A stretch of 64,000 nt of DNA from Flavobacterium sp. (GTDB lineage Bacteria > Bacteroidota > Bacteroidia > Flavobacteriales > Flavobacteriaceae). The position numbers and the translations under genes were made by a program. The stretch is from positions 1,342-65,341 of the forward strand of contig JASLED010000019.1 of NCBI GenBank assembly GCA_030151255.1. Direction: 5' to 3'. A model generated the notes under the pieces. That model ran no database searches, was not told the DNA's origin, and saw only the letters and a program-made list of their open reading frames with translations. Every line of letters begins with the position of its first letter. Position 1 is the first letter of the stretch. Of the stretch, positions 1 through 64,000 are shown piece after piece.

Positions 1-1
1 A

Positions 2-145
2 AAAGTTTACGCCAACGATATGCGTCATTATCAAGATTTTGTATTTAATAAATTAGCAATGGTAGACAGTATTGGTAGCACGCATAGCTCTTTTGTAATG
101 CGCGAAATCAAGAATATGCACAACATAAAAATTACTTCTTATTAG
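2..145 (+). CDS. 3' end of an Lrp/AsnC-family transcriptional regulator (5'-truncated by the window edge)
   Basis: The frame is open from the window edge to TAG at 143-145. It reads KVYANDMRHYQDFVFNKLAMVDSIGSTHSSFVMREIKNMHNIKITSY*, which resembles the C-terminal effector domain of Lrp/AsnC regulators. It is absent from the ORF track because it has no in-window start. Confidence 0.45.
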   Translation, partial: KVYANDMRHYQDFVFNKLAMVDSIGSTHSSFVMREIKNMHNIKITSY

Positions 146-223
146 TAATAAAACGAATAAATAGCATATTTCGGATTGTATGCATTCAATTTGTTTTTCA
201 TTTTTGCTTAAAGACAAATCGTT

Positions 224-1084
224 ATGGAAAATAGTGAAGCCTTAGATTATGAACGAATAGCAAAAGCCATTCAATACATTAATCAACATTTTAAACAACA
301 GCCCAATTTGGATGAAGTAGCGCAACATCTTCATTTGAGTTCGGCACATTTTCAACGCATTTTTACACAATGGGCTGGAACTAGTCCGAAAAAATTTTTG
401 AAATATACTAGCATCGAATATGCTAAATGGTTGCTAAAAGAAAAACAAGCTACTTTGTTTGAAACGGCCGAAGAAGTGGGGCTATCCAGCGCAAGTCGAC
501 TACACGATTTATTTATTTCGATTGAAGGAATGACTCCAGCCGAATACAAAAATGACGGTAAAGGATTATTCATTTACTATCATTTTTTTGAAACAGTTTT
601 TGGAACAGTTTTAATAGCCAACACCAATAAAGGTATTTGTTATATGGCATTTATTGAAGATAAAGAAGAAGCGACTCATTATCTATTTCAACAATTTAAA
701 CAAGCTACTTTTATTGCAGAAAAGCAACAACAACAAATTGATGCTCTTCAAATTTTTAATGCAGAAAGCCCAAACTTAAATCACATTAAACTTCATTTAA
801 AAGGAACCAATTTTCAGTTAAAAGTTTGGAATAGCTTATTAACAATTCCGAAAGGAAATTTGGTTACCTATGGCACAATTGCTTCAAATATCAATAACCC
901 AAAAGCATCAAGAGCAGTTGGTACAGCTATTGGCAGTAATCCGGTAGCATTTTTAATTCCTTGTCATCGAGTAATCCAGTCTACAGGTGTTTTTGGCAAT
1001 TATATGTGGGGAAGTACAAGAAAAGAAATAATTATTGGCTGGGAGGGTTTGCAAACACATGAATCTGAATATTTTAAATTATAA
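224..1084 (+). CDS. AraC-type HTH domain fused to O6-alkylguanine-DNA (methylated-DNA--protein-cysteine) methyltransferase; Ada-like
   Basis: 286 aa. The N-terminus has an AraC-type HTH (HLSSAHFQRIFTQWAGTSPKKFLKY...GLSSASRLHDLF). The C-terminus has the AGT active site IPCHRVI. The stop lies 3 nt before the alkB-like ORF. Confidence 0.85.
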   Translation: MENSEALDYERIAKAIQYINQHFKQQPNLDEVAQHLHLSSAHFQRIFTQWAGTSPKKFLKYTSIEYAKWLLKEKQATLFETAEEVGLSSASRLHDLFISIEGMTPAEYKNDGKGLFIYYHFFETVFGTVLIANTNKGICYMAFIEDKEEATHYLFQQFKQATFIAEKQQQQIDALQIFNAESPNLNHIKLHLKGTNFQLKVWNSLLTIPKGNLVTYGTIASNINNPKASRAVGTAIGSNPVAFLIPCHRVIQSTGVFGNYMWGSTRKEIIIGWEGLQTHESEYFKL

Positions 1085-1087
1085 TAG

Positions 1088-1699
1088 ATGGATCTGTTTT
1101 CAAATAACAACGTCAATAATATCAATCAACTTCCTTATGATGGCACTGTACATTTTTATGGCTTTGTATTAAACCAAAATGATGCTAATTATTATTATCA
1201 ACAATTACTTGATGACATTGAATGGAAAAATGATGAGGCTATAATTTTTGGAAAAAAAGTTATTACAAAACGAAAAGTAGCTTGGTATGGCGATTGTTCA
1301 TTTTCTTATACTTATTCTAACATTACCAAACAAGCATTACCTTGGACAGAAGAACTTTTAGTACTTAAAAAATTAGTAGAGCAAACAACAGGAGAAACAT
1401 ACAATTCTTGTTTACTTAACTTATATCACAATGGCACTGAGGGAATGGCTTGGCACAGTGATGGAGAAAAAGATTTAAAGAAAAATGGAGCTATTGCTTC
1501 ACTTAGTTTAGGAGCTACAAGAAAGTTTTTGTTTAAACACAAAACAACCAAACAACTGATAACTTTAATTTTAGATAGCGGCAGTTTATTAGTAATGAAA
1601 GACGAAACACAATCTTTTTGGTTGCATCGTTTACCACCAACACAAATAGTACATTTACCGCGTATTAATCTTACCTTTCGTACTATTACAACACAATAA
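1088..1699 (+). CDS. alkB: AlkB-like Fe(II)/2-oxoglutarate-dependent DNA/RNA dealkylating dioxygenase
   Basis: 203 aa with an HxD motif (WHSDGE), a distal His (FWLHRLP) and a C-terminal RINLTFR, as in the AlkB RxNxTFR motif. It is adjacent to the Ada-like gene. Confidence 0.8.
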   Translation: MDLFSNNNVNNINQLPYDGTVHFYGFVLNQNDANYYYQQLLDDIEWKNDEAIIFGKKVITKRKVAWYGDCSFSYTYSNITKQALPWTEELLVLKKLVEQTTGETYNSCLLNLYHNGTEGMAWHSDGEKDLKKNGAIASLSLGATRKFLFKHKTTKQLITLILDSGSLLVMKDETQSFWLHRLPPTQIVHLPRINLTFRTITTQ

Positions 1700-1813
1700 A
1701 AGCAGCTCATTACCCCTAACAAACTGCTCCCATTAAAAAAACAATAATAATTATAGCACCCTCTCCCCTTGGTACTAATCGAAAAAAAAATAACAACTAC
1801 GTATTATAACTTG

Positions 1814-3229
1814 TTACAACATTGTTGACGGACATACAAATTCCGTTTTATTATGTTGTGTATGGGTTTTTAAAGCATTAAATCCGCCTAATACATCTAC
1901 TACATCAAAGCCCATTGCTTTTAAAATAGACGCCGCAATCATGCTTCGGTAACCGCCAGCACAATAAATTACGTATTTTTTACTCGGATTTAAGTCTTCT
2001 ATTTTATTTTCTATTTTATTCAACGAAACAAATTTAGAGTCTATAATATGCTCTGCATTATACTCGCTTTCTTTTCGTACATCCAACAAAACGGCTTCCT
2101 GATTTTCTAAATAATTATCTACTTCATCAGCAGCTAATCGCTGAATTGTATTTACAATTCTATTGGCTTTTTGCCAAGTTTCTATTCCTCCTTTTAAATA
2201 GCCAATTGTATTGTCATATCCCACTCTTGATAAGCGAATCATGCTTTCTTCTTCCTTTCCTTCTTCTGTAACTAAAACAATAGGTTGTTTTATATCGCTA
2301 ATAAGTTCGCCAACCCAACCAGCAAACGCTCCATTTAGTCCAACATTCATAGTATTTGGAATGTGTTTATCGGCAAAAGCTTGTGGCGATCTTGTATCTA
2401 AAATTAATATAGAATTATCTTGTGTAAGCGTATCAAATTCTTCCAAAGATAAAGGATGATTTGCACGATGCAACACCTCGTCTAATTGCTCATATCCTTG
2501 AATGTTCATTAATACATTTTTCGGAAAATATTGCGGTGGTGTAGCCAAACCTGTTAATAGTTCTTTTACAAATTCGTCCTCTGTCATATCTTCACGCAAC
2601 GCATAATTTGTTGCTTTCTGATTGCCTAAAGTATCTGAAGTTTCTTTGCTCATGTTTTTACCACAAGCACTCCCCGCACCATGATTTGGATAAACAATCA
2701 AATCATCTGGCAAAGGCATAATTTTGGTACGAAGCGAATGAAATAAATGTTTTGCTAATTTTTCTTGTGTAAGCTCTGATTTAACTAATTGTACCAAATC
2801 TGGTCTTCCAACGTCGCCAATAAACAATGTATCTCCTGTTATAATTGCATGTTGTTTACCCGATTCATCATAAATTAAATACGTGGTACTTTCCATTGTA
2901 TGTCCAGGTGTATGTAAAACTTCTACCTTTACATTTCCAATAAAAAACTCTTGATGATCTGTTGCCACAATAGCCTTATACTGCGGTGTTGCAGTAGGAC
3001 CAAATACAATTTGAGCACCCGTTTTTTGCATTAAATCTAAATGACCGCTTACAAAATCAGCGTGAAAATGTGTTTCAAAAACATATTTAATTACAGCATT
3101 ATCTTGCTTTGCTTTATTGATGTATGAATCTACATCACGCAACGGATCAAAAATAGCAGCTTCGCCATTGCTTTCTAAATAATAAGCGGCGTGAGCAATA
3201 CATCCTGTATAAATTTGTTCTATTTGCAT
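1814..3229 (-). CDS. MBL-fold persulfide-dioxygenase-like domain fused to two rhodanese domains (CstB-like)
   Basis: 471 aa. It has the metallo-beta-lactamase motif THFHADFVSGH plus HTPGHT. Two rhodanese-like segments follow. Only the last carries a CxGGxRS active-site loop (YCAGGYRS). Confidence 0.75.
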   Translation of the reverse strand: MQIEQIYTGCIAHAAYYLESNGEAAIFDPLRDVDSYINKAKQDNAVIKYVFETHFHADFVSGHLDLMQKTGAQIVFGPTATPQYKAIVATDHQEFFIGNVKVEVLHTPGHTMESTTYLIYDESGKQHAIITGDTLFIGDVGRPDLVQLVKSELTQEKLAKHLFHSLRTKIMPLPDDLIVYPNHGAGSACGKNMSKETSDTLGNQKATNYALREDMTEDEFVKELLTGLATPPQYFPKNVLMNIQGYEQLDEVLHRANHPLSLEEFDTLTQDNSILILDTRSPQAFADKHIPNTMNVGLNGAFAGWVGELISDIKQPIVLVTEEGKEEESMIRLSRVGYDNTIGYLKGGIETWQKANRIVNTIQRLAADEVDNYLENQEAVLLDVRKESEYNAEHIIDSKFVSLNKIENKIEDLNPSKKYVIYCAGGYRSMIAASILKAMGFDVVDVLGGFNALKTHTQHNKTEFVCPSTML

Positions 3230-3319
3230 TTTCTAAAACTTTATGCCACAAAATTACTAGAACATCATAGGCTAAAATATGATATTTCTCATAAAGCGAA
3301 AAAAAATAGAAAAAAGTGA

Positions 3320-4555
3320 CTATTTGCCATTAATCATTTTACCAACAGTATAATTTAACCCAAAAGCGGCTATTAGGAGAAGGATACAAACAAAGATCCA
3401 AAGCGTATTGTACCCAAAATCAGTTACAATTTTTGTTCCTAAAATAGGAGAAATAATAAAACCTACAGCAAAGGTTAATCCATTTACTCCCATATATGCT
3501 CCTTTTTTACTTTCGTTTGCACGTAAAGCCGTTACTGTTGATGTATAAGGAAAAATCAACATTTCGGATAAACTCAGTATCGTAATCGATATAAAAATTG
3601 TCAGTAAACTGTGATCAAATAAAAAGATTCCGAAGGCAAATGGGCTTATCAACGATCCATAAAAAATTGTTTTCTGTATCGTTAATCGCTTTTCTGCCAA
3701 GTGCACCAACAGCATTTCTACCAAAACAATTAGCAAACCACTATATCCAAGAACCAGTCCGATTTGAAATTCATTTAATCCAGCAACTTTTTCGTAAAAA
3801 ATAGGAATTGTACTAAACAATTGTAAAAATGCAACAGAGTATACCATACAAAAAAAACTATAAGTCATAAATAGTTTGTCTTTATATGGTGAGGTATCTT
3901 GAGATTTTATTGCATTTTGAACTTCTATAGGTGAATTTTCCTCTTTTTTTATAGGTGCTGTATTTCGTTCTTTTCTTCCTTTAAAAAAATAAATAAATAC
4001 TACAGCTGCAAAAAAAGCCGCCGATGCATTTACGTAAAACAACAGCGAATAAGATATAGCAGCCAATAAACCACCCATTGCTGGGCCAACAGAAAATCCA
4101 AGATTTACCGCCATTCTATTTAATGAAAAAGCGCGTGTAATATTTTCTGGTTTTGCGTAGCGTGTAATTGCAACAGAATTGGCCGGCCTAAACATTTCAC
4201 TTACCAAACTTTGACAAAAAATCATTAACGCCAAACTTGTAACCGACGTAAAATAAGGCAACATTATAAAAATTGGAATACTTCCCAACAAACTCAAATA
4301 TTGTAGTTTGTAATTTCCTATTTTATCTGTAAGCCAACCACCAAATGTAGATCCAATCATAGAACCAGCTCCAAAGCAAGCTAATACATAACCTGTTTGC
4401 ACATCTGTAAAATGCAATTCTTTTGTCATGTAAACTCCCAAAAAAGGAAAAACCATAGATCCTGCTCTATTGATTAACATTACAATAGCAAGCATCCAAG
4501 ACTCTGCAGATAATCCTGTATAAGAGTCTTTATAGATTTGAAAGATTTTTCTCAT
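3320..4555 (-). CDS. MFS transporter
   Basis: 411 aa and highly hydrophobic with about 12 predicted TM stretches. It has an MFS-like loop (GGWLTDKIGNYK) and a central hydrophilic loop. Confidence 0.8.
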   Translation of the reverse strand: MRKIFQIYKDSYTGLSAESWMLAIVMLINRAGSMVFPFLGVYMTKELHFTDVQTGYVLACFGAGSMIGSTFGGWLTDKIGNYKLQYLSLLGSIPIFIMLPYFTSVTSLALMIFCQSLVSEMFRPANSVAITRYAKPENITRAFSLNRMAVNLGFSVGPAMGGLLAAISYSLLFYVNASAAFFAAVVFIYFFKGRKERNTAPIKKEENSPIEVQNAIKSQDTSPYKDKLFMTYSFFCMVYSVAFLQLFSTIPIFYEKVAGLNEFQIGLVLGYSGLLIVLVEMLLVHLAEKRLTIQKTIFYGSLISPFAFGIFLFDHSLLTIFISITILSLSEMLIFPYTSTVTALRANESKKGAYMGVNGLTFAVGFIISPILGTKIVTDFGYNTLWIFVCILLLIAAFGLNYTVGKMINGK

Positions 4556-4592
4556 GAAAGTATAATTCTATTATTGAAAAAGAAAAGTATTT

Positions 4593-5204
4593 CTACTTAT
4601 TGTTTTGTTCTTTTTTTAGGCGTTCTGCTTCTCGCATTGCATTATAATATGCAACTCTACTTAGTGGTTCATATTCTTCTGTTTCTCCAAGCATTACAAT
4701 ATCTTCACTTGCTGCTTTTCTAAAACTATAATTTGCTAAATTGCCTGTTCTTGTACAAATAGCATGCACTTTGGTAACATATTCTGCAGTTGCCATTAAT
4801 GCTGGCATTGGTCCAAACGGATTGCCTTTAAAATCCATATCCAAGCCCGCTACTACAACACGAATCCCCGAATTGGCCAATTCATTGCAAACTTGCACAA
4901 TTTCATCGTCAAAAAACTGAGCTTCGTCAATTCCTACCACATCACAGCCGCTTGCTAAAAGACGAATGCTTGAAGCAGAAGTTACTGGTGTTGAACGAAT
5001 TTCGTTTGCATCATGCGAAATAACATATTCATCATGATACCTCGTATCAATTGCAGGTTTAAAAATTTCAATTTTTTGTTTGGCAAACTGAGCTCTTTTC
5101 AATCTTCTTATAAGCTCTTCTGTTTTGCCAGAAAACATAGAACCGCAGATTACTTCAATCCACCCAAATTGTTCGTTATGATTAACAGGATTTTCTAGAA
5201 ACAT
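4593..5204 (-). CDS. tdk: thymidine kinase
   Basis: 203 aa with the P-loop [24 protein letters not shown], and a C-terminal Cys-containing lasso region. Confidence 0.9.
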
Positions 5205-5290
5205 TTTGTGATTTTCAGGTCGAAACCAGTAGTTTTTTCGTTACTTTGTAAAGGGCAAATTTATCAAAAAAAGCTTGTATAATTTACTAA

Positions 5291-6421
5291 ATGAAATTAA
5301 AAGTTATGAAGAAAGTCTTAGAAGGAGAATTGTTGAGTATTGCGCATCGTGTGTTGAAGATGAAAGATGCCGATGTAAACAAATTGTATATTGAGACCAA
5401 AGAATTATATGAAAAACTTCAGGTATTAAAGTTTTATCAAGACAATTTTTCTTTAGGACTAATTAAAGATATCACTGAAGATGAACTAGCAGAAAAACTA
5501 GAACATCCTGCAAAATCTTTAGTTATTTATGCGGATGATGTACAGGATAACACATCAAATCTCTACATTCAACAAGAAGAAATCATAGTAAGTGAAGAAA
5601 GATCTCAAATGCCAGAAGAGTTAACAGAGATTGATTATCCAATTGTAGTTGATACGGAAACTGAACTAAATATTGTGATTGAAAATGCTGCGGAAGCACT
5701 TCCTTCTGACGAAATTTTAGAACAAACCATTATACAAGAAATACTTGTAGAAGAAGATACTGAAAACATAGTTGACGAACCTTTGGAAGAAGAAATCATT
5801 TCGGAAGAAAACAATCTTTTTGAAGAAGAGCATCAAACTGAAACTTTTCAGGAAACAACTTTTTCTACCGAAGAAACAGTAAACGAGAAAATTGAAGAAA
5901 TTAAAGAAGAAATTGAAGAGGAACTTAGCATTGCCGAAACAGAAATAAACGCAATTAACGATCATCTTGACGGATTTAACTATGCTGAATTAGAATTTAT
6001 TCGTGTTGAAGATGTACCAGTAGAAAACTCGGAAGTTTTTACTGACTTTTCGTTTGAAAAAGTAGAAGAGCAAACTTCCATCAACAAAGAACCAGAAACA
6101 CCGCAAGTACAAAATCTTTTATTCAATGTAGATCACGTTGCTGTAACTGAACCCAAAATAGTAAAATCAAAATCATTAAACGATATTTATAGAGGTTCTA
6201 TCCAAATTGGATTAAATGACCGAATTGCTTTCGAAAAACATTTATTTGACAATAGTTCGGAAGATTTCAACCGCGTGCTTTCTCAATTAAACACAGTAAG
6301 CACGTTTGATGAAGCCATGAGCTTTATCGATCATTTAGTAAAACCAGAATACAATAATTGGGAAGGAAAAGAAGAATATGCAACGCGTTTTCTTGAACTA
6401 ATTGAAAAGCGATTTGCATAA
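5291..6421 (+). CDS. hypothetical protein with a very acidic (Glu/Asp/Thr/Ile-rich) central region and a structured C-terminal domain
   Basis: Long 376-aa ORF. The middle of the protein is dominated by E/D/T/I runs (e.g. EEIKEEIEEELSIAETE). The last roughly 100 aa are normal in composition. The alternative start MKKVLEG at 5306 is possible. Confidence 0.6.
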   Translation: MKLKVMKKVLEGELLSIAHRVLKMKDADVNKLYIETKELYEKLQVLKFYQDNFSLGLIKDITEDELAEKLEHPAKSLVIYADDVQDNTSNLYIQQEEIIVSEERSQMPEELTEIDYPIVVDTETELNIVIENAAEALPSDEILEQTIIQEILVEEDTENIVDEPLEEEIISEENNLFEEEHQTETFQETTFSTEETVNEKIEEIKEEIEEELSIAETEINAINDHLDGFNYAELEFIRVEDVPVENSEVFTDFSFEKVEEQTSINKEPETPQVQNLLFNVDHVAVTEPKIVKSKSLNDIYRGSIQIGLNDRIAFEKHLFDNSSEDFNRVLSQLNTVSTFDEAMSFIDHLVKPEYNNWEGKEEYATRFLELIEKRFA

Positions 6422-7092
6422 TGAGTAAACTTTATATTGTACCCACACCAATTGGCAATTTGGAAGATATGACTTTTAGAGCGATTAAAGTTTTAAAAGA
6501 AGCAGATTATATTTTAGCAGAAGACACAAGAAATAGCGGCAAATTATTGAAGCATTTTGAAATAGAAACGCCCATGATGAGTCATCATATGCACAACGAA
6601 CACAAAACTGTTGAAGGTTTGGTACGAAGACTGCAAACAGGAGAAGTATTTGCCCTGATATCAGATGCTGGTACTCCAGCTATTTCTGATCCAGGTTTTT
6701 TACTTACAAGAGCTTGTGTAGAAAATAACATAGAAATAGAATGCTTGCCTGGTGCAACAGCATTTGTGCCAGCTTTGGTAAACAGTGGCTTACCAAATGA
6801 CAAATTTGTTTTTGAAGGTTTTTTACCTGACAAAAAAGGCCGACAAACTCGCTATTTACAATTGGCAGAAGAAACACGCACAATGATTATCTACGTTTCT
6901 CCGCATAAACTTGTAAAAACATTAGGCGAATTTCAAACATATTTTGGCAATGAAAGACAAATTTCTGTATCTAGAGAATTGTCTAAATTACATGAAGAAA
7001 CTGTTCGTGGTACAGTAGATGAAGTACTAAAACACTTTGAAGAAAAAGCTCCAAAAGGTGAAATTGTGGTAATTGTTGCTGGAAAAAAATAA
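6421..7092 (+). CDS. rsmI: 16S rRNA (cytidine1402-2'-O)-methyltransferase
   Basis: 223 aa with the N-terminus LYIVPTPIGNLEDMTFRAIKVLKEADYILAEDTR, typical of the RsmI/tetrapyrrole-methylase fold. Confidence 0.85.
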   Translation: MSKLYIVPTPIGNLEDMTFRAIKVLKEADYILAEDTRNSGKLLKHFEIETPMMSHHMHNEHKTVEGLVRRLQTGEVFALISDAGTPAISDPGFLLTRACVENNIEIECLPGATAFVPALVNSGLPNDKFVFEGFLPDKKGRQTRYLQLAEETRTMIIYVSPHKLVKTLGEFQTYFGNERQISVSRELSKLHEETVRGTVDEVLKHFEEKAPKGEIVVIVAGKK

Positions 7093-7115
7093 TAATAGAA
7101 TTAAACAAAAAGAAT

Positions 7116-7541
7116 ATGTCACATAAAGTTACAACAACTTGGATAGAAAATATGCAGTTTGAATCAACTAATCCAAGTGGTGAAACAATGCGAATTGATG
7201 CAGGAATCGAAAATGGAGGCGATAATAAAGGTTTTAGACCAAAAGCACTAATGTTATCTGCTTTAGCAGGTTGCTCTGGCTTAGATATTGCTTCACTTAT
7301 AAAGAAAATGCGCTTGGAAGTGACAGATTTTAAAATTGAAACAGAAGGTTTACTTACAGATGAAGATCCTGCAACATATCATACAGTTATTGTAGTTTAT
7401 CATTTTTATGGAAATAATTTAAATGAAGAAAAACTAAAAAAAGCAGTTGATCTTTCGGTTGATAAATATTGTGGAGTAATGAAGATGTTTACACAATTTG
7501 CAAAAGTTGAAACAAATATCTTTTATCATAAACAACCATAA
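7116..7541 (+). CDS. OsmC family peroxiredoxin-like protein
   Basis: 141 aa with two conserved Cys contexts (LAGCSGLD and DKYCGV), as in OsmC/Ohr family proteins. Confidence 0.8.
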   Translation: MSHKVTTTWIENMQFESTNPSGETMRIDAGIENGGDNKGFRPKALMLSALAGCSGLDIASLIKKMRLEVTDFKIETEGLLTDEDPATYHTVIVVYHFYGNNLNEEKLKKAVDLSVDKYCGVMKMFTQFAKVETNIFYHKQP

Positions 7542-9241
7542 TGCGGTGGACTTTAAAACAAACAACAAATCAAGCAAGTGTTAATCATTTAAAAGAAACT
7601 TTAGGTATTGATGACGTTTTAGCTAAATTATTGGTTGATAGAGACATTCATACTTTTGAAGAGGCTAAAAGTTTTTTTCGCCCAACATTAGATAATTTGC
7701 ACGATCCGTATCTTATGAAAGATATGGACAAAGCTGTGTATAGAATAGAATTGGCTATACGCAATAAAGAACGAATTTTGGTTTTTGGCGATTATGATGT
7801 AGATGGAACCACTTCAGTTGCACTAGTTTATTCGTATTTACAATCTTATTATCCAGAAGTAGACAGATATATTCCAGACAGATATGCTGAAGGATATGGA
7901 ATTTCTTATCAAGGAATTGATTATGCAGCAGACAATGATATTTCTTTAATCATTGCATTAGATTGTGGCATTAAATCTGTCGATCACATTAATTACGCCA
8001 AATCAAAAGGGGTAGATTTTGTAATTTGCGATCATCATTTACCCGGCGATATATTGCCAGATGCTTATGCTGTTTTAGACCCGAAGCGTTTAGATTGCGA
8101 TTATCCTTATAAAGAACTTTGCGGATGTGGAGTAGGTTTTAAATTAATACAAGCGCTAGCAAAAAACAGAGGTATTGATGTATATCAATTAACCGAATAT
8201 TTAGATTTAGTAGTTACAGCAATTGGAGCAGATATTGTTCCGATTACTGGCGAAAATCGAATTTTAGCTTTTGAAGGTTTAAAAGTATTAAATCATTTGC
8301 CCCGCCCAGGCATACAAGCACTTCTAGAAGTTTATAAACAAAATAATTACACCATTAGCGATATTGTTTTTAAAGTAGCGCCCAAAATAAACGCCGCTGG
8401 AAGAATAGAGCATGGAAATTATGCGGTAGATTTATTAACCCGTTTTTCTATGCAAGAAGCAAGAAGTACAGCTGCAATGATTTTAGCGTTTAATGAAGAA
8501 CGAAAATTATTAGACCAAGCAATTACCGAAGAAGCTAAAGAACAAATTATTACAGAAAAAGCAATAAATAGTAAAAGTACGGTAGTATACCATCCAGAAT
8601 GGCATAAAGGTGTTATAGGAATTGTAGCCTCAAGATTAATAGAAACCTATTATCGTCCAACAATTGTTTTTACCAAAAGCGGCGATGTTTTAGCAGCATC
8701 TGCTCGCTCAGTAAAAAACTTTGATTTATATGCGGCTTTAGAAGCATGTTCGGATGAATTAATTCAGTTTGGTGGACACATGTATGCTGCAGGAATGACG
8801 TGTAAAATAGAAAACTTTGAGGGCTTTAAAAAAAAGTTTGAAGAAGTAGTTGCTTCTACCATTCAAGAAAAAGATCTAATTCCAGAAATAGAAATTGATG
8901 CTACATTAAACTTTAGTGATATTACACCTAAATTTTGTAGAATTTTAAAGCAATTTGAACCTTTTGGCCCAGGTAATATGAATCCTGTATTTCTTACTAA
9001 AAACGTCTATGATACTGGATATGCCAAAACATTAGGAGTAAATGCAGAACATTTGAAGGTTTTTGTCAAACAAAGAGGAAATTTATCTACAGCTTTTAGC
9101 GGAATTGGTTTTAACTTTGGTACCTATAACCAGAAAATACAAAATCGTACTTTTTTTGACTTAGTATATTCGATAGAAGAAAACGAGTGGAACGGTAAAA
9201 TTAATCAACAGTTGCAAATTAAAGATATGCAACTAGTATAA
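7541..9241 (+). CDS. recJ: single-stranded-DNA-specific exonuclease RecJ
   Basis: 566 aa with DHH family motifs (VFGDYDVDGTTS, ALDCG, ICDHHLP) and a DHHA1 region (GGHMYAAG). Confidence 0.9.
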   Translation: MRWTLKQTTNQASVNHLKETLGIDDVLAKLLVDRDIHTFEEAKSFFRPTLDNLHDPYLMKDMDKAVYRIELAIRNKERILVFGDYDVDGTTSVALVYSYLQSYYPEVDRYIPDRYAEGYGISYQGIDYAADNDISLIIALDCGIKSVDHINYAKSKGVDFVICDHHLPGDILPDAYAVLDPKRLDCDYPYKELCGCGVGFKLIQALAKNRGIDVYQLTEYLDLVVTAIGADIVPITGENRILAFEGLKVLNHLPRPGIQALLEVYKQNNYTISDIVFKVAPKINAAGRIEHGNYAVDLLTRFSMQEARSTAAMILAFNEERKLLDQAITEEAKEQIITEKAINSKSTVVYHPEWHKGVIGIVASRLIETYYRPTIVFTKSGDVLAASARSVKNFDLYAALEACSDELIQFGGHMYAAGMTCKIENFEGFKKKFEEVVASTIQEKDLIPEIEIDATLNFSDITPKFCRILKQFEPFGPGNMNPVFLTKNVYDTGYAKTLGVNAEHLKVFVKQRGNLSTAFSGIGFNFGTYNQKIQNRTFFDLVYSIEENEWNGKINQQLQIKDMQLV

Positions 9242-9265
9242 CTATAAAACTATAATAATTAAAAA

Positions 9266-10255
9266 ATGAAAGTAGCAGTAGTAGGCGCTACCGGTATGGT
9301 AGGAGAGATTATGCTAAGTGTATTAGCAGAACGCAATTTTCCAATAACAGAATTAATTCCAGTTGCTTCAGAAAAATCAGTAGGAAGCGAAATAGATTTT
9401 AAGGGAAAGAAGGTAATTGTAAAATCGTTGGCTGAAGCTGTAGAAATGAAGCCAGAATTAGCTCTTTTTTCTGCTGGAGGAACAATTTCTTTAGAATGGG
9501 CTCCAAAATTTGCAGCAGTTGGAACAACTGTAATTGACAACTCTTCTGCTTGGAGAATGGATCCTTCTATCAAATTAGTTGTACCTGAAATTAATGCATC
9601 TTCATTAACGAAAGAAGACAAAATAATTGCTAATCCAAATTGTTCTACAATTCAATTAGTAATGGCATTGGCTCCTTTACATCAAAAATACACCATTAAA
9701 CGCGTAGTTGTTTCTACGTATCAATCTATTACAGGCACAGGTGTTAAGGCAGTAAAACAGTTAGAAAATGAATATGCTGATATAAAAGGAGATATGGCAT
9801 ATCCTTATCCAATTCACAGAAATGCCTTGCCGCATTGCGATGTTTTTGAAGATAATGGGTATACAAAAGAAGAAATGAAATTGGTTAATGAAACTAAAAA
9901 AATATTAAATGATAATACCGTTTTAGTTACAGCAACCGCAGTGCGCATTCCTGTTGTTGGAGGACATAGCGAAACGGTAAACATTGCCTTTGAAAATGAT
10001 TTTACTGTTGAAGATGTTCGTCGTATTTTACACGAAACACCTGGAATTACGCTACAAGATAATATAGATACAAATACATATCCAATGCCAATTTACGCAC
10101 AAGGAAAAGATGATGTATTTGTTGGAAGAATTAGAAGAGACGAAAGTCAGGAAAACACTTTAAATATGTGGATTGTGGCAGATAACCTAAGAAAAGGAGC
10201 TTCAACCAACACAATACAAATTGCAGAATATTTATTAGCAAATAATTTATTATAA
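9266..10255 (+). CDS. asd: aspartate-semialdehyde dehydrogenase
   Basis: 329 aa with the NAD-binding N-terminus MKVAVVGATGMVG and the active-site context IANPNCSTIQL. Confidence 0.92.
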   Translation: MKVAVVGATGMVGEIMLSVLAERNFPITELIPVASEKSVGSEIDFKGKKVIVKSLAEAVEMKPELALFSAGGTISLEWAPKFAAVGTTVIDNSSAWRMDPSIKLVVPEINASSLTKEDKIIANPNCSTIQLVMALAPLHQKYTIKRVVVSTYQSITGTGVKAVKQLENEYADIKGDMAYPYPIHRNALPHCDVFEDNGYTKEEMKLVNETKKILNDNTVLVTATAVRIPVVGGHSETVNIAFENDFTVEDVRRILHETPGITLQDNIDTNTYPMPIYAQGKDDVFVGRIRRDESQENTLNMWIVADNLRKGASTNTIQIAEYLLANNLL

Positions 10256-10278
10256 TTTTATTCCTAATAAAACATAAA

Positions 10279-10309
10279 ATGCCTATGTAAAAAACGTAGG
10301 CATTTTTTT
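10279..10309 (+). terminator. intrinsic terminator downstream of asd
   Basis: The arm atgccta (10279-10285) pairs with taggcat (10297-10303) and a T-run follows. Confidence 0.6.
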
Positions 10310-10655
10310 ATAATATTTATTTTAATTTGAAATTCATATTTACGAATTTAATAACAGATAATAGAAATTATTAAATTATATAAAACCAAGATAATAGATT
10401 AACTTACATAATAAATAATTTTATTCAATTAACCACACAAAACTTAAAAAAACATTGTTTAAAAAACATAATACAATTAGAATATTTAATTTACCTTAAT
10501 TTTTTCATTTTTTTTAAGTACTTTAGCCGATAAATTTATAATTATATAACATAGAGCCCCTTATATTTATTAATAAATAACCTAAAAATTTAGTACTAAA
10601 GCCTGCACAATTTTAGAACACTAAATTCTAATATTTTTAAAAATAAAATTGTTTT

Positions 10656-11315
10656 ATGAAAAAAGTATTATTAGTCGATGATCACCCTTTGATTATCGAA
10701 GGCTACAAGATGGCTCTTGAAAACAGTGCAGAATTTGCTAATATTTTATCTTTTACAAAGGCTTTCAATTGCAAAGAAGCAAAAGAAAAAATTGATGAAG
10801 CAATTGTATCCTCTTCACATTTTGATCTTATTATTGTTGATTTCTCCCTTCCATCTGGAGATGATTTTTTGTGGAAAAACGGAAATGATATTGTAAAATA
10901 TCTTAGAACAGCTATGCCAGATTGTATGGTAATTATGATTACCGGACATACAGAAGTTATTACGATTTATGAAATAATTAAAAGTGTACGTCCTAATGCA
11001 CTTGTTAGTAAAAACGAAATAACACCTTCTACATTGGTAAACATTATTAAAGACGTTTTTAGCGGAAATAGTTATCAAAGTCCTATTGTGAAACACTGTT
11101 TAGATGAAATGTTAAGAACAAAAATAATGTATGATGATTATAACCGACAAATTTTAGTATTACTTTCTAAAGGACATAAATTAGTTGATTTAGAAAATCA
11201 TGTTCCATTATCTGGTCCTACAATTAAAAAGCGTATTGCAAAAATGAAAAAAGTTTTTGACAGTGCAGATACATCTATCCTTATTCAAGAAGCAATTAAA
11301 CAAGGCTTTGTTTGA
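10656..11315 (+). CDS. response regulator with a divergent LuxR/NarL-type C-terminal HTH (orphan; no kinase in the window)
   Basis: 219 aa. Receiver-domain residues are present: LLVDDHP, the phospho-acceptor context LIIVDFSLP, MITGH and VSKNE. The C-terminal segment NRQILVLLSKGHKLVDLENHVPLSGPTIKKRIAKMKKVF fits a LuxR-type HTH pattern loosely. Confidence 0.8.
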   Translation: MKKVLLVDDHPLIIEGYKMALENSAEFANILSFTKAFNCKEAKEKIDEAIVSSSHFDLIIVDFSLPSGDDFLWKNGNDIVKYLRTAMPDCMVIMITGHTEVITIYEIIKSVRPNALVSKNEITPSTLVNIIKDVFSGNSYQSPIVKHCLDEMLRTKIMYDDYNRQILVLLSKGHKLVDLENHVPLSGPTIKKRIAKMKKVFDSADTSILIQEAIKQGFV

Positions 11316-11328
11316 GTGTTAACTAACG

Positions 11329-11373
11329 ACGAATAGTATATAAAAAAAGGGAATCTTTCGATTCCCTTTTTTT
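11329..11373. repeat. left copy of a ~45-bp imperfect direct repeat bracketing the adhesin operon
   Basis: The sequence acgaatagtatataaaaaaagggaatctttcgattccctttt compares with acgaaatagtataaaacaaaaaagggaatctttcgattcccttc at 24394-24438. Confidence 0.7.
11342..11373. terminator. bidirectional intrinsic terminator shared by the response regulator (+) and the OmpA-family gene (-)
   Basis: An A7 run, the hairpin gggaatc-tttc-gattccc (11349-11366) and a T7 run. The T-run overlaps the stop codon of the minus-strand gene. Confidence 0.75.
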
Positions 11374-13348
11374 ATAGTTCAATTATTATAAATTCGCTTC
11401 TTCTATTTTCTAAATGTTGTTGCTCTAAGCATGGCACATTATTTCCACAATCATTAAGTAACTCACTCTCTCCATATCCTTTGCCCATAACACGAGATTT
11501 ATCTATACCGTGATCAATAATCCATTTCATAGTAGATTTTGCACGTTTATCTGATAATTTCATATTATATGCATCATTACCTCTACTGTCTGTATGCGAG
11601 CGAACGTCTATTTTAATGGTTGGATACATTTTTAATACCTCAACCACTTTTGCCAACTCTACTTCTGCATCTTTTCGAATAGTAGCTTTATCAAAATCAA
11701 AATAGATTTTTTCTAATTTTAATTTTTTAAACAAATCATCATTATCTGTAATAATTTCTTCTATTGGCTCTAATGCTGTATTTATTTCATACGTTGCAAT
11801 AACTTCATTATTTGTTGTTAAAACAACTTCTTTCGTATGAAAACCTTCAGCTTCCAATTTAATACGATATTTAACATCACAGCATTTTAATTCATCAATT
11901 AGATATGTTCCGTCTTTATTAATTGGCACTGCCTTAATTATACTATATGTTGCACTATAAAGTGTAGCAAACCCAGAAGTAATTGGCTCGTTTATAGCCT
12001 GATTAACTACTTTTCCTTGAACAATATGTTTGTATTCAACATGTTGTTTTTCTTGGAAAAAATAAATATCATCACCTCCTTCTCCACCCGGACGATTAGA
12101 GCTGATAAATCCTTTTTTTAGTTTAGTATTTAGATAAAACCCGAAATCATCAGATGAACTATTTATAGGTTCGCCTACATTTACCACATTACCAAAAGAA
12201 CCATCTGCGTTAATTTTTACCATAAAAACATCCAATCCTCCTAAACCTGGCCTTCCATCTGTTGAGAAATAAAGCATATAATCTTCCGTAATGAATGGAA
12301 ATGTTTCTCTGCCTTCTGTATTTATTTGTTTGCCTAAATTTTCTGGTTTTCCAAAAGAGCCATCTTCTTTAATTTCTACTCTAAACAGATCGCTTTGTCC
12401 AATTGTTCCATCTCTATCTGAAACAAAATACATCCATTTTCCGTCTGGTGACAATGCTGGATGAGCTGAATTAACATCTTTCAAATTAAACGATAAAGCT
12501 TGAGGATTGCCAAAAGAATCATCTTCTGTAAGTGTAGCTTTATATAAATGAAGAAAAGAATTTTTAAACTTTTTACTTTCTACAGCATCCTTTGTTTCAG
12601 GAGCATTTTGAGTAAAATACATCGTTTTGCCATCTGTGGTAAAAACAGCTGTAGAAACATTTATATCTTTTGCTTTGTTTTTATAAAAAAGTACAGGTTC
12701 ATCAAAACTTCCATCAATATTAATCTTTGAAGAATATAAATCGGTATACGCTTCGTTGGTCCATTTATGAATTTTGTTGGCTCCTTTTTGTGCTGTTTCT
12801 CTTGCTGAAGTAAAAATTAAATCATCTTTATAAATAGTTGCTCCATAATCTGAAAAAGAACTATTGATAGCAATTGGTTTAATTTCATATCTATTTGAAC
12901 GTTTTTCTATATCGCTTAGATAAGTATTTTTATTTGCATTGAAAATTTTTGCTCGAGAATCCTTTTCCTCTTTTTCTACAAAAACAGCCATATACTTATC
13001 TGATAAAGTATAATTGCCCACCGATCGCAATGTTTGAGCATAGCGATAATAATATTCGGAATTTAGCGCTTCTTTATTTGAATCTGCGTACTGAAATAAT
13101 TTGGCATACCAATCATTGGCTTGTTGCAGCTTTCCATTAAAATAATAAGCGTCGGCTATTTTGGTTAAAGTATTTACATTTTCATACCCGTTATTTACAG
13201 CCTTTTCATATACTTCTATAGCGTTTATATACTCGTATTTATCAAATCTTGTATCAGCTTTAATTTCCTTTCTTTCTTGTGCAAAACCATAAATGCCGCA
13301 CAAAAAAGCAAAACTTAGCCAACCAAGATTTATTCCTCTTATTTTCAT
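11372..13348 (-). CDS. OmpA-family peptidoglycan-associated protein with N-terminal TPR and TolB-like beta-propeller regions
   Basis: 658 aa with a signal peptide and a TPR-like N-terminus. It has repeated PD40-like motifs (SPDGKWMYFVSDR; FSTDGRPGLGGLDVF). The C-terminal OmpA_C-like domain reads IYFDFDKATIR...HTDSRGNDAYNMKLSDKRA. Confidence 0.85.
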   Translation of the reverse strand: MKIRGINLGWLSFAFLCGIYGFAQERKEIKADTRFDKYEYINAIEVYEKAVNNGYENVNTLTKIADAYYFNGKLQQANDWYAKLFQYADSNKEALNSEYYYRYAQTLRSVGNYTLSDKYMAVFVEKEEKDSRAKIFNANKNTYLSDIEKRSNRYEIKPIAINSSFSDYGATIYKDDLIFTSARETAQKGANKIHKWTNEAYTDLYSSKINIDGSFDEPVLFYKNKAKDINVSTAVFTTDGKTMYFTQNAPETKDAVESKKFKNSFLHLYKATLTEDDSFGNPQALSFNLKDVNSAHPALSPDGKWMYFVSDRDGTIGQSDLFRVEIKEDGSFGKPENLGKQINTEGRETFPFITEDYMLYFSTDGRPGLGGLDVFMVKINADGSFGNVVNVGEPINSSSDDFGFYLNTKLKKGFISSNRPGGEGGDDIYFFQEKQHVEYKHIVQGKVVNQAINEPITSGFATLYSATYSIIKAVPINKDGTYLIDELKCCDVKYRIKLEAEGFHTKEVVLTTNNEVIATYEINTALEPIEEIITDNDDLFKKLKLEKIYFDFDKATIRKDAEVELAKVVEVLKMYPTIKIDVRSHTDSRGNDAYNMKLSDKRAKSTMKWIIDHGIDKSRVMGKGYGESELLNDCGNNVPCLEQQHLENRRSEFIIIEL

Positions 13349-13363
13349 ACTATTTCAATTTTT

Positions 13364-14296
13364 TTAGAAGAACCTTGGTGCTCGTTTACGCGTATATCTA
13401 TTAAATATATCTGCTCGAATAAAAAACTCGTGAGAACCACTGTTGTAATGACTTAACTTAGTTGTATCTCTATCATACGAATATCCAATAAACATACTAT
13501 CATTAATTTGGAAGCCTAACAATCCGCTAACGGCAGCATCCCAACGATATGAAACCCCTGCAGTAAACTTATCTGAAAACAAGAAATTTGCTGTTAGATC
13601 AAGCTTTACCGGTGCTCCTTCTACTGCTTTCATTAAAAAAGCAGGTTTGAATTTTAAACTTGGATTGAACTCAAAAACATAACCTCCCATCAAATAAAAA
13701 TTCATTCGTTGTTTCATGGTTGTTACATCATTGTCGTTGTAACGATATGTTTCTAAAAAATTTGGAACAGAAAGCCCAATATATCCTGTGTCTGAATAAA
13801 CATAAACACCAGCTCCAATATTTGGTGTAAATTTATTGGTAATATTTTCTTGAATATTTACATCTGATGGATTATATGGATGTCCTTTCAAGTAATCAAC
13901 ATTAAGCAAATCGCCAGAAGCTTTAATTCCAAAAGCCATTTGATAAGAATAACTTATCTTTACTTTATAGGATAAATCAACAGCAATATTGTTATTGTCC
14001 ATAATACCAATACTTTCGTTTGTGTAAGAAACACCTATACCAAGATTAGAATTATGTATTGGAGAAGAAACAGCAAAGTTTGCTGTTTTTGGGGCTCCGT
14101 CTAATCCTACCCATTGCGTTCTATAATTTCCGAAAATACTCAACACTTCTCTTGTACCTGCATACGCCGGATTATAAGTAGAAGTATTGTACATATATTG
14201 TGCAAATTGAGGCTCTTGCTGTGCATAAGCTTGTGATAAAGCGCCTATAAACAATAAAGCAATTCCTTTTATTTTAATACTTTTAATCAACTTCAT
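13364..14296 (-). CDS. PorP/SprF-family type IX secretion system membrane protein
   Basis: 310 aa. A signal peptide is followed by QQEPQFAQYMYNTSTYNPAYAG, the hallmark N-terminus of PorP/SprF. The rest has beta-barrel-like alternating composition and the protein ends in an aromatic residue (RFF). Confidence 0.85.
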   Translation of the reverse strand: MKLIKSIKIKGIALLFIGALSQAYAQQEPQFAQYMYNTSTYNPAYAGTREVLSIFGNYRTQWVGLDGAPKTANFAVSSPIHNSNLGIGVSYTNESIGIMDNNNIAVDLSYKVKISYSYQMAFGIKASGDLLNVDYLKGHPYNPSDVNIQENITNKFTPNIGAGVYVYSDTGYIGLSVPNFLETYRYNDNDVTTMKQRMNFYLMGGYVFEFNPSLKFKPAFLMKAVEGAPVKLDLTANFLFSDKFTAGVSYRWDAAVSGLLGFQINDSMFIGYSYDRDTTKLSHYNSGSHEFFIRADIFNRYTRKRAPRFF

Positions 14297-14301
14297 TTTT
14301 A

Positions 14302-15561
14302 CTATTTCGTTTCTAAATGTAAATAACCTGCTTTCTTAATAGGTTTTGAAACACCATCTTTTTCGTATTGATAATTTACAATATAGTAATACGTACCTGA
14401 AGGTAATTTTTCGTTTTTACTAATTGTCATACGGTTATCTGAATAACCACGGAATACATTTCCGTTAGAATCATAGTTTTTAGTTTCAAATACTTTAGCT
14501 CCCCAACGATTGTAAATCTGAACTGAATTGTTTGGAAATCTATTAATGTTTTCGATAAAGAAATAATCATTTACTCCGTCATTATCTGGCGTAACAATAT
14601 TGTATATTACCACATCGCCATCTAATATTTCATCTATATTTACAGTAGCTAACGTAAAAACACCATATCCTTTTAGTGCTGTAACAGTTGTAACGGTTTT
14701 ATTTCCCATATCTACTACTCCACCTTCATTAACCCACATTAACTGTTTTTCGTCCCAGCGTACAATACGTAGATTTTTTTCAGGATCTGTTAATACACTA
14801 GAATCCGTTGTTCTGTTATCCCAACTTAATTCTAAGAATACATCATTAGTAACATCTGATGCTTTTTCTACCACCCAATATTCTTTTTTATTTAGGCTTA
14901 AAATAGAGTGATTTACATTGGTATGTTTTGTATAAAACTGTTCATCGCCATAAATATATTTACTTACAAAAACATCTTTTGATTTGGCAGGAGCAGAAAT
15001 GGCCGAATATCTATAATAACCTTCGTTTCCTATTGGAAAAACAAAAGCTTCCTTTCCTTCTTTATCAACCATTCCGTTTACATGGCTTTTATCGCTTGCA
15101 TAGAGTGCTTTTGATCCTTCAAGAAAAACAAATGAGCCATTTGTTTCATCAACTGAAATAATGCCATTCTCGAATTCAACAATACCTTTAGCAACAATAC
15201 CTGTTTCTACGATAAATGCCTGTTTTTCGGTAGAATTTTGAAACAAAACATTATTCATTCTAATCAATTGAGAACCATTAATCAATTGAGGTTGGTTAGA
15301 AGAAAAAATTGTTTTTGCTGCTTTTTTCTTATTTGCATTATTTTCAACAAAATCGAAAAAGCCATCGTTTTTAAGATTATTATACAAATACAAAGTTCCG
15401 TTGTTAAAAACAGTTGCGCCTTCCTTGTTTTCTAATGGAAAAAGAGAAGACATTTCTGTATTTGGCTGAATATATAATCCACCATAATTAACGGTTTGTC
15501 CGAAGGCGAAACCTCCTGTCAAAGTGCAAGCCAATATCCAGATTTTATGGTTTTTCATCAT
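14302..15561 (-). CDS. T9SS type B C-terminal sorting domain (gliding motility-associated CTD) protein
   Basis: 419 aa with a signal peptide. The C-terminal ~95 aa are VVIYNIVTPDNDGVNDYFFIENINRFPNNSVQIYNRWGAKVFE...LPSGTYYYIVNY...KKAGYLHLETK. This matches the CHU_C/type B CTD pattern. Confidence 0.85.
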   Translation of the reverse strand: MMKNHKIWILACTLTGGFAFGQTVNYGGLYIQPNTEMSSLFPLENKEGATVFNNGTLYLYNNLKNDGFFDFVENNANKKKAAKTIFSSNQPQLINGSQLIRMNNVLFQNSTEKQAFIVETGIVAKGIVEFENGIISVDETNGSFVFLEGSKALYASDKSHVNGMVDKEGKEAFVFPIGNEGYYRYSAISAPAKSKDVFVSKYIYGDEQFYTKHTNVNHSILSLNKKEYWVVEKASDVTNDVFLELSWDNRTTDSSVLTDPEKNLRIVRWDEKQLMWVNEGGVVDMGNKTVTTVTALKGYGVFTLATVNIDEILDGDVVIYNIVTPDNDGVNDYFFIENINRFPNNSVQIYNRWGAKVFETKNYDSNGNVFRGYSDNRMTISKNEKLPSGTYYYIVNYQYEKDGVSKPIKKAGYLHLETK

Positions 15562-15573
15562 ACAATTTTTAAA

Positions 15574-16194
15574 TTATTCTTTAACAACAAAAACAATATT
15601 CATAATTGAATATGCAGAACCATTACCAATAACTCTATACTTCATTAAACCATTTTCGTCAATTGTAATAGCTTCAAAAACAGTAGCATCATAATCGGTT
15701 ACGTAATAATACAAATCAGTTGCTGAAGGAAAATAAGGAATAACTTCTGGAGCGTTTGCACTTTTTACATGGTTTTGTCCAGTTAATGCAAACTGATTCT
15801 TATATTCTTGATACAAATCTTTTTCTACAAAAGTTCCGTTCGGAGTTATGGTTCCAGTATCAAAAACAATAGATGGCATATAAAAGAATTTTACTGCCTT
15901 ATTATCTGTAGTTACCATTTGTTGCCATTTTGTACCATCATTGTAATAAAAGCCCGGAACAACATCATTCTGTTTTATTGTATTATAAACAGTCATACCT
16001 GCAACATGTTCTTCTAGAGGAGCTGCACTGTTTGTATACTCAAGTTCTAATCTGGGTAATAGAAGCCCTTTATTTAGTGATTCTATTTCAAACATTGCAC
16101 TTGTGTTAATTGTTGGAGTACCTCCAACTTTGGTTTGAGCAAATCCTACTGTACTTAGTGTTGCTAATGCTAATGTTAAATATAACTTTTTCAT
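15574..16194 (-). CDS. secreted hypothetical protein; short paralog sharing the N-terminal module of the upstream 555-aa protein
   Basis: The start was moved to MKKLYLTLALATLSTVGFAQ (ATG at 16194), which gives a clean Sec signal. The mature N-terminus TKVGGTP...KGLLLPRLEL...VYN...PGFYY..W aligns with the 555-aa neighbour. Confidence 0.6.
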   Translation of the reverse strand: MKKLYLTLALATLSTVGFAQTKVGGTPTINTSAMFEIESLNKGLLLPRLELEYTNSAAPLEEHVAGMTVYNTIKQNDVVPGFYYNDGTKWQQMVTTDNKAVKFFYMPSIVFDTGTITPNGTFVEKDLYQEYKNQFALTGQNHVKSANAPEVIPYFPSATDLYYYVTDYDATVFEAITIDENGLMKYRVIGNGSAYSIMNIVFVVKE

Positions 16195-16220
16195 ATTGTT
16201 GTTTATTCTTACTTTTAGAA

Positions 16221-16255
16221 ATGATGGGGCAATCAACTAAGCTTTTCCCCATCAT
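16221..16255 (-). other. intercistronic stem-loop between the 555-aa and 206-aa genes
   Basis: The arm atgatgggg (16221-16229) pairs with ccccatcat (16247-16255), giving a 9-bp stem and a 17-nt loop. No U-tract follows on the coding strand. Confidence 0.4.
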
Positions 16256-16276
16256 CTCATTTTTGATTAATTTAGA

Positions 16277-17944
16277 TTATGGCTGAACAGTTTCATCTGA
16301 TGCAAATTCAATTACTACATCATAATTTCCTGCTGGCAACATGAAATATTGGTTTCCTACTCCAATATTAAAATTAATTTTTCCATCCGTTCCTACGCTA
16401 ACATTTGTTGTACTTGATGTAATTACATTTGTACCCTGCATTAATTTGATAGATAACACTTCTGAAACAGTTTGTTCTTGAACTGTTACAGGTGTAGCAG
16501 TTGCAGAATAAGCAGAAATTGTAGTTGTACCTTTAGCTAGATATACTTTTTTACCATTGTAAGTATTTCCTGTAAATACAAGATTTGTTGTATTATTCAA
16601 ATGATTGCCCAGCGCTTGTTTGATTGTTAGGTTTGTATCATTTTTAATTGTATTTACAATAATAGAAGCAGGAAGTACAATCTCCTGATTTGTTTTTGTA
16701 TTATCTGCATTTGTTATTATTTGATACAATGTATTTGGCGTATTTGGATCATTGTCGTGATCTCCAAAATAAACATTACCTCCATCGTTTAAGATTTTAG
16801 TAATTGCATTCTGAATATCTTCATTTTCTGTAATAGAAATAAGCATATCTTCCGTTAGGTTGATATAATCTACTTTATTATCTTCTGCTTTATATTGATA
16901 ATAAATTTGTCCTTTTTTTACTGTTGCATTTGTTGGTGCAGTTCTGGTTTCAGCAAATTCTGGCAAAGTACCAGTAGCCTCTATTTTACTGCGTAAAATT
17001 TGAGTTTTTGTTTCAAAATCTTTTAAGTTGATAGTTTCATATTTAGCTTCATCCCAATATTGAAATACCCAGATTTTTTTAGCAGGATCAGTTGGAAAAG
17101 CAGGATCTTGAATTTGAGTATAAATAACATTTCCTTTTGAAAACTGAGAAATATATTGAATGTATTCTTCAATGGTTGTAAAAGTATTGCCATCAATAGT
17201 AATATCGATTGTAGATTCCATAATCTCTTGAATATTATTTACAACTGTTCCTTTTACATCTATTGCCATAGCTCCTGGAGCATCATCAGGAATATTAGCT
17301 AATGTATTAGCCGCATCAGCTGCTAACCAATCGATGATAGTTTGCTCTGAAAAATAGATGAAACCTGTTACTTTATCATTAGTATCTTTTACTTCTCTAA
17401 CAAATGTTTTTGTTTCAAACCCTGCAACTAGATTTCTTAAATTAATAATCTCTTTTGTGTAAACTTTAGTTAGTGCATCATATGTAACAGAATAAAGGTT
17501 TCCGTTTTCATAAACTAAAGTTGTATGATTATTTGTTGTGCCAGAATCATTACCTGGATTTGTAGGAATAATATAATTAATGAATTTTTTTATTTCAGAT
17601 AAATCTCCTAATAAAGAGTTTAAAACCTTAGCGTCTGTAATTCTATTCCAATATCCACCGTTTAGTTTTGCAGAATCTGTTGTCCAATAGTAAAATCCGT
17701 TAGGAATGGTAGAGGTAGAAGTACCAACATTATTATACACTAATAAACTTTCTACTTTATCACCAACAATTGGTTCATAAATGTCTAAATCCGTCAACAC
17801 AACTCTTGGAATTAATATCCCTTTGTCATCTGCTTTCACCTCTAATTGTGTTGCTGTTTCTGGATTAGGAGTACCTATACCTACTTGAGCGTTTGAAAAA
17901 TAAGTAGCTCCTAATAATGCTGCGATTAATGTAATTTTTTTCAT
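16277..17944 (-). CDS. secreted hypothetical protein with an N-terminal VGIGTPNP...KGILIPRV module
   Basis: 555 aa with the signal peptide MKKITLIAALLGATYFSNAQ and Thr/Asn-rich beta-type composition. I recognise no catalytic motif. Confidence 0.65.
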   Translation of the reverse strand: MKKITLIAALLGATYFSNAQVGIGTPNPETATQLEVKADDKGILIPRVVLTDLDIYEPIVGDKVESLLVYNNVGTSTSTIPNGFYYWTTDSAKLNGGYWNRITDAKVLNSLLGDLSEIKKFINYIIPTNPGNDSGTTNNHTTLVYENGNLYSVTYDALTKVYTKEIINLRNLVAGFETKTFVREVKDTNDKVTGFIYFSEQTIIDWLAADAANTLANIPDDAPGAMAIDVKGTVVNNIQEIMESTIDITIDGNTFTTIEEYIQYISQFSKGNVIYTQIQDPAFPTDPAKKIWVFQYWDEAKYETINLKDFETKTQILRSKIEATGTLPEFAETRTAPTNATVKKGQIYYQYKAEDNKVDYINLTEDMLISITENEDIQNAITKILNDGGNVYFGDHDNDPNTPNTLYQIITNADNTKTNQEIVLPASIIVNTIKNDTNLTIKQALGNHLNNTTNLVFTGNTYNGKKVYLAKGTTTISAYSATATPVTVQEQTVSEVLSIKLMQGTNVITSSTTNVSVGTDGKINFNIGVGNQYFMLPAGNYDVVIEFASDETVQP

Positions 17945-17979
17945 CTGTTTTTCCCTTAAAATTGTATTGTTTTTTCCCT

Positions 17980-20900
17980 TTATTTAATCTTATGCGTAAT
18001 ATTTAAATTCGATTTTACCCCGCAATTTTTTATATCTAAACGCACTGGTATTCTTGTTCCTACTTCACATCCATTTCTATATACCTGAACATATAACACA
18101 CTATATTGTGGACCTAATGTTCCTTGATTATCAAGTATATCTCTATATACCTTCAATCCTTTTGGAATTTTATATGTATTTATTGATTGTTCAATTAACG
18201 GTATACCTCCTGTTGCTTCTTTATACACTTTATAAGTATCACAAGCTTGAGAAGCATCGGTTTTTATAATAAAATATCCATCATTACAAACCCCTAAAAT
18301 ATCTGATGTAATATCTTCAATACCATCTACCTTAATTTTTGGCAAAACGCTTACATCAAATACTTTTGTAAAATCGCCTAATACACCTACTACACTTCCG
18401 TAAGCAATTTTTACACGATCAAAAGGTTTGTCTGTTTCTTTTACAATCATTTTAAACTTATTATTGTAGCCTAACCCAAGTAATTTTAATCCTAAAACAT
18501 CCACGCCGCTTGTGCCGTCAATTACATCACCTACTTTTTCTTGTCCTAAATATCTTTGAATTGTATATCCTTTAATTAATTCTAAACTTAAAATAGGATT
18601 ACCTGGATTTTCGATAATAATTTGAATTTGATCGCCTGGCATGGCTTGCTGTTTTAATACAACTGTTAACGTAGCACGATTTGCAACTGCAACACCTCTG
18701 GAAATCATTGCGTAACTCGTTAAATCATTATCTACTGCGTTCCAAGCATCAGAAACAGAAGCCGTAGCACTTGCTACACCCAAGCCAATATCTTCTACTC
18801 CATGTAATACATCTAAAACTGAAGCATGAATATCTTCTACAACTGGTGCGCAATAATTTGAAGAATAATCTACAACTGACTTATTATAATACACACTGTA
18901 AACCTTTGCTAATTGTGCAACACTTACAAGAGCCCCTAAAGTAATACGTACGCCTTTATATGCTTTTGGTCCAGAAATGTTAGAAGGAACAAATGTGAAT
19001 TCAATTACGTTATCAGAAGCTAATAAATCTAATAATCCGCCTTGTACTGATTGTGCTACACCAATAATTACGTTACTTCCATCTAGTCCTTGTACTGTAA
19101 TTCCACCTCCTACAACCAAGCCACTATATTCTTTACCAAGCTTAATTGTAACTGGTGTTCCTGCTGGCACTTCATTTTCAAACTTAACATCTTGCCAAGC
19201 AGTACCTATTCCTAACAATCCCACTCCTGTAACAATTGTTGAGTGTGTTTTTGGATTATTATCAATTGTATTTGCAGTATCTGTAACTCCACCTGTAATT
19301 ATTGATCCCCAAGTAGAACTTCCTTTTGCATAAATTCTTTCTACTTTTGGAGGACATAAACTGCTATCGTAAACTGTAACTATTATATTTTTATAAGATG
19401 AACATCCATTATTTTCTGCCACAACTGTGTAGGTATAAATACCTGGAGTACTAAACGAAGCAGTGCTCGCAGTAATTACATTACCATTAGTGTCGTACCA
19501 CTTAATAATACCATTATTAGCTGTAGCTGTTGGTAATGTAATGTTTGTGTTTACTACAGTCATTATTTGTTGACTTCCTATTATGGTAATAACTGGAGCA
19601 AGTATTTCTGTTACAATAAATTCATCTGAAACCTCAGACAGACTACCTCCTTTTGTATAAACAACAGTATATTTTCCTGGCGAACTAGTGGTTAAGGTTT
19701 TTTCTTTCCCAAAATTTACATTTGTATTATTTCCATTACTCACTAAAGAGCTATCTATTAATTCTCCATTAAAATACCATTGATAAGTATCCGCATCTGC
19801 TGTATCTATGTTTGAATCTAATGTAAACTCTGTGTTAGAACATAATGCATTTGCTTTATCAGAAGTAATTACAGCTTTTACCAACAATGGTAATGTTGTA
19901 CTAACTTTGATAATGGTACCTGGTTGTTTTGAAACATCAGGAGTGGTTGGATTTTCGTTATTTAAAGGTGGATATGATGGATACGAAGTTTCCGTTCCTA
20001 CTTTAGAAAATGCAATATTTTTGATTTCAATAATTCCTTGTAAATCTTGAATTACATTAACAACAAACGTAAATGTTTGAACAGCACCAGGAGCAATAGT
20101 TGTAGGAATATTAAACGTAACTAATCCGTTAGCTTCCTGCCCTTGAGTAGACGAAACAAACTCCATTCCTACTGGAATATTATCTGTTATAACAATTCCG
20201 CTAACTGGAGTATTGCTTACGTTTTTAACATGAATCGTATATTCTACTTCTTCTCCTCCATATACCGAGGTTAAAGTTTCATCTCCATTAATTTTATATG
20301 ACTTCCACGTAACTAAACTTTGGTTTGATCCGGCTGGTTTACACAATCTTTCTACACTGTAAACTTCAACAGGAGGAAATACTCCAACATTTACAAGATT
20401 CTTAAGTTCAATTACAATTCTATTATATTGTCCATTTATTTGAAAAGGAATATCTGCAGCTTGAGATGAGTTTAGTAAGTTAATTACATCCACACCTTGT
20501 ACCAAACCATTATTCCAGTTTAATTGTTCCACAAATGTTTCATCATTATATGCAGCAATTCTTAAACTTTCTAAAAGAGGAACAGTTACTCCTCCTGTAC
20601 CCACTTTTAATCGAATATTTGTAATTTCATTTGGCTCAGACAATGTTGTAAAATCAATCCATTGCTTCACAGTTGAACCAACCGCAATAGTTCCTAATGT
20701 AATTTGTGATCCGTGCGTTGAATTACCATCAATTGCACGTTCTGGATAAGTAACACCTGCACCACCCAATGCATTTACAGATAAGTTGATTCCGCTATAT
20801 TCATAAGAAGTTACAAATGCATCTGTACAGTTATTTGTTGTTGTTTCATAACACATACCGTATACATTCATTGTATTTGGTTTTGCTAATAAACCTACTA

Positions 20901-23700
20901 CACTATTTGTATTATCTGTAATACGTACCGATTTATATGCCTGAGTTGGTGTAATAGCTAAATAAGTACGTCCTAATTTATCTATTACTACTCTTATTTT
21001 ACCAGCATTGTAACTAGATGTTATATTTTGAGAACCTTGTTTTAAGATTGTTGTTCCGTTTGCGTCTTTTACATCTATTGTAAACGAATGATCTCCTAGT
21101 AATAATCCATCAACTATTCCTGACACTAAATTTCCTAAGCTTCCACTAAGTAGTTTTTTTAATTCAGAACCTTCAAAATCAATTCTCACATATGAGGTTG
21201 TATTTGCAGGCACTACGTTATCATATCCTAATTCTACAAAACCTTCATGCTTATTTATGCCAAGTAAAAATCCGGCACCCGATTCTAATGTTGCATAAGA
21301 ATCAAAATCGTCATCGAATAGGTTATCAAGATCATTTGCGTTTGCTGCGTCAATAATTTTTGAAGCACAAACTGGAGCTATAAACGGAGATGCTGTTTTT
21401 ATTTCCGGACAGTTTTCACTTACTCTTTTTACGCTGTATAATCGAACAGGAGCTGTTACTCCAGCGCTTAAAATTGTTCCCACTTGTATTTCTACACGAT
21501 CAAATACTTGTGTGGTAGGAAAAGACAAAGTTTGAATTCCTCCAGATTTAAATAAAGCTAATAAATCTAAATTATTAATTAATCCTTGTTGCAGTATAAA
21601 TGATTCTTTTTCTTCTCCTCCTAGATAAGTAACAATTCTATATCTACCTAAAACATCTGCTGATAACAAAGAATTTGGATTAAATTGTAAACGTACTTTT
21701 ACTTCATCGCCAACAATTGAAGGCTGTCCGAAATAAATAGTTTGTTTTACCATTGCTGCTACCCCAACTGTACCTACGCTGATTTCTGAAAATTCTGACG
21801 AATTTCCGCTAATTGCATAATACGGATTAGTAACCCCTGCACCATTTAACCCTGCAACACTTAAGCTTAATCCTTGTTGATTATATGAAGTAAATTGCGG
21901 AGCTAAACACGCATCTTTACCTATTTCTCGACACATATTGTATACCTTCAATACAGCAGGTTTACCTGTACTTAATAAACTTGTACTTTTATTGGTAATT
22001 TTTATGCTATTATATTTTGCACTTGGCGTTACTGCAATATAATATCTGCCAATGTTGTCTTGTACTAATGTAACAGTTCCTCCAGTAGTTGATGAAAAAC
22101 CATTGTTACTTACTGATTCTGTAACTAATGTTGCTCCATCAAAAGCCTTTACATCAAAATAATGTTTGCCTATTACTAGCCCAAGTACACCATCTACAAC
22201 TTGGCCTAATGTTCCTCCTAATAATTTTTCAAGAACTTCCTTTTCCATATCAATACGGATATAAGAAGTTGTATTAGCAGGTACAACATTTGAATATCCT
22301 AGATGAATCATTCCTGTTTTTGCTGCAGAAGACAACAAAGTACCATCGTCTGCATAAAGTGTTGCATACGACTCATTATTATTGTCAATAGCATTATAGG
22401 CAAAATCAACATTATCAAAATCTAATAAAGAAGTTGAACAAGAAGGAGTTTCGAATGGAACTGAAGTTGGAACTGGAATTGTATAATTTGGATTTACACA
22501 AGCTAATTCATAATATCTTTGTACATCATAAATACGCACCCCTCCACTTGCTACTCCAACAGTTACTCCTTTATTTAGTCTAACTTCTACTTTATCAAAT
22601 GCTTTACCAGGTGCAAACGTTAAGGTACCAGGAGTACTTCCTCCTATTAAACCTAAAATATCTACCCCATTTAACAAACCTCCTTTAAGAGATTTTGAAT
22701 ATACCAAAGTTGAGCCTTTATAAGCATTTACCTCAATTCCGGCTAATAAATCTAAATTTAAAAGTCCTGTATTTGCTCCTAATTTTATATTAAAAGTACT
22801 TTCTGGAGAAGAAGTTGTTGGAAAATAAAAATATTGAGAAATATGACCACCAACATTTACATCTACCAAGCTACCCGATTGCAACAGTGAATAAGTATCT
22901 AAACTATCATCAATTGCAGCATTTAAACGTTGTGACTGAATCTGTAATAGGTCCAAAGAAATACCTGCGCCATCATATGAAGTTCCTAAAGGTTTACCAC
23001 ATGAAGCAGAGCTTCCGCTTGTATATGTAAAGGCTTTGTAAACATCAATTTTATATTCTGTAAACAAGCCAACCAAAGACAATGCTTTATTTGAAATTTT
23101 AATACTTCTATAATCTTGATCAGGATTAATAGCTAATAAATATTTACCTTCTTTATTTTCTATTAACCTTACTCTATCTGTATTAAAACCATAAACAATA
23201 CCACTGCCGCTACCACTGCTACCATTACTACTTGCTGTTAATACCGTTGTATTTGCATTATTTATTGCTTCTACTTTTATCTCTTGCTTACCAAGAAGTA
23301 TAGCACCTAATAGATCGCTTAAAGTTTTACCTAGAGTTCCTCCTAATAAAGCCGAAAATAAATCAGAATCTCCACTTAACTCAACATAAGACCAGGTATT
23401 TGCTTTTATCTCATTTGGAAATTTAACCTCAATAAAACTAGTATAATTACCCAACGCTAATAAACCTCCTGGAGATGCATATAAAGTTGCGTAAGTATTA
23501 TCATCAGTATTTACATTTAAAGGGTTGTCAACTACATTTGGTCCTAATAGAGATTTTTTACTTGTATCATGTTTTGAATATTGCGCTATTACTTTGCCTT
23601 GTGCCCAAGAGTGACTCATTGGTACAAAAAACAGAATTAATAATGCAACTGCGAAAAAACTCATTGAATTCCTTTTTCTTAGTAGTTCTTTGATAATCAT
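17980..23700 (-). CDS. giant modular cell-surface/adhesin-like protein (1906 aa) with no recognizable T9SS CTD
   Basis: Uninterrupted 5.7-kb ORF with a Sec-type signal (…FFAVALLILFFVPMSHSWAQ). It has three ~360-aa super-repeats, a DUF11-like segment (VEYTIHVKNVSNTPVSGIVITDNIPVGMEFV), Ig-like segments with Y.WY and GC motifs, and two further degenerate modules. Confidence 0.8.
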   Translation of the reverse strand: MIIKELLRKRNSMSFFAVALLILFFVPMSHSWAQGKVIAQYSKHDTSKKSLLGPNVVDNPLNVNTDDNTYATLYASPGGLLALGNYTSFIEVKFPNEIKANTWSYVELSGDSDLFSALLGGTLGKTLSDLLGAILLGKQEIKVEAINNANTTVLTASSNGSSGSGSGIVYGFNTDRVRLIENKEGKYLLAINPDQDYRSIKISNKALSLVGLFTEYKIDVYKAFTYTSGSSASCGKPLGTSYDGAGISLDLLQIQSQRLNAAIDDSLDTYSLLQSGSLVDVNVGGHISQYFYFPTTSSPESTFNIKLGANTGLLNLDLLAGIEVNAYKGSTLVYSKSLKGGLLNGVDILGLIGGSTPGTLTFAPGKAFDKVEVRLNKGVTVGVASGGVRIYDVQRYYELACVNPNYTIPVPTSVPFETPSCSTSLLDFDNVDFAYNAIDNNNESYATLYADDGTLLSSAAKTGMIHLGYSNVVPANTTSYIRIDMEKEVLEKLLGGTLGQVVDGVLGLVIGKHYFDVKAFDGATLVTESVSNNGFSSTTGGTVTLVQDNIGRYYIAVTPSAKYNSIKITNKSTSLLSTGKPAVLKVYNMCREIGKDACLAPQFTSYNQQGLSLSVAGLNGAGVTNPYYAISGNSSEFSEISVGTVGVAAMVKQTIYFGQPSIVGDEVKVRLQFNPNSLLSADVLGRYRIVTYLGGEEKESFILQQGLINNLDLLALFKSGGIQTLSFPTTQVFDRVEIQVGTILSAGVTAPVRLYSVKRVSENCPEIKTASPFIAPVCASKIIDAANANDLDNLFDDDFDSYATLESGAGFLLGINKHEGFVELGYDNVVPANTTSYVRIDFEGSELKKLLSGSLGNLVSGIVDGLLLGDHSFTIDVKDANGTTILKQGSQNITSSYNAGKIRVVIDKLGRTYLAITPTQAYKSVRITDNTNSVVGLLAKPNTMNVYGMCYETTTNNCTDAFVTSYEYSGINLSVNALGGAGVTYPERAIDGNSTHGSQITLGTIAVGSTVKQWIDFTTLSEPNEITNIRLKVGTGGVTVPLLESLRIAAYNDETFVEQLNWNNGLVQGVDVINLLNSSQAADIPFQINGQYNRIVIELKNLVNVGVFPPVEVYSVERLCKPAGSNQSLVTWKSYKINGDETLTSVYGGEEVEYTIHVKNVSNTPVSGIVITDNIPVGMEFVSSTQGQEANGLVTFNIPTTIAPGAVQTFTFVVNVIQDLQGIIEIKNIAFSKVGTETSYPSYPPLNNENPTTPDVSKQPGTIIKVSTTLPLLVKAVITSDKANALCSNTEFTLDSNIDTADADTYQWYFNGELIDSSLVSNGNNTNVNFGKEKTLTTSSPGKYTVVYTKGGSLSEVSDEFIVTEILAPVITIIGSQQIMTVVNTNITLPTATANNGIIKWYDTNGNVITASTASFSTPGIYTYTVVAENNGCSSYKNIIVTVYDSSLCPPKVERIYAKGSSTWGSIITGGVTDTANTIDNNPKTHSTIVTGVGLLGIGTAWQDVKFENEVPAGTPVTIKLGKEYSGLVVGGGITVQGLDGSNVIIGVAQSVQGGLLDLLASDNVIEFTFVPSNISGPKAYKGVRITLGALVSVAQLAKVYSVYYNKSVVDYSSNYCAPVVEDIHASVLDVLHGVEDIGLGVASATASVSDAWNAVDNDLTSYAMISRGVAVANRATLTVVLKQQAMPGDQIQIIIENPGNPILSLELIKGYTIQRYLGQEKVGDVIDGTSGVDVLGLKLLGLGYNNKFKMIVKETDKPFDRVKIAYGSVVGVLGDFTKVFDVSVLPKIKVDGIEDITSDILGVCNDGYFIIKTDASQACDTYKVYKEATGGIPLIEQSINTYKIPKGLKVYRDILDNQGTLGPQYSVLYVQVYRNGCEVGTRIPVRLDIKNCGVKSNLNITHKIK
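20341..23538 (-). repeat. three divergent ~360-codon super-repeats inside the giant ORF (similar at protein level, not identical DNA)
   Basis: By hand count the repeats cover residues ~55-400, ~425-762 and ~785-1120. Recurring strings include SYATL, VVPANTTSY[IV]RID, LL[GS]G[ST]LG, GR[YT]Y[IL]A[VI]TP, VY[NG]MC, GAGVT.P..AI[SD]GNS, FDRVEI and VR[IL]Y[SD]V. Confidence 0.7.
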
Positions 23701-24393
23701 AGCTTAATAATTAATGGTAACAATCTTTTTTAGATTTTTTCAAATACTTAAATAACAGCATTAATCACATTTTTTATGTTAAATAAAAAACACTAAAAAC
23801 ATATTCAATATGAATTATTTAATACAAAAAATTAATAAAAATAACTTTAAAACATAATAAACAAACAATAAAAACATCCATATTGTTTATATATAAAATA
23901 ATTACATTATATTAACATTTAATACATTATAGCAAAATATTAAAAAAATTTTTTTTATTAACAAAAAAGAATTTAAGATACAGTTAATTAAGAAAAAACA
24001 ATTATAATCAAAAGAAAATTCACCAATACTGCTAAATAATTAATTTTAATTAATATTTTATGTTTAAATTTATTTTATTAGAAAAGTTATTTTTTAATTT
24101 TTACACAAAACTAATTAATATTTAACAAAAATGGACCTTTTAGGATACCTTCCAGGTGTCAATCGATCCGAAAAATTAAACACACTCTTCGCAAAGCAAG
24201 TATTTACAAAGGATACACATCTATTTAGAATAAAAATAAATTATACCTTTTTCTTCTAAAATTGATAAAACACTTCTGTTTTTAAAGCAAAAACTAAGTT
24301 TAATCATCATTTTTCAATTACTAAAAACGGGAGAAAATTCTATTACAATTTTATAAACATCAAACTTTTCTTATCAAAAAAAGAAAAAAAAAC

Positions 24394-24438
24394 ACGAAAT
24401 AGTATAAAACAAAAAAGGGAATCTTTCGATTCCCTTCT
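24394..24438. repeat. right copy of the ~45-bp imperfect direct repeat
   Basis: It has the same 18-nt hairpin core and the same cgaa(a)tagtata flank as the copy at 11329-11373. Confidence 0.7.
24411..24434 (-). terminator. intrinsic terminator downstream of the Zn-metallopeptidase gene (identical hairpin to 11349-11366)
   Basis: The hairpin gggaatctttcgattccc is at 24417-24434. On the minus strand it is followed by T6 (complement of the A6 at 24411-24416). Confidence 0.7.
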
Positions 24439-24472
24439 TCTACAATTTAAATATAATTTAGAACAATACTTA

Positions 24473-25144
24473 TTACCTTCTGTTCATATAAATCATTACA
24501 TAATATAATAATGTACCCAGTGATGATAAAGCAGCAACAACATAAGTTCTTGCAGCCCATTTTAAAGAATCTTCAGCACCAGCATATTCTTGTTGAGTAA
24601 CCATGTTTTTTGATTGCAACCATTTTAAAGCTCTATTACTAGCATCATATTCTACCGGTAACGTAATAAAAGCGAAGATAGTTGTAAATGCAAACAAAAT
24701 AATTCCTATAAGCAGTAATTGTGGAAACGTATTCAGCATAAGAACTCCTCCAATCAAAAACATAGGCATCACTTTTGACGAAATACTTAATACAGGAACC
24801 AATTGTGATCTGAAATTTAACCAATGATATGATTGTGCATGTTGAACCGCATGCCCAACTTCATGGGCAGCAACAGCGGCTGCGGCTGCATTTCTTTGGT
24901 TATAAACTGCTTCACTAAGGTTTACAGTTTTATCCATAGGATTATAATGATCTGTCAGTCTACCAGGAATAGAAATAACTTTTACATCATATATACCGTT
25001 ATCCATAAGCATTTTTTGAGCAATTTCTGCACCGCTCATCCCATTTTGAAGATAAACCTTAGAATACTTATCAAATTTAACTTGTAATTGTTTGCCAACC
25101 CACCAACTAGCGGCCATCATGGCAATCATAAAAATCCAAATCAT
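24473..25144 (-). CDS. membrane zinc metallopeptidase (YugP / Zn_peptidase_2-like)
   Basis: 223 aa with an N-terminal TM, the HExxH motif HEVGHAVQH, and C-terminal TM helices. Confidence 0.8.
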   Translation of the reverse strand: MIWIFMIAMMAASWWVGKQLQVKFDKYSKVYLQNGMSGAEIAQKMLMDNGIYDVKVISIPGRLTDHYNPMDKTVNLSEAVYNQRNAAAAAVAAHEVGHAVQHAQSYHWLNFRSQLVPVLSISSKVMPMFLIGGVLMLNTFPQLLLIGIILFAFTTIFAFITLPVEYDASNRALKWLQSKNMVTQQEYAGAEDSLKWAARTYVVAALSSLGTLLYYVMIYMNRR

Positions 25145-25213
25145 ATAATCTACTTAATTTGTATAAGTTAGAGCAAATCCTTTGCCAACTCCAACTCTAA
25201 GACATTATGTCAT

Positions 25214-25249
25214 AAAAAAAGGAAATGTTCTGACAACATTTCCTTTTTT
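25214..25249. terminator. terminator downstream of infB
   Basis: The hairpin ggaaatgtt-ctgac-aacatttcc (25221-25243) is flanked by an A7 run and a T6 run. Confidence 0.7.
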
Positions 25250-25259
25250 ATATATAAAA

Positions 25260-28200
25260 CTATTTAAGTTTTTTCTTAACCTCAACTTCTTGAAATGCTT
25301 CAATAGTGTCGTATTCTCTAATATCATTGTAGTTTTTAATTTGAATACCACAATCATATCCTTTAGATACTTCTTTAACATCGTCTTTGAAACGTTTTAA
25401 AGCTGTTAATTCACCTGTGTAAATTACTACTCCATCACGAATTAAACGAATTCTAGAATTTCTAAATATTTTTCCGTCTAAAACCATACATCCTGCAATT
25501 GTTCCAACTTTAGAAATTTTAAATAACTCTCTAATTTCGGCAGAACCTGTAACTTCTTCTCTCAACTCTGGAGATAACATTCCTTCCATTGCATCCTTAA
25601 GATCGTCAATTGCATCATAAATAATTGAGTAATTTCTGATATCGATTTCTTCTTTATCTGCTAATGCTCTAGCTGAAACCATTGGACGAACATTGAATCC
25701 TATAATAATTGCATCAGATGCAGATGCTAACAATACGTCTGATTCAGTAATTGCTCCAACTCCTTTATGAATAATATTGATTTGAATTTCTTCCGTAGAT
25801 AATTTAGAGAATGAATCAGAAAGCGCTTCTACAGATCCGTCTACGTCTCCTTTTAAGATAATATTCAACTCTTTGAAATCACCTAAAGCAATACGTCTTC
25901 CGATTTCTGCTAATGTAATATGTCTTTGTGCTCTTACAGATTGCTCACGTAATAATTGCGTACGTTTAGCTGCAATTTGTTTTGCTTCTTTTTCTTCTTC
26001 AAATACGTTGAATTTATCACCTGCACCTGGAGCTCCATCTAATCCTAATACTGAAACTGGTCTTGAAGGTCCAGCCTCTTTCACTACATTTCCACGCTCA
26101 TCATGCATAGCACGAACTTTACCATGGCTACAACCAGCTAATAAATAATCTCCAACTCGTAATGTACCCGCTTGTACTAAAACTGTAGAAACATATCCGC
26201 GTCCTTTATCTAAATAAGCTTCTACAACTGTACCAGATGCTAATTTATTTGGATTTGCTTTTAATTCTAACATTTCAGCTTCAAGTAATACTTTTTCAAG
26301 TAATTCTTTCATTCCGATACCTTGCTTAGCAGAAATATCTTGTGATTGGTAAGTACCTCCCCACTCTTCTATCAACAAATTCATAGAAGCTAATCTTTCT
26401 TTAATCTTATCTGGATTAGCTGTTGGTTTATCAATTTTATTAATAGCAAAAATAATTGGTACACCTGCTGCTTGTGCATGACTAATTGCCTCTTTTGTTT
26501 GTGGCATGATATCATCATCGGCAGCGATTACAATAATTACAATATCCGTAACCTGAGCACCACGTGCACGCATAGCAGTAAATGCCTCGTGACCTGGAGT
26601 ATCCAAGAACGTAATTTGTTGTCCGTTATCTAAAGTAACACCGTATGCACCGATATGCTGTGTAATTCCTCCAGACTCACCTGCAATAACGTTTGCTTTA
26701 CGAACGTAATCTAATAAAGATGTTTTACCGTGGTCAACGTGCCCCATTACAGTAACAATCGGAGCTCTTGGTAATAAGTCTTCTGGTCTGTCTGGTGCTT
26801 CTTCAATAGATTCTTCTAAATCAGCTGTTGTAAAATCAACTTCATAACCAAATTCATCAGCTACAATTGTTAATGTTTCAGCATCTAAACGTTGATTCAT
26901 CGTTACCATAATCCCCAAAGACATACAAGTTCCAATTACCTTAGTAATAGGCACATCCATCATTGTTGCAACTTCACCAACAGTAACAAATTCTGTTACT
27001 TTTAATGTTTTGCTTCCTGCTTCTAATGCTTTTTGCTCGTCGTCTGTTTTCTTACGGTGTGTATCACGCTTGTCTCTACGGTATTTAGCAGCTTTTGACT
27101 TGCTTCCTTTACCTTGTAAACGTTCAAGCGTTTCTTTAATTTGGTTTTTTACTTCTTCTTCTGTTGGCTCAGCTTTTACAATAGGTGTAGTATTACGTCT
27201 ATTGTTATTCTGGTTTTTATTAAACTTACCATTTTTGGCATTATTACCGCCTCTGTTTTGGTTGTTATTGTTTCCGCCAGGTTTATTTGCGTTATTGCCG
27301 CCTGCTTTATTTGTATTATTACCACCTGCATTGTTTCCATTTGCGTTAGCCGCATTGTTACCTTCTGCACCTGCTGGTTTGTTTATACGTTTTCTTTTAT
27401 TTTTAGCAGCGTTACCATCTTTAGCGTTGTTTCCACCTTTTTTATCATCCTTCTTATCTTCCTTCTTCTTCTTAGGTTTCTCAAACTGAGACAAGTCGAT
27501 TGTTTGACCAGTAAAAGTAGTTCCTGATAATTTCTGATAATTTGTTTTTATCATTTCATCTCCAGCCGCTACTTCTGGTTTTATTTCTTCGCTTACTTTT
27601 TTACTTTCTTCGTTTGCTATTTTAGCAGACTCCTTCTGTTGCTTCTCTTCCACAGGTTTGTCTTTATCTTTAGATTCTTTATTAGCTTGTTTATGAGCTA
27701 CTGGTTTTTGTGCAGTAACTTTTTTTGAATCAGTATCTAAATCGACAGTTGTTTTCGCAACAGGAGCAGCCTTTTTCTCCTCAATTTCAACTACTTCTTT
27801 CGCTACTGGTTTTTCTTCTATTACATTTTTGTTTGTAGATTCTGTTTCTACTTTTTCTGATACAACTGGAGAAGATTCTAAAGTTTTTTTAGTTTCAAGC
27901 TCAATCTTACCAACAGTTTTAAGCGTAATTTGCTCTTCTGCTTTGGCTTTAATAACTTCGCTTTCTCTTTTGATACGTGCCTGTTCTTCTTGTTTTTTCT
28001 TTTCCTCCAATTCACGTTCACGCTCTAGCTTAAGCGCTTCCTTTTCTTTTCTTTTTTCTTCGCTTACTTCGATAGAAGCTTCTTTCTTTCCTTTATCGGC
28101 AGAAAATTGCTTACTAAGAACATTAAATTCTTCTTGAGAAATTTTTGCATTTGGAGTTGCTTCAATTTCAAAACCTTTGCCCTTCAAAAAGTCCACGGCT

Positions 28201-28265
28201 CTATCCAGAGAAATATTTAATTCTCTTAAAACTTTATTTATTCTTATTGCTCTTTCTTCAGACAT
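25260..28265 (-). CDS. infB: translation initiation factor IF-2
   Basis: 1001 aa with the GTPase motifs [20 protein letters not shown] and NKID. It has a long charged, low-complexity N-terminal region and lies downstream of nusA. Confidence 0.95.
27192..27437 (-). repeat. degenerate in-frame tandem repeats encoding the Asn/Gly/Lys-rich linker of IF-2
   Basis: By hand count, protein residues ~277-358 read [14 protein letters not shown]...[37 protein letters not shown]. The DNA shows recurring ttattaccgcc / ttgtttccgcc / ttattgccgcc units. Confidence 0.7.
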
Positions 28266-28322
28266 ATTATCTTTTTAGTGTATTATTTGTGTTGTGTTGT
28301 AATCAGAAGTTTGTTTTAAAGA

Positions 28323-29561
28323 TTAATCTTCAAACTCTTCTTTCAAGATACGAAGCACATCAGCAACAGTTTCTTCTTCTAAGTCTGTACGCTTGATTAA
28401 TTCTTCTTTACTTAAGCTCAACACGCTTTTTGCTGTATCTAATCCAATTTTCGCGAACTCTTCGATAATCCATAATTCGATTTCGTCGCTAAATTCTCTT
28501 AATTCAACATCATCATCCTCAGGGTTTAACTCACGCATTACATCGATATCAAATCCTGTAAGTAATCCTGCTAATTTAATGTTTTGACCTCCTTTACCAA
28601 TTGCTCTAGAAACTTCTTCAGGATCTAAGTAAACATTTGCTTTTTTCGTATTTTCGTCAAAAACTACTTTGTTTACTCTTGCTGGTGCTAATGCACGTTT
28701 GATAAATAAATCTGTATTTGCTGTATAGTGAATTACGTCAATATTTTCGTTTCCTAATTCTCTAACGATTCCGTGAATACGAGAACCTTTTACTCCCACA
28801 CATGCTCCTACTGGATCAATTCTATCATCTGAACCTTCTACTGCAATTTTTGCTTTTTCTCCTGGAATACGAACAACTCTTCTTATAAAGATTTTATCGT
28901 CTCCAATTTCTGGAATTTCTTGTTCCAATAATTTTTCTAAGAATTGGCTTGATGTTCTAGACATTATAATTTGAGGCTTAGCTCCTTTCAATTCTACAGA
29001 CTCAATAATCCCCTTAACAGTATCTCCTTTTCTGAAAAAGTCTGAAGGAATTTGTTTTTCTTTTGGCAAAACAATTTCATTTCCTTCATCATCCATCAAA
29101 ATTACAACTTTTGGGCGAATATGATGTACTTCTGCTACGTAAATATCTCCGATAACTTCTTTAAACTGTTTGTATAAGGTAGCGTTATCATGTTCTGTTA
29201 CTTTTGAGTTTAGGTATTGTCTTAATGCTAATACAGCTCTACGTCCAATTCCTTCTAACTTTACTTCTTCAGAAACTTCTTCTCCAACTTCAAAGTCAGA
29301 TTCGATTTTTCTTGCTTCTTTTAACGAAATCTCATATTTCTCATCTTCTACTTCACCATCGTTAACCACTATTCTATTTCTAAAAACCTGGAAATCTCCT
29401 TTATCAGGGTTAATAATGATATCAAAATTATCGTCATCACCATATTTCTTCTTCAATGCATTTCTGAATACATCCTCTAAGATGGCCATTAACGTAACTC
29501 TATCAATGTATTTTAACTCTTGAAATTCTGAGAACGATTCTACTAAACCACTATTCTCCAT
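28323..29561 (-). CDS. nusA: transcription termination/antitermination factor NusA
   Basis: 412 aa with an S1-like and two KH-like regions (GACVGVKGSRI; AIGKGGQNIKLA). It sits in the conserved rimP-nusA-infB order. Confidence 0.93.
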   Translation of the reverse strand: MENSGLVESFSEFQELKYIDRVTLMAILEDVFRNALKKKYGDDDNFDIIINPDKGDFQVFRNRIVVNDGEVEDEKYEISLKEARKIESDFEVGEEVSEEVKLEGIGRRAVLALRQYLNSKVTEHDNATLYKQFKEVIGDIYVAEVHHIRPKVVILMDDEGNEIVLPKEKQIPSDFFRKGDTVKGIIESVELKGAKPQIIMSRTSSQFLEKLLEQEIPEIGDDKIFIRRVVRIPGEKAKIAVEGSDDRIDPVGACVGVKGSRIHGIVRELGNENIDVIHYTANTDLFIKRALAPARVNKVVFDENTKKANVYLDPEEVSRAIGKGGQNIKLAGLLTGFDIDVMRELNPEDDDVELREFSDEIELWIIEEFAKIGLDTAKSVLSLSKEELIKRTDLEEETVADVLRILKEEFED

Positions 29562-29573
29562 CTGATATTATTT

Positions 29574-30041
29574 TTAAAATGAAATTATTACACTTGCTTC
29601 TTTTATGCTTTCGAATGGTATTAAAGCTTCTTTTTCTACTGTTATTTTTCCTTTTCCAACAGCTTTAGCTTCTCTTGCTTTCCACTTTAATACTATTTTA
29701 TCGTCTACTACATCATGTAGCATAGCTTCGTATTTTTCTTGCTCTAAAGTTGTTAACTTCAGTTTTCTTCCAATATTTTTTTTGTATTGGCGTAACAATT
29801 TTAATGGTGCTGTTGCGCCAGCTGAAGCTACTTCTAAAGCAAAATCTTGTTCTTCTCTGTCTAAATTATGTTCTATTGCACGACTTACATCAATACAATC
29901 TTGTAAGATAACACCGTTATCGCCGTCAATAGTTACCAAAATTTTGTTATCTGGAGAAATCGTCATTTCTATCAAGAATAATTCCTCGCGTTCTTCTAAA
30001 GCTACGTTTAGCAACTCTTTTACCTTGTCTTTAAATGCCAT
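29574..30041 (-). CDS. rimP: ribosome maturation factor RimP
   Basis: 155 aa, located immediately upstream of nusA with a 12-nt gap. Its size and position are typical of rimP. Confidence 0.85.
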
Positions 30042-30075
30042 ATACTATAAAAAGAGGGGACTATTATGTCCCCTC
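30042..30075 (-). promoter_or_regulatory. terminator-like leader hairpin plus U-tract immediately upstream of the rimP start codon (possible attenuator)
   Basis: The minus-strand RNA reads GAGGGGAC-AUAAUA-GUCCCCUC (30075 to 30054), then UUUUUAUAGUAU, then AUG (30041). The stem is 8 bp and GC-rich. No upstream minus-strand gene exists for it to terminate. Confidence 0.5.
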
Positions 30076-30106
30076 ATTATTTAATTCTCATTAATAAATA
30101 ACAGTG

Positions 30107-30114
30107 CAAATATA
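30107..30114 (-). promoter_or_regulatory. candidate -7 box (TATATTTG on the minus strand) for rimP-nusA-infB
   Basis: The plus strand reads caaatata at 30107-30114, which is TATATTTG on the minus strand. This would give a leader of about 55-60 nt containing the hairpin at 30054-30075. Confidence 0.35.
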
Positions 30115-30222
30115 CTATTTTTTTTGTTCTAATTAAATTTTTTTGTGATTTGACAATTATATGTATAAATTTAGGTCAGAATTATCGATTATCTAGTAAC
30201 CCACTCAATAACATATATCTTT

Positions 30223-31056
30223 ATGAAAAAAATATTAATTCCTACTGACTTTTCTGACCATGCAAGCAACGCTATTAAGGCAGGTGTTAGTATAGCTAAA
30301 CATTACGGCGCAGAAGTCATTCTATTACACATTTTGGATTTACCTCAATCTGGTAGCGACAGTGTAGTAAAAGGAACACCAGCACCTGAGGTGATTTTCT
30401 TTAAAAATGTAGCTGAAAGAAAACTACAAGAAATTGGAATGGATCCTATTTTTAGTGGACTTAGTGTTTCTACAAGTTTAATTTTAGACAGAACAGCTTA
30501 TGGTGTAACAAAATCAGCAGAGCACAATGATGTTGATTTAATTGTTATTGGATCACATGGGGTGAGCGGAGCTAAGAAAAACTTTGTAGGTTCTAACACA
30601 CAAAAAGTAGTGCGCTCTGCCAATGTACCTGTTTTAGTGATAAGAGATGAAATTACTTTTTCTACAATAAACAATATTGTTTTCGCCTCTGATTTTAGCA
30701 ATGAAATGCGACCTGCTTTCGAAAATGTTTTGAAAATAACCAAAGAAACTGGAGCAAAATTACATTTACTTGTAATTAACACACCAAACAATTTTAAACC
30801 AACAAATGTTACTGAAGAAATTGTTGCAAAATTTTTAGACGACGCAGAAAACAACGATGCTTTTGAATTAAACATCTATAATGATATGAGTATTGAACGA
30901 GGTATCATTAATTTTACTGATAAAATTGATGCAGAGCTAGTTGCAATTGCTACACACGGCAGAACAGGATTATCCCACTTCTTTAATGGAAGCATTAGTG
31001 AAGATCTTATAAATAAAATTGAACGATCTGTTATTACATTTAAAATAGAACAATAA
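30223..31056 (+). CDS. universal stress protein (tandem Usp domains)
   Basis: 277 aa with two Usp-like halves (KILIPTDFSDHA...LIVIGSHG and NIVFASDFS...VAIATHGRTG). Confidence 0.85.
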   Translation: MKKILIPTDFSDHASNAIKAGVSIAKHYGAEVILLHILDLPQSGSDSVVKGTPAPEVIFFKNVAERKLQEIGMDPIFSGLSVSTSLILDRTAYGVTKSAEHNDVDLIVIGSHGVSGAKKNFVGSNTQKVVRSANVPVLVIRDEITFSTINNIVFASDFSNEMRPAFENVLKITKETGAKLHLLVINTPNNFKPTNVTEEIVAKFLDDAENNDAFELNIYNDMSIERGIINFTDKIDAELVAIATHGRTGLSHFFNGSISEDLINKIERSVITFKIEQ

Positions 31057-31064
31057 ATCTAAAT

Positions 31065-31096
31065 AAAAAGGGCATTTCAATTGAAATGCCCTTTTT
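31065..31096. terminator. bidirectional terminator between the usp gene (+) and the MscS-like gene (-)
   Basis: The perfect 22-nt palindrome gggcatttcaattgaaatgccc (31070-31091) is flanked by A and T runs. Confidence 0.75.
31070..31091. repeat. 22-nt perfect palindrome, copy 1 (the second copy is at 57787-57808)
   Basis: The sequence gggcatttcaattgaaatgccc is identical at both loci, each between convergent genes. Confidence 0.8.
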
Positions 31097-31101
31097 ATGT
31101 T

Positions 31102-31926
31102 TTAATCTAAAATTTCTATATGACTTTCTGTTACTGTTTTTATAGGTAAATAATTTTTCTTTCCATCTACCAATAAACATAAATAAATATTGTCAATTGA
31201 GATAACATACCCTTTTAATCCATTAATAATAACATGTTGCCCTACCTCCAGATTTTTTCTAGTATAAAATGAATATAGTAATTTTGTAACTAAATCTTTT
31301 GACCCTAAACCTAATGAAAGCGCCACAGTAAATAACAATGCTCCAATAATAATTGAAATATTATTTGTAATTACAGAAGTATCTATTCCTAATTGATTTA
31401 AAGTTGTAATAACAACAAAAACAAGAATGATATAAAAAACAACATTTCCTATCATTTTTGCTCCCATAAAATCAATTGCTTTCAACACACCAACTATTAC
31501 ATTTTTTATCCAAGAGGCAAAATAAATTCCACCTATCAAAATAAGCAATGCAACAAAAACCTTTGGCACAACCATCATAAAAGAACCTATTTCTTTAGAA
31601 ACAATTGTTAATCCAAAAATTTCAGCACCAACCAAAATCATTAAGAAAACTAAAAATATTTTTACAAAAAAGATCAAAATAGAATCTACCTTAATTGCAA
31701 AATTAGCTTTGCTTAAAAACTCATTTTCATTCAACAATTTTTGAATTTTATCCAATCTAACAAAGTTGAATATCTTTCTTAACAAATATGAAAACAGCTT
31801 TAGCAATAACCAACAAATAGCAATATATCCAACTATCAACAAGAAGTTAAAAAAACCTCTCATCATCGAATCCATCACAGAGTTTATCATATCACCTGGA
31901 TATTCTAGGCTATAAATTTTTTCCAT
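31102..31926 (-). CDS. small MscS-like / conserved-TM-helix membrane protein
   Basis: 274 aa with about 5 TM helices. The short C-terminal segment VGQHVIINGLKGYVISIDNIYLCLLVDGKKNYLPIKTV resembles the MscS beta-domain signature. It lacks the larger C-terminal alpha/beta domain. Confidence 0.5.
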   Translation of the reverse strand: MEKIYSLEYPGDMINSVMDSMMRGFFNFLLIVGYIAICWLLLKLFSYLLRKIFNFVRLDKIQKLLNENEFLSKANFAIKVDSILIFFVKIFLVFLMILVGAEIFGLTIVSKEIGSFMMVVPKVFVALLILIGGIYFASWIKNVIVGVLKAIDFMGAKMIGNVVFYIILVFVVITTLNQLGIDTSVITNNISIIIGALLFTVALSLGLGSKDLVTKLLYSFYTRKNLEVGQHVIINGLKGYVISIDNIYLCLLVDGKKNYLPIKTVTESHIEILD

Positions 31927-32140
31927 TTTTCTCTTTTTCTAAAATTTTATTTACAATTTCCTGCTCCTTATCTTTATTTTTTTCAGCTACAATAGACTGA
32001 ATTGTTTTTGGTACCTGAACAGTATATAAATCAGACACATCTAATGATAGCTTAATTATATTCAAATTGTCAATTACCTTATCTTTCAGATAATCTGGCA
32101 ACTTTTCGTTTTGCAGTATTTTCTTAAAAGGATTTTCCAT
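31910..32140 (-). CDS. small hypothetical protein between the ECF sigma factor and the membrane protein
   Basis: 76 aa, Lys/Glu-rich, with no TM segment. It starts directly after the sigma-factor stop and overlaps the downstream ORF by 17 nt, which suggests translational coupling. Confidence 0.4.
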   Translation of the reverse strand: MENPFKKILQNEKLPDYLKDKVIDNLNIIKLSLDVSDLYTVQVPKTIQSIVAEKNKDKEQEIVNKILEKEKNGKNL

Positions 32141-32713
32141 TTATGACAATGAATTATATAATTCAACAATCTTTTTCTTGGCTCTATGCAATCTCATTTT
32201 TATCGCACTCTCTCCCATCTCTAACATATCAGCCATTTCCTTGATCGATTTATCTTCCTGATATTTCATAATCAGCATAATTTTATCTTCAGGATCAATC
32301 AACGCAAGCGCTTCTTCCAACCGTTTTACAGTAAGTGAAAAAATTTCTTCATCTGTAATTTCATCCTCCAAACTTGTCACATAATGATAGTCTTCTTGAT
32401 ATTGTTGATTTTCGTGTTGCCGTTTTAGGATAGATTTCGAGTAATCTACACAATGATTATAGGTAAACGAATACAACCAAGTAGAGAATTTTGACTCTCC
32501 TTTAAATGTTTTTAAGTTTAGATAAATCTTCACAAAAACGTCTTGAGTTAGGTCTTCGGCAGCATCACGAGATTCAGCAAAACTCAAACATTTTTGATAT
32601 ACTTTTTGACCATATCGATCATACAAAACACCAAACAAGCTTGTATTACCGTTATGAACAATGAATTGAACCAGCTCTTCATCGCTCATTAAAACAAAGT
32701 TTTTACTTTGCAT
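32141..32713 (-). CDS. RNA polymerase ECF-type sigma-70 family factor
   Basis: 190 aa with region 2 (AEDLTQDVFVKIY...FSTWLYSFTYNHCVDY) and region 4.2 (SIKEMADMLEMGESAIKMRLHRAKKKI). Confidence 0.85.
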   Translation of the reverse strand: MQSKNFVLMSDEELVQFIVHNGNTSLFGVLYDRYGQKVYQKCLSFAESRDAAEDLTQDVFVKIYLNLKTFKGESKFSTWLYSFTYNHCVDYSKSILKRQHENQQYQEDYHYVTSLEDEITDEEIFSLTVKRLEEALALIDPEDKIMLIMKYQEDKSIKEMADMLEMGESAIKMRLHRAKKKIVELYNSLS

Positions 32714-32782
32714 ACTTATTTTCGTACTACTTTATTATACATTAAACCTTCTTTAAGTTCAATATGGCTTAATATATTTGAA

Positions 32783-33376
32783 CTATCTTTCTTTTATTTG
32801 CAATAATCTTTCTACATATTTTCCAATTACGTCAAATTCAATATTTACCGTATCTCCAACTTTATAGTATTTAAACAATGTATTTTCTTTTGTATAAGGT
32901 ATAATTGCCACGCTAAACGAATTAATTTCTGAATCAACTACGGTAAGACTCGTTCCGTCAATTGTAATAGAACCCTTAGAAATAGTTGTATGTTTTACAG
33001 CCGAATCATATTCAAAACCATAATAAGTACTTCCATCAGCATCTTTTACAAAAGCACAAGTTGCAACTGCATCAACATGCCCTTGCACAATATGCCCATC
33101 CAATCGCGCGTTCATTAACATTCCTCTTTCTAGATTAATTGACTGCCCAACCACCCAATTACCTAAAGTTGTAACATCAATAGTTTCTTTTATGGCTGTT
33201 ACTGTAAAAGTATCTTCCTCAATATTCACAACCGTTAAACAAACACCGTTATGCAAAACACTCTGATCTATTTTTAATTCATTTACAAACGAACATGATA
33301 TCGTTAGATGAATATTACCTTTCTCTTTTGCAATATTTTTAATAATTGCTATTTCTTCAACAATTCCTGTAAACAT
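32783..33376 (-). CDS. ribE: riboflavin synthase (alpha chain)
   Basis: 197 aa with the N-terminus MFTGIVEE and a duplicated lumazine-binding repeat (NGVCLTV / DGTSLTV). Confidence 0.9.
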   Translation of the reverse strand: MFTGIVEEIAIIKNIAKEKGNIHLTISCSFVNELKIDQSVLHNGVCLTVVNIEEDTFTVTAIKETIDVTTLGNWVVGQSINLERGMLMNARLDGHIVQGHVDAVATCAFVKDADGSTYYGFEYDSAVKHTTISKGSITIDGTSLTVVDSEINSFSVAIIPYTKENTLFKYYKVGDTVNIEFDVIGKYVERLLQIKER

Positions 33377-33393
33377 TACTCCAATTATTTTAT

Positions 33394-33401
33394 TAAATTT
33401 G
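33394..33401 (+). promoter_or_regulatory. candidate -7 box (TAAATTTG) upstream of pdxA
   Basis: An exact TAnnTTTG match 33 nt before ATG 33434, in the ribE/pdxA divergent region. Confidence 0.35.
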
Positions 33402-33433
33402 TTTTCAAAATTACTAATTATTTAAACGAAACT

Positions 33434-34504
33434 ATGAGCCATAAAGAAGAAAATATTAAAGTAGGAATATCTATCGGCGATTTAAACGGTATTGGTCCAG
33501 AAGTAATACTTAAATGTTTCGAAGACAATAGAATGCTTGAGTTTTGTACACCTATAATATTTGGTAGTTCAAAACCATTATCATACGTTAAAAAAAACAT
33601 CAATAGCAATGTGAATTTTCAAGGCATTGAAAGTATTGAACAAGCTATTACCGGTAAAGTAAACGTATTAAATCTTTGGAAAGAAAATGTAAACATAAAC
33701 TTTGGCCAAAATGATCCTTTGGTTGGAGAATACGCTATAAAATCTTTTACCGCAGCAACAGCCGCTTTAAAAAATGGCGATATAGATGTTTTAGTTACTG
33801 CTCCTATCAACAAATACAATACTCAATTAGAAGATTTCAAATACCCTGGACACACTAATTATTTAAACGAACAATTAGAAGGCGAAGCATTAATGCTATT
33901 GGTAAGCGATGAATTAAAAGTTGGTTTATTAACAGATCACTTACCCATTAAAGATGTAGCACAAGCTATAACTCCAGATTTGATTATTAAAAAAGTAAAA
34001 ACAATAGAAAATGCATTAATCAATGACTTCAATATTCTAAAACCACGCATAGCTGTACTTGGATTAAACCCACACGCAGGTGACGAAGGTGTTATAGGAT
34101 CAGAAGAAATAGATATCATAAAACCAACAATCACGAAACTAGCCGAAGAAGGCGTTTTAGTTACCGGTCCATTTCCAGCAGATGGATTTTTTGGTTCTCA
34201 ATTGTATTTAAAATTTGATGCAGTAATAGCTTGCTATCACGATCAGGGCTTAGCTCCATTTAAAGCACTTTCATTTAGCAAGGGAATAAATTATACTGCC
34301 GGTTTAAACAAAATACGAACTTCACCCGATCATGGCACCGCTTATGATATAGCAGGAAAAAACCTAGCAGACCCTACCTCATTTATAGAAGCCTTATATT
34401 TGGCATTAGATATTTTCAAAAATAGAAGTAGAAATGAAGAAGCAGCTAGCAATCCGTTAATTCCTCAAGAAAAAGAAAATAGCACAAAAAAATTTGATAA
34501 TTAG
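33434..34504 (+). CDS. pdxA: 4-hydroxythreonine-4-phosphate dehydrogenase
   Basis: Motifs GISIGDLNGIGPE, GHTNYL, LNPHAGDEG and PDHGTAYDIAGK. The track ORF starts at 33308 but would overlap ribE by 69 nt. The in-frame ATG at 33434 (MSHKEENIKVG) follows a TAAATTTG -7 box at 33394-33401. Confidence 0.9.
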   Translation: MSHKEENIKVGISIGDLNGIGPEVILKCFEDNRMLEFCTPIIFGSSKPLSYVKKNINSNVNFQGIESIEQAITGKVNVLNLWKENVNINFGQNDPLVGEYAIKSFTAATAALKNGDIDVLVTAPINKYNTQLEDFKYPGHTNYLNEQLEGEALMLLVSDELKVGLLTDHLPIKDVAQAITPDLIIKKVKTIENALINDFNILKPRIAVLGLNPHAGDEGVIGSEEIDIIKPTITKLAEEGVLVTGPFPADGFFGSQLYLKFDAVIACYHDQGLAPFKALSFSKGINYTAGLNKIRTSPDHGTAYDIAGKNLADPTSFIEALYLALDIFKNRSRNEEAASNPLIPQEKENSTKKFDN

Positions 34505-34505
34505 C

Positions 34506-34533
34506 TTGTAATAATAATATTTTTTTATCTTTG
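34506..34533 (+). promoter_or_regulatory. candidate promoter for yceD-rpmF(-fabH-accBC)
   Basis: TTG at 34506-34508, a 17-nt spacer, and TAtcTTTG at 34526-34533. Confidence 0.45.
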
Positions 34534-34554
34534 CACGCTCAAATCATTCATTTG

Positions 34555-35133
34555 ATGAATACCGAAAAAACATATTCAATATCCTTTACTGGATTGAAAG
34601 ATGGAAATCATACGTTTGAATACGTTATAGATAATAAGTTTTTTGAAAACTTTTCTTATGACGATTTCAACAGTATAAACACAAAAATAACCGTTCTTTT
34701 AAATAAGAAAACAAATCTACTGGAAGTAAAACTAACAGCAGAAGGAGTAGTAAATGTTCCTTGTGATAGCACAAATGAAAACTTCGACTTACCAATTGAA
34801 AATGAATTCAATTTAATAGTAAAGTTTGGAGAAGAATTTAACAACGATCACGACGAATTACTTGTAATTCCATTTACAGCTCATGAAATAGATTTAACGC
34901 ATTATATTTACGAATTATTAGTGCTTTCTATTCCTGTAAAAAGAGTACATCCTGATGTAGTAGAAGATGAAGACGAGTTTGACGAAGATGAATTTGATTC
35001 ACTATTTGATGATGACAATGACGATTTTGACAACATTGAAGATTTCGATGACGAAGATATAGATGAAGATTCTAATAATAAAGAAATAGATCCCAGATGG
35101 GACGAATTAAAAAAACTATTAACGGATAAATAA
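34555..35133 (+). CDS. yceD: YceD/DUF177 family protein (large-subunit rRNA accumulation protein), acidic C-terminus
   Basis: It lies immediately upstream of rpmF, as is typical for yceD, and has an acidic tail (DEDEFDEDEFD...). The start was moved to ATG 34555 because the TTG at 34531 lies inside a TATCTTTG -7 box. Confidence 0.75.
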   Translation: MNTEKTYSISFTGLKDGNHTFEYVIDNKFFENFSYDDFNSINTKITVLLNKKTNLLEVKLTAEGVVNVPCDSTNENFDLPIENEFNLIVKFGEEFNNDHDELLVIPFTAHEIDLTHYIYELLVLSIPVKRVHPDVVEDEDEFDEDEFDSLFDDDNDDFDNIEDFDDEDIDEDSNNKEIDPRWDELKKLLTDK

Positions 35134-35142
35134 TATAGTAAA

Positions 35143-35340
35143 ATGGCACATCCTAAGAGAAAGACCTCGAAAACAAGAAGAGATAAAAGAAGAACGCATT
35201 ACAAAGCTGTAGCTCCGACTATCGCTACTTGTCCTGTTACTGGTGAAGCTCACTTATTTCACAGAGCTTACTGGCACGAAGGTAAGCTTTACTACAGAGG
35301 ACAAGTTGTAATTGACAAAACAACAGAAGTAGAGGCATAA
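35143..35340 (+). CDS. rpmF: 50S ribosomal protein L32
   Basis: 65 aa with the N-terminus [19 protein letters not shown], characteristic of bL32. Confidence 0.93.
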
Positions 35341-35358
35341 GCTTTAGAACAGAACAAA

Positions 35359-35386
35359 CTCTCACATGCTGTGGGAGTTTTTTTTT
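35359..35386 (+). terminator. terminator or attenuator downstream of rpmF
   Basis: The arm ctctcaca pairs with tgtgggag (one G-U pair) and a T9 run follows. Confidence 0.6.
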
Positions 35387-35460
35387 ATTCGAAATAGACA
35401 CTAAAAACGTATTTTATCGCTAAAATTCGGTTAAAAACGTTTTTTTTTGTAATTTTCCCT

Positions 35461-35468
35461 TATTTTTG
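35461..35468 (+). promoter_or_regulatory. candidate -7 box (TATTTTTG) upstream of fabH
   Basis: An exact TAnnTTTG match 31 nt before ATG 35499. I found no convincing -33 TTG. Confidence 0.35.
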
Positions 35469-35498
35469 GAATGTTTTTATAAAGTAAAGCAACACCGT

Positions 35499-36497
35499 AT
35501 GACTAAAATAAACGCAGCCATTACTGCCGTTGGTTGTTATTTGCCCGAAACAAAATTGACCAACACGGACTTGGAAACAATGGTTGAAACCAATGACGAA
35601 TGGATTACCTCTCGTACAGGTATTAAAGAACGTAGAATTCTAAAAGTACCTGGAGCAGGCGCTTCGTACATGGCTATCAAAGCAGCTGAAAATTTAATAG
35701 AAAAATCGGGAGTAGATCCAAAAGAGATTGATCTAGTTTTAGTAGCAACTGCAACTGCAGATATGCCTGTAGCTGCAACTGCAGTATATGTAGCAACACA
35801 AATTGGTGCAACAAATGCATTTGCATTTGATTTACAAGCAGCCTGTTCAAGCTTTTTATACGGAATGTCTGTATCTTCTGCTTATATTGAATCAGGAAAA
35901 TACAAAAAAGTACTATTAATTGGTGCAGATAAAATGTCATCAATTATAGATTACACAGATAGAGCAACTTGTATTATTTTTGGAGATGCCGCTGGTGCAG
36001 CATTGTTCGAACCAAATACTGAAGGCTTAGGTATTATTGATGAATACTTAAGAAGTGATGGTATTGGAAGAGAATTTCTAAAAATTGACGCAGGAGGATC
36101 TATTCTACCGCCATCAGCAGAAACTGTGGCAAACAAACAACATTATGTATTCCAAGACGGTAAAACTGTCTTCAAATATGCCGTATCTAATATGGCTGAC
36201 GTTAGTGAAAAAATCATGCAACGCAACAACCTTACTCATAACGATGTAAACTGGTTGGCTGCACACCAAGCAAACAAACGAATCATTGACGCAACAGCTC
36301 ATAGAATGGGAGTAGACGACTCAAAAGTACTTATGAACATTGAGAAATACGGCAATACAACATCTGCTACTTTACCTCTATTATTATGTGATTTTGAAAA
36401 ACAACTAAAAAAAGGCGACAATATTATTTTCGCTACTTTTGGAGGTGGTTTCACATGGGGATCTATATATCTAAAGTGGGCTTACAATAGTAATTAA
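35499..36497 (+). CDS. fabH: 3-oxoacyl-ACP synthase III
   Basis: Catalytic triad contexts AACSSFLY (Cys), AAHQANKRI (His) and GNTTSATLP (Asn). The start was moved to ATG 35499 (MTKINAAITAVG). The track TTG start at 35466 lies within a TATTTTTG -7 box at 35461-35468. Confidence 0.92.
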   Translation: MTKINAAITAVGCYLPETKLTNTDLETMVETNDEWITSRTGIKERRILKVPGAGASYMAIKAAENLIEKSGVDPKEIDLVLVATATADMPVAATAVYVATQIGATNAFAFDLQAACSSFLYGMSVSSAYIESGKYKKVLLIGADKMSSIIDYTDRATCIIFGDAAGAALFEPNTEGLGIIDEYLRSDGIGREFLKIDAGGSILPPSAETVANKQHYVFQDGKTVFKYAVSNMADVSEKIMQRNNLTHNDVNWLAAHQANKRIIDATAHRMGVDDSKVLMNIEKYGNTTSATLPLLLCDFEKQLKKGDNIIFATFGGGFTWGSIYLKWAYNSN

Positions 36498-36528
36498 CAA
36501 GAAGAAAAACTAACGAATACTTTTCGGT

Positions 36529-37011
36529 ATGGACATTAAAGAAATTCAAAACCTAATCAAATTCGTAGCTAAATCAGGAGCTACAGAAGTAAAATTAGAA
36601 ATGGATGATTTTAAAATCACCATCAAAACAACAGAAACAGGAAACACTGAAACTACTTACATTCAGCAAGTACCTGCAACAACTGCAATTCAAGCTGCAC
36701 CAGTTGTTGCTGCGCCAGTTGTAGAGAATGCACCAGTTGCTACTGAAGCAAAAGCTGATGAAAATTCTAAATATATTACTGTAAAATCTCCTATCATTGG
36801 TACATTCTACAGAAAACCATCACCAGACAAAGCTCCATTCGCAGAAGTTGGAACTGTAGTAAAACCAGGTGACGTTTTATGTGTAATTGAAGCGATGAAA
36901 TTATTCAACGAAATTGAATCAGAAGTTTCAGGAAAAATCGTTAAAGTATTAATTGACGACTCTTCTCCAGTTGAATTTGATCAACCATTATTCTTAGTTG
37001 ATCCATCTTAA
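36529..37011 (+). CDS. accB: acetyl-CoA carboxylase biotin carboxyl carrier protein
   Basis: 160 aa with an Ala/Pro/Val linker and the biotinylation motif [12 protein letters not shown]. Confidence 0.92.
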
Positions 37012-37075
37012 GAAATTAAGAATCGTTCTTTTAAACTTAATAAAAGAAAAAAATTACATTTAAAAATTTCAAAAG

Positions 37076-38425
37076 ATGTTTAAAAAAATATTAATTGCAA
37101 ATAGAGGCGAAATTGCTTTACGCATCATCAGAACGTGTAAAGAAATGGGAATCAAAACAGTAGCAGTTTACTCTACTGCTGATGCAGATAGCCTTCACGT
37201 TCGATTTGCTGATGAAGCTGTTTGTATAGGACCTGCTCCTTCAAGCCAATCGTATTTAAAAATATCAAACATTATAGCTGCTGCAGAAATTACAAATGCA
37301 GACGCTATACACCCAGGATATGGTTTCTTAGCTGAAAATGCTAAATTTTCAAAAATCTGTCAAGAGCACGGAGTAAAATTCATCGGTGCATCTCCAGAGA
37401 TGATTGAAAAAATGGGAGACAAAGCTACTGCAAAAGAAACAATGAAAGCTGCTGGAGTACCTACTGTACCGGGTTCAGAAGGTTTATTAGAATCTGTTGA
37501 ACACGCTAAAGCTACAGCAAAAGCAATTGGTTATCCAGTAATGATGAAAGCTACAGCAGGTGGTGGTGGAAAAGGAATGCGTGAAATCTTCAAAGAAGAA
37601 GACCTAGACAGAGCTTGGGAAAGCGCAAGAAACGAAGCTGCTGCTGCATTTGGAAATGACGGTATGTACATGGAAAAACTAATTGTAGATCCACGTCATA
37701 TTGAAATCCAAATTGTAGGAGATCAATACGGAAAAGCTTGTCACCTTTCTGAAAGAGACTGTTCTATTCAAAGACGTCACCAAAAACTTACAGAAGAAAC
37801 CCCTTCTCCATTCATGACAGACGAATTGAGAGATAAAATGGGAGAAGCTGCTGTAAAAGCTGCAGAATTCATCAAATACGAAGGTGCTGGAACAATTGAA
37901 TTTTTAGTAGACAAAGATCGTAACTTCTACTTTATGGAAATGAATACTCGTATCCAAGTAGAACACCCAATTACTGAACAAGTAATTGATTATGATTTAA
38001 TTCGTGAACAAATTTTAGTAGCTGCTGGTGTGCCAATTTCTGGAAAAAATTATTTACCAAAACTTCATTCAATCGAAGTTCGTATTAATGCTGAAGATCC
38101 ATTCAACGACTTCAGACCTTCTCCAGGAAAAATAACGACATTACATGCTCCAGGCGGGCATGGAGTACGTTTAGACACACATGTTTATTCTGGTTACTCT
38201 ATTCCTCCAAATTACGATTCAATGATCGCTAAATTAATTACAACTGCTCAAACAAGAGAAGAAGCAATTAATAAAATGAAGCGTGCATTAGACGAATTTG
38301 TTATTGAAGGAATTAAAACAACTATTCCATTCCACAGACAATTAATGGACGATCCAAACTATATTGCTGGTAATTATACAACAGCATTTATGGAATCATT
38401 TCACATGAAACCAATTGAAGAATAG
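37076..38425 (+). CDS. accC: acetyl-CoA carboxylase biotin carboxylase subunit
   Basis: 449 aa with the N-terminus [23 protein letters not shown] and ATP-grasp motifs (GGGGKGMR; [14 protein letters not shown]). Confidence 0.95.
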
Positions 38426-38448
38426 TTTAAAAAACATAATTATAAAAA

Positions 38449-38482
38449 GCAGATTAATTTTCAAAAATTAATCTGCTTTTTT
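38449..38482 (+). terminator. terminator downstream of accC
   Basis: The arm gcagattaatttt pairs with aaaattaatctgc (38449-38476) and a T6 run follows. Confidence 0.7.
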
Positions 38483-38593
38483 ATTTTATACATTAAATCC
38501 TTTAATAAATCATACAAAATAGTTGAAAATTAAAGAAAAAAATATTTTTTAAAAATAAAATAAAAACTTTCACGTTACCCGCCAAAAAAATTA

Positions 38594-38601
38594 TATATTT
38601 G
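38594..38601 (+). promoter_or_regulatory. candidate -7 box (TATATTTG) upstream of the cold-shock gene
   Basis: An exact TAnnTTTG match 30 nt before ATG 38631. Confidence 0.35.
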
Positions 38602-38630
38602 GAACTCTAATATATTTATTTTTAAAAAAA

Positions 38631-38831
38631 ATGCACACAGGCGTAATTAAATTCTTCAACGAAGACAAAGGATTTGGTTTTATCACCAACGACTCAACAA
38701 AACAAGACATTTTTGTTCACATCACAGGATTAAAAACAAAAAATGTAGAGCAAGGTAATCGTGTTTCTTACGAAGAAGAACAAGGAAAAAAAGGGCTTAT
38801 AGCTACTAATGTTCAAGTGATAGAAGATTAA
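38631..38831 (+). CDS. cold-shock domain protein
   Basis: 66 aa with the RNP1-like KGFGFI and RNP2-like DIFVH motifs. Confidence 0.9.
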   Translation: MHTGVIKFFNEDKGFGFITNDSTKQDIFVHITGLKTKNVEQGNRVSYEEEQGKKGLIATNVQVIED

Positions 38832-38858
38832 AAAAATATATAATTTTCCATTACACAA

Positions 38859-38891
38859 AGCTGTCTAATTCAATTTAGGCAGCTTTTTTTA
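38859..38891 (+). terminator. terminator downstream of the cold-shock gene
   Basis: The arm agctgtctaa pairs with ttaggcagct (one G-U pair) and a T7 run follows. Confidence 0.65.
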
Positions 38892-38975
38892 TTACTAATT
38901 CTTTTTATTTATAATTAATCTAAATATATATTAACAATTATTAAGAAATTCTACTAATCCATAGAGTTCCAAAGC

Positions 38976-39006
38976 TTTGTAAAGACGAACTATGGCTCTA
39001 TATTTG
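38976..39006 (+). promoter_or_regulatory. Bacteroidetes sigma-A-type promoter for the nuo operon (-33 TTTG / -7 TATATTTG)
   Basis: TTTG lies at 38976-38979 and TAtaTTTG at 38999-39006, separated by a hand-counted 19-nt spacer. This matches the -33 TTG / -7 TAnnTTTG consensus known for Bacteroidetes. Confidence 0.6.
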
Positions 39007-39037
39007 TATGTCGTATTTTAACATAAAACTTTTACTT

Positions 39038-39403
39038 ATGCAATCAACTCAACTCGACTTTATACCCATTTTAATGCAAATTGCACTTGCCGCTGGTTTT
39101 GTGGCAGTTACAATATGGGTTTCTGACAAATTAGGTCCGAAAAAACATTCGAAAGTTAAAGACAGTACTTGGGAATGTGGGATTGAATCTTTAGGTAATG
39201 CAAGAATACCTTTTAATGTAAAATACTTTTTGGTAGCAATTTTATTCGTTCTTTTTGACGTTGAAGTAGTTTTCCTTTATCCTTGGGCAATGAATTTTCA
39301 AGAACTTGGATGGGATGGACTTGCGAAAATGGGAATCTTTTTATTTCTATTGGTAGTTGGGCTGTTATACGAATTTAAGAAAAAAGGCCTTGAGTGGGAT
39401 TAA
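39038..39403 (+). CDS. nuoA: NADH-quinone oxidoreductase subunit A
   Basis: It carries the motif YECG-like WECGIE...FDVEVVFLYPW. The track ORF starts at 39008, but a consensus -33/-7 promoter at 38976-39006 would place the transcription start at or after that ATG. The next in-frame ATG, 39038 (MQSTQLDFIP), was therefore chosen. Confidence 0.85.
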   Translation: MQSTQLDFIPILMQIALAAGFVAVTIWVSDKLGPKKHSKVKDSTWECGIESLGNARIPFNVKYFLVAILFVLFDVEVVFLYPWAMNFQELGWDGLAKMGIFLFLLVVGLLYEFKKKGLEWD

Positions 39404-39416
39404 ATAAATTAGGAAA

Positions 39417-39971
39417 ATGAGTGAGAAAAAATATAATACAGTAGAGGCTCCTGATGGATATGTAGGAGAAGGTTTTTTTGCTACTAAACTTAGTGAAGTA
39501 GTTGGATTGGCACGTGCAAATTCTATGTGGCCTTTGCCTTTTGCAACGTCATGTTGCGGTATTGAATTTATGGCTACAATGGCATCAACTTATGATGTAG
39601 CTCGTTTTGGTTCAGAACGTATGAGTTTCTCACCAAGACAAGCCGATATGCTTATGGTAATGGGCACAATCTCTAAAAAAATGGCTCCTATTTTACGCCA
39701 AGTATATGAACAAATGGCCGAACCAAAATGGGTTATTGCTGTTGGAGCATGTGCATCGTCTGGTGGTATTTTTGATACTTATTCAGTATTACAAGGCATT
39801 GATAAAGTAATTCCAGTTGATGTTTATGTACCTGGATGCCCTCCTAGACCAGAACAAATACTTGATGGTATTATGAGGTTACAAGACGTTATAAAAGCAG
39901 AATCTGTTTATCGCAGAGGAACAAAAGAATACGATGAGTTATTAAAATCTTATAACATAGAAAGTAAGTAG
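39417..39971 (+). CDS. nuoB: NADH-quinone oxidoreductase subunit B
   Basis: 184 aa with the N2 cluster Cys contexts [17 protein letters not shown] and VPGCPPRPE. Confidence 0.93.
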
Positions 39972-39973
39972 TT

Positions 39974-40495
39974 ATGGCATTAGATAATCAAACGATACAA
40001 GAAGCACTAATTTCAAATTTCCCGCTTTCTGTAAAAGATTTTCACGAACAACATGGCATGCTTGTTTTTGAAGCTACTGCTGAAGGAGTACACCAAGTTG
40101 TTAAATTCTTGAAAGAAAACGAACACATGAACTTCAATTTTATGACAGATGTATGTGGAGTACATTATCCAGATTTTGAAGAAGATAGACAATTAGCTGT
40201 TGTATACCATTTACACAACTGGATTGACAATGTGAGAATTCGTATTAAAACATATGTAAGTACTAAAAATCCAACGGTTGACTCAATGACAGATTTATTC
40301 AAATCTGCAAATTGGCAAGAAAGAGAAACTTTCGATTTCTACGGAATTATATTCAAAAATCATCCGCAGTTAAAGAGAATTTTAAATATGGATGAAATGG
40401 AATCACATCCATTGAGAAAAGAATTTCCATTAGAAGATGGCGGAAGAACAGACAAAGATGATAGATTCTTTGGTAGAACAATTCACAACTGTTAA
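39974..40495 (+). CDS. nuoC: NADH-quinone oxidoreductase subunit C
   Basis: 173 aa with the 30-kDa subunit motif ANWQERETFDFYGIIF. It is separate from nuoD. Confidence 0.9.
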   Translation: MALDNQTIQEALISNFPLSVKDFHEQHGMLVFEATAEGVHQVVKFLKENEHMNFNFMTDVCGVHYPDFEEDRQLAVVYHLHNWIDNVRIRIKTYVSTKNPTVDSMTDLFKSANWQERETFDFYGIIFKNHPQLKRILNMDEMESHPLRKEFPLEDGGRTDKDDRFFGRTIHNC

Positions 40496-40514
40496 ACGGA
40501 TTAATTTTTAAGAT

Positions 40515-41750
40515 ATGTCAGACTTATTATTACCACCTGAGCAACGCTATGCTAAGCTTATTGAAGATAAATTTCAAGAGGATGGAACTGAGTTACAAAT
40601 TTTGAACTTAGGTCCCACTCACCCTGCAACGCATGGTATTTTTCAAAACATCATTTTACTAGATGGGGAAAAAGTACTAGAAGGTGAAGGTACTGTTGGT
40701 TATATACACCGTGCATTCGAAAAAATTGCAGAAAACAGACCGTTTTATCAAATTAACGTCTTAACAGACCGTTTAAATTACTGTTCATCGCCAATTAATA
40801 ATACTGCTTGGTGGATGACGGTTGAAAAAGCTTTGGGAATAGAAATTCCTAAACGCGTGCAATACTTGAGAGTTATCGTAATGGAATTGGCAAGAATTGC
40901 AGATCACATCGTTTGTAGCTCAGTAATGGGAGTAGATACAGGAGCTCTTACTGGCTTCTTATATGTATTCCAATACAGAGAAAAAATATATGAAATTTTC
41001 GAAGAAATTTCAGGTGCACGTTTAACTACCAATATGGGTAGAATTGGTGGATTTGAAAGAGAATGGAGTCCAGAGGTTTTCAAGAAAATTGATGAATTCT
41101 TAGCTGAATTTCCTGCTATTTGGAGTGAATTTGAAGGTTTATTGACAAGAAATAGAATCTTCATGGACAGAACCATAGGCGTTGGAGGTATTAGTGCTGA
41201 AGATGCTATTAACTTCGGTTTTACAGGCCCTAACCTAAGAGCTGCTGGTGTTGATTACGATGTTCGTGTTGCAACTCCATATTGTTCTTATGAAGATTTT
41301 GACTTCGAAATTCCTGTTGGAACTGCAGGTGATTGCTACGATCGTTTCTGTGTAAGAAATGCTGAAATTTGGGAAAGTTTAAAAATCATTCGCCAAGCTT
41401 TAGAAAAAATGCCTGAAGGACCTTACCATGCAGACGTTCCAGAGTATTATTTGCCTCCAAAAGAAGATGTTTATACCAACATGGAAGCATTAATCTATCA
41501 CTTTAAAATTGTAATGGGTGAAGTTCCAGTTCCTATAACAGAGCTTTACAACTGCGTTGAAGCAGGTAATGGCGAATTAGGTTTCTACCTAATCACTGAC
41601 GGAAGTAGAACTCCTTATCGCTTACATTTTAGAAGACCTTGTTTTATCATCTATCAAGCGTATAACGATATTGTAAAAGGCGGTATGTTGTCAGATGCTA
41701 TTATCACCCTATCAAGTTTAAACATTATTGCAGGAGAATTAGACGCATAA
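40515..41750 (+). CDS. nuoD: NADH-quinone oxidoreductase subunit D
   Basis: 411 aa with the 49-kDa subunit motifs LNLGPTHPATHG and HRAFEKIAE. Confidence 0.93.
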   Translation: MSDLLLPPEQRYAKLIEDKFQEDGTELQILNLGPTHPATHGIFQNIILLDGEKVLEGEGTVGYIHRAFEKIAENRPFYQINVLTDRLNYCSSPINNTAWWMTVEKALGIEIPKRVQYLRVIVMELARIADHIVCSSVMGVDTGALTGFLYVFQYREKIYEIFEEISGARLTTNMGRIGGFEREWSPEVFKKIDEFLAEFPAIWSEFEGLLTRNRIFMDRTIGVGGISAEDAINFGFTGPNLRAAGVDYDVRVATPYCSYEDFDFEIPVGTAGDCYDRFCVRNAEIWESLKIIRQALEKMPEGPYHADVPEYYLPPKEDVYTNMEALIYHFKIVMGEVPVPITELYNCVEAGNGELGFYLITDGSRTPYRLHFRRPCFIIYQAYNDIVKGGMLSDAIITLSSLNIIAGELDA

Positions 41751-41752
41751 TC

Positions 41753-42283
41753 ATGGAAACAAAAAAATACAAACAAAATATAAACATCACGCCAGAACTG
41801 CAAAGTCGTATTGACGAACTTTTAAGTCATTATCCATCAGACAAAAAGAAGTCGGCACTTTTGCCAGTATTGCATGCAGCTCAGGATGCGCACGACAATT
41901 GGTTGAGCGTAGAATTGATGGACAAAGTAGCAGAAATTTTAGACATTACTCCTATTGAGGTTTATGAAGTAGTTACTTTCTACTCTATGTATAACCAAAA
42001 ACCAATGGGTAAATACATGTTTGAATTCTGCTTAACATCTTGCTGCGGAATTAGAGGAGCAGATGATATGATGGAATATGCTTGTGAAAAACTACAAATT
42101 AAACCAGGAGAAACTACAACTGATGGTCTATTTTCAGTAGTTGGTGTTCAGTGTTTAGGTGCTTGTGGATATGCCCCAATGATGCAATTGGGCGATTTCT
42201 ATAAAGAAAATCTGACCAAAGAAAAAATCGACCAAATTATTGAAGACTGTAAAGCAGGAAACGTAATTCTTCATGATAAATAG
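41753..42283 (+). CDS. nuoE: NADH-quinone oxidoreductase subunit E
   Basis: 176 aa with 2Fe-2S Cys contexts (CLTSCC...CLGACGYAPM). Confidence 0.9.
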   Translation: METKKYKQNINITPELQSRIDELLSHYPSDKKKSALLPVLHAAQDAHDNWLSVELMDKVAEILDITPIEVYEVVTFYSMYNQKPMGKYMFEFCLTSCCGIRGADDMMEYACEKLQIKPGETTTDGLFSVVGVQCLGACGYAPMMQLGDFYKENLTKEKIDQIIEDCKAGNVILHDK

Positions 42284-42287
42284 TAAT

Positions 42288-43646
42288 ATGGGAAGAAAGA
42301 TATTATTAGAAAAGATTAATATTCCAGGCATTAAATCATACGATGTTTATCGTCAAAATGGTGGATATGCATCTGTTGAAAAGGCATTAAAATCAATGAC
42401 TCCAGACGAAATTACTGAAGAAGTAAAAGCGTCAGGAATTAGAGGTCGTGGTGGTGCAGGTTTCCCAGTTGGTTTAAAATGGAGTTTTATTGATAAAAAA
42501 TCTGGAAAACCAAGACATTTGGTGTGTAACGCCGATGAGTCTGAGCCAGGAACATTTAAAGACAGATACTTAATGGAGTACATTCCTCACTTATTAATTG
42601 AAGGAATGATTGCCTCAAGTTATGCATTAGGTGCTAACCTTTCATATATTTATATTAGAGGAGAATATATGTGGGTGTTTAAAATTTTAGAAAAAGCTAT
42701 TAAAGAAGCATATGCTGCTGGATGGCTAGGAAAAAACATCTTAGGTACTGATTATAGCTTAGATTTGCACGTACACTGTGGTGCAGGAGCTTATATCTGT
42801 GGTGAAGAAACTGCCCTAATTGAATCTTTAGAAGGAAAAAGAGGAAATCCTCGAATCAAACCACCTTTCCCAGCTATTAGCGGTCTTTGGGGAAATCCTA
42901 CAGTGGTAAATAATGTAGAATCAATTGCAAATGTGCCATGGATTATCACTAATTCTGGCGAAGAATATGCAAAAATAGGCGTTGGTCGTTCTACTGGAAC
43001 TAAATTAATTTCTGCTTCTGGACACATCAGAAAACCGGGTGTTTACGAAATAGAAATGGGAATTACAGTAGAAGAATTTATCAATTCTGACGAATATTGT
43101 GGAGGAATGATGGACGATCGTCCTATCAAAGCCTTGGTACCTGGAGGTTCTTCCGTGCCAATTTTACCAGCACATTTAATTTACAAAACAGCCAATGGAG
43201 AAGATCGTTTAATGACATACGAATCATTATCTGACGGAGGTTTTGAATCAGGATCTATGTTAGGTTCTGGTGGTTTCATTGTTTATAATGATACAGCATG
43301 TATTGTTCGAAATACTTGGAATTTTGCTCGTTTCTACGCACACGAAAGTTGTGGACAATGTTCGCCTTGTAGAGAAGGAACAGGATGGTTAGAAAAAATC
43401 TTGCACCGCATCGAAACTGGATACGGAACTATGGAAGACATTGATCTATTATGGAATATCCAAAGCAATATTGAAGGAAATACAATTTGTCCGTTAGGAG
43501 ATGCAGCGGCTTGGCCAGTTGCAGCAGCTATCAGACATTTTAGAGAAGAATTTGAATATCACGTTTTATTCCCAGAAAAAGTGAGAGACAGAAATCATTT
43601 TGTAGCTGAACCTTTTTCGAGCGTAAAACATTTGATGAATAAATAA
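42288..43646 (+). CDS. nuoF: NADH-quinone oxidoreductase subunit F
   Basis: FMN/NADH motifs [13 protein letters not shown] and [10 protein letters not shown], plus the 4Fe-4S motif [12 protein letters not shown]. The ATG at 42288 (MGRKILL) lies 5 nt after the nuoE stop. The ATG at 42273 is an alternative. Confidence 0.92.
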
Positions 43647-43679
43647 TCCATGCTAATTTTTAGCTAAAAAGCACAATTT

Positions 43680-44705
43680 ATGAAAGTTACGATAGACGGA
43701 CATGAAATAGACGTAGAACCAGGAACATCCATTCTACAAGCAGCAAGAATGATTGGTGGCGAATCTGTTCCACCAGCAATGTGCTATTATTCAAAACTTG
43801 AAGGAACTGGTGGTAAATGTAGAGCCTGTTTAGTTGAAGTTTCTAAAGGTAGCGAGGCTGATCCACGTCCAATGCCTAAATTAATGGCATCGTGTAAAAC
43901 TCCTATTATGGATGGTATGGAAGTAAAAAGTATTACTTCGCCAAAAGTTTTAGAAGCGAGAAAATCAGTTACAGAATTCTTATTAATCAACCATCCTTTG
44001 GATTGCCCTATCTGTGATCAAGCAGGAGAATGCGATTTACAAAACCTTGCTTTCCAACACGGAAAAGAGCAAAAAAGATATAAAGAAGAAAAAAGAACGT
44101 TTGAACCAGAAAATATCGGAGAAAACATTCAGTTACACATGAATCGTTGTATTCTTTGTTACCGTTGCGTAAAAACAGCCGAACAATTAACAGATAAACG
44201 CGTACATGGAGTTTGTGGACGTGGAGAGCATGCACAAATTTCTACTTATATTTCTGCAGCAATTGACAACGAGTTTTCTGGAAATATGATAGACGTTTGT
44301 CCGGTTGGTGCATTAACAGATAAAACCTTCCGTTTTAAATCTCGTGTTTGGTTTAACAAACCATACAATGCACACAGAGATTGCCCAACATGTTCTGGAA
44401 AAGTAACATTATGGATGTTTGGAGAACAAATTCAACGTGTAACGGCTCGTAAAGACGAATTCCATGAAGTTGAAGAATTTATCTGTAACTCTTGTCGTTT
44501 TGACCATAAAGAAAATTCAGACTGGACAATTGAAGGTCCGCGTAAATTTGAGAAAAACTCCGTTATTAATCAAAACAATTATACTAGAAAACTAGATACA
44601 GTTGTAATGAAAACAGAAAAACAAATTTTGGATGGACGTGAACAAGACAGAAAGAAAATCAGTATGAAAGAAGTTCCATTAACTAAACATGAATCACAAG
44701 AATAA
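43680..44705 (+). CDS. nuoG: NADH-quinone oxidoreductase subunit G, short form (Fe-S N-terminal part only)
   Basis: 341 aa with 2Fe-2S and 4Fe-4S Cys motifs (CYYSKLEGTGGKCRACLVEV; HPLDCPICDQAGECDLQ; CILCYRCV; CPVGALT). There is no molybdopterin-like C-terminal domain. Confidence 0.88.
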   Translation: MKVTIDGHEIDVEPGTSILQAARMIGGESVPPAMCYYSKLEGTGGKCRACLVEVSKGSEADPRPMPKLMASCKTPIMDGMEVKSITSPKVLEARKSVTEFLLINHPLDCPICDQAGECDLQNLAFQHGKEQKRYKEEKRTFEPENIGENIQLHMNRCILCYRCVKTAEQLTDKRVHGVCGRGEHAQISTYISAAIDNEFSGNMIDVCPVGALTDKTFRFKSRVWFNKPYNAHRDCPTCSGKVTLWMFGEQIQRVTARKDEFHEVEEFICNSCRFDHKENSDWTIEGPRKFEKNSVINQNNYTRKLDTVVMKTEKQILDGREQDRKKISMKEVPLTKHESQE

Positions 44706-44716
44706 TACAACAAAAT

Positions 44717-45751
44717 ATGGATAAAGCGATTATTATTGATAAAGCCGTTATAATTGTTGTTGTATTTGCGATTACAATGTTAATGGCAATGTATGCAACA
44801 CTTGCTGAACGAAAAATTGCGGCTTGGATACAAGACCGTTTAGGCCCAAACCGTGCGGGTAAAGGAGGTATTTTACAACCTTTAGCAGATGGTTTAAAGC
44901 TTTTTGCAAAAGAAGAATATCAGCCAAATACACCAAATAAATTCTTATTTAAATTTGGTCCTTTCTTAGCCATGACCTTGGCTTTGATGACAAGTGCTGT
45001 AATGCCTTGGGGAGATAAATTTGAATTATTTGGCAGAGAAATTATTTTACAAGCAGCAGACATCAATGTTGGTTTATTATATGTACTTGCAGTACTTTCT
45101 GTTGGTGTGTATGGTATTATGATTGGGGCTTGGGCTTCTAATAACAAATATTCATTAATGAGTGGTATTCGTGCTGCATCTCAAATGATTTCTTATGAAA
45201 TTGCAATGGGACTTTCATTAATCAGTCTTTTGTTAATTACACAATCAATGAGCATGAGGGAAATTGCTTTACAGCAATCTGGAATGAATTGGAATGTATT
45301 TTATCAACCAATTGGATTCTTAATTTTCTTAATTTGTTCGTTTGCAGAAACCAACAGAGCACCATTTGACTTAGCAGAATGTGAGCAAGAGCTTATTGGT
45401 GGATTCCACACAGAATATTCTTCTATGAAAATGGGATTCTATCTATTTGCAGAGTATGCAAACTTATTTATTTCTGCATCAATTATCTCTGTATTATATT
45501 TTGGAGCATTCAACTATCCAGGAATGTCTTGGGCAGTAGAAAATTGGGGAGTTAATATTGCAAATGTTTTAGGTATTGTAGCCTTATTCGTCAAAATTTG
45601 TTTTTTCATATTTGTTTATATGTGGGTACGTTGGACCTTGCCACGTTTCCGTTATGATCAATTGATGAATTTAGGTTGGAAATCACTAATTCCATTAGCA
45701 TTACTAAACCTTATTGTTACAGCTATTGTTATTCTACTTATAAATAATTAA
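44717..45751 (+). CDS. nuoH: NADH-quinone oxidoreductase subunit H
   Basis: 344 aa polytopic membrane protein with TLAERKIAAWIQDRLGPNR and ETNRAPFDLAECEQEL. Confidence 0.93.
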   Translation: MDKAIIIDKAVIIVVVFAITMLMAMYATLAERKIAAWIQDRLGPNRAGKGGILQPLADGLKLFAKEEYQPNTPNKFLFKFGPFLAMTLALMTSAVMPWGDKFELFGREIILQAADINVGLLYVLAVLSVGVYGIMIGAWASNNKYSLMSGIRAASQMISYEIAMGLSLISLLLITQSMSMREIALQQSGMNWNVFYQPIGFLIFLICSFAETNRAPFDLAECEQELIGGFHTEYSSMKMGFYLFAEYANLFISASIISVLYFGAFNYPGMSWAVENWGVNIANVLGIVALFVKICFFIFVYMWVRWTLPRFRYDQLMNLGWKSLIPLALLNLIVTAIVILLINN

Positions 45752-45753
45752 AC

Positions 45754-46302
45754 ATGTCAACAACAAATACTTATTCTTTATCGGGAAGAAAAAAGACCGT
45801 TTCTAATAAGAAAATGTCTTGGAGTGAGCGCATTTACCTGATAGCTATTGCTAAAGGAATGCTGGTTACCTTAAAACACATGTTTAAAAAGAAGGTAACA
45901 ATTGCTTATCCTGAACATCAACGTCCTTTTAGTAAAGTATATCGAGGAAGACATACCTTGATGAGAGATGAAGAAGGACGCGAAAGATGTACTGCTTGCG
46001 GTTTGTGTGCACTGTCTTGCCCTGCAGAAGCTATTACAATGAAAGCTGCTGAAAGAAAGCCAGAAGAAAAACACTTATACCGCGAAGAAAAATACGCAGA
46101 AATCTACGAAATTAATATGTTGCGTTGTATTTTCTGCGGATTATGTGAAGAAGCTTGTCCTAAACAAGCTATTTATCTTACAAAATCTGGAGAAATTGCA
46201 AAGTCTGACAGCTCGCGTGAAAACTTTATCTACGGAAAAGAAAAGTTAGTAATGCCATTAGATGCAGCTATTGCTAATACTAACAATCATAATCAAGCAT
46301 AA
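45754..46302 (+). CDS. nuoI: NADH-quinone oxidoreductase subunit I
   Basis: 182 aa with two 4Fe-4S ferredoxin motifs (CTACGLCALSCP; CIFCGLCEEACP). Confidence 0.92.
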   Translation: MSTTNTYSLSGRKKTVSNKKMSWSERIYLIAIAKGMLVTLKHMFKKKVTIAYPEHQRPFSKVYRGRHTLMRDEEGRERCTACGLCALSCPAEAITMKAAERKPEEKHLYREEKYAEIYEINMLRCIFCGLCEEACPKQAIYLTKSGEIAKSDSSRENFIYGKEKLVMPLDAAIANTNNHNQA

Positions 46303-46304
46303 TT

Positions 46305-46820
46305 ATGGTAGATATTTTATTTTACATTCTTTCGACAATTACACTCGGAAGTGCAGTCCTTACCGTACTGAGCAAAAATCCAATTCACAGTGCGCTATGG
46401 TTGGTAGTAAGTTTTTTCTCTATTGCTGGTCATTATATCTTATTAAACTCGCAATTTTTAGGAATGATTCATATTATGGTTTATTCTGGTGCCATCATGA
46501 TTTTGATGTTGTTTACCATTATGCTTATGAACCTAAATATTAGTCACGAAGTTTCTAAACCATTTGTTACAAAAGTTGTTGCTACAATAGCATTTTGTTT
46601 GGTTGGTTTATTGCTTCTTTCTATCACGCTAAGAGGTAATCAGGCTTATGAATTAGCTTATGCAAATACAGGAGAAGATTTTCAGTCGGTTCAAGTATTA
46701 GGAAAAGTATTATTAAACGAATACGTTGTTCCTTTTGAAATGATTGCTGTATTGTTATTACTAGCAATGATTGGAGCTGTATTGATTTCTAAAAAAGACA
46801 AAACAGATAAAGCAGCATAA
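46305..46820 (+). CDS. nuoJ: NADH-quinone oxidoreductase subunit J
   Basis: 171 aa hydrophobic protein in the conserved position between nuoI and nuoK. Confidence 0.88.
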   Translation: MVDILFYILSTITLGSAVLTVLSKNPIHSALWLVVSFFSIAGHYILLNSQFLGMIHIMVYSGAIMILMLFTIMLMNLNISHEVSKPFVTKVVATIAFCLVGLLLLSITLRGNQAYELAYANTGEDFQSVQVLGKVLLNEYVVPFEMIAVLLLLAMIGAVLISKKDKTDKAA

Positions 46821-46822
46821 TT

Positions 46823-47143
46823 ATGGAAAATATAATCGAAATCATAGGTATTGATAAGTATATCTATTTATCTATCATATTATTCTGCATAGGAATATTT
46901 GGAATACTATTTAGACGTAATGCAATTGTAATGTTTATGTGTATTGAAATTATGTTGAACTCTGCTAACATGTTGTTAGTTGCATTTTCAACCTATCATC
47001 AAGATGCACAAGGGCAAGTTTTTGTATTCTTTACAATGGCAGTTGCTGCGGCAGAAGTTGCAGTAGGATTAGCCATTTTAGTATCTATTTACAGAAACAT
47101 AGGATCAATTGATATTGATAATTTAAAAAACTTAAAAGGATAA
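46823..47143 (+). CDS. nuoK: NADH-quinone oxidoreductase subunit K
   Basis: 106 aa with three TM helices and the conserved context MCIEIMLNSAN. Confidence 0.9.
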   Translation: MENIIEIIGIDKYIYLSIILFCIGIFGILFRRNAIVMFMCIEIMLNSANMLLVAFSTYHQDAQGQVFVFFTMAVAAAEVAVGLAILVSIYRNIGSIDIDNLKNLKG

Positions 47144-47149
47144 TTCCGC

Positions 47150-49036
47150 ATGGATACAAACGTAATTTTACTTTTATTATTAGTCCCACTTATTGGGTCT
47201 TTGGTTAATATTTTCTTCGGAAAAAAATTAGGTAATGGTTCTGGAATTATTGCAACTTTAGCGATTTTAATTTCATTTATCATTTCAGTTACAGCGTTTA
47301 TACAAGTATATAACACGAAAGAAGCAATTCAGGTAGATTTATTCGAATGGATGGCTTTGGCAAACTTCAAAGTTTCATTTGGTTTTTTACTAGATCAATT
47401 ATCATTGTTATGGTTATTATTTGTTACTGGTATTGGAACACTGATTCACTGGTACTCTACAAGCTATATGAAAGGCGACGAGAATTTCCATAAATTCTTT
47501 GCTTATCTAAACTTGTTTATCTTCTTCATGATTATGTTAGTTACAGGTAGCAACTTGTTAATTACTTTTATTGGATGGGAAGGCGTTGGACTTTGTTCTT
47601 ACTTATTAATCGGATTTTGGCACAAAAACCAATCATACAATGATGCGGCTAAAAAAGCTTTTATCATGAACCGTATAGGAGATTTAGGTTTCTTAATCGG
47701 AGTATTCATTTTGGCTTTCTTATTCCAATCATTAGATTATATGACGATTAAAGAAGCGTTATTAAACGGAACAAATCATCAAATAAACACTTGGATTGGT
47801 TGGGCAGCTTTAGCATTATTTATTGGAGCTGTTGGTAAAAGTGCACAAATTCCACTTTATACTTGGTTACCAGATGCGATGGCAGGACCTACACCAGTTT
47901 CTGCATTAATTCACGCGGCAACGATGGTAACGGCGGGTATTTTCTTAATTACTCGTTTAAACTTTGTTTTTGATCTTGCGCCACAAATTCAAAATATAAT
48001 TGCAATTATTGGAGCTATTACAGCTTTATTTGCAGCTACAATTGGATTAGTACAAACAGACATTAAAAAAGTATTGGCTTACTCAACGGTATCTCAGTTA
48101 GGTTTAATGTTTATGGCAATCGGATTTGCAGCTTATGAAATTGCAGTATTTCACGTAGTAACACACGCTTTCTTTAAAGCTTGTTTATTCTTAGGTTCTG
48201 GTTCGGTAATTCACGCAATGGGTGGAGAACAAGATATGCGAAAAATGGGTGGATTAAAGAAATTTATGCCTGCAACGTATGCTACTTTCTTGTTAGCAAC
48301 TTTGGCAATTTCTGGGTTTCCTCCTTTTTCAGGATTTTTCTCTAAGGATGAAATCTTAATGACAGCTTTTAGCCACAACAAAGTATTGTATATTTTAGGT
48401 TCGTTAGCCTCTATTATGACGGCTTTCTATATGTTTAGATTATTGTTCTTAACTTTCTTTAAAAATTTCAGAGGAACACAAGAACAAAAAAATCATTTAC
48501 ATGAAAGTCCTCTAGCAATTACTGCTCCATTATGGATATTAGCTATTTTATCAGTTGTTGGTGGATTAATTAGTTTTCCAGGAAATAGTTGGTTAAATAA
48601 CTACTTATCTCCAGTAATTGTACACAATGCAAATGCACATCCGCACGAATTTGGTACAACAGAATATATTTTAATGGCTATTGCTATTATTGGCGCATTT
48701 ATTGGTTTATTTATTGCGTATAGCAAATACATTCAAAAAAATGAAACGCCTCCTGCAGACGATCAAATGCATGGTTTACACAAGGTTTTATACAATAAAT
48801 ATTATATTGATGAAGCTTATATGAAGGTAATTGTAAAACCAATTTATACTTTATCTTTATTTTTTAGAGATGTGGTAGAAGTAACTTTATCTGGAGTTAT
48901 TCTTGGTTTGGCCAAAATAACTGACGGTTTATCACTGCAAGGTAAAAAAGCACAAAACGGAAACATTGGTTTCTATTTATTTGCTTTTGTATTTGGCATT
49001 TGTTTGATATTGTATTATTTATTCATTGCAAGATAA
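47150..49036 (+). CDS. nuoL: NADH-quinone oxidoreductase subunit L
   Basis: 628 aa antiporter-like subunit (GWEGVGLCSYLLIGFW; KSAQIPLYTWLPDAMAGPTPVSALIHAATMVTAG). Confidence 0.93.
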   Translation: MDTNVILLLLLVPLIGSLVNIFFGKKLGNGSGIIATLAILISFIISVTAFIQVYNTKEAIQVDLFEWMALANFKVSFGFLLDQLSLLWLLFVTGIGTLIHWYSTSYMKGDENFHKFFAYLNLFIFFMIMLVTGSNLLITFIGWEGVGLCSYLLIGFWHKNQSYNDAAKKAFIMNRIGDLGFLIGVFILAFLFQSLDYMTIKEALLNGTNHQINTWIGWAALALFIGAVGKSAQIPLYTWLPDAMAGPTPVSALIHAATMVTAGIFLITRLNFVFDLAPQIQNIIAIIGAITALFAATIGLVQTDIKKVLAYSTVSQLGLMFMAIGFAAYEIAVFHVVTHAFFKACLFLGSGSVIHAMGGEQDMRKMGGLKKFMPATYATFLLATLAISGFPPFSGFFSKDEILMTAFSHNKVLYILGSLASIMTAFYMFRLLFLTFFKNFRGTQEQKNHLHESPLAITAPLWILAILSVVGGLISFPGNSWLNNYLSPVIVHNANAHPHEFGTTEYILMAIAIIGAFIGLFIAYSKYIQKNETPPADDQMHGLHKVLYNKYYIDEAYMKVIVKPIYTLSLFFRDVVEVTLSGVILGLAKITDGLSLQGKKAQNGNIGFYLFAFVFGICLILYYLFIAR

Positions 49037-49045
49037 TTTAGAAAG

Positions 49046-50479
49046 ATGAACGTAACTATATTATTATTAACGTTATTAGTTGGTGCATTTGTAACCTATT
49101 TAGCTGGAAAAAAACTTGCTTCAAAAACTGCGTTAGGTTTTGGAATCATTGCTTTTATTGAAACAGCTTTTATTATTTGCCAACACAATTCAGGAATTAA
49201 CTCAAGTTTTACCACGCAATGGATATCTAATCCAAACATTCATTTTGCCTTAAAGGCAGACGGTTTGTCATTAGCTTTGGTATTACTTACAACTTTGTTA
49301 ACTCCTTTAATTATATTATCATCATTTGGTAATCATATTAAAAATTCAAATTTATTTTATGCACTTGTATTGTTTATGTCATTTGCAATGACGGGTACAT
49401 TTTTAGCATCAGATGGATTTTTATATTATATTTTTTGGGAGTTAGCCTTAATTCCTATTTACTTTATTGCTCTATTATGGGGGAATGATACCTTTGAAGC
49501 GCGCAAGAAAGCAATCTTTACTTTCTTTATCTATACGTTTGCAGGTTCATTATTCATGTTGGTAGGTTTTATCTATCTATACCAAAAAACAGGCAGTTTC
49601 TTGTTACATGATTTGTACAATGCTAGCCTAACTTCAAATGAACAATTTTGGATTTTCTTAGCGTTCTTTATTGCTTATGCTATTAAAATTCCTATTTTTC
49701 CTTTCCATACTTGGCAGCCTTCTACTTACGAAAAAGCACCAGCGGTTGGAACAATGCTTTTATCAGGAATTATGCTAAAGATGGGACTTTATTCTATCAT
49801 TAGATGGCAATTGCCAATTGCTCCTTCGGCAGCAAAAGACTTAATGCCAACAATTCTTGTATTGTGTTTAATTGGTGTTGTTTATGGTTCTATTATAGCC
49901 TTAAGACAAGTAAATATTAAAAGATTTTTTGCTTATTCTTCATTGGCTCACGTTGGATTAATTGCAGCTGGAGCATATAGCTTAACATTAGACGGATTAC
50001 TAGGATCTGTTTATCAAATGCTGGCACACGGATTTGTAATTGTTGGGTTATTTTATGTGGCTGAGATTATCTTTTCAAGATATCAAACAAGAAATATTAA
50101 TGAAATGGGAGGAATTCGTCAACAAGCACCACAATTCACTTCATTATTCATGATCTTACTATTTGCATCAATTGGTTTGCCAGGAACTTTTAGTTTTATT
50201 GGTGAGTTTAACCTATTGTTTGGTTTATCTCAAGTAAATTTAGGTTATGCAATTGTTGGAGGTACAAGTATTATTTTAGGAGCTTTTTATATGTTGAGAA
50301 TGTTCCAAAAATCAATGCTTGGAGAAACTAATTCAAAAGTATTTGTGGATATAAATACAAACGAAAAAATAGTATTAGGCACACTTGTTCTTATTGTTAT
50401 TTTCTTGGGTATTTATCCAAAGCCAATTACAGACTTGATTACACCAAGTTTAGTTGAAATAGTATCATACATTAAATAG
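49046..50479 (+). CDS. nuoM: NADH-quinone oxidoreductase subunit M
   Basis: 477 aa antiporter-like subunit (FYIFWELALIPIYF; IPIFPFHTW) in the conserved gene order. Confidence 0.92.
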   Translation: MNVTILLLTLLVGAFVTYLAGKKLASKTALGFGIIAFIETAFIICQHNSGINSSFTTQWISNPNIHFALKADGLSLALVLLTTLLTPLIILSSFGNHIKNSNLFYALVLFMSFAMTGTFLASDGFLYYIFWELALIPIYFIALLWGNDTFEARKKAIFTFFIYTFAGSLFMLVGFIYLYQKTGSFLLHDLYNASLTSNEQFWIFLAFFIAYAIKIPIFPFHTWQPSTYEKAPAVGTMLLSGIMLKMGLYSIIRWQLPIAPSAAKDLMPTILVLCLIGVVYGSIIALRQVNIKRFFAYSSLAHVGLIAAGAYSLTLDGLLGSVYQMLAHGFVIVGLFYVAEIIFSRYQTRNINEMGGIRQQAPQFTSLFMILLFASIGLPGTFSFIGEFNLLFGLSQVNLGYAIVGGTSIILGAFYMLRMFQKSMLGETNSKVFVDINTNEKIVLGTLVLIVIFLGIYPKPITDLITPSLVEIVSYIK

Positions 50480-50528
50480 AGTTTTAAAAATTTAGCTTGT
50501 ACTAAGCAATAATTCCAAAATATAAAAA

Positions 50529-51908
50529 ATGAATACATTAATAGCAATTGGAGTATTAGCGGTAATAGTTTTAATAGCAGAGATTATTAACTTGAGAAAG
50601 TTGATAATTCCGGTAGCTATTGCAGGACTATTAGGTATCTTGGGTTATACCCTTTGTAATATTGATGTTGTGGAAGCATATTATAACAATATGTTTGTTT
50701 CAACACGATTCTCTACCGCCTTTTCATCTTTGTTTATTGCACTTACCATTTTGTTAATTGCTTTGAGTAAAGATTTTTATCAAGATCAGTATTCGAAAAT
50801 ATCAGATTACATTTCTTTAAAGCTCTTCTTATTAATGGGAGCAATTTCCATGGTAAGTTTTGGAAATATGGCAATGTTTTTTGTAGGATTAGAAATATTA
50901 TCAATTACGTTATATATCCTTTGTGGTGCAGACTACAAGAATATCAAGAGTAACGAATCTGCAATGAAGTATTTCCTATTGGGTTCATTTGCTTCAGGAA
51001 TAATTCTTTTCGGAATTGCTTTAATTTATGGAGCAACAGGTTCTTTTGATATTGTAACAATTGCACAAACAGCATCTACCTCAACAATGCCAGTATGGTA
51101 TGGATTGGGTACTATAATGATCCTTATTGGTATGTTATTTAAAATTGCTGCTTTTCCGTTCCATTTTTGGGCGCCAGATGTATACCAAGGAGCACCAAGT
51201 CTTACTACTGCTCTTATGAGTACTTTAGTAAAAGTTACTGCTGTTGCAACACTTTATAAAATTGCAAATAATTTGTTGTTTGATATGTCATCTAGCTATA
51301 CAACAATGTTGGTAGTAATTGCTATCTTAACAATGACAGTTGGAAATATCATGGCTTTGAGACAAGACAATATGAAGCGTCTTTTGGCATATTCTGGTAT
51401 TTCTCATGCTGGATTTATGATGATGTCTCTTGTAGCTTTAGGATTGGCTACACCTCACCTTTTCTATTATGCAACTTCTTATGCTTTTGCAGGAATTGCA
51501 GCTTTTACAGTATTAATTATTGTAACGAAAGGAAAAAACAATGAAGATATAGCAAACTTTAAAGGTTTAGCGAGAAAAAATCCTTTGATGGCTGTAATCC
51601 TAACAATGGCATTATTGTCAATGGGTGGAATACCTATTTTCGCAGGTTTCTTTGGAAAATTCTTTTTATTCACAGATGCAATCAAAAATGGTTTTATCAC
51701 ATTAGTAATTTTTGGAGTAATCAATTCATTCATCAGTATTTATTACTACTTAAAAGTTGTTGTATCGATGTTTACCACAACAGATACTGAAGATGAAACT
51801 ACGGCTATTACTGTTCCAATTACCTATAAAATTGTAGGTATTGTATCAACAATACTAATTGTTTTATTTGGACTTTGTCCTTCACTACTTTTAGATCTGT
51901 TTCAATAA
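50529..51908 (+). CDS. nuoN: NADH-quinone oxidoreductase subunit N
   Basis: 459 aa antiporter-like subunit (AAFPFHFWAPDVYQGAP). It is the last gene of the operon and a terminator follows it. Confidence 0.92.
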   Translation: MNTLIAIGVLAVIVLIAEIINLRKLIIPVAIAGLLGILGYTLCNIDVVEAYYNNMFVSTRFSTAFSSLFIALTILLIALSKDFYQDQYSKISDYISLKLFLLMGAISMVSFGNMAMFFVGLEILSITLYILCGADYKNIKSNESAMKYFLLGSFASGIILFGIALIYGATGSFDIVTIAQTASTSTMPVWYGLGTIMILIGMLFKIAAFPFHFWAPDVYQGAPSLTTALMSTLVKVTAVATLYKIANNLLFDMSSSYTTMLVVIAILTMTVGNIMALRQDNMKRLLAYSGISHAGFMMMSLVALGLATPHLFYYATSYAFAGIAAFTVLIIVTKGKNNEDIANFKGLARKNPLMAVILTMALLSMGGIPIFAGFFGKFFLFTDAIKNGFITLVIFGVINSFISIYYYLKVVVSMFTTTDTEDETTAITVPITYKIVGIVSTILIVLFGLCPSLLLDLFQ

Positions 51909-51931
51909 GGTTAAACTAACTAATCAAAAAA

Positions 51932-51967
51932 AGCTGAGTATTCTCAAAAAGAAACTTAGCTTTTTTT
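51932..51967 (+). terminator. terminator downstream of nuoN
   Basis: The arm aagctgagt pairs with acttagctt (one G-U pair) and runs into a T7 run. Confidence 0.6.
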
Positions 51968-52036
51968 ATGCATATTTTTTTTTAGAAGAGAGTAGTTACC
52001 AACTTGTGGAAATAACTTTCAATCTTACCAACTAAT

Positions 52037-52071
52037 AAAAAAAACGGCTCTTAAAAAGAGCCGCTTTTTTT
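52037..52071. terminator. bidirectional terminator at the end of the feo operon
   Basis: An A8 run, the hairpin cggctctt-aaa-aagagccg (52045-52063), and c plus a T7 run. Confidence 0.7.
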
Positions 52072-52075
52072 AGTA

Positions 52076-52216
52076 TTAAGAACATCCGCAGTTACTACCG
52101 CAAGACGAACCTCCATCATTATTTTTTTTACGTGATTTTTTCCAGAAAAACTTCTTGATAAGATAAGCTACTGCAAAAACAAGTAAACCATATGTAATTA
52201 TTTCTTGATAATCCAT
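52076..52216 (-). CDS. FeoB-associated Cys-rich small membrane protein (46 aa; below the ORF-track cutoff)
   Basis: Hand translation of the minus strand gives MDYQEIITYGLLVFAVAYLIKKFFWKKSRKKNNDGGSSCGSNCGCS*. It has one TM helix, a basic stretch and a C-terminal CGSNCGC cluster. The ATG lies 6 nt downstream of the feoB stop, and a terminator follows at 52037-52071. Confidence 0.6.
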   Translation of the reverse strand: MDYQEIITYGLLVFAVAYLIKKFFWKKSRKKNNDGGSSCGSNCGCS

Positions 52217-52222
52217 TTTACA

Positions 52223-54325
52223 CTATTTCAATAATTGATAAGCAATAAAACCTGCTAAATAAGCTAATCCTGTCATGAATACAACTTGATAGATGGTCCA
52301 TTTCCAAGATTTAGTTTCTCTGCGTGTAATAGCAACTGTTGAGGCACATTGCATTGCAAAAGCATAAAAGAACATTAGCGAAATACCGGTTGCCATAGTA
52401 AATACTTTTTCTCCTGTTTCTGGCCAAACCTCAGCTTCCATTCTAGATTTAATGGTTTCTTCTTCCTCTCCGCTAGATCCAACATTATAAATCGTAGCTA
52501 ACGTTCCTACAAAAACTTCTCTTGCTACAAACGATGTCATCACTGCAATTCCAATTTTCCAATCGTATCCTAAAGGCTTTAAAACAGGTTCTATCTTTTT
52601 ACCTACAATACCTATGTACGAATTTTCTAATTTGTAGCCTGCTACGTAATCTTCAAACTCTTCTTCTGACAGTTCAACTCCTTTGTATTTTTCTGTAATT
52701 ACTTCTTCTGCCACATCATATCTTGCACTTGGTCCGTGCGAGCCTAAAAACCATAAGATAATTGACAATACAAAAATAATTTTTCCTGCACCTACAACAA
52801 ATGATTTTGTTTTTTCGTACATCGTAGAAATAACACTTTTTGCAATTGGCATTCTATAATCGGGCATTTCGATAACAAAATAGGACTTATACGGAACTTT
52901 TATAATTTGTTTTAGTACCCACGCACTCAACAAAGCAAAAAGGAACCCGATAAAGTAAAACATTGTCATTGTTAACCCTTGCAGACTAATAAAACCTAGC
53001 AATTTTGTATCAGGAATAATAATAGATATTAAAATAATATATACTGGAATACGCGCCGAACAAGTAGTAAAGGGTGTAACCAAAATTGTAATTAATCGCT
53101 CTTTTGGATTTTCGATATTTCTTGCAGACATAATTGCAGGAATAGCACATGCGTTTCCAGAAATTAAAGGTACAACTGATTTTCCGCTCAATCCGAAAGG
53201 ACGCATTACACGATCCATTAAGAAAACCACTCTACTCATATAACCTGTTTCTTCTAAAATAGAAATAAACATAAATAAGATGGCTATTTGCGGAATAAAA
53301 GGCATAATACCTCCAATACCTGGCACAATACCATCGGCTATTAAATCTGTTAATTTACCAGGTGCCATTACTTGATGTACCCAACCAGACAATTCGCCAA
53401 ATTTATCGTCGATCCAGTCCATTGGATAACTTGACCATTCGAAAATTGCTTGGAATACCAACAGCATAATAGCAAAGAAAATAACATATCCCCAAACTTT
53501 ATCGGTTAACAAACGATCTACTCTACTGCGAATATCTTTTGCTTTTGATTTATCTTTTACATAAGAATCTTTTAGAACTTCTGTAATATATTGGTAACGT
53601 TTAATTGTTTTACGCTGTTGTAAACGTTTTATTTCTGATTCAGACAATGAAATTCCTTTTGCTTCGATATCTTTTTTAGAAATAGAACCTATTACAATAT
53701 CTTGTGTAAGAATCATCCACAGTCTGTAAACAGATAAACTAGGATAACTTAAAGCTAATTTGCTAAAAAAATCTTCGTCTACAACTGTTGTGTTTACACA
53801 AGATTCTGTAGAATATTGTGCGTAATCTAAAATTGCTTGTTTTAATTCATCAATACCTAAGTTCTTTTTAGCACTAACCAATACAATTTTGGTTTTTAGT
53901 TCTTCTTGAAGTTTTTCAATATTGATGCTAATTCCTTTTGTTTCCATTGTATCAGCCATATTAATGACTAATAAAGTTGGAATACCCAATTCTTTTACTT
54001 GAGTAAATAACAAAAGATTTCGTTTAATATTTTCGATATCAACTACAACAATTGCTAAGTCTGGATAATCATTATTGCTTGGTTCAAACAATAAATCCAT
54101 TACAATTTTTTCGTCTAAAGAACTTGCATTGATACTATATGTTCCTGGCAAATCAATAATTGTAGCTACATCTCCATTATCAAACTTTATGTTACCACTT
54201 TTTTTATCGACAGTAATACCTGGGTAATTTCCTATTTTGTGATTTAATCCTGTAAGCGCATTAAATACAGAAGTTTTTCCAACGTTTGGATTTCCAAGTA
54301 ATGCAACTTTAATATTATTTTTCAT
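52223..54325 (-). CDS. feoB: ferrous iron transporter FeoB
   Basis: 700 aa with the N-terminal G-domain (GNPNVGKTSVFNALTG; DLPGTYS; NMAD) followed by a polytopic membrane domain. Confidence 0.93.
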   Translation of the reverse strand: MKNNIKVALLGNPNVGKTSVFNALTGLNHKIGNYPGITVDKKSGNIKFDNGDVATIIDLPGTYSINASSLDEKIVMDLLFEPSNNDYPDLAIVVVDIENIKRNLLLFTQVKELGIPTLLVINMADTMETKGISINIEKLQEELKTKIVLVSAKKNLGIDELKQAILDYAQYSTESCVNTTVVDEDFFSKLALSYPSLSVYRLWMILTQDIVIGSISKKDIEAKGISLSESEIKRLQQRKTIKRYQYITEVLKDSYVKDKSKAKDIRSRVDRLLTDKVWGYVIFFAIMLLVFQAIFEWSSYPMDWIDDKFGELSGWVHQVMAPGKLTDLIADGIVPGIGGIMPFIPQIAILFMFISILEETGYMSRVVFLMDRVMRPFGLSGKSVVPLISGNACAIPAIMSARNIENPKERLITILVTPFTTCSARIPVYIILISIIIPDTKLLGFISLQGLTMTMFYFIGFLFALLSAWVLKQIIKVPYKSYFVIEMPDYRMPIAKSVISTMYEKTKSFVVGAGKIIFVLSIILWFLGSHGPSARYDVAEEVITEKYKGVELSEEEFEDYVAGYKLENSYIGIVGKKIEPVLKPLGYDWKIGIAVMTSFVAREVFVGTLATIYNVGSSGEEEETIKSRMEAEVWPETGEKVFTMATGISLMFFYAFAMQCASTVAITRRETKSWKWTIYQVVFMTGLAYLAGFIAYQLLK

Positions 54326-54352
54326 TTAGATAATTTATCTTTTACTACTTTC

Positions 54353-54580
54353 TTACTTTATTTCGATCAAAATTTCTTTGGCAAGTTCTTTACGAATAGA
54401 CAAATGAGTATCGTTGATGCACAAATAAAGCGGATCACCAAAAGGTGCTACTTCCAATAGCTCAACATCATTTCCTGGCAAACAACCCATTTCTAATAGT
54501 TTCAATGGTACATTGTACATATCGAAATTAGCAATTACAGCTTTTTGATTTTTCTTAAGTAAGTCTAATGTTGTATTCAC
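54353..54580 (-). CDS. feoA: ferrous iron transport protein FeoA
   Basis: SH3-like FeoA pattern (LKKNQKAVIANF...LLEMGCLPGNDVELLEVAPFGDPLYL). The ORF has no upstream in-frame ATG. GTG at 54580 (M)NTTLDLLKK gives a typical 75-aa FeoA. The track TTG at 54607 sits inside a possible -7 box. The start is uncertain. Confidence 0.8.
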   Translation of the reverse strand: MNTTLDLLKKNQKAVIANFDMYNVPLKLLEMGCLPGNDVELLEVAPFGDPLYLCINDTHLSIRKELAKEILIEIK

Positions 54581-54723
54581 CTTATTTAGATTTAATTTAT
54601 ATTGCAAAAATAAACATTTAAAAAAGATATGTCCTATTAATTCTTATTTATTCACCTAATTACAACAATACTATACTGTTAATTAAATTCAAAACTATTG
54701 AAATATGCAAAAATGACAACCAC

Positions 54724-54762
54724 AAAAAAACGCTTTCAACAAGAAGCTAAAAGCGTTTTTTT
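54724..54762. terminator. terminator downstream of the SCO-family gene
   Basis: An A7 run, cgcttt (54731-54736) pairing with aaagcg (54750-54755), and a T7 run. The loop is about 13 nt. Confidence 0.5.
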
Positions 54763-54770
54763 ATTCAGTT

Positions 54771-55478
54771 TTATTTTTTTTCCTGTTCGTGTTGATAAAG
54801 CCACTGAATATCTTCCCACAGTTGCTCCATGTTTTTAGTTTCTGGATCTTTTGTGTTTAGATTTGTGCCATCATAAAAACCTCTAATTCGTCCTTTGCTA
54901 TCAACCAACACAAAATTCTCTGTATGCACCATATCATACAATTCTTCCGCAGAACCTGTTTTTACAGCTAAATAAGAATTTCTAGCTATAAAATAAATAT
55001 CGCGTTTATCGCCAGTTACCAAATTCCAAATCGAATCATCAACACCGCGTTTTAAAGCATATTCTTTCAATACTGGAACGCTATCAATATCTGGAGTTAC
55101 AGTATGTGACAATAATTTTACACCTTTTAAAGTTTTGATTTTATCTTGCAGCCACTCCATATTATCTCCCATTATTGGGCAAATTGTTGGACAAGTTGTA
55201 AAAAAGAAATCAGCAACATAAATATGTCCTTCATAATCTTTTTCGGTAATTGTATCTCCATTTTGATTGATGAAAACAAATGGTGCTATCTTATGTTCTT
55301 GCTTATTGGCTTTATGCTGAATTAAACTATCTACCATTTCTGGATTTACCATCGAAGGCGTGTAAACTGGTAAGCTTTTTCTGTACTTTAAAGCGTTGTA
55401 AAACATTGCCATAATACCGCAACACAAGATAAAAAAGCCTATGAAAAAATATCTATAACGTTTGAAAAATTGCAACAT
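54771..55478 (-). CDS. SCO1/SenC-family thioredoxin-like copper chaperone
   Basis: 235 aa with an N-terminal TM anchor, the CxxxC motif FTTCPTICP and a conserved His context (VTPD...HT). Confidence 0.85.
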   Translation of the reverse strand: MLQFFKRYRYFFIGFFILCCGIMAMFYNALKYRKSLPVYTPSMVNPEMVDSLIQHKANKQEHKIAPFVFINQNGDTITEKDYEGHIYVADFFFTTCPTICPIMGDNMEWLQDKIKTLKGVKLLSHTVTPDIDSVPVLKEYALKRGVDDSIWNLVTGDKRDIYFIARNSYLAVKTGSAEELYDMVHTENFVLVDSKGRIRGFYDGTNLNTKDPETKNMEQLWEDIQWLYQHEQEKK

Positions 55479-55659
55479 GATAATTTTATTTCTTACAAAC
55501 TTACAAATAACAATCTACAAATAAGTTAAAGCTTATATAAAACCTAAGGCGAAACCCATGCAAAACATCAGTTATTTACTCAGGTTAGCTACATAAATTA
55601 CCACAAATTATTCTTTAATTTTTTAGCGCTTAAAAAACCATTTCTCTAAAGATATTTAT

Positions 55660-55667
55660 TATTTTTG
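55660..55667 (+). promoter_or_regulatory. candidate -7 box (TATTTTTG) upstream of the M13 peptidase gene
   Basis: An exact TAnnTTTG match 35 nt before ATG 55702. Confidence 0.35.
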
Positions 55668-55701
55668 TTTGAATTGACAAATCGTAAATAACTAAAATCA
55701 A

Positions 55702-57768
55702 ATGAATAAAAGAGTATTATTGACTTCTGCAATTGCTCTATCTGCTTTGGTTGCTTGTAAAGATGGCAAAAAAGCAGAAGAAGTAGCAGATCAAGAAAAT
55801 CACGGAATCAACCTTGAGTATATGGACTTGAGTGTAAATCCTGGCGATGATTTTTTCCGTTATGTAAACGGAACATGGTATGACAACACCGAAATTCCGG
55901 CAGACAGAACGCGCTGGGGAAGTTTTGATGAACTAAGACAAAACACAGACAAAGATGCCTTGGCTATTTTAAAAGAAGCAGCAGCGGCAAAAACATTAGA
56001 CCCAAAATCAGATCAGGCAAAAGCAGTTGCTCTTTTCGAATCTTATTTGGACAATGCTACACGTAATAATTTAGGAATTGCTCCATTAAAACCATACATT
56101 GAACAAATCAACAACATCAAAACAGCAGCTGATGTTACAAAATTAATTAATGATTTGGCTGATGAAGGTGGTTTAGGATTTTACTCAAACTATGTTTATG
56201 CAGATGCTAAAAACTCAAACGAAAATACAATTTACTTAAGTCCAGGTTCATTAGGATTACCTGATCGTGATTATTATGTTTTAAAAGAAACTGATATGCA
56301 AGAAAAACGCGATCAATATGTAGCTCATGTAGCTCGTATGTTTGAACTTGCTGGTGAATCTAAAGAAGAAGCTACCGCTGATTCTAAACGCGTTTTGGCT
56401 ATTGAAACAAAACTGGCTGAACCAAGATTAACAAGAGTAGAGCGTAGAGATAACAAATTAACTTACAACCCAATGACAATTGCTGAGTTACAAAAACTTG
56501 CTCCTGTTGTTGATTGGAAAGCTTATTTTGATGCAACTGGTATAAAAAATATCGATAAAGTGATAGTTTCTCAACCAAACTATATGAAGGCTTTAAATGG
56601 TGTGCTTACAAATAAAAACATAGACGATATTAAAGCTTATTTAAAATGGACTTTAATTAACGGTTATGCATCAGTTTTATCAACAGATATGGAAACTGCA
56701 AACTGGGAATTCTATTCTAAAACTTTAGAAGGTGCAAAAGAGCAAAAACCTGCTGAAGAAAGAGCTTTAGCTGTTGTAAACAACAATATTGGCGAAGCGT
56801 TAGGACAATTATATGTTGCTAAAAAATTCCCAGCTGAAGCAAAAGCAAAAGCGCAAGAAATGATTAAAAACGTTTTAACAGCGTTTGGAGACAGAATCAA
56901 AGCGTTACCTTGGATGGCAGAAGAAACTAAAAAAGGTGCTTTAGAAAAATTAGCATCAACAACAATTAAAATTGGTTATCCTGACAAATGGGAAGATTAT
57001 TCAAAAATGGATATTAAATCTCCTGCAAACAAAGGAAACTATTTTGAAAACATGCTAAATGCAACAAAATGGTCAGTTGCACAAAATAGAGCTGATTATG
57101 GAAAACCAGTAGATAAATCTAGATGGGGAATGGCACCACAAACGGTAAATGCATATTTCAATCCAATGTATAATGAAATTGTATTCCCTGCTGCTATTTT
57201 ACAACCTCCTTTCTACGATTACAAAGCTGACGAAGCTGTAAACTACGGAGGAATAGGTGCTGTAATTGGACACGAAATTTCTCACAGTTTTGATGATTCA
57301 GGTGCTCAATTTGATAAAAATGGTAACTTGAACAACTGGTGGACAGATACTGACTTAGAGAAATTCACAGTGTTAGGAAACAAATTAGCAGATCAGTATA
57401 GTGCTTTAGAGCCACTGCCAGGAGTTTATGTTGATGGTAAATTTACTTTAGGTGAAAACATTGGTGATCTTGGTGGTGTAAACGCTGCTTATGACGGTTT
57501 AAAATTATTCTTGAAAGAAAAAGGTGATCCTGGATTAATTGATGGATATACACCTGAACAAAGATTTTTTATCTCTTGGGCTACTATTTGGAGAACAAAA
57601 GCTAGAGATGAGGCTATCAAAAATCAAGTAAAAACAGATCCACACGCTCCAGGTTATTATAGATCTTATGTTCCTTTACAAAACGTTGATGCATTCTATG
57701 AAGCATTTGATGTAAAAGAAACAAACAAGCTTTATATTAAACCAGAAAATCGTGTAAAAATCTGGTAA
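55702..57768 (+). CDS. M13-family (neprilysin/PepO-like) zinc metallopeptidase, lipoprotein
   Basis: 688 aa with the lipoprotein signal LSALVAC, the HExxH motif GHEISHSFD, GENIGDLGG (the ExxxD motif) and a C-terminal KIW. Confidence 0.9.
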   Translation: MNKRVLLTSAIALSALVACKDGKKAEEVADQENHGINLEYMDLSVNPGDDFFRYVNGTWYDNTEIPADRTRWGSFDELRQNTDKDALAILKEAAAAKTLDPKSDQAKAVALFESYLDNATRNNLGIAPLKPYIEQINNIKTAADVTKLINDLADEGGLGFYSNYVYADAKNSNENTIYLSPGSLGLPDRDYYVLKETDMQEKRDQYVAHVARMFELAGESKEEATADSKRVLAIETKLAEPRLTRVERRDNKLTYNPMTIAELQKLAPVVDWKAYFDATGIKNIDKVIVSQPNYMKALNGVLTNKNIDDIKAYLKWTLINGYASVLSTDMETANWEFYSKTLEGAKEQKPAEERALAVVNNNIGEALGQLYVAKKFPAEAKAKAQEMIKNVLTAFGDRIKALPWMAEETKKGALEKLASTTIKIGYPDKWEDYSKMDIKSPANKGNYFENMLNATKWSVAQNRADYGKPVDKSRWGMAPQTVNAYFNPMYNEIVFPAAILQPPFYDYKADEAVNYGGIGAVIGHEISHSFDDSGAQFDKNGNLNNWWTDTDLEKFTVLGNKLADQYSALEPLPGVYVDGKFTLGENIGDLGGVNAAYDGLKLFLKEKGDPGLIDGYTPEQRFFISWATIWRTKARDEAIKNQVKTDPHAPGYYRSYVPLQNVDAFYEAFDVKETNKLYIKPENRVKIW

Positions 57769-57780
57769 TAACACAAAAAT

Positions 57781-57814
57781 AAAAAAGGGCATTTCAATTG
57801 AAATGCCCTTTTTT
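57781..57814. terminator. bidirectional terminator between the M13 peptidase (+) and the S41 peptidase (-); same palindrome as 31070-31091
   Basis: An A6 run, gggcatttcaattgaaatgccc (57787-57808), and a T6 run. Confidence 0.75.
57787..57808. repeat. 22-nt perfect palindrome, copy 2
   Basis: The sequence gggcatttcaattgaaatgccc is identical to 31070-31091. Confidence 0.8.
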
Positions 57815-57816
57815 AT

Positions 57817-59403
57817 TTAGATCTTTCTCTTCTCTTTTTCTTCTATAGATAAAATCATCGGATCTGTATTTAATAGCCATTTATAATATGCTTCCTGACT
57901 TCCAAGCTGATGCAAATATTCGGCAATTAAAAAATGAACAACTAATTTTTGATGTTTATCTAAAGTAAAAAACAACTTATTGTTGGTCAAATATGTTTTA
58001 AAACTAGCAAACAATTGCTTATTTCCTTTTAAATATTCAATCAATTCAATGTCAGACATTTTTAAAAGTTTTGCACGTTGCTTGTCAATTTCCTGAAAAA
58101 CAAAATAACTTACCATTCCTGATTTCATCATCATTTCTACGGCTTCTTCACCATGTTTCACGCCAATTGGTACAAATATATCTGGCACAATACCACCTCC
58201 GCCATAAACAATGCGTCCATTTAGTGTTTTATATTGCAAGCTATCGGCAATCTTAATGCTATCGGCAGCATATAATTCGCCATTATTATATCGAGTTCTA
58301 AAATCGTTGTTATATTCATCTATCCCTCTTTTGTAACTTTTTTGAATAGATCTGCCTGATGGGGTATAATATCTAGCAGTTGTAAGTCGAATGGCCGATC
58401 CGTCTCCTAAATTCAACTCTCGCTGAACCAATCCTTTTCCAAACGTTCGGCGCCCAACAATTGTGCCTCTATCATTATCCTGAATAGCTCCTGCAATAAT
58501 TTCGCTTGCTGATGCGCTATTTTCATTTACCAATACAAAAATTGGTTGATCAGAATACAATCCAGAGCCTTTTACTTTCGTTATTTTTTCTTTTCCTCCT
58601 CTGTTAATTGTTTTTACAATAACCTGATTTGTTTGTAATAAATCATTCAGCATTTTTGTTGCCTGATCCATATATCCTCCGCTATTATCGCGAAGATCGA
58701 TAATCAATCCTGTTATTCCTTGTTGAATCAAGTTTTCTAAACCGCTTTTAAATTCATCATAAGTTGTATTAGAAAAACGATTGATTTTTAAATATCCTAA
58801 GTTATTATCTAGCTTTACAACAGCATCAACACTTTTTATAGCAATTGGCTCTCGCTTTAGTTTTACATTAAATGTTTTGTTGTTCATTTTGCGATAAACG
58901 ACTAAACTAACATCGGTGCCTTCTTCTCCTCTTAAAACAGTTAAAATTGTATCTGAAGATATTTTTTTACCAAACAACTTATGTCCGTTTGCTTCTAAAA
59001 TTCGATCGCCAGCTTTAATTCCTGCTCTAAATGACGGGCCATTATCTAATGGTTTGATAACTGCCAATGAATCTTTGTATAAATAATACTGAACGCCCAC
59101 TCCCACAAAACTCCCTTGCATTGATTCAGTTACTTCTTTCATTAAATCTTTGCCGATATAAACAGAATGTGGATCTAATTGCTCTAAAATGGTGGTTACT
59201 GTATTATCTACTATCGAATCTGTGTTAACCTGATCTACATATTCTTGTTCGATCAAATCTAACAATCGATATAACTTAAGTTTATTCTGATTAAGAAATA
59301 TTCCTGGTGTTGATTGTCTAGATGCAGACACAAAAAAACCTCCAAGTAAAACACCTAGAGAAAGTGAAATAGAAATAATAAGTGGCCAATAATATTTTTT
59401 CAT
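57817..59403 (-). CDS. S41-family C-terminal processing peptidase with PDZ domain
   Basis: 528 aa with an N-terminal TM, a PDZ-like segment (GIKAGDRILEANG), the catalytic Ser context NENSASASEI and the Lys context RTFGKG. Confidence 0.9.
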   Translation of the reverse strand: MKKYYWPLIISISLSLGVLLGGFFVSASRQSTPGIFLNQNKLKLYRLLDLIEQEYVDQVNTDSIVDNTVTTILEQLDPHSVYIGKDLMKEVTESMQGSFVGVGVQYYLYKDSLAVIKPLDNGPSFRAGIKAGDRILEANGHKLFGKKISSDTILTVLRGEEGTDVSLVVYRKMNNKTFNVKLKREPIAIKSVDAVVKLDNNLGYLKINRFSNTTYDEFKSGLENLIQQGITGLIIDLRDNSGGYMDQATKMLNDLLQTNQVIVKTINRGGKEKITKVKGSGLYSDQPIFVLVNENSASASEIIAGAIQDNDRGTIVGRRTFGKGLVQRELNLGDGSAIRLTTARYYTPSGRSIQKSYKRGIDEYNNDFRTRYNNGELYAADSIKIADSLQYKTLNGRIVYGGGGIVPDIFVPIGVKHGEEAVEMMMKSGMVSYFVFQEIDKQRAKLLKMSDIELIEYLKGNKQLFASFKTYLTNNKLFFTLDKHQKLVVHFLIAEYLHQLGSQEAYYKWLLNTDPMILSIEEKEKRKI

Positions 59404-59410
59404 TGTGCGC

Positions 59411-59839
59411 TTAATCTAAATTCGGAAGATACATAACTTCTACACCTGCTTTTTCTAGGAAACGGATTCCTTCTGTATCTTTATAATCTTCTAGATACAC
59501 TACGCGTTTTATTCCTGCTTGGTGTATCAATTTACTACAATCTCTACATGGAGACATTGTAATGTATAAAGTAGCTCCTTCACAACTTTGTGTAGAACTT
59601 GCAACCTTTAATATTGCATTTGCCTCTGCATGCAAAACATACCAATAAGTTTGGTCGTGTTCATCTTCACAACAATTTTCAAATCCGGTTGGTGTACCAT
59701 TGTATCCATCAGAAATTATCATTCTATCTTTCACAATAATAGCACCTACCTGTTTGCGTTTACAATACGATAATTTTGCCCATTCTCTTGCAATGCGCAA
59801 ATATGCTGTATCATACTTAGTTATCTTGTGATCTGACAT
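59411..59839 (-). CDS. deoxycytidylate (dCMP) deaminase
   Basis: 142 aa with the cytidine/deoxycytidylate deaminase zinc motifs HAEANA and PCRDCSKLI. Confidence 0.88.
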   Translation of the reverse strand: MSDHKITKYDTAYLRIAREWAKLSYCKRKQVGAIIVKDRMIISDGYNGTPTGFENCCEDEHDQTYWYVLHAEANAILKVASSTQSCEGATLYITMSPCRDCSKLIHQAGIKRVVYLEDYKDTEGIRFLEKAGVEVMYLPNLD

Positions 59840-60074
59840 AAATATACTATTTTACTTTCTATCAATATACTGCAAAAATACATATAAGTTTTACTACTCA
59901 AGCTTCAAATTTTCAACTTGTGCTTCTCTTTACAGCTCATTTATTAGAATCAGTTAAATCTTTTCTTATAAATCATAAAGTTTAAATTTATTTTTCATTG
60001 TTCATTATTTTGTATTAATAATATTTGTAAATTAACGGATATGAAACAATTTGTTAAACCAAAATAATAGAATA

Positions 60075-60503
60075 ATGGCACATTTAGATTTATACGACAC
60101 TGGTTTTAAGGAAAGAAATAAAGGACATTTTGCTGCTATCGTACGCGTTGCACTAGCAAATGGTAATTTTAGTATTGAAGAAAAAGTATTTTTAGATGAG
60201 CTATCAAATCGGTTAGATATTTCTCAGGAAGATTATATAAAAATATTAGCACACCCTGAAAAATACCCTATTAATCCGCCTTACTTAGAAATTAATCGAA
60301 TTGAACGTTTGTATGACTTGGCACGAATGGTTTATGTAAATCATGTTTTAGGTCCAAAACAAAAAGATATTTTACGAAAATTTACCGTTGCATTAGGCTT
60401 TACAGGAGATATTGATCATATTGTAAACAAATCTTTATCGCTTCTAGTTTTAGAAGTTGATATAGATACTTTTATTGCAGAAATTAAAAAATTGAAAAAA
60501 TAA
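60075..60503 (+). CDS. TerB-like / DjlA-N-like small helical protein (tentative)
   Basis: The start was moved to ATG 60075 (MAHLDLYD). The segment GHFAAIVRVALANGNFSIEEKVFLDELSNRLDIS resembles TerB-family repeats. The assignment is weak. Confidence 0.4.
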   Translation: MAHLDLYDTGFKERNKGHFAAIVRVALANGNFSIEEKVFLDELSNRLDISQEDYIKILAHPEKYPINPPYLEINRIERLYDLARMVYVNHVLGPKQKDILRKFTVALGFTGDIDHIVNKSLSLLVLEVDIDTFIAEIKKLKK

Positions 60504-60537
60504 AAAAGCGGAGTGAACAAAATTCACTCCGCTTTTT
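60502..60537. terminator. bidirectional terminator between the TerB-like gene (+) and fbp (-)
   Basis: An A6 run, gcggagtgaa-caaa-attcactccgc (60508-60532), and a T5 run. Confidence 0.7.
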
Positions 60538-60539
60538 AT

Positions 60540-61553
60540 TTATTCTTTATGTTGAGCCATAAATTCTTCGGCTTTTTCTACCATTTTTTTACTTCCACAG
60601 AAGAATGGAACACGTTGGTGTAACTCTGTAGGTTCAATATCCATAATTCTTATAAACCCATTAGAAGCTCTACCACCAGCCTGTTCTATAAGAAATGCAA
60701 TCGGATTACATTCGTACAATAATCTCAATTTTCCGTTTGGTGCTTTACTACTTGTTGGGTATAAATAGATTCCGCCTTTCAAAATATTTCTGTGAATATC
60801 AGAAACCAAACTACCAATGTATCTTGCAGAATATGGTCTGTTTTCTTCCTCTGCTTGGCAATATTTTAAATAATCTTTTACTCCTTGTGGAAAATGAATA
60901 TAATTTCCTTCATTTACAGAATAAATATTTCCTTCCTCTTTAATTTGCATATTTGGATGAGAAAGATAAAAAGTGCCAATTGCTGGATTTAACGTAAATC
61001 CATTCACACCTCTTCCTGTTGTATAAACCAACATAGTTGACGAACCGTAAACAATGTAGCCCGCTGCAACTTGGTTTTCTCCTTTTTGCAAGAAATCTTC
61101 CAATTGCACTGGAGTTCCTACAGGTGTAACTCTTCTGTAAATAGAAAAAATTGTTCCTACAGAAACGTTTACATCAATATTTGAAGATCCATCTAGCGGA
61201 TCAATCAACACTACATATTTGCTATCGTTTCCGCCTTTTTTTCCATGAATTGCAATAAATTCATCTTCTTCTTCAGAAGCAATTCCGCAAACAATTTCGC
61301 GATTTACAAGTGTGTTAATAAACACTTCATTCGCATAAACATCTAGTTTTTGTTGTTGTTCTCCTTGAATATTTTCAGCGCCAAATGCACCTACAATATC
61401 TACTAATCCAGCTTGATTCACTTGATGACTAACTACTTTAGCAGCTAATCTTAATGAATTAATTAATCTTGATAATTCTCCAGAAGAATATTTAAAATCT
61501 TCTTGTTTATCGATAATAAACTCTCCTAACGTTTGATGTCTTTTTGTTGTCAT
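60540..61553 (-). CDS. fbp: class 1 fructose-1,6-bisphosphatase
   Basis: 337 aa with the motifs [19 protein letters not shown] and GGIYLYP. Confidence 0.93.
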
Positions 61554-61649
61554 TAAAAATTGATTCTATAGTTGTGCTTTTGCTATGCAAATATCGTTAA
61601 TTTTGTTATTCCACAACTAAGTTATTAATTATAAATACAACTTAATCTC

Positions 61650-62120
61650 ATGAATATTAGAACAGCTACGCCAGCTGATATGCCATCGGTTTTAAACTTA
61701 ATAAAAGAACTTGCTATTTTTGAAAAAGAACCTGATGCTGTAGTTATAACAGTAGAAGATTTAATTAGAGATGGCTTTGGCAATAATCCTCTTTTTAACG
61801 TTTTTGTTGCTGAAAAAGATAATTCTATTATTGGAATGGCTTTATTTTACTATCGATATTCTACCTGGAAAGGAAAAACTATTCACTTAGAAGATCTTAT
61901 TGTAAAAGCCAACGAGAGAGGAACTGGCGCAGGAATGGCTTTGTATAAAAAAGTAATTGAAACTGCCCAAAAAGAAGGTGTAAGAAGAGTAGAATGGGTT
62001 GTGCTTAATTGGAATACGCCTGCAATAGATTTTTATGAAAAGTCGGGAGCAACTGTTTTAAAGGATTGGTATACTGTACAAATGGATGAAGAAAGTGTTC
62101 ACTCATTTCTAAATAAATAA
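61650..62120 (+). CDS. GNAT-family N-acetyltransferase
   Basis: 156 aa with the acetyl-CoA-binding motif region LIVKANERGTGAGMALYKKV and the C-terminal segment AIDFYEKSGA. Confidence 0.8.
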   Translation: MNIRTATPADMPSVLNLIKELAIFEKEPDAVVITVEDLIRDGFGNNPLFNVFVAEKDNSIIGMALFYYRYSTWKGKTIHLEDLIVKANERGTGAGMALYKKVIETAQKEGVRRVEWVVLNWNTPAIDFYEKSGATVLKDWYTVQMDEESVHSFLNK

Positions 62121-62123
62121 AAA

Positions 62124-63377
62124 ATGGAAGTTTATAAATTTGGAGGAGCTTCTGTAAAAGATGCAGAAAACGTAAAAAATGTTGTCAAAGTATTGCAAAC
62201 TGTTGGTTATACTGACAGTATTATTATTGCATCTGCCATGGGAAAAACAACCAATGCACTTGAAGTTGTTGTATATAATTACTTTAATCAACCTGAGTTA
62301 ATAGCAGAAGCAATTGCTGTTGTACGCAATTATCATTTTGAGATAATAGATAGCTTATTTAAACAAAAAAATCATGTAGTTTACACAGTGGTAAATCATT
62401 ATTTTGAAAAACTAGATACCTTTATCAACAACAATAAATCGCCAAATTACAACTTTGTTTACGATCAGATTGTAAGTACAGGCGAATTGCTTTCTACTAC
62501 AATTTTACACCATTATTTACATGAATCTGGAATTGAAAATACTTGGGTAGATGCTAGAAATTTAATAAAAACAGATATTACTTACAGAGATGCCGCTGTA
62601 AATTGGGAGCAAACTACAAATGCAATTCAAAACAATTTAATTGAACAAAAATTATATATTACCCAAGGTTTTATAGGTTCCGACTACAATGGTTTTGCAA
62701 CTACATTAGGCAGAGAAGGTTCTGATTATTCGGCAGCTATTTTTGCTTATGCACTTAATGCCAAAAAAGTTACCATTTGGAAAGATGTGCCTGGAGTGCT
62801 TAATGCCGATCCGCGTTATTTTTCAGATACCTCTCTTTTAGAACAAATTTCTTATCAAGAAGCCATTGAATTAGCATTTTATGGCGCATCTGTTATTCAT
62901 CCTAAAACATTGCAACCTTTGCGCCAGAAAGAAATTCCGTTATTTGTAAAATCATTTTTAACACCTACATTACCCGGAACTTCGGTATCTAAAGGTGCAG
63001 ATTTAAAGCCTTTTATTCCGTGCTTTATAGCAAAGAAAAATCAATTGTTGATTTCACTTTCTTCAAAAGATTTTTCATTTATTATGGAAAAAAACATCAG
63101 TGATATTTTCAAACTATTTGGCGAATACAATATAAAAGTAAATGTAATTCAAAATTCTGCCATCAGCTTTTCGGTTTGTGTAGAAGATAAATTTAACCAC
63201 TTTGAAGAATTACGCCAAAAACTTAGTGCAGATTATAAAGTAAGCTACAACGAAAACGTATCGTTATACACTATTCGACATTTTGATGAGCATTCTGCCG
63301 ATTTTGTTTTAGAAGGAAAAACTTTATTGCTAAAACAAGTGAATAGAGAAACAATGCAAATTGTTACCAAAGAATAA
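62124..63377 (+). CDS. aspartate kinase (monofunctional, with C-terminal ACT-like region)
   Basis: 417 aa with the N-terminus VYKFGGASVKD, the amino-acid kinase motifs TLGREGSDYSAA and VPGVLNADPR, and a regulatory C-terminus. Confidence 0.88.
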   Translation: MEVYKFGGASVKDAENVKNVVKVLQTVGYTDSIIIASAMGKTTNALEVVVYNYFNQPELIAEAIAVVRNYHFEIIDSLFKQKNHVVYTVVNHYFEKLDTFINNNKSPNYNFVYDQIVSTGELLSTTILHHYLHESGIENTWVDARNLIKTDITYRDAAVNWEQTTNAIQNNLIEQKLYITQGFIGSDYNGFATTLGREGSDYSAAIFAYALNAKKVTIWKDVPGVLNADPRYFSDTSLLEQISYQEAIELAFYGASVIHPKTLQPLRQKEIPLFVKSFLTPTLPGTSVSKGADLKPFIPCFIAKKNQLLISLSSKDFSFIMEKNISDIFKLFGEYNIKVNVIQNSAISFSVCVEDKFNHFEELRQKLSADYKVSYNENVSLYTIRHFDEHSADFVLEGKTLLLKQVNRETMQIVTKE

Positions 63378-63384
63378 ACAAAAA

Positions 63385-63410
63385 CCTCATTCGATCGAAT
63401 GAGGTTTTTT
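63385..63410 (+). terminator. terminator downstream of the aspartate kinase gene
   Basis: The palindrome cctcattcgatcgaatgagg (63385-63404) is followed by a T6 run. Confidence 0.7.
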
Positions 63411-63495
63411 GTTTAAAAAAATAAATTCATTATTAGAAAGAAAAACTGCTAATTAGAAATATACTATTTTTGAGCTTCAGGAGTTTATACATACA

Positions 63496-64000
63496 ATGAC
63501 AATAAATAAATTATTTTTTTTATGCTTTTTTTTCTGTTGTACATTAACAATGGCGCAAGAAAATATTTCATTGTATAAAACAGTTGAATGGACCAATGCT
63601 TCTTCTGTATTTGAATTGCCAAACACGCCTCTTAATAATACTTTTTTTGAAATAATAGATGCCAATAATACGGTCTTATCAACAAACAATTATTCCGTAA
63701 ACTTCGAGCAAAACATTATTTACTTAACAGATAATTCGGTAGCATTTCCGCTAAAAATAACTTACTTGGAGCTACCATCTTTTCTAACCAATTCTATTAG
63801 TTATTACAACAATAACCGAATTGTGCCCAACCAAGCCGGCGAACTTCGCTTGCAACACAATAACCAACTGGCAAATAGATATGTGCCTTTTGAAGGATTA
63901 AATGTTTCTGGAAGTTTATCAAGAGGAGTTACAGTAGGAAGTAATCAGAATGCAGTAACTAACTCAAATTTAGACCTCCAAATTACAGGAAGATTATCCG
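63496..64000 (+). CDS. 5' part of a signal-peptide-bearing protein running off the window (function unknown; possibly a large outer-membrane/surface protein)
   Basis: Hand translation from ATG 63496 stays open to the window end. It reads MTINKLFFLCFFFCCTLTMAQENISLYKTVEW...GLNVSGSLSRGVTVGSNQNAVTNSNLDLQITGRLS. It is not in the ORF track because it has no in-window stop. The 63477-63689 minus ORF is its antisense shadow. Confidence 0.55.
   Translation, partial: MTINKLFFLCFFFCCTLTMAQENISLYKTVEWTNASSVFELPNTPLNNTFFEIIDANNTVLSTNNYSVNFEQNIIYLTDNSVAFPLKITYLELPSFLTNSISYYNNNRIVPNQAGELRLQHNNQLANRYVPFEGLNVSGSLSRGVTVGSNQNAVTNSNLDLQITGRLS

Follow-up and report, generated by a model that had tools for sequence, protein, structure and literature searches.

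Six co-directional genes in a 64,000-nt window of a Flavobacterium sp. contig (the window being the whole stretch of DNA that was analysed) appear, from gene content and synteny, to be one copy of a widespread, undescribed and often multi-copy surface cassette of the Bacteroidota with five component types. These are a small protein bearing a CTD of type B, a PorP-like barrel, a PorE-like protein, at least one protein resembling a phage tail fibre (here those of 555 and 206 aa), and a large lectin/CLIPPER-type adhesin with a short conserved tail (here that of 1906 aa). As judged from the sequence, the CTD is missing in this operon from the giant adhesin and is found only on the neighbouring small protein. 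The best reading, to which about an even chance is given, is that the small protein acts as an adaptor or anchor for its tagged partners on a PorP/PorE platform. No literature on this cassette was found.

The layout proposed by the first-pass annotation stands, with ORF calls returning six minus-strand ORFs at 11372-23700 separated by 35, 82, 12, 5 and 15 nt (Table 1). The second gap shrinks to 40 nt if the TTG start of the 220-aa ORF is used, the ATG start that yields 206 aa being the more likely one. No terminator-like site was detected in any of the gaps of the operon, while a strong terminator at 24411-24440 ends the preceding gene, and an Rfam search of the leader gave zero matches. The surroundings are those of a chromosomal housekeeping region, with phage genes absent nearby. 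The Sec-type signal peptides attributed to the three upstream products were found in all six proteins, ending in A or G before a Q (A19 before Q20 in the 555-aa protein). The lipobox Cys was rightly described as missing, since the 1906-, 555- and 206-aa proteins have no Cys in residues 1-45.

Table 1. Coordinates of the operon, its leader and the conserved elements within its products.
Feature	Position	Strand	Remarks
AT-rich non-coding leader/promoter region, ~710 nt	23701..24410	-	from the preceding gene's terminator to the giant gene
Giant adhesin, 1906 aa	17980..23700	-	1894 aa if started at the second Met
C-terminal tail of the giant, VKSNLNITHKIK-COOH, 12 residues	17983..18018	-	conserved in the giant family
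555-aa fibre-like protein	16277..17944	-	signal peptide, PTL_trimer, variable middle, C-terminal β-sandwich
N-terminal PTL_trimer domain, aa 20-105 of the 555-aa protein	17630..17887	-	region common to the 220-aa protein
p555C, ~100-aa seven-strand β-sandwich, aa 455-552	16289..16582	-	AF2 pLDDT about 91
Minimal fibre protein	15574..16236	-	220 aa from TTG; 206 aa from ATG at 16194
p220C, C-terminal domain, ~110 aa, ending ...SIMNIVFVVKE	15577..15921	-	759-cluster profile matches
Small type-B-CTD protein, 419 aa	14302..15561	-	signal peptide, 'ndom', CHU_C CTD
PorP/SprF-family outer-membrane β-barrel, 310 aa	13364..14296	-	TIGR03519 match
PorE-like protein, 658 aa	11372..13348	-	TPR, PD40 propeller, CarboxypepD_reg-like, OmpA_C

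Profile searches bore out the earlier naming of the three distal products as a type-B-CTD protein, a PorP/SprF protein and a TPR/PD40/OmpA protein. CHU_C (PF13585) matches residues 318-414 of the 419-aa protein (E 1e-25; score 89.9 bits, cut-off 27), and TIGR04131 scores 34.0 bits, slightly below its cut-off of 35. The 310-aa protein reaches 266 bits with TIGR03519 (cut-off 90.6), and the 658-aa protein, in which PD40 and OmpA domains were recognised, is similar over its full length to the CHU_0125_OmpA and PorE models, both at scores under the equivalog cut-offs. The small protein, which has 232 relatives in GTDB species representatives, consists of a conserved all-β N-terminal part (termed 'ndom', aa 22-312) followed by the CTD (aa 318-414). 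Its AF2 model (pLDDT 88, pTM 0.80) has a confidently folded non-CTD part, and its CTD superposes with probability 1.0 on that of the substrate NucA as bound in the T9SS translocon (complex 8glk_D).

From its N- to its C-terminus, the giant is composed of a signal peptide, three tandem lectin-like modules of ~375 aa (aa 46-1123), a DUF11/CLIPPER domain (aa 1145-1229), an Ig_7 domain (aa 1381-1443), a fourth module (aa ~1447-1810), a sub-threshold Ig_7-like domain and the conserved tail. CLIPPER domains make up the stalks of extracellular adhesins (PMC12617251). In this protein no CTD of type A, B or C was found. The tail, with the motif [ST]-N-[PLR]-x-[ILV]-[TY]-x-[KR]-[IVL]-[KN], is present in 97 of the 111 proteins of the giant family, and the exceptions are mostly partial sequences or proteins with a fused canonical CTD. 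Among 1017 ORFs, 48 carry the motif at the C-terminus against 1.5 expected by chance, all of them lying in cassettes, upstream of the small-CTD gene and on the same strand, and the same tail closes proteins of unrelated domain content encoded in that position. A scan anchored on the tail instead of the small protein turned up a contig on which fibre, tailed adhesin and small-protein gene follow one another in this order. Within the giant family, tail and canonical CTD are mutually exclusive. The Sphingobacterium yanglingense homolog (L006, 4064 aa) has its own terminal CHU_C domain, with the PorP and OmpA genes following, and the relative P0334 ends in a type A CTD with the last residues ...VEKVMITK; both lack the tail. 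These fused CTDs in other taxa imply that the giant family is T9SS cargo elsewhere. Both fused-CTD giants share the N-terminal lectin-like modules of ~375 aa and the CLIPPER/Ig stalk domains of the protein described here, which differs in ending with an Ig_7-like domain and VKSNLNITHKIK while the CTD is placed on a separate protein.

The two fibre-like proteins had been called paralogs, which is correct for the N-terminal ~70 residues (PTL_trimer) but not for the remainder. PF26696 (PTL_trimer) is a precomputed match for the 555-aa protein, which has at least 411 homologs and whose mature N-terminus follows an invariant QVGIGT..P...L...G..IPR pattern in the alignment; in 104 stop-to-stop ORFs, the matches to the profile begin at about residue 30. 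According to the AF2 model of the whole protein (pLDDT 72), the domain p555C finishes 3 residues before the C-terminus, and 30 ORFs of 543-1229 aa carry it strictly at the C-terminus. The p220C domain of the shorter protein matches 759 representative clusters at E<=1e-3, in host proteins of 108-2309 aa, and in 122 of the 150 top matches the protein ends at the Lys of N-I-V-F-V-V-K; none of the p220C-bearing members scanned has a canonical CTD. A BFVD search with the 555-aa model gave 12 matches at E<=1e-3, most of them tail or tail-fibre proteins of phages, collagen-like proteins or proteins without a name, and family members contain collagen, YadA-head and UspA1 repeats. The TM-scores behind this resemblance to phage fibres are low. 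The two proteins also look like phage fibres, and like trimeric fibrous adhesins, in their architecture, in which a variable shaft of repeats (collagen and YadA-head-like in relatives) stands between a C-terminal domain and a conserved N-terminal domain for attachment or trimerisation, the latter bearing the Pfam name PTL_trimer; they may be trimeric. They differ from phage fibres in their Sec signal peptides and chromosomal context, and searches of PHROGs and PDB sequences gave zero matches.

With regard to secretion signals, the first-pass view that only the 419-aa protein is T9SS-addressable holds for the known signal classes, but it overlooked that each partner has a conserved, strictly C-terminal element: the 12-residue tail of the giant, the NIVFVVK domain of the 206/220-aa protein and the β-sandwich of the 555-aa protein. 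Each of these may be a sorting or docking signal that has gone unrecognised. The main alternative to the adaptor reading, possible though clearly less probable, is that the three upstream proteins are independent T9SS substrates with unrecognised CTD classes (p220C, p555C, and in the giant the Ig_7-like domain together with the tail), in which case no signal would act in trans and the small protein would be just one more co-regulated protein of the surface or, at the most, an anchor that acts after export. Such elements are strictly C-terminal on Sec-exported proteins of widely differing length, and p220C and p555C, at ~100-110 aa, have the size of known CTDs, p555C being a predicted seven-strand β-sandwich of the same fold class; given this size and placement, the fibre domains might act as signals on their own, and export would then need no adaptor. 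The mutual exclusivity of tail and canonical CTD in the giant family also fits this alternative, as does the ending in hydrophobic residues and a Lys, which resembles the last type A CTD strand seen in P0334. In RgpB, the last residues of the CTD are essential. There is furthermore a precedent in type C (ChiA), a third CTD class that escapes the A and B models (PMC10202324).

Several results argue against it. No type A or type B model matches the 1906-, 555- or 206-aa proteins at E<=0.1, their C-terminal fragments gave no match in a scan of CTD models at E<=10, and profile-profile comparison of their C-terminal domains with CHU_C did not exceed a probability of 3%, so that no relation to type B or to any Pfam/NCBIfam CTD model is apparent. 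The 50 best PDB matches of the 555-aa model include no T9SS CTD, whereas the 419-aa model did match one. A tail of 12 residues is far below the size of a folded CTD and occurs behind unrelated domains, and independent export would leave unexplained the close link of these elements, across two classes, to one particular family of small CTD proteins.

The identical six-gene order is found in 18 other loci, which makes the operon a real conserved unit, and the same component types occur rearranged in Formosa, Arenibacter, Flavobacterium and Echinicola, the last belonging to another class. In Echinicola soli, where the gene order differs, a 371-aa protein ends in GLLISNPMLPSKGRD, and the small protein shares its N-terminal part with the one described here. 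The loci were gathered by anchoring on the small protein and the rates of co-occurrence are therefore one-sided: of 54 small-CTD genes for which the upstream 5 kb is available, 46 have a PTL-family gene in it, approximately 85% of the small CTD proteins adjoin CTD-less Sec-exported partners, PorP is directly downstream in 56 of 71 loci, and PorP plus OmpA are downstream in 48 of 66. Some loci weigh against the adaptor reading. Seven combine partners and small protein without PorP or OmpA. For 8 of 58 small-CTD genes, the 6.5 kb upstream contain no tagged partner, and small-CTD genes also occur as orphans or in bare triads, from which it follows that the small protein can exist without its neighbours. 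These orphan copies would also fit an explanation in which surface-protein genes are co-transcribed or merely clustered, with no functional interdependence, the synteny reflecting block duplication and shared regulation. The cassette occurs in multiple copies, which seem to arise by duplication of whole blocks, with many paralogs per Myroides genome and short contigs at double coverage. Mere clustering is nevertheless improbable, because the five component types stay together though reordered in Arenibacter and Echinicola, which is unexpected from recent block duplication, and because the tail motif is restricted to genes upstream of the small-CTD gene despite unrelated domains. Least probable is that the three upstream proteins are not displayed at the surface but remain periplasmic, or at the outer membrane's inner face, where they would serve the PorE-like/PorP-like pair in a structural or regulatory role, as their Sec signal peptides without a known outer-membrane translocation signal and the periplasmic nature of PorE-like proteins (PMC9143113) might suggest, since their domains are of the extracellular fibrillar adhesin type (CLIPPER, Ig_7, lectin-like modules, collagen, YadA-head and cadherin; PMC12617251), the giant homologs bear type A or type B CTDs, and a multi-domain rod of 1906 aa to 2700 aa would be hard to fit in the periplasm.

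In the adaptor reading, the small protein would be exported by the T9SS and held by its cognate PorP-like barrel, and the PorE-like protein would connect peptidoglycan with the outer membrane, so that a static platform anchored to the wall results. The 310-aa protein is presumed to be the shuttle and anchor of the 419-aa protein, and the 658-aa protein its peptidoglycan tether. The non-CTD part of the small protein would be the adaptor on which fibres and adhesin dock with their conserved terminal tags through physical contacts, so that the tagged proteins would be displayed on the platform. They may also cross the outer membrane through the T9SS together with the small protein; no report of T9SS export of a protein without its own CTD was found. 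C-terminal strands or tags also dock in the donor-strand exchange of Bacteroidota type V pili and in the split isopeptide domains of SpyTag/SnoopTag. By analogy, the tail, a short conserved β-strand-like peptide with a conserved Asn and Lys, might dock in a partner domain, strand exchange or a covalent bond being a lead only.

Comparable platforms have been described. In Porphyromonas gingivalis, PorE, PorP and PG1035 form a complex (PMC9143113), and in F. johnsoniae Fjoh_3952 forms static foci and is co-encoded with the shuttle Fjoh_3951 and the PorE-like Fjoh_3950, the three being, in the authors' speculation, a static wall-anchored complex of which the genome encodes five operons (PMC12618676). 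The triad and its order (CTD protein, PorP-like, PorE-like) are the same here, PG1035 at ~50 kDa is similar in size to the small protein at 46 kDa, and a static wall-tethered localisation has been observed or proposed for these systems (PMC12618676, PMC9143113). In those descriptions, however, the type B protein is itself treated as the adhesin or cargo and CTD-less partners do not feature, whereas here tail-tagged adhesins and PTL_trimer fibres are linked with the triad, and the N-terminal part of the small protein is specific to its family. In the sprCDBF operon of F. johnsoniae (Rhodes et al. 2011, as cited in PMC12635249 and PMC10202324), the motility genes sprC and sprD likewise precede a type-B-CTD protein, SprB, and its PorP/SprF-family partner, and SprC travels on the same track as SprB (PMC12635249). 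Yet the giant SprB bears the CTD itself, and family searches of the operon proteins returned no SprC or SprD match. Moreover, SprF is coupled to the moving GldK track through a CxC tail, a motif required for this coupling (PMC12635249), while the 310-aa protein has zero cysteines and hence no CxC motif, which fits a static anchor, and is accompanied by a PorE-like anchor. Adhesins and fibres that are tagged, and have no known secretion tag, would suggest a new way of displaying proteins on the cell surface.

The six genes of the operon lie in the same direction on the minus strand and are separated by gaps of 35, 82, 12, 5 and 15 nt, and the ORF calls obtained here agree with those of the first-pass annotation. 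Together they form one copy of a system with five components: a tether similar to PorE, a PorP-like barrel, a small protein with a family-specific N-terminal part and a type B T9SS C-terminal domain (CTD), fibres annotated with an N-terminal PTL_trimer domain, and an adhesin tagged with a conserved terminal tail. The window has a G+C content of ~32% and belongs to a Myroides species; for every protein the best matches are Myroides proteins. Housekeeping genes flank the operon: rimP-nusA-infB-peptidase lie to one side of it and response regulator-asd-recJ to the other. A phage or mobile origin of the locus was rejected on the strength of the rimP-nusA-infB and asd-recJ flanks together with the lack of Rfam hits.

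Coordinates of the six ORFs of the operon
Feature	Position	Strand	Product
Giant ORF	17980-23700	minus	1906 aa
Fibre ORF	16277-17944	minus	555 aa
Minimal fibre ORF	15574-16236	minus	220 aa from TTG; 206 aa from ATG at 16194, which is the start of the signal peptide
Small protein ORF	14302-15561	minus	419 aa
PorP-like ORF	13364-14296	minus	310 aa
PorE-like ORF	11372-13348	minus	658 aa

Upstream of the giant gene, ~710 nt of non-coding and very AT-rich DNA (23701-24410), in which a Rfam scan found no match, extend up to a strong terminator-like hairpin (24411-24440) that ends the preceding Zn-peptidase gene. The intergenic gaps of the operon contain no terminator-like sites, and a division of the operon by internal terminators or promoters was rejected, as promoter-like and terminator-like sites are just as numerous in shuffled sequence and the gaps are free of them. 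Elsewhere in the window, the cumulative GC skew reaches a minimum at ~32000-34500, where gene orientation switches from minus to plus, which could be a mere coding-strand effect.

The three distal genes had been read as encoding a type-B-CTD protein, a PorP/SprF protein and an OmpA-family protein, an assignment that is borne out by Pfam and NCBIfam scores and by the full-length alignment of the PorE-like product to its model. In the small protein, PF13585 (CHU_C) covers residues 318-414 of 419 (E 1e-25, 89.9 bits against a cut-off of 27) and TIGR04131 scores 34.0 bits, marginally under its cut-off of 35. The AlphaFold2 model of this protein is confident (pLDDT 88, pTM 0.80) and consists of an all-β N-terminal part with many short strands (~23-160), a β-sandwich (~165-307) and the CTD. 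In Foldseek searches of the PDB, the CTD matched 8glk_D, from the NucA substrate-bound T9SS translocon complex (probability 1.00, TM(target) 0.61, 94 columns), and no significant match was found for the N-terminal part. Among the operon proteins searched by sequence against solved structures, only this CTD gave a match, to GhpA; the giant and the 555-aa protein gave none, and the 220-aa protein and the profile of its C-terminal domain gave chance hits only.

The PorP-like gene begins 5 nt 3' of the small-protein gene, and its product scores 266.5 bits with TIGR03519 (cut-off 90.55) and 285.9 bits with PF11751. SprF, the carrier of the gliding type, joins the moving track via a CxC (Cys-X-Cys) motif in its periplasmic C-tail, which forms a disulfide link to GldK (PMC12635249). 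This motif is missing in the PorP-like protein of the window, whose sequence contains zero cysteines. Judged from its sequence, it fits the static class, because it has no cysteine, whereas SprF needs the CxC motif for the moving track.

With regard to the third member of the triad, it scores 329 bits with NF052230 (PorE, equivalog cut-off 600) and 421 bits with NF053607 (CHU_0125_OmpA, cut-off 620), and its alignment to the PorE model spans the full length (16-628 against 10-597). It shows the PorE-like series of TPR, β-propeller, CarboxypepD_reg-like and OmpA_C domains: PD40 and OmpA score over their cut-offs and TPR_12 and CarbopepD_reg_2 under theirs, and precomputed PD40, CarboxypepD_reg and OmpA hits are listed for its homologs. 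Since its score lies below the equivalog cut-off, the protein is, going by the profile matches, a PorE-like paralog and not PorE itself. Within its residues 1-24, Cys17 is found inside the hydrophobic core and is followed by a signal-peptidase-I-like site (GFA↓QE); the PorE of P. gingivalis is a lipoprotein.

A triad of a type-B-CTD protein, a PorP-like and a PorE-like protein is already described in the literature. P. gingivalis has a PorE-PorP-PG1035 complex, in which PG1035 is a ~50 kDa surface protein of unknown function (PMC9143113), and in F. johnsoniae there are five operons that each encode a PorE homolog, a type B substrate and an SprF-like shuttle; the foci of Fjoh_3952 are static, whereas SprB moves (PMC12618676).

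All six products carry Sec-type signal peptides ending A/G↓Q. The three upstream proteins had been described as starting with such peptides and as having neither a lipobox Cys nor a type A or type B CTD, and both points stand: there are zero cysteines in the first 45 residues of each, and a profile-HMM check against Pfam and NCBIfam found no CTD. No type A or type B CTD was found in the giant, the 555-aa or the 220-aa protein, either in scans of the whole proteins at E ≤ 0.1 or in scans of their C-terminal fragments at E ≤ 10. Furthermore, PF18962 and TIGR04183 (type A) matched the C-terminus of none of the 114 scanned members of the family defined by the C-terminal domain of the 220-aa protein (p220C), and the precomputed Pfam annotations of hundreds of close homologs list no CTD, PF18962 included. 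When alignments of p220C, of the C-terminal β-sandwich of the 555-aa protein (p555C) and of the C-terminus of the giant were compared by hhalign with a 73-sequence CHU_C alignment, the probability was at most 3%. The NCBIfam scan gave no family at all for either the 555-aa or the 220-aa protein, and for the giant it gave nothing that resembles a CTD, a type C model being perhaps absent from the library. A cryptic canonical CTD in any of the three was rejected, the whole-protein and fragment scans and the comparison with CHU_C all being negative. The claim that the small protein is the only T9SS-addressable product holds in part: the upstream three have no known signal, but conserved C-terminal elements are present on all of them.

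In the giant, this element is a short tail. The protein contains ~375-aa modules, three of them in tandem (aa 46-1123) and one further copy at aa ~1447-1810, together with DUF11/CLIPPER, Ig_7 and a last domain that is Ig_7-like at a sub-threshold score; in extracellular fibrillar adhesins, CLIPPER domains form stalks that isopeptide bonds stabilise (PMC12617251). Proteins of the giant family share a terminal tail of 12 residues, for instance VKSNLNITHKIK, IISNPMLTNKIKK, LITNPMIYQKVN or LLSNPNITNKLRN, which is present in 97 of 111 members. The tail also ends proteins of other domain content that are encoded upstream of the small-protein gene, namely RCC1/DUF7507 proteins of 590-1441 aa, an ~860-aa family and a 371-aa Echinicola protein. 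A regex for the tail, applied to the last 18 residues, matched 48 of 1017 ORFs against 1.5 expected, and all 48 are in cassettes, upstream of the small-protein gene and on the same strand. A metagenome scan anchored on the tail returned only two contigs, and the informative one encodes a fibre with p220C, a tailed three-module protein and then the start of the small-protein gene. In giant-family and other tailed proteins (window 17983-18030 for the giant of the operon), a cysteine often precedes the tail motif by 3-8 residues, as in NCGVKSN, KDCIISNP, LCNRSYLITNP and DCSAVTNP, and is missing in the HTYVPLKGNGLLITNP type.

Two relatives of the giant carry a CTD of their own. The Sphingobacterium yanglingense homolog is a single 4064-aa ORF with CHU_C at its end, followed by PorP and OmpA, and the giant-family protein P0334 ends in a type A CTD, from which a profile iterated over all fetched sequences gained no further members. 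Neither of them has the tail, so that the tail and a fused CTD substitute for each other in this position; where it bears a CTD, the giant family is evidently exported by the T9SS, judging from these fused domains. Two Weeksellaceae-type members, P0333 and P0347, end in ...GWECTTNQCNQ, with neither tail nor CTD. P0333 has a precomputed PTL_trimer hit, and the local Pfam scan leaves only its C-terminal ~100 residues unassigned; everywhere else, this domain is N-terminal.

The 555-aa and 206-aa fibres had been taken for paralogs, which is correct for a common N-terminal region of ~70 residues and for nothing else in the two proteins. This region bears the name PF26696 (PTL_trimer) in a precomputed annotation of the 555-aa and 220-aa proteins and their homologs, and our own profile of this region found it in 104 ORFs, N-terminal in every case. 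The mature N-terminus, QVGIGT..P...L...G..IPR, is invariant in 47 homologs and disordered in the monomer model of the 555-aa protein. At the C-terminal end of this model (pLDDT 72), a seven-strand β-sandwich (aa 455-552) is predicted with confidence, and domains of this type are always terminal, in proteins of 543-1229 aa. A Foldseek search of the PDB with the 555-aa model yielded nothing significant, with no hit better than E 0.03. In BFVD, there were 12 hits at E ≤ 1e-3, mostly to phage tail or tail-fibre and collagen-like proteins, with a low TM of at most 0.15 that also applies to the best match, a putative tail protein (E 5e-6). A search of PHROGs for phage fibre families found no match for the 555-aa protein, and the likeness to phage fibres that its model suggests is weak. 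Trimeric fibres fit, because relatives have collagen triple-helix, YadA-head, UspA1 and cadherin repeats.

The ~110-residue p220C is strictly C-terminal, with a median distance to the stop codon of 0 in the collected loci. It occurs in 759 clusters among 1.84 billion representative proteins, in carriers of 108-2309 aa, and among the best 150 of these clusters the protein end is the Lys of N-I-V-F-V-V-K in 122. All carriers are 'hypothetical proteins'; nine of the ten clusters checked are named, and the organisms are Flavobacterium, Myroides, Echinicola, Galbibacter, Aequorivita, Maribacter and one record labelled Prevotella sp. 10(H). In Formosa agariphila (L005 2992-9825), p220C ends a 2278-aa protein with collagen triple-helix repeats and a filamin-like repeat. 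As to the neighbours of PTL_trimer genes, a bAvd/23S_rRNA_IVP gene lies just upstream of them on the opposite strand (L002 2488-2844, from Flavobacterium sp. JP2137), a 2222-aa PTL protein (L003 257-6925) shows a faint Mtd_N hit and the BFVD matches include Mtd_N-containing phage proteins; a link of PTL_trimer genes to diversity-generating retroelements is possible.

With nothing but the N-terminal part of the small protein as query, a scan that covered a single genome for each GTDB species found 232 relatives in the species representatives, and 80 loci were kept and annotated with our own profiles. Eighteen loci repeat the six genes in exactly this order (L007-L013, L015-L022, L055, L077 and the metagenomic L087). 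In seven loci, the giant is shorter and is accompanied by both fibres and the small protein, without PorP or OmpA. In many others, the triad is preceded by at least one further conserved gene and, before that, by one to three large PTL_trimer proteins, and a few loci are orphans or bare triads. A PTL-family gene lies within 5 kb upstream on the same strand for 46 of 54 small-protein genes, and a PorP-like gene directly 3' of the small-protein gene in 56 of 71 loci, rates that are one-sided since the loci were gathered via the small protein. In Formosa agariphila, fibres and a 1152-aa giant-module protein precede the triad; the same components occur in Flavobacterium and, in a different gene order, in Arenibacter. 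In Echinicola soli, of the class Cytophagia, the cassette comprises PorP, OmpA, a 526-aa small protein, a 1187-aa fibre and the 371-aa tailed protein, the small protein having DUF11, CHU_C and an N-terminal part that is 33% identical over ~300 residues.

Myroides genomes carry up to eight or more copies of the cassette. Many assemblies break within cassettes, and several short contigs (L027, L031, L044, L051, L064, L085 and others) are covered about twice as deeply as the remainder of their assembly, as in Myroides sp. C6-3 (349x against ~170x) and M. odoratimimus EB1487 (397x against ~200x). This double coverage suggests that near-identical cassette copies collapse in assembly.

The most economical reading, which agrees with an idea of the first-pass annotation, is that the small protein serves as an adaptor on which tagged partners are predicted to dock, and we regard the case for and against it as evenly balanced. 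The T9SS would export the small protein, its PorP-like partner would hold it and the tagged partners would dock on it. The main rival, that the strictly C-terminal domains of the fibres are new autonomous T9SS signals, appears unlikely to us. These domains resemble a CTD in size, position, predicted β-sandwich and hydrophobic residues followed by Lys at the end, and a type C class of CTD already exists (PMC10202324). A folded CTD needs more than the 12 residues of the tail, which makes a docking role the likelier one for the giant.

If the small protein is an adaptor, it may also take part in the export of its partners. In this 'signal in trans' display, which we consider doubtful, the tags would dock on the small protein, which would carry otherwise signal-less adhesins through the T9SS translocon. 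As docking tags for the N-terminal part of the small protein would serve the tail [ST]NPx[IL]xxK... and the domain that ends in NIVFVVK, and they would bind perhaps by strand insertion or even covalently. The small protein would ferry folded, possibly trimeric, adhesins via the T9SS, and these would end up mounted on a wall-anchored base of the PorP-like and PorE-like proteins. Mere co-regulation of the operon genes seems improbable, and a periplasmic residence of the upstream three proteins very improbable, given the poor fit of both to the conservation across classes and to the adhesin domain content.

No description of the cassette, the tail or the NIVFVVK domain was found in the literature, and searches on PF26696/PTL_trimer, T9SS piggyback export and collagen-like or tail-fibre-like T9SS proteins returned nothing relevant. 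Descriptions of type B substrates treat each as a single adhesin paired with a PorP-like shuttle, and to our knowledge current T9SS models assign every substrate its own C-terminal domain. The cassette couples the known triad with large adhesins and tail-fibre-like proteins that are without any known signal but bear conserved terminal tags of their own. It is common, with 232 small-protein genes and 759 p220C clusters, and spans two classes or more; annotations call each of its components hypothetical. If the tags are new T9SS sorting signals, the predicted secretome grows; if they are docking tags for a carrier in trans, they represent a new principle of export and display. A signal in trans, if true, would be the first instance of T9SS export by piggyback, and Bacteroidota would have in it a natural tag-and-catcher module for displaying proteins at the surface. 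The outcome would also be relevant to Myroides, an opportunistic pathogen with a little-studied surface biology.
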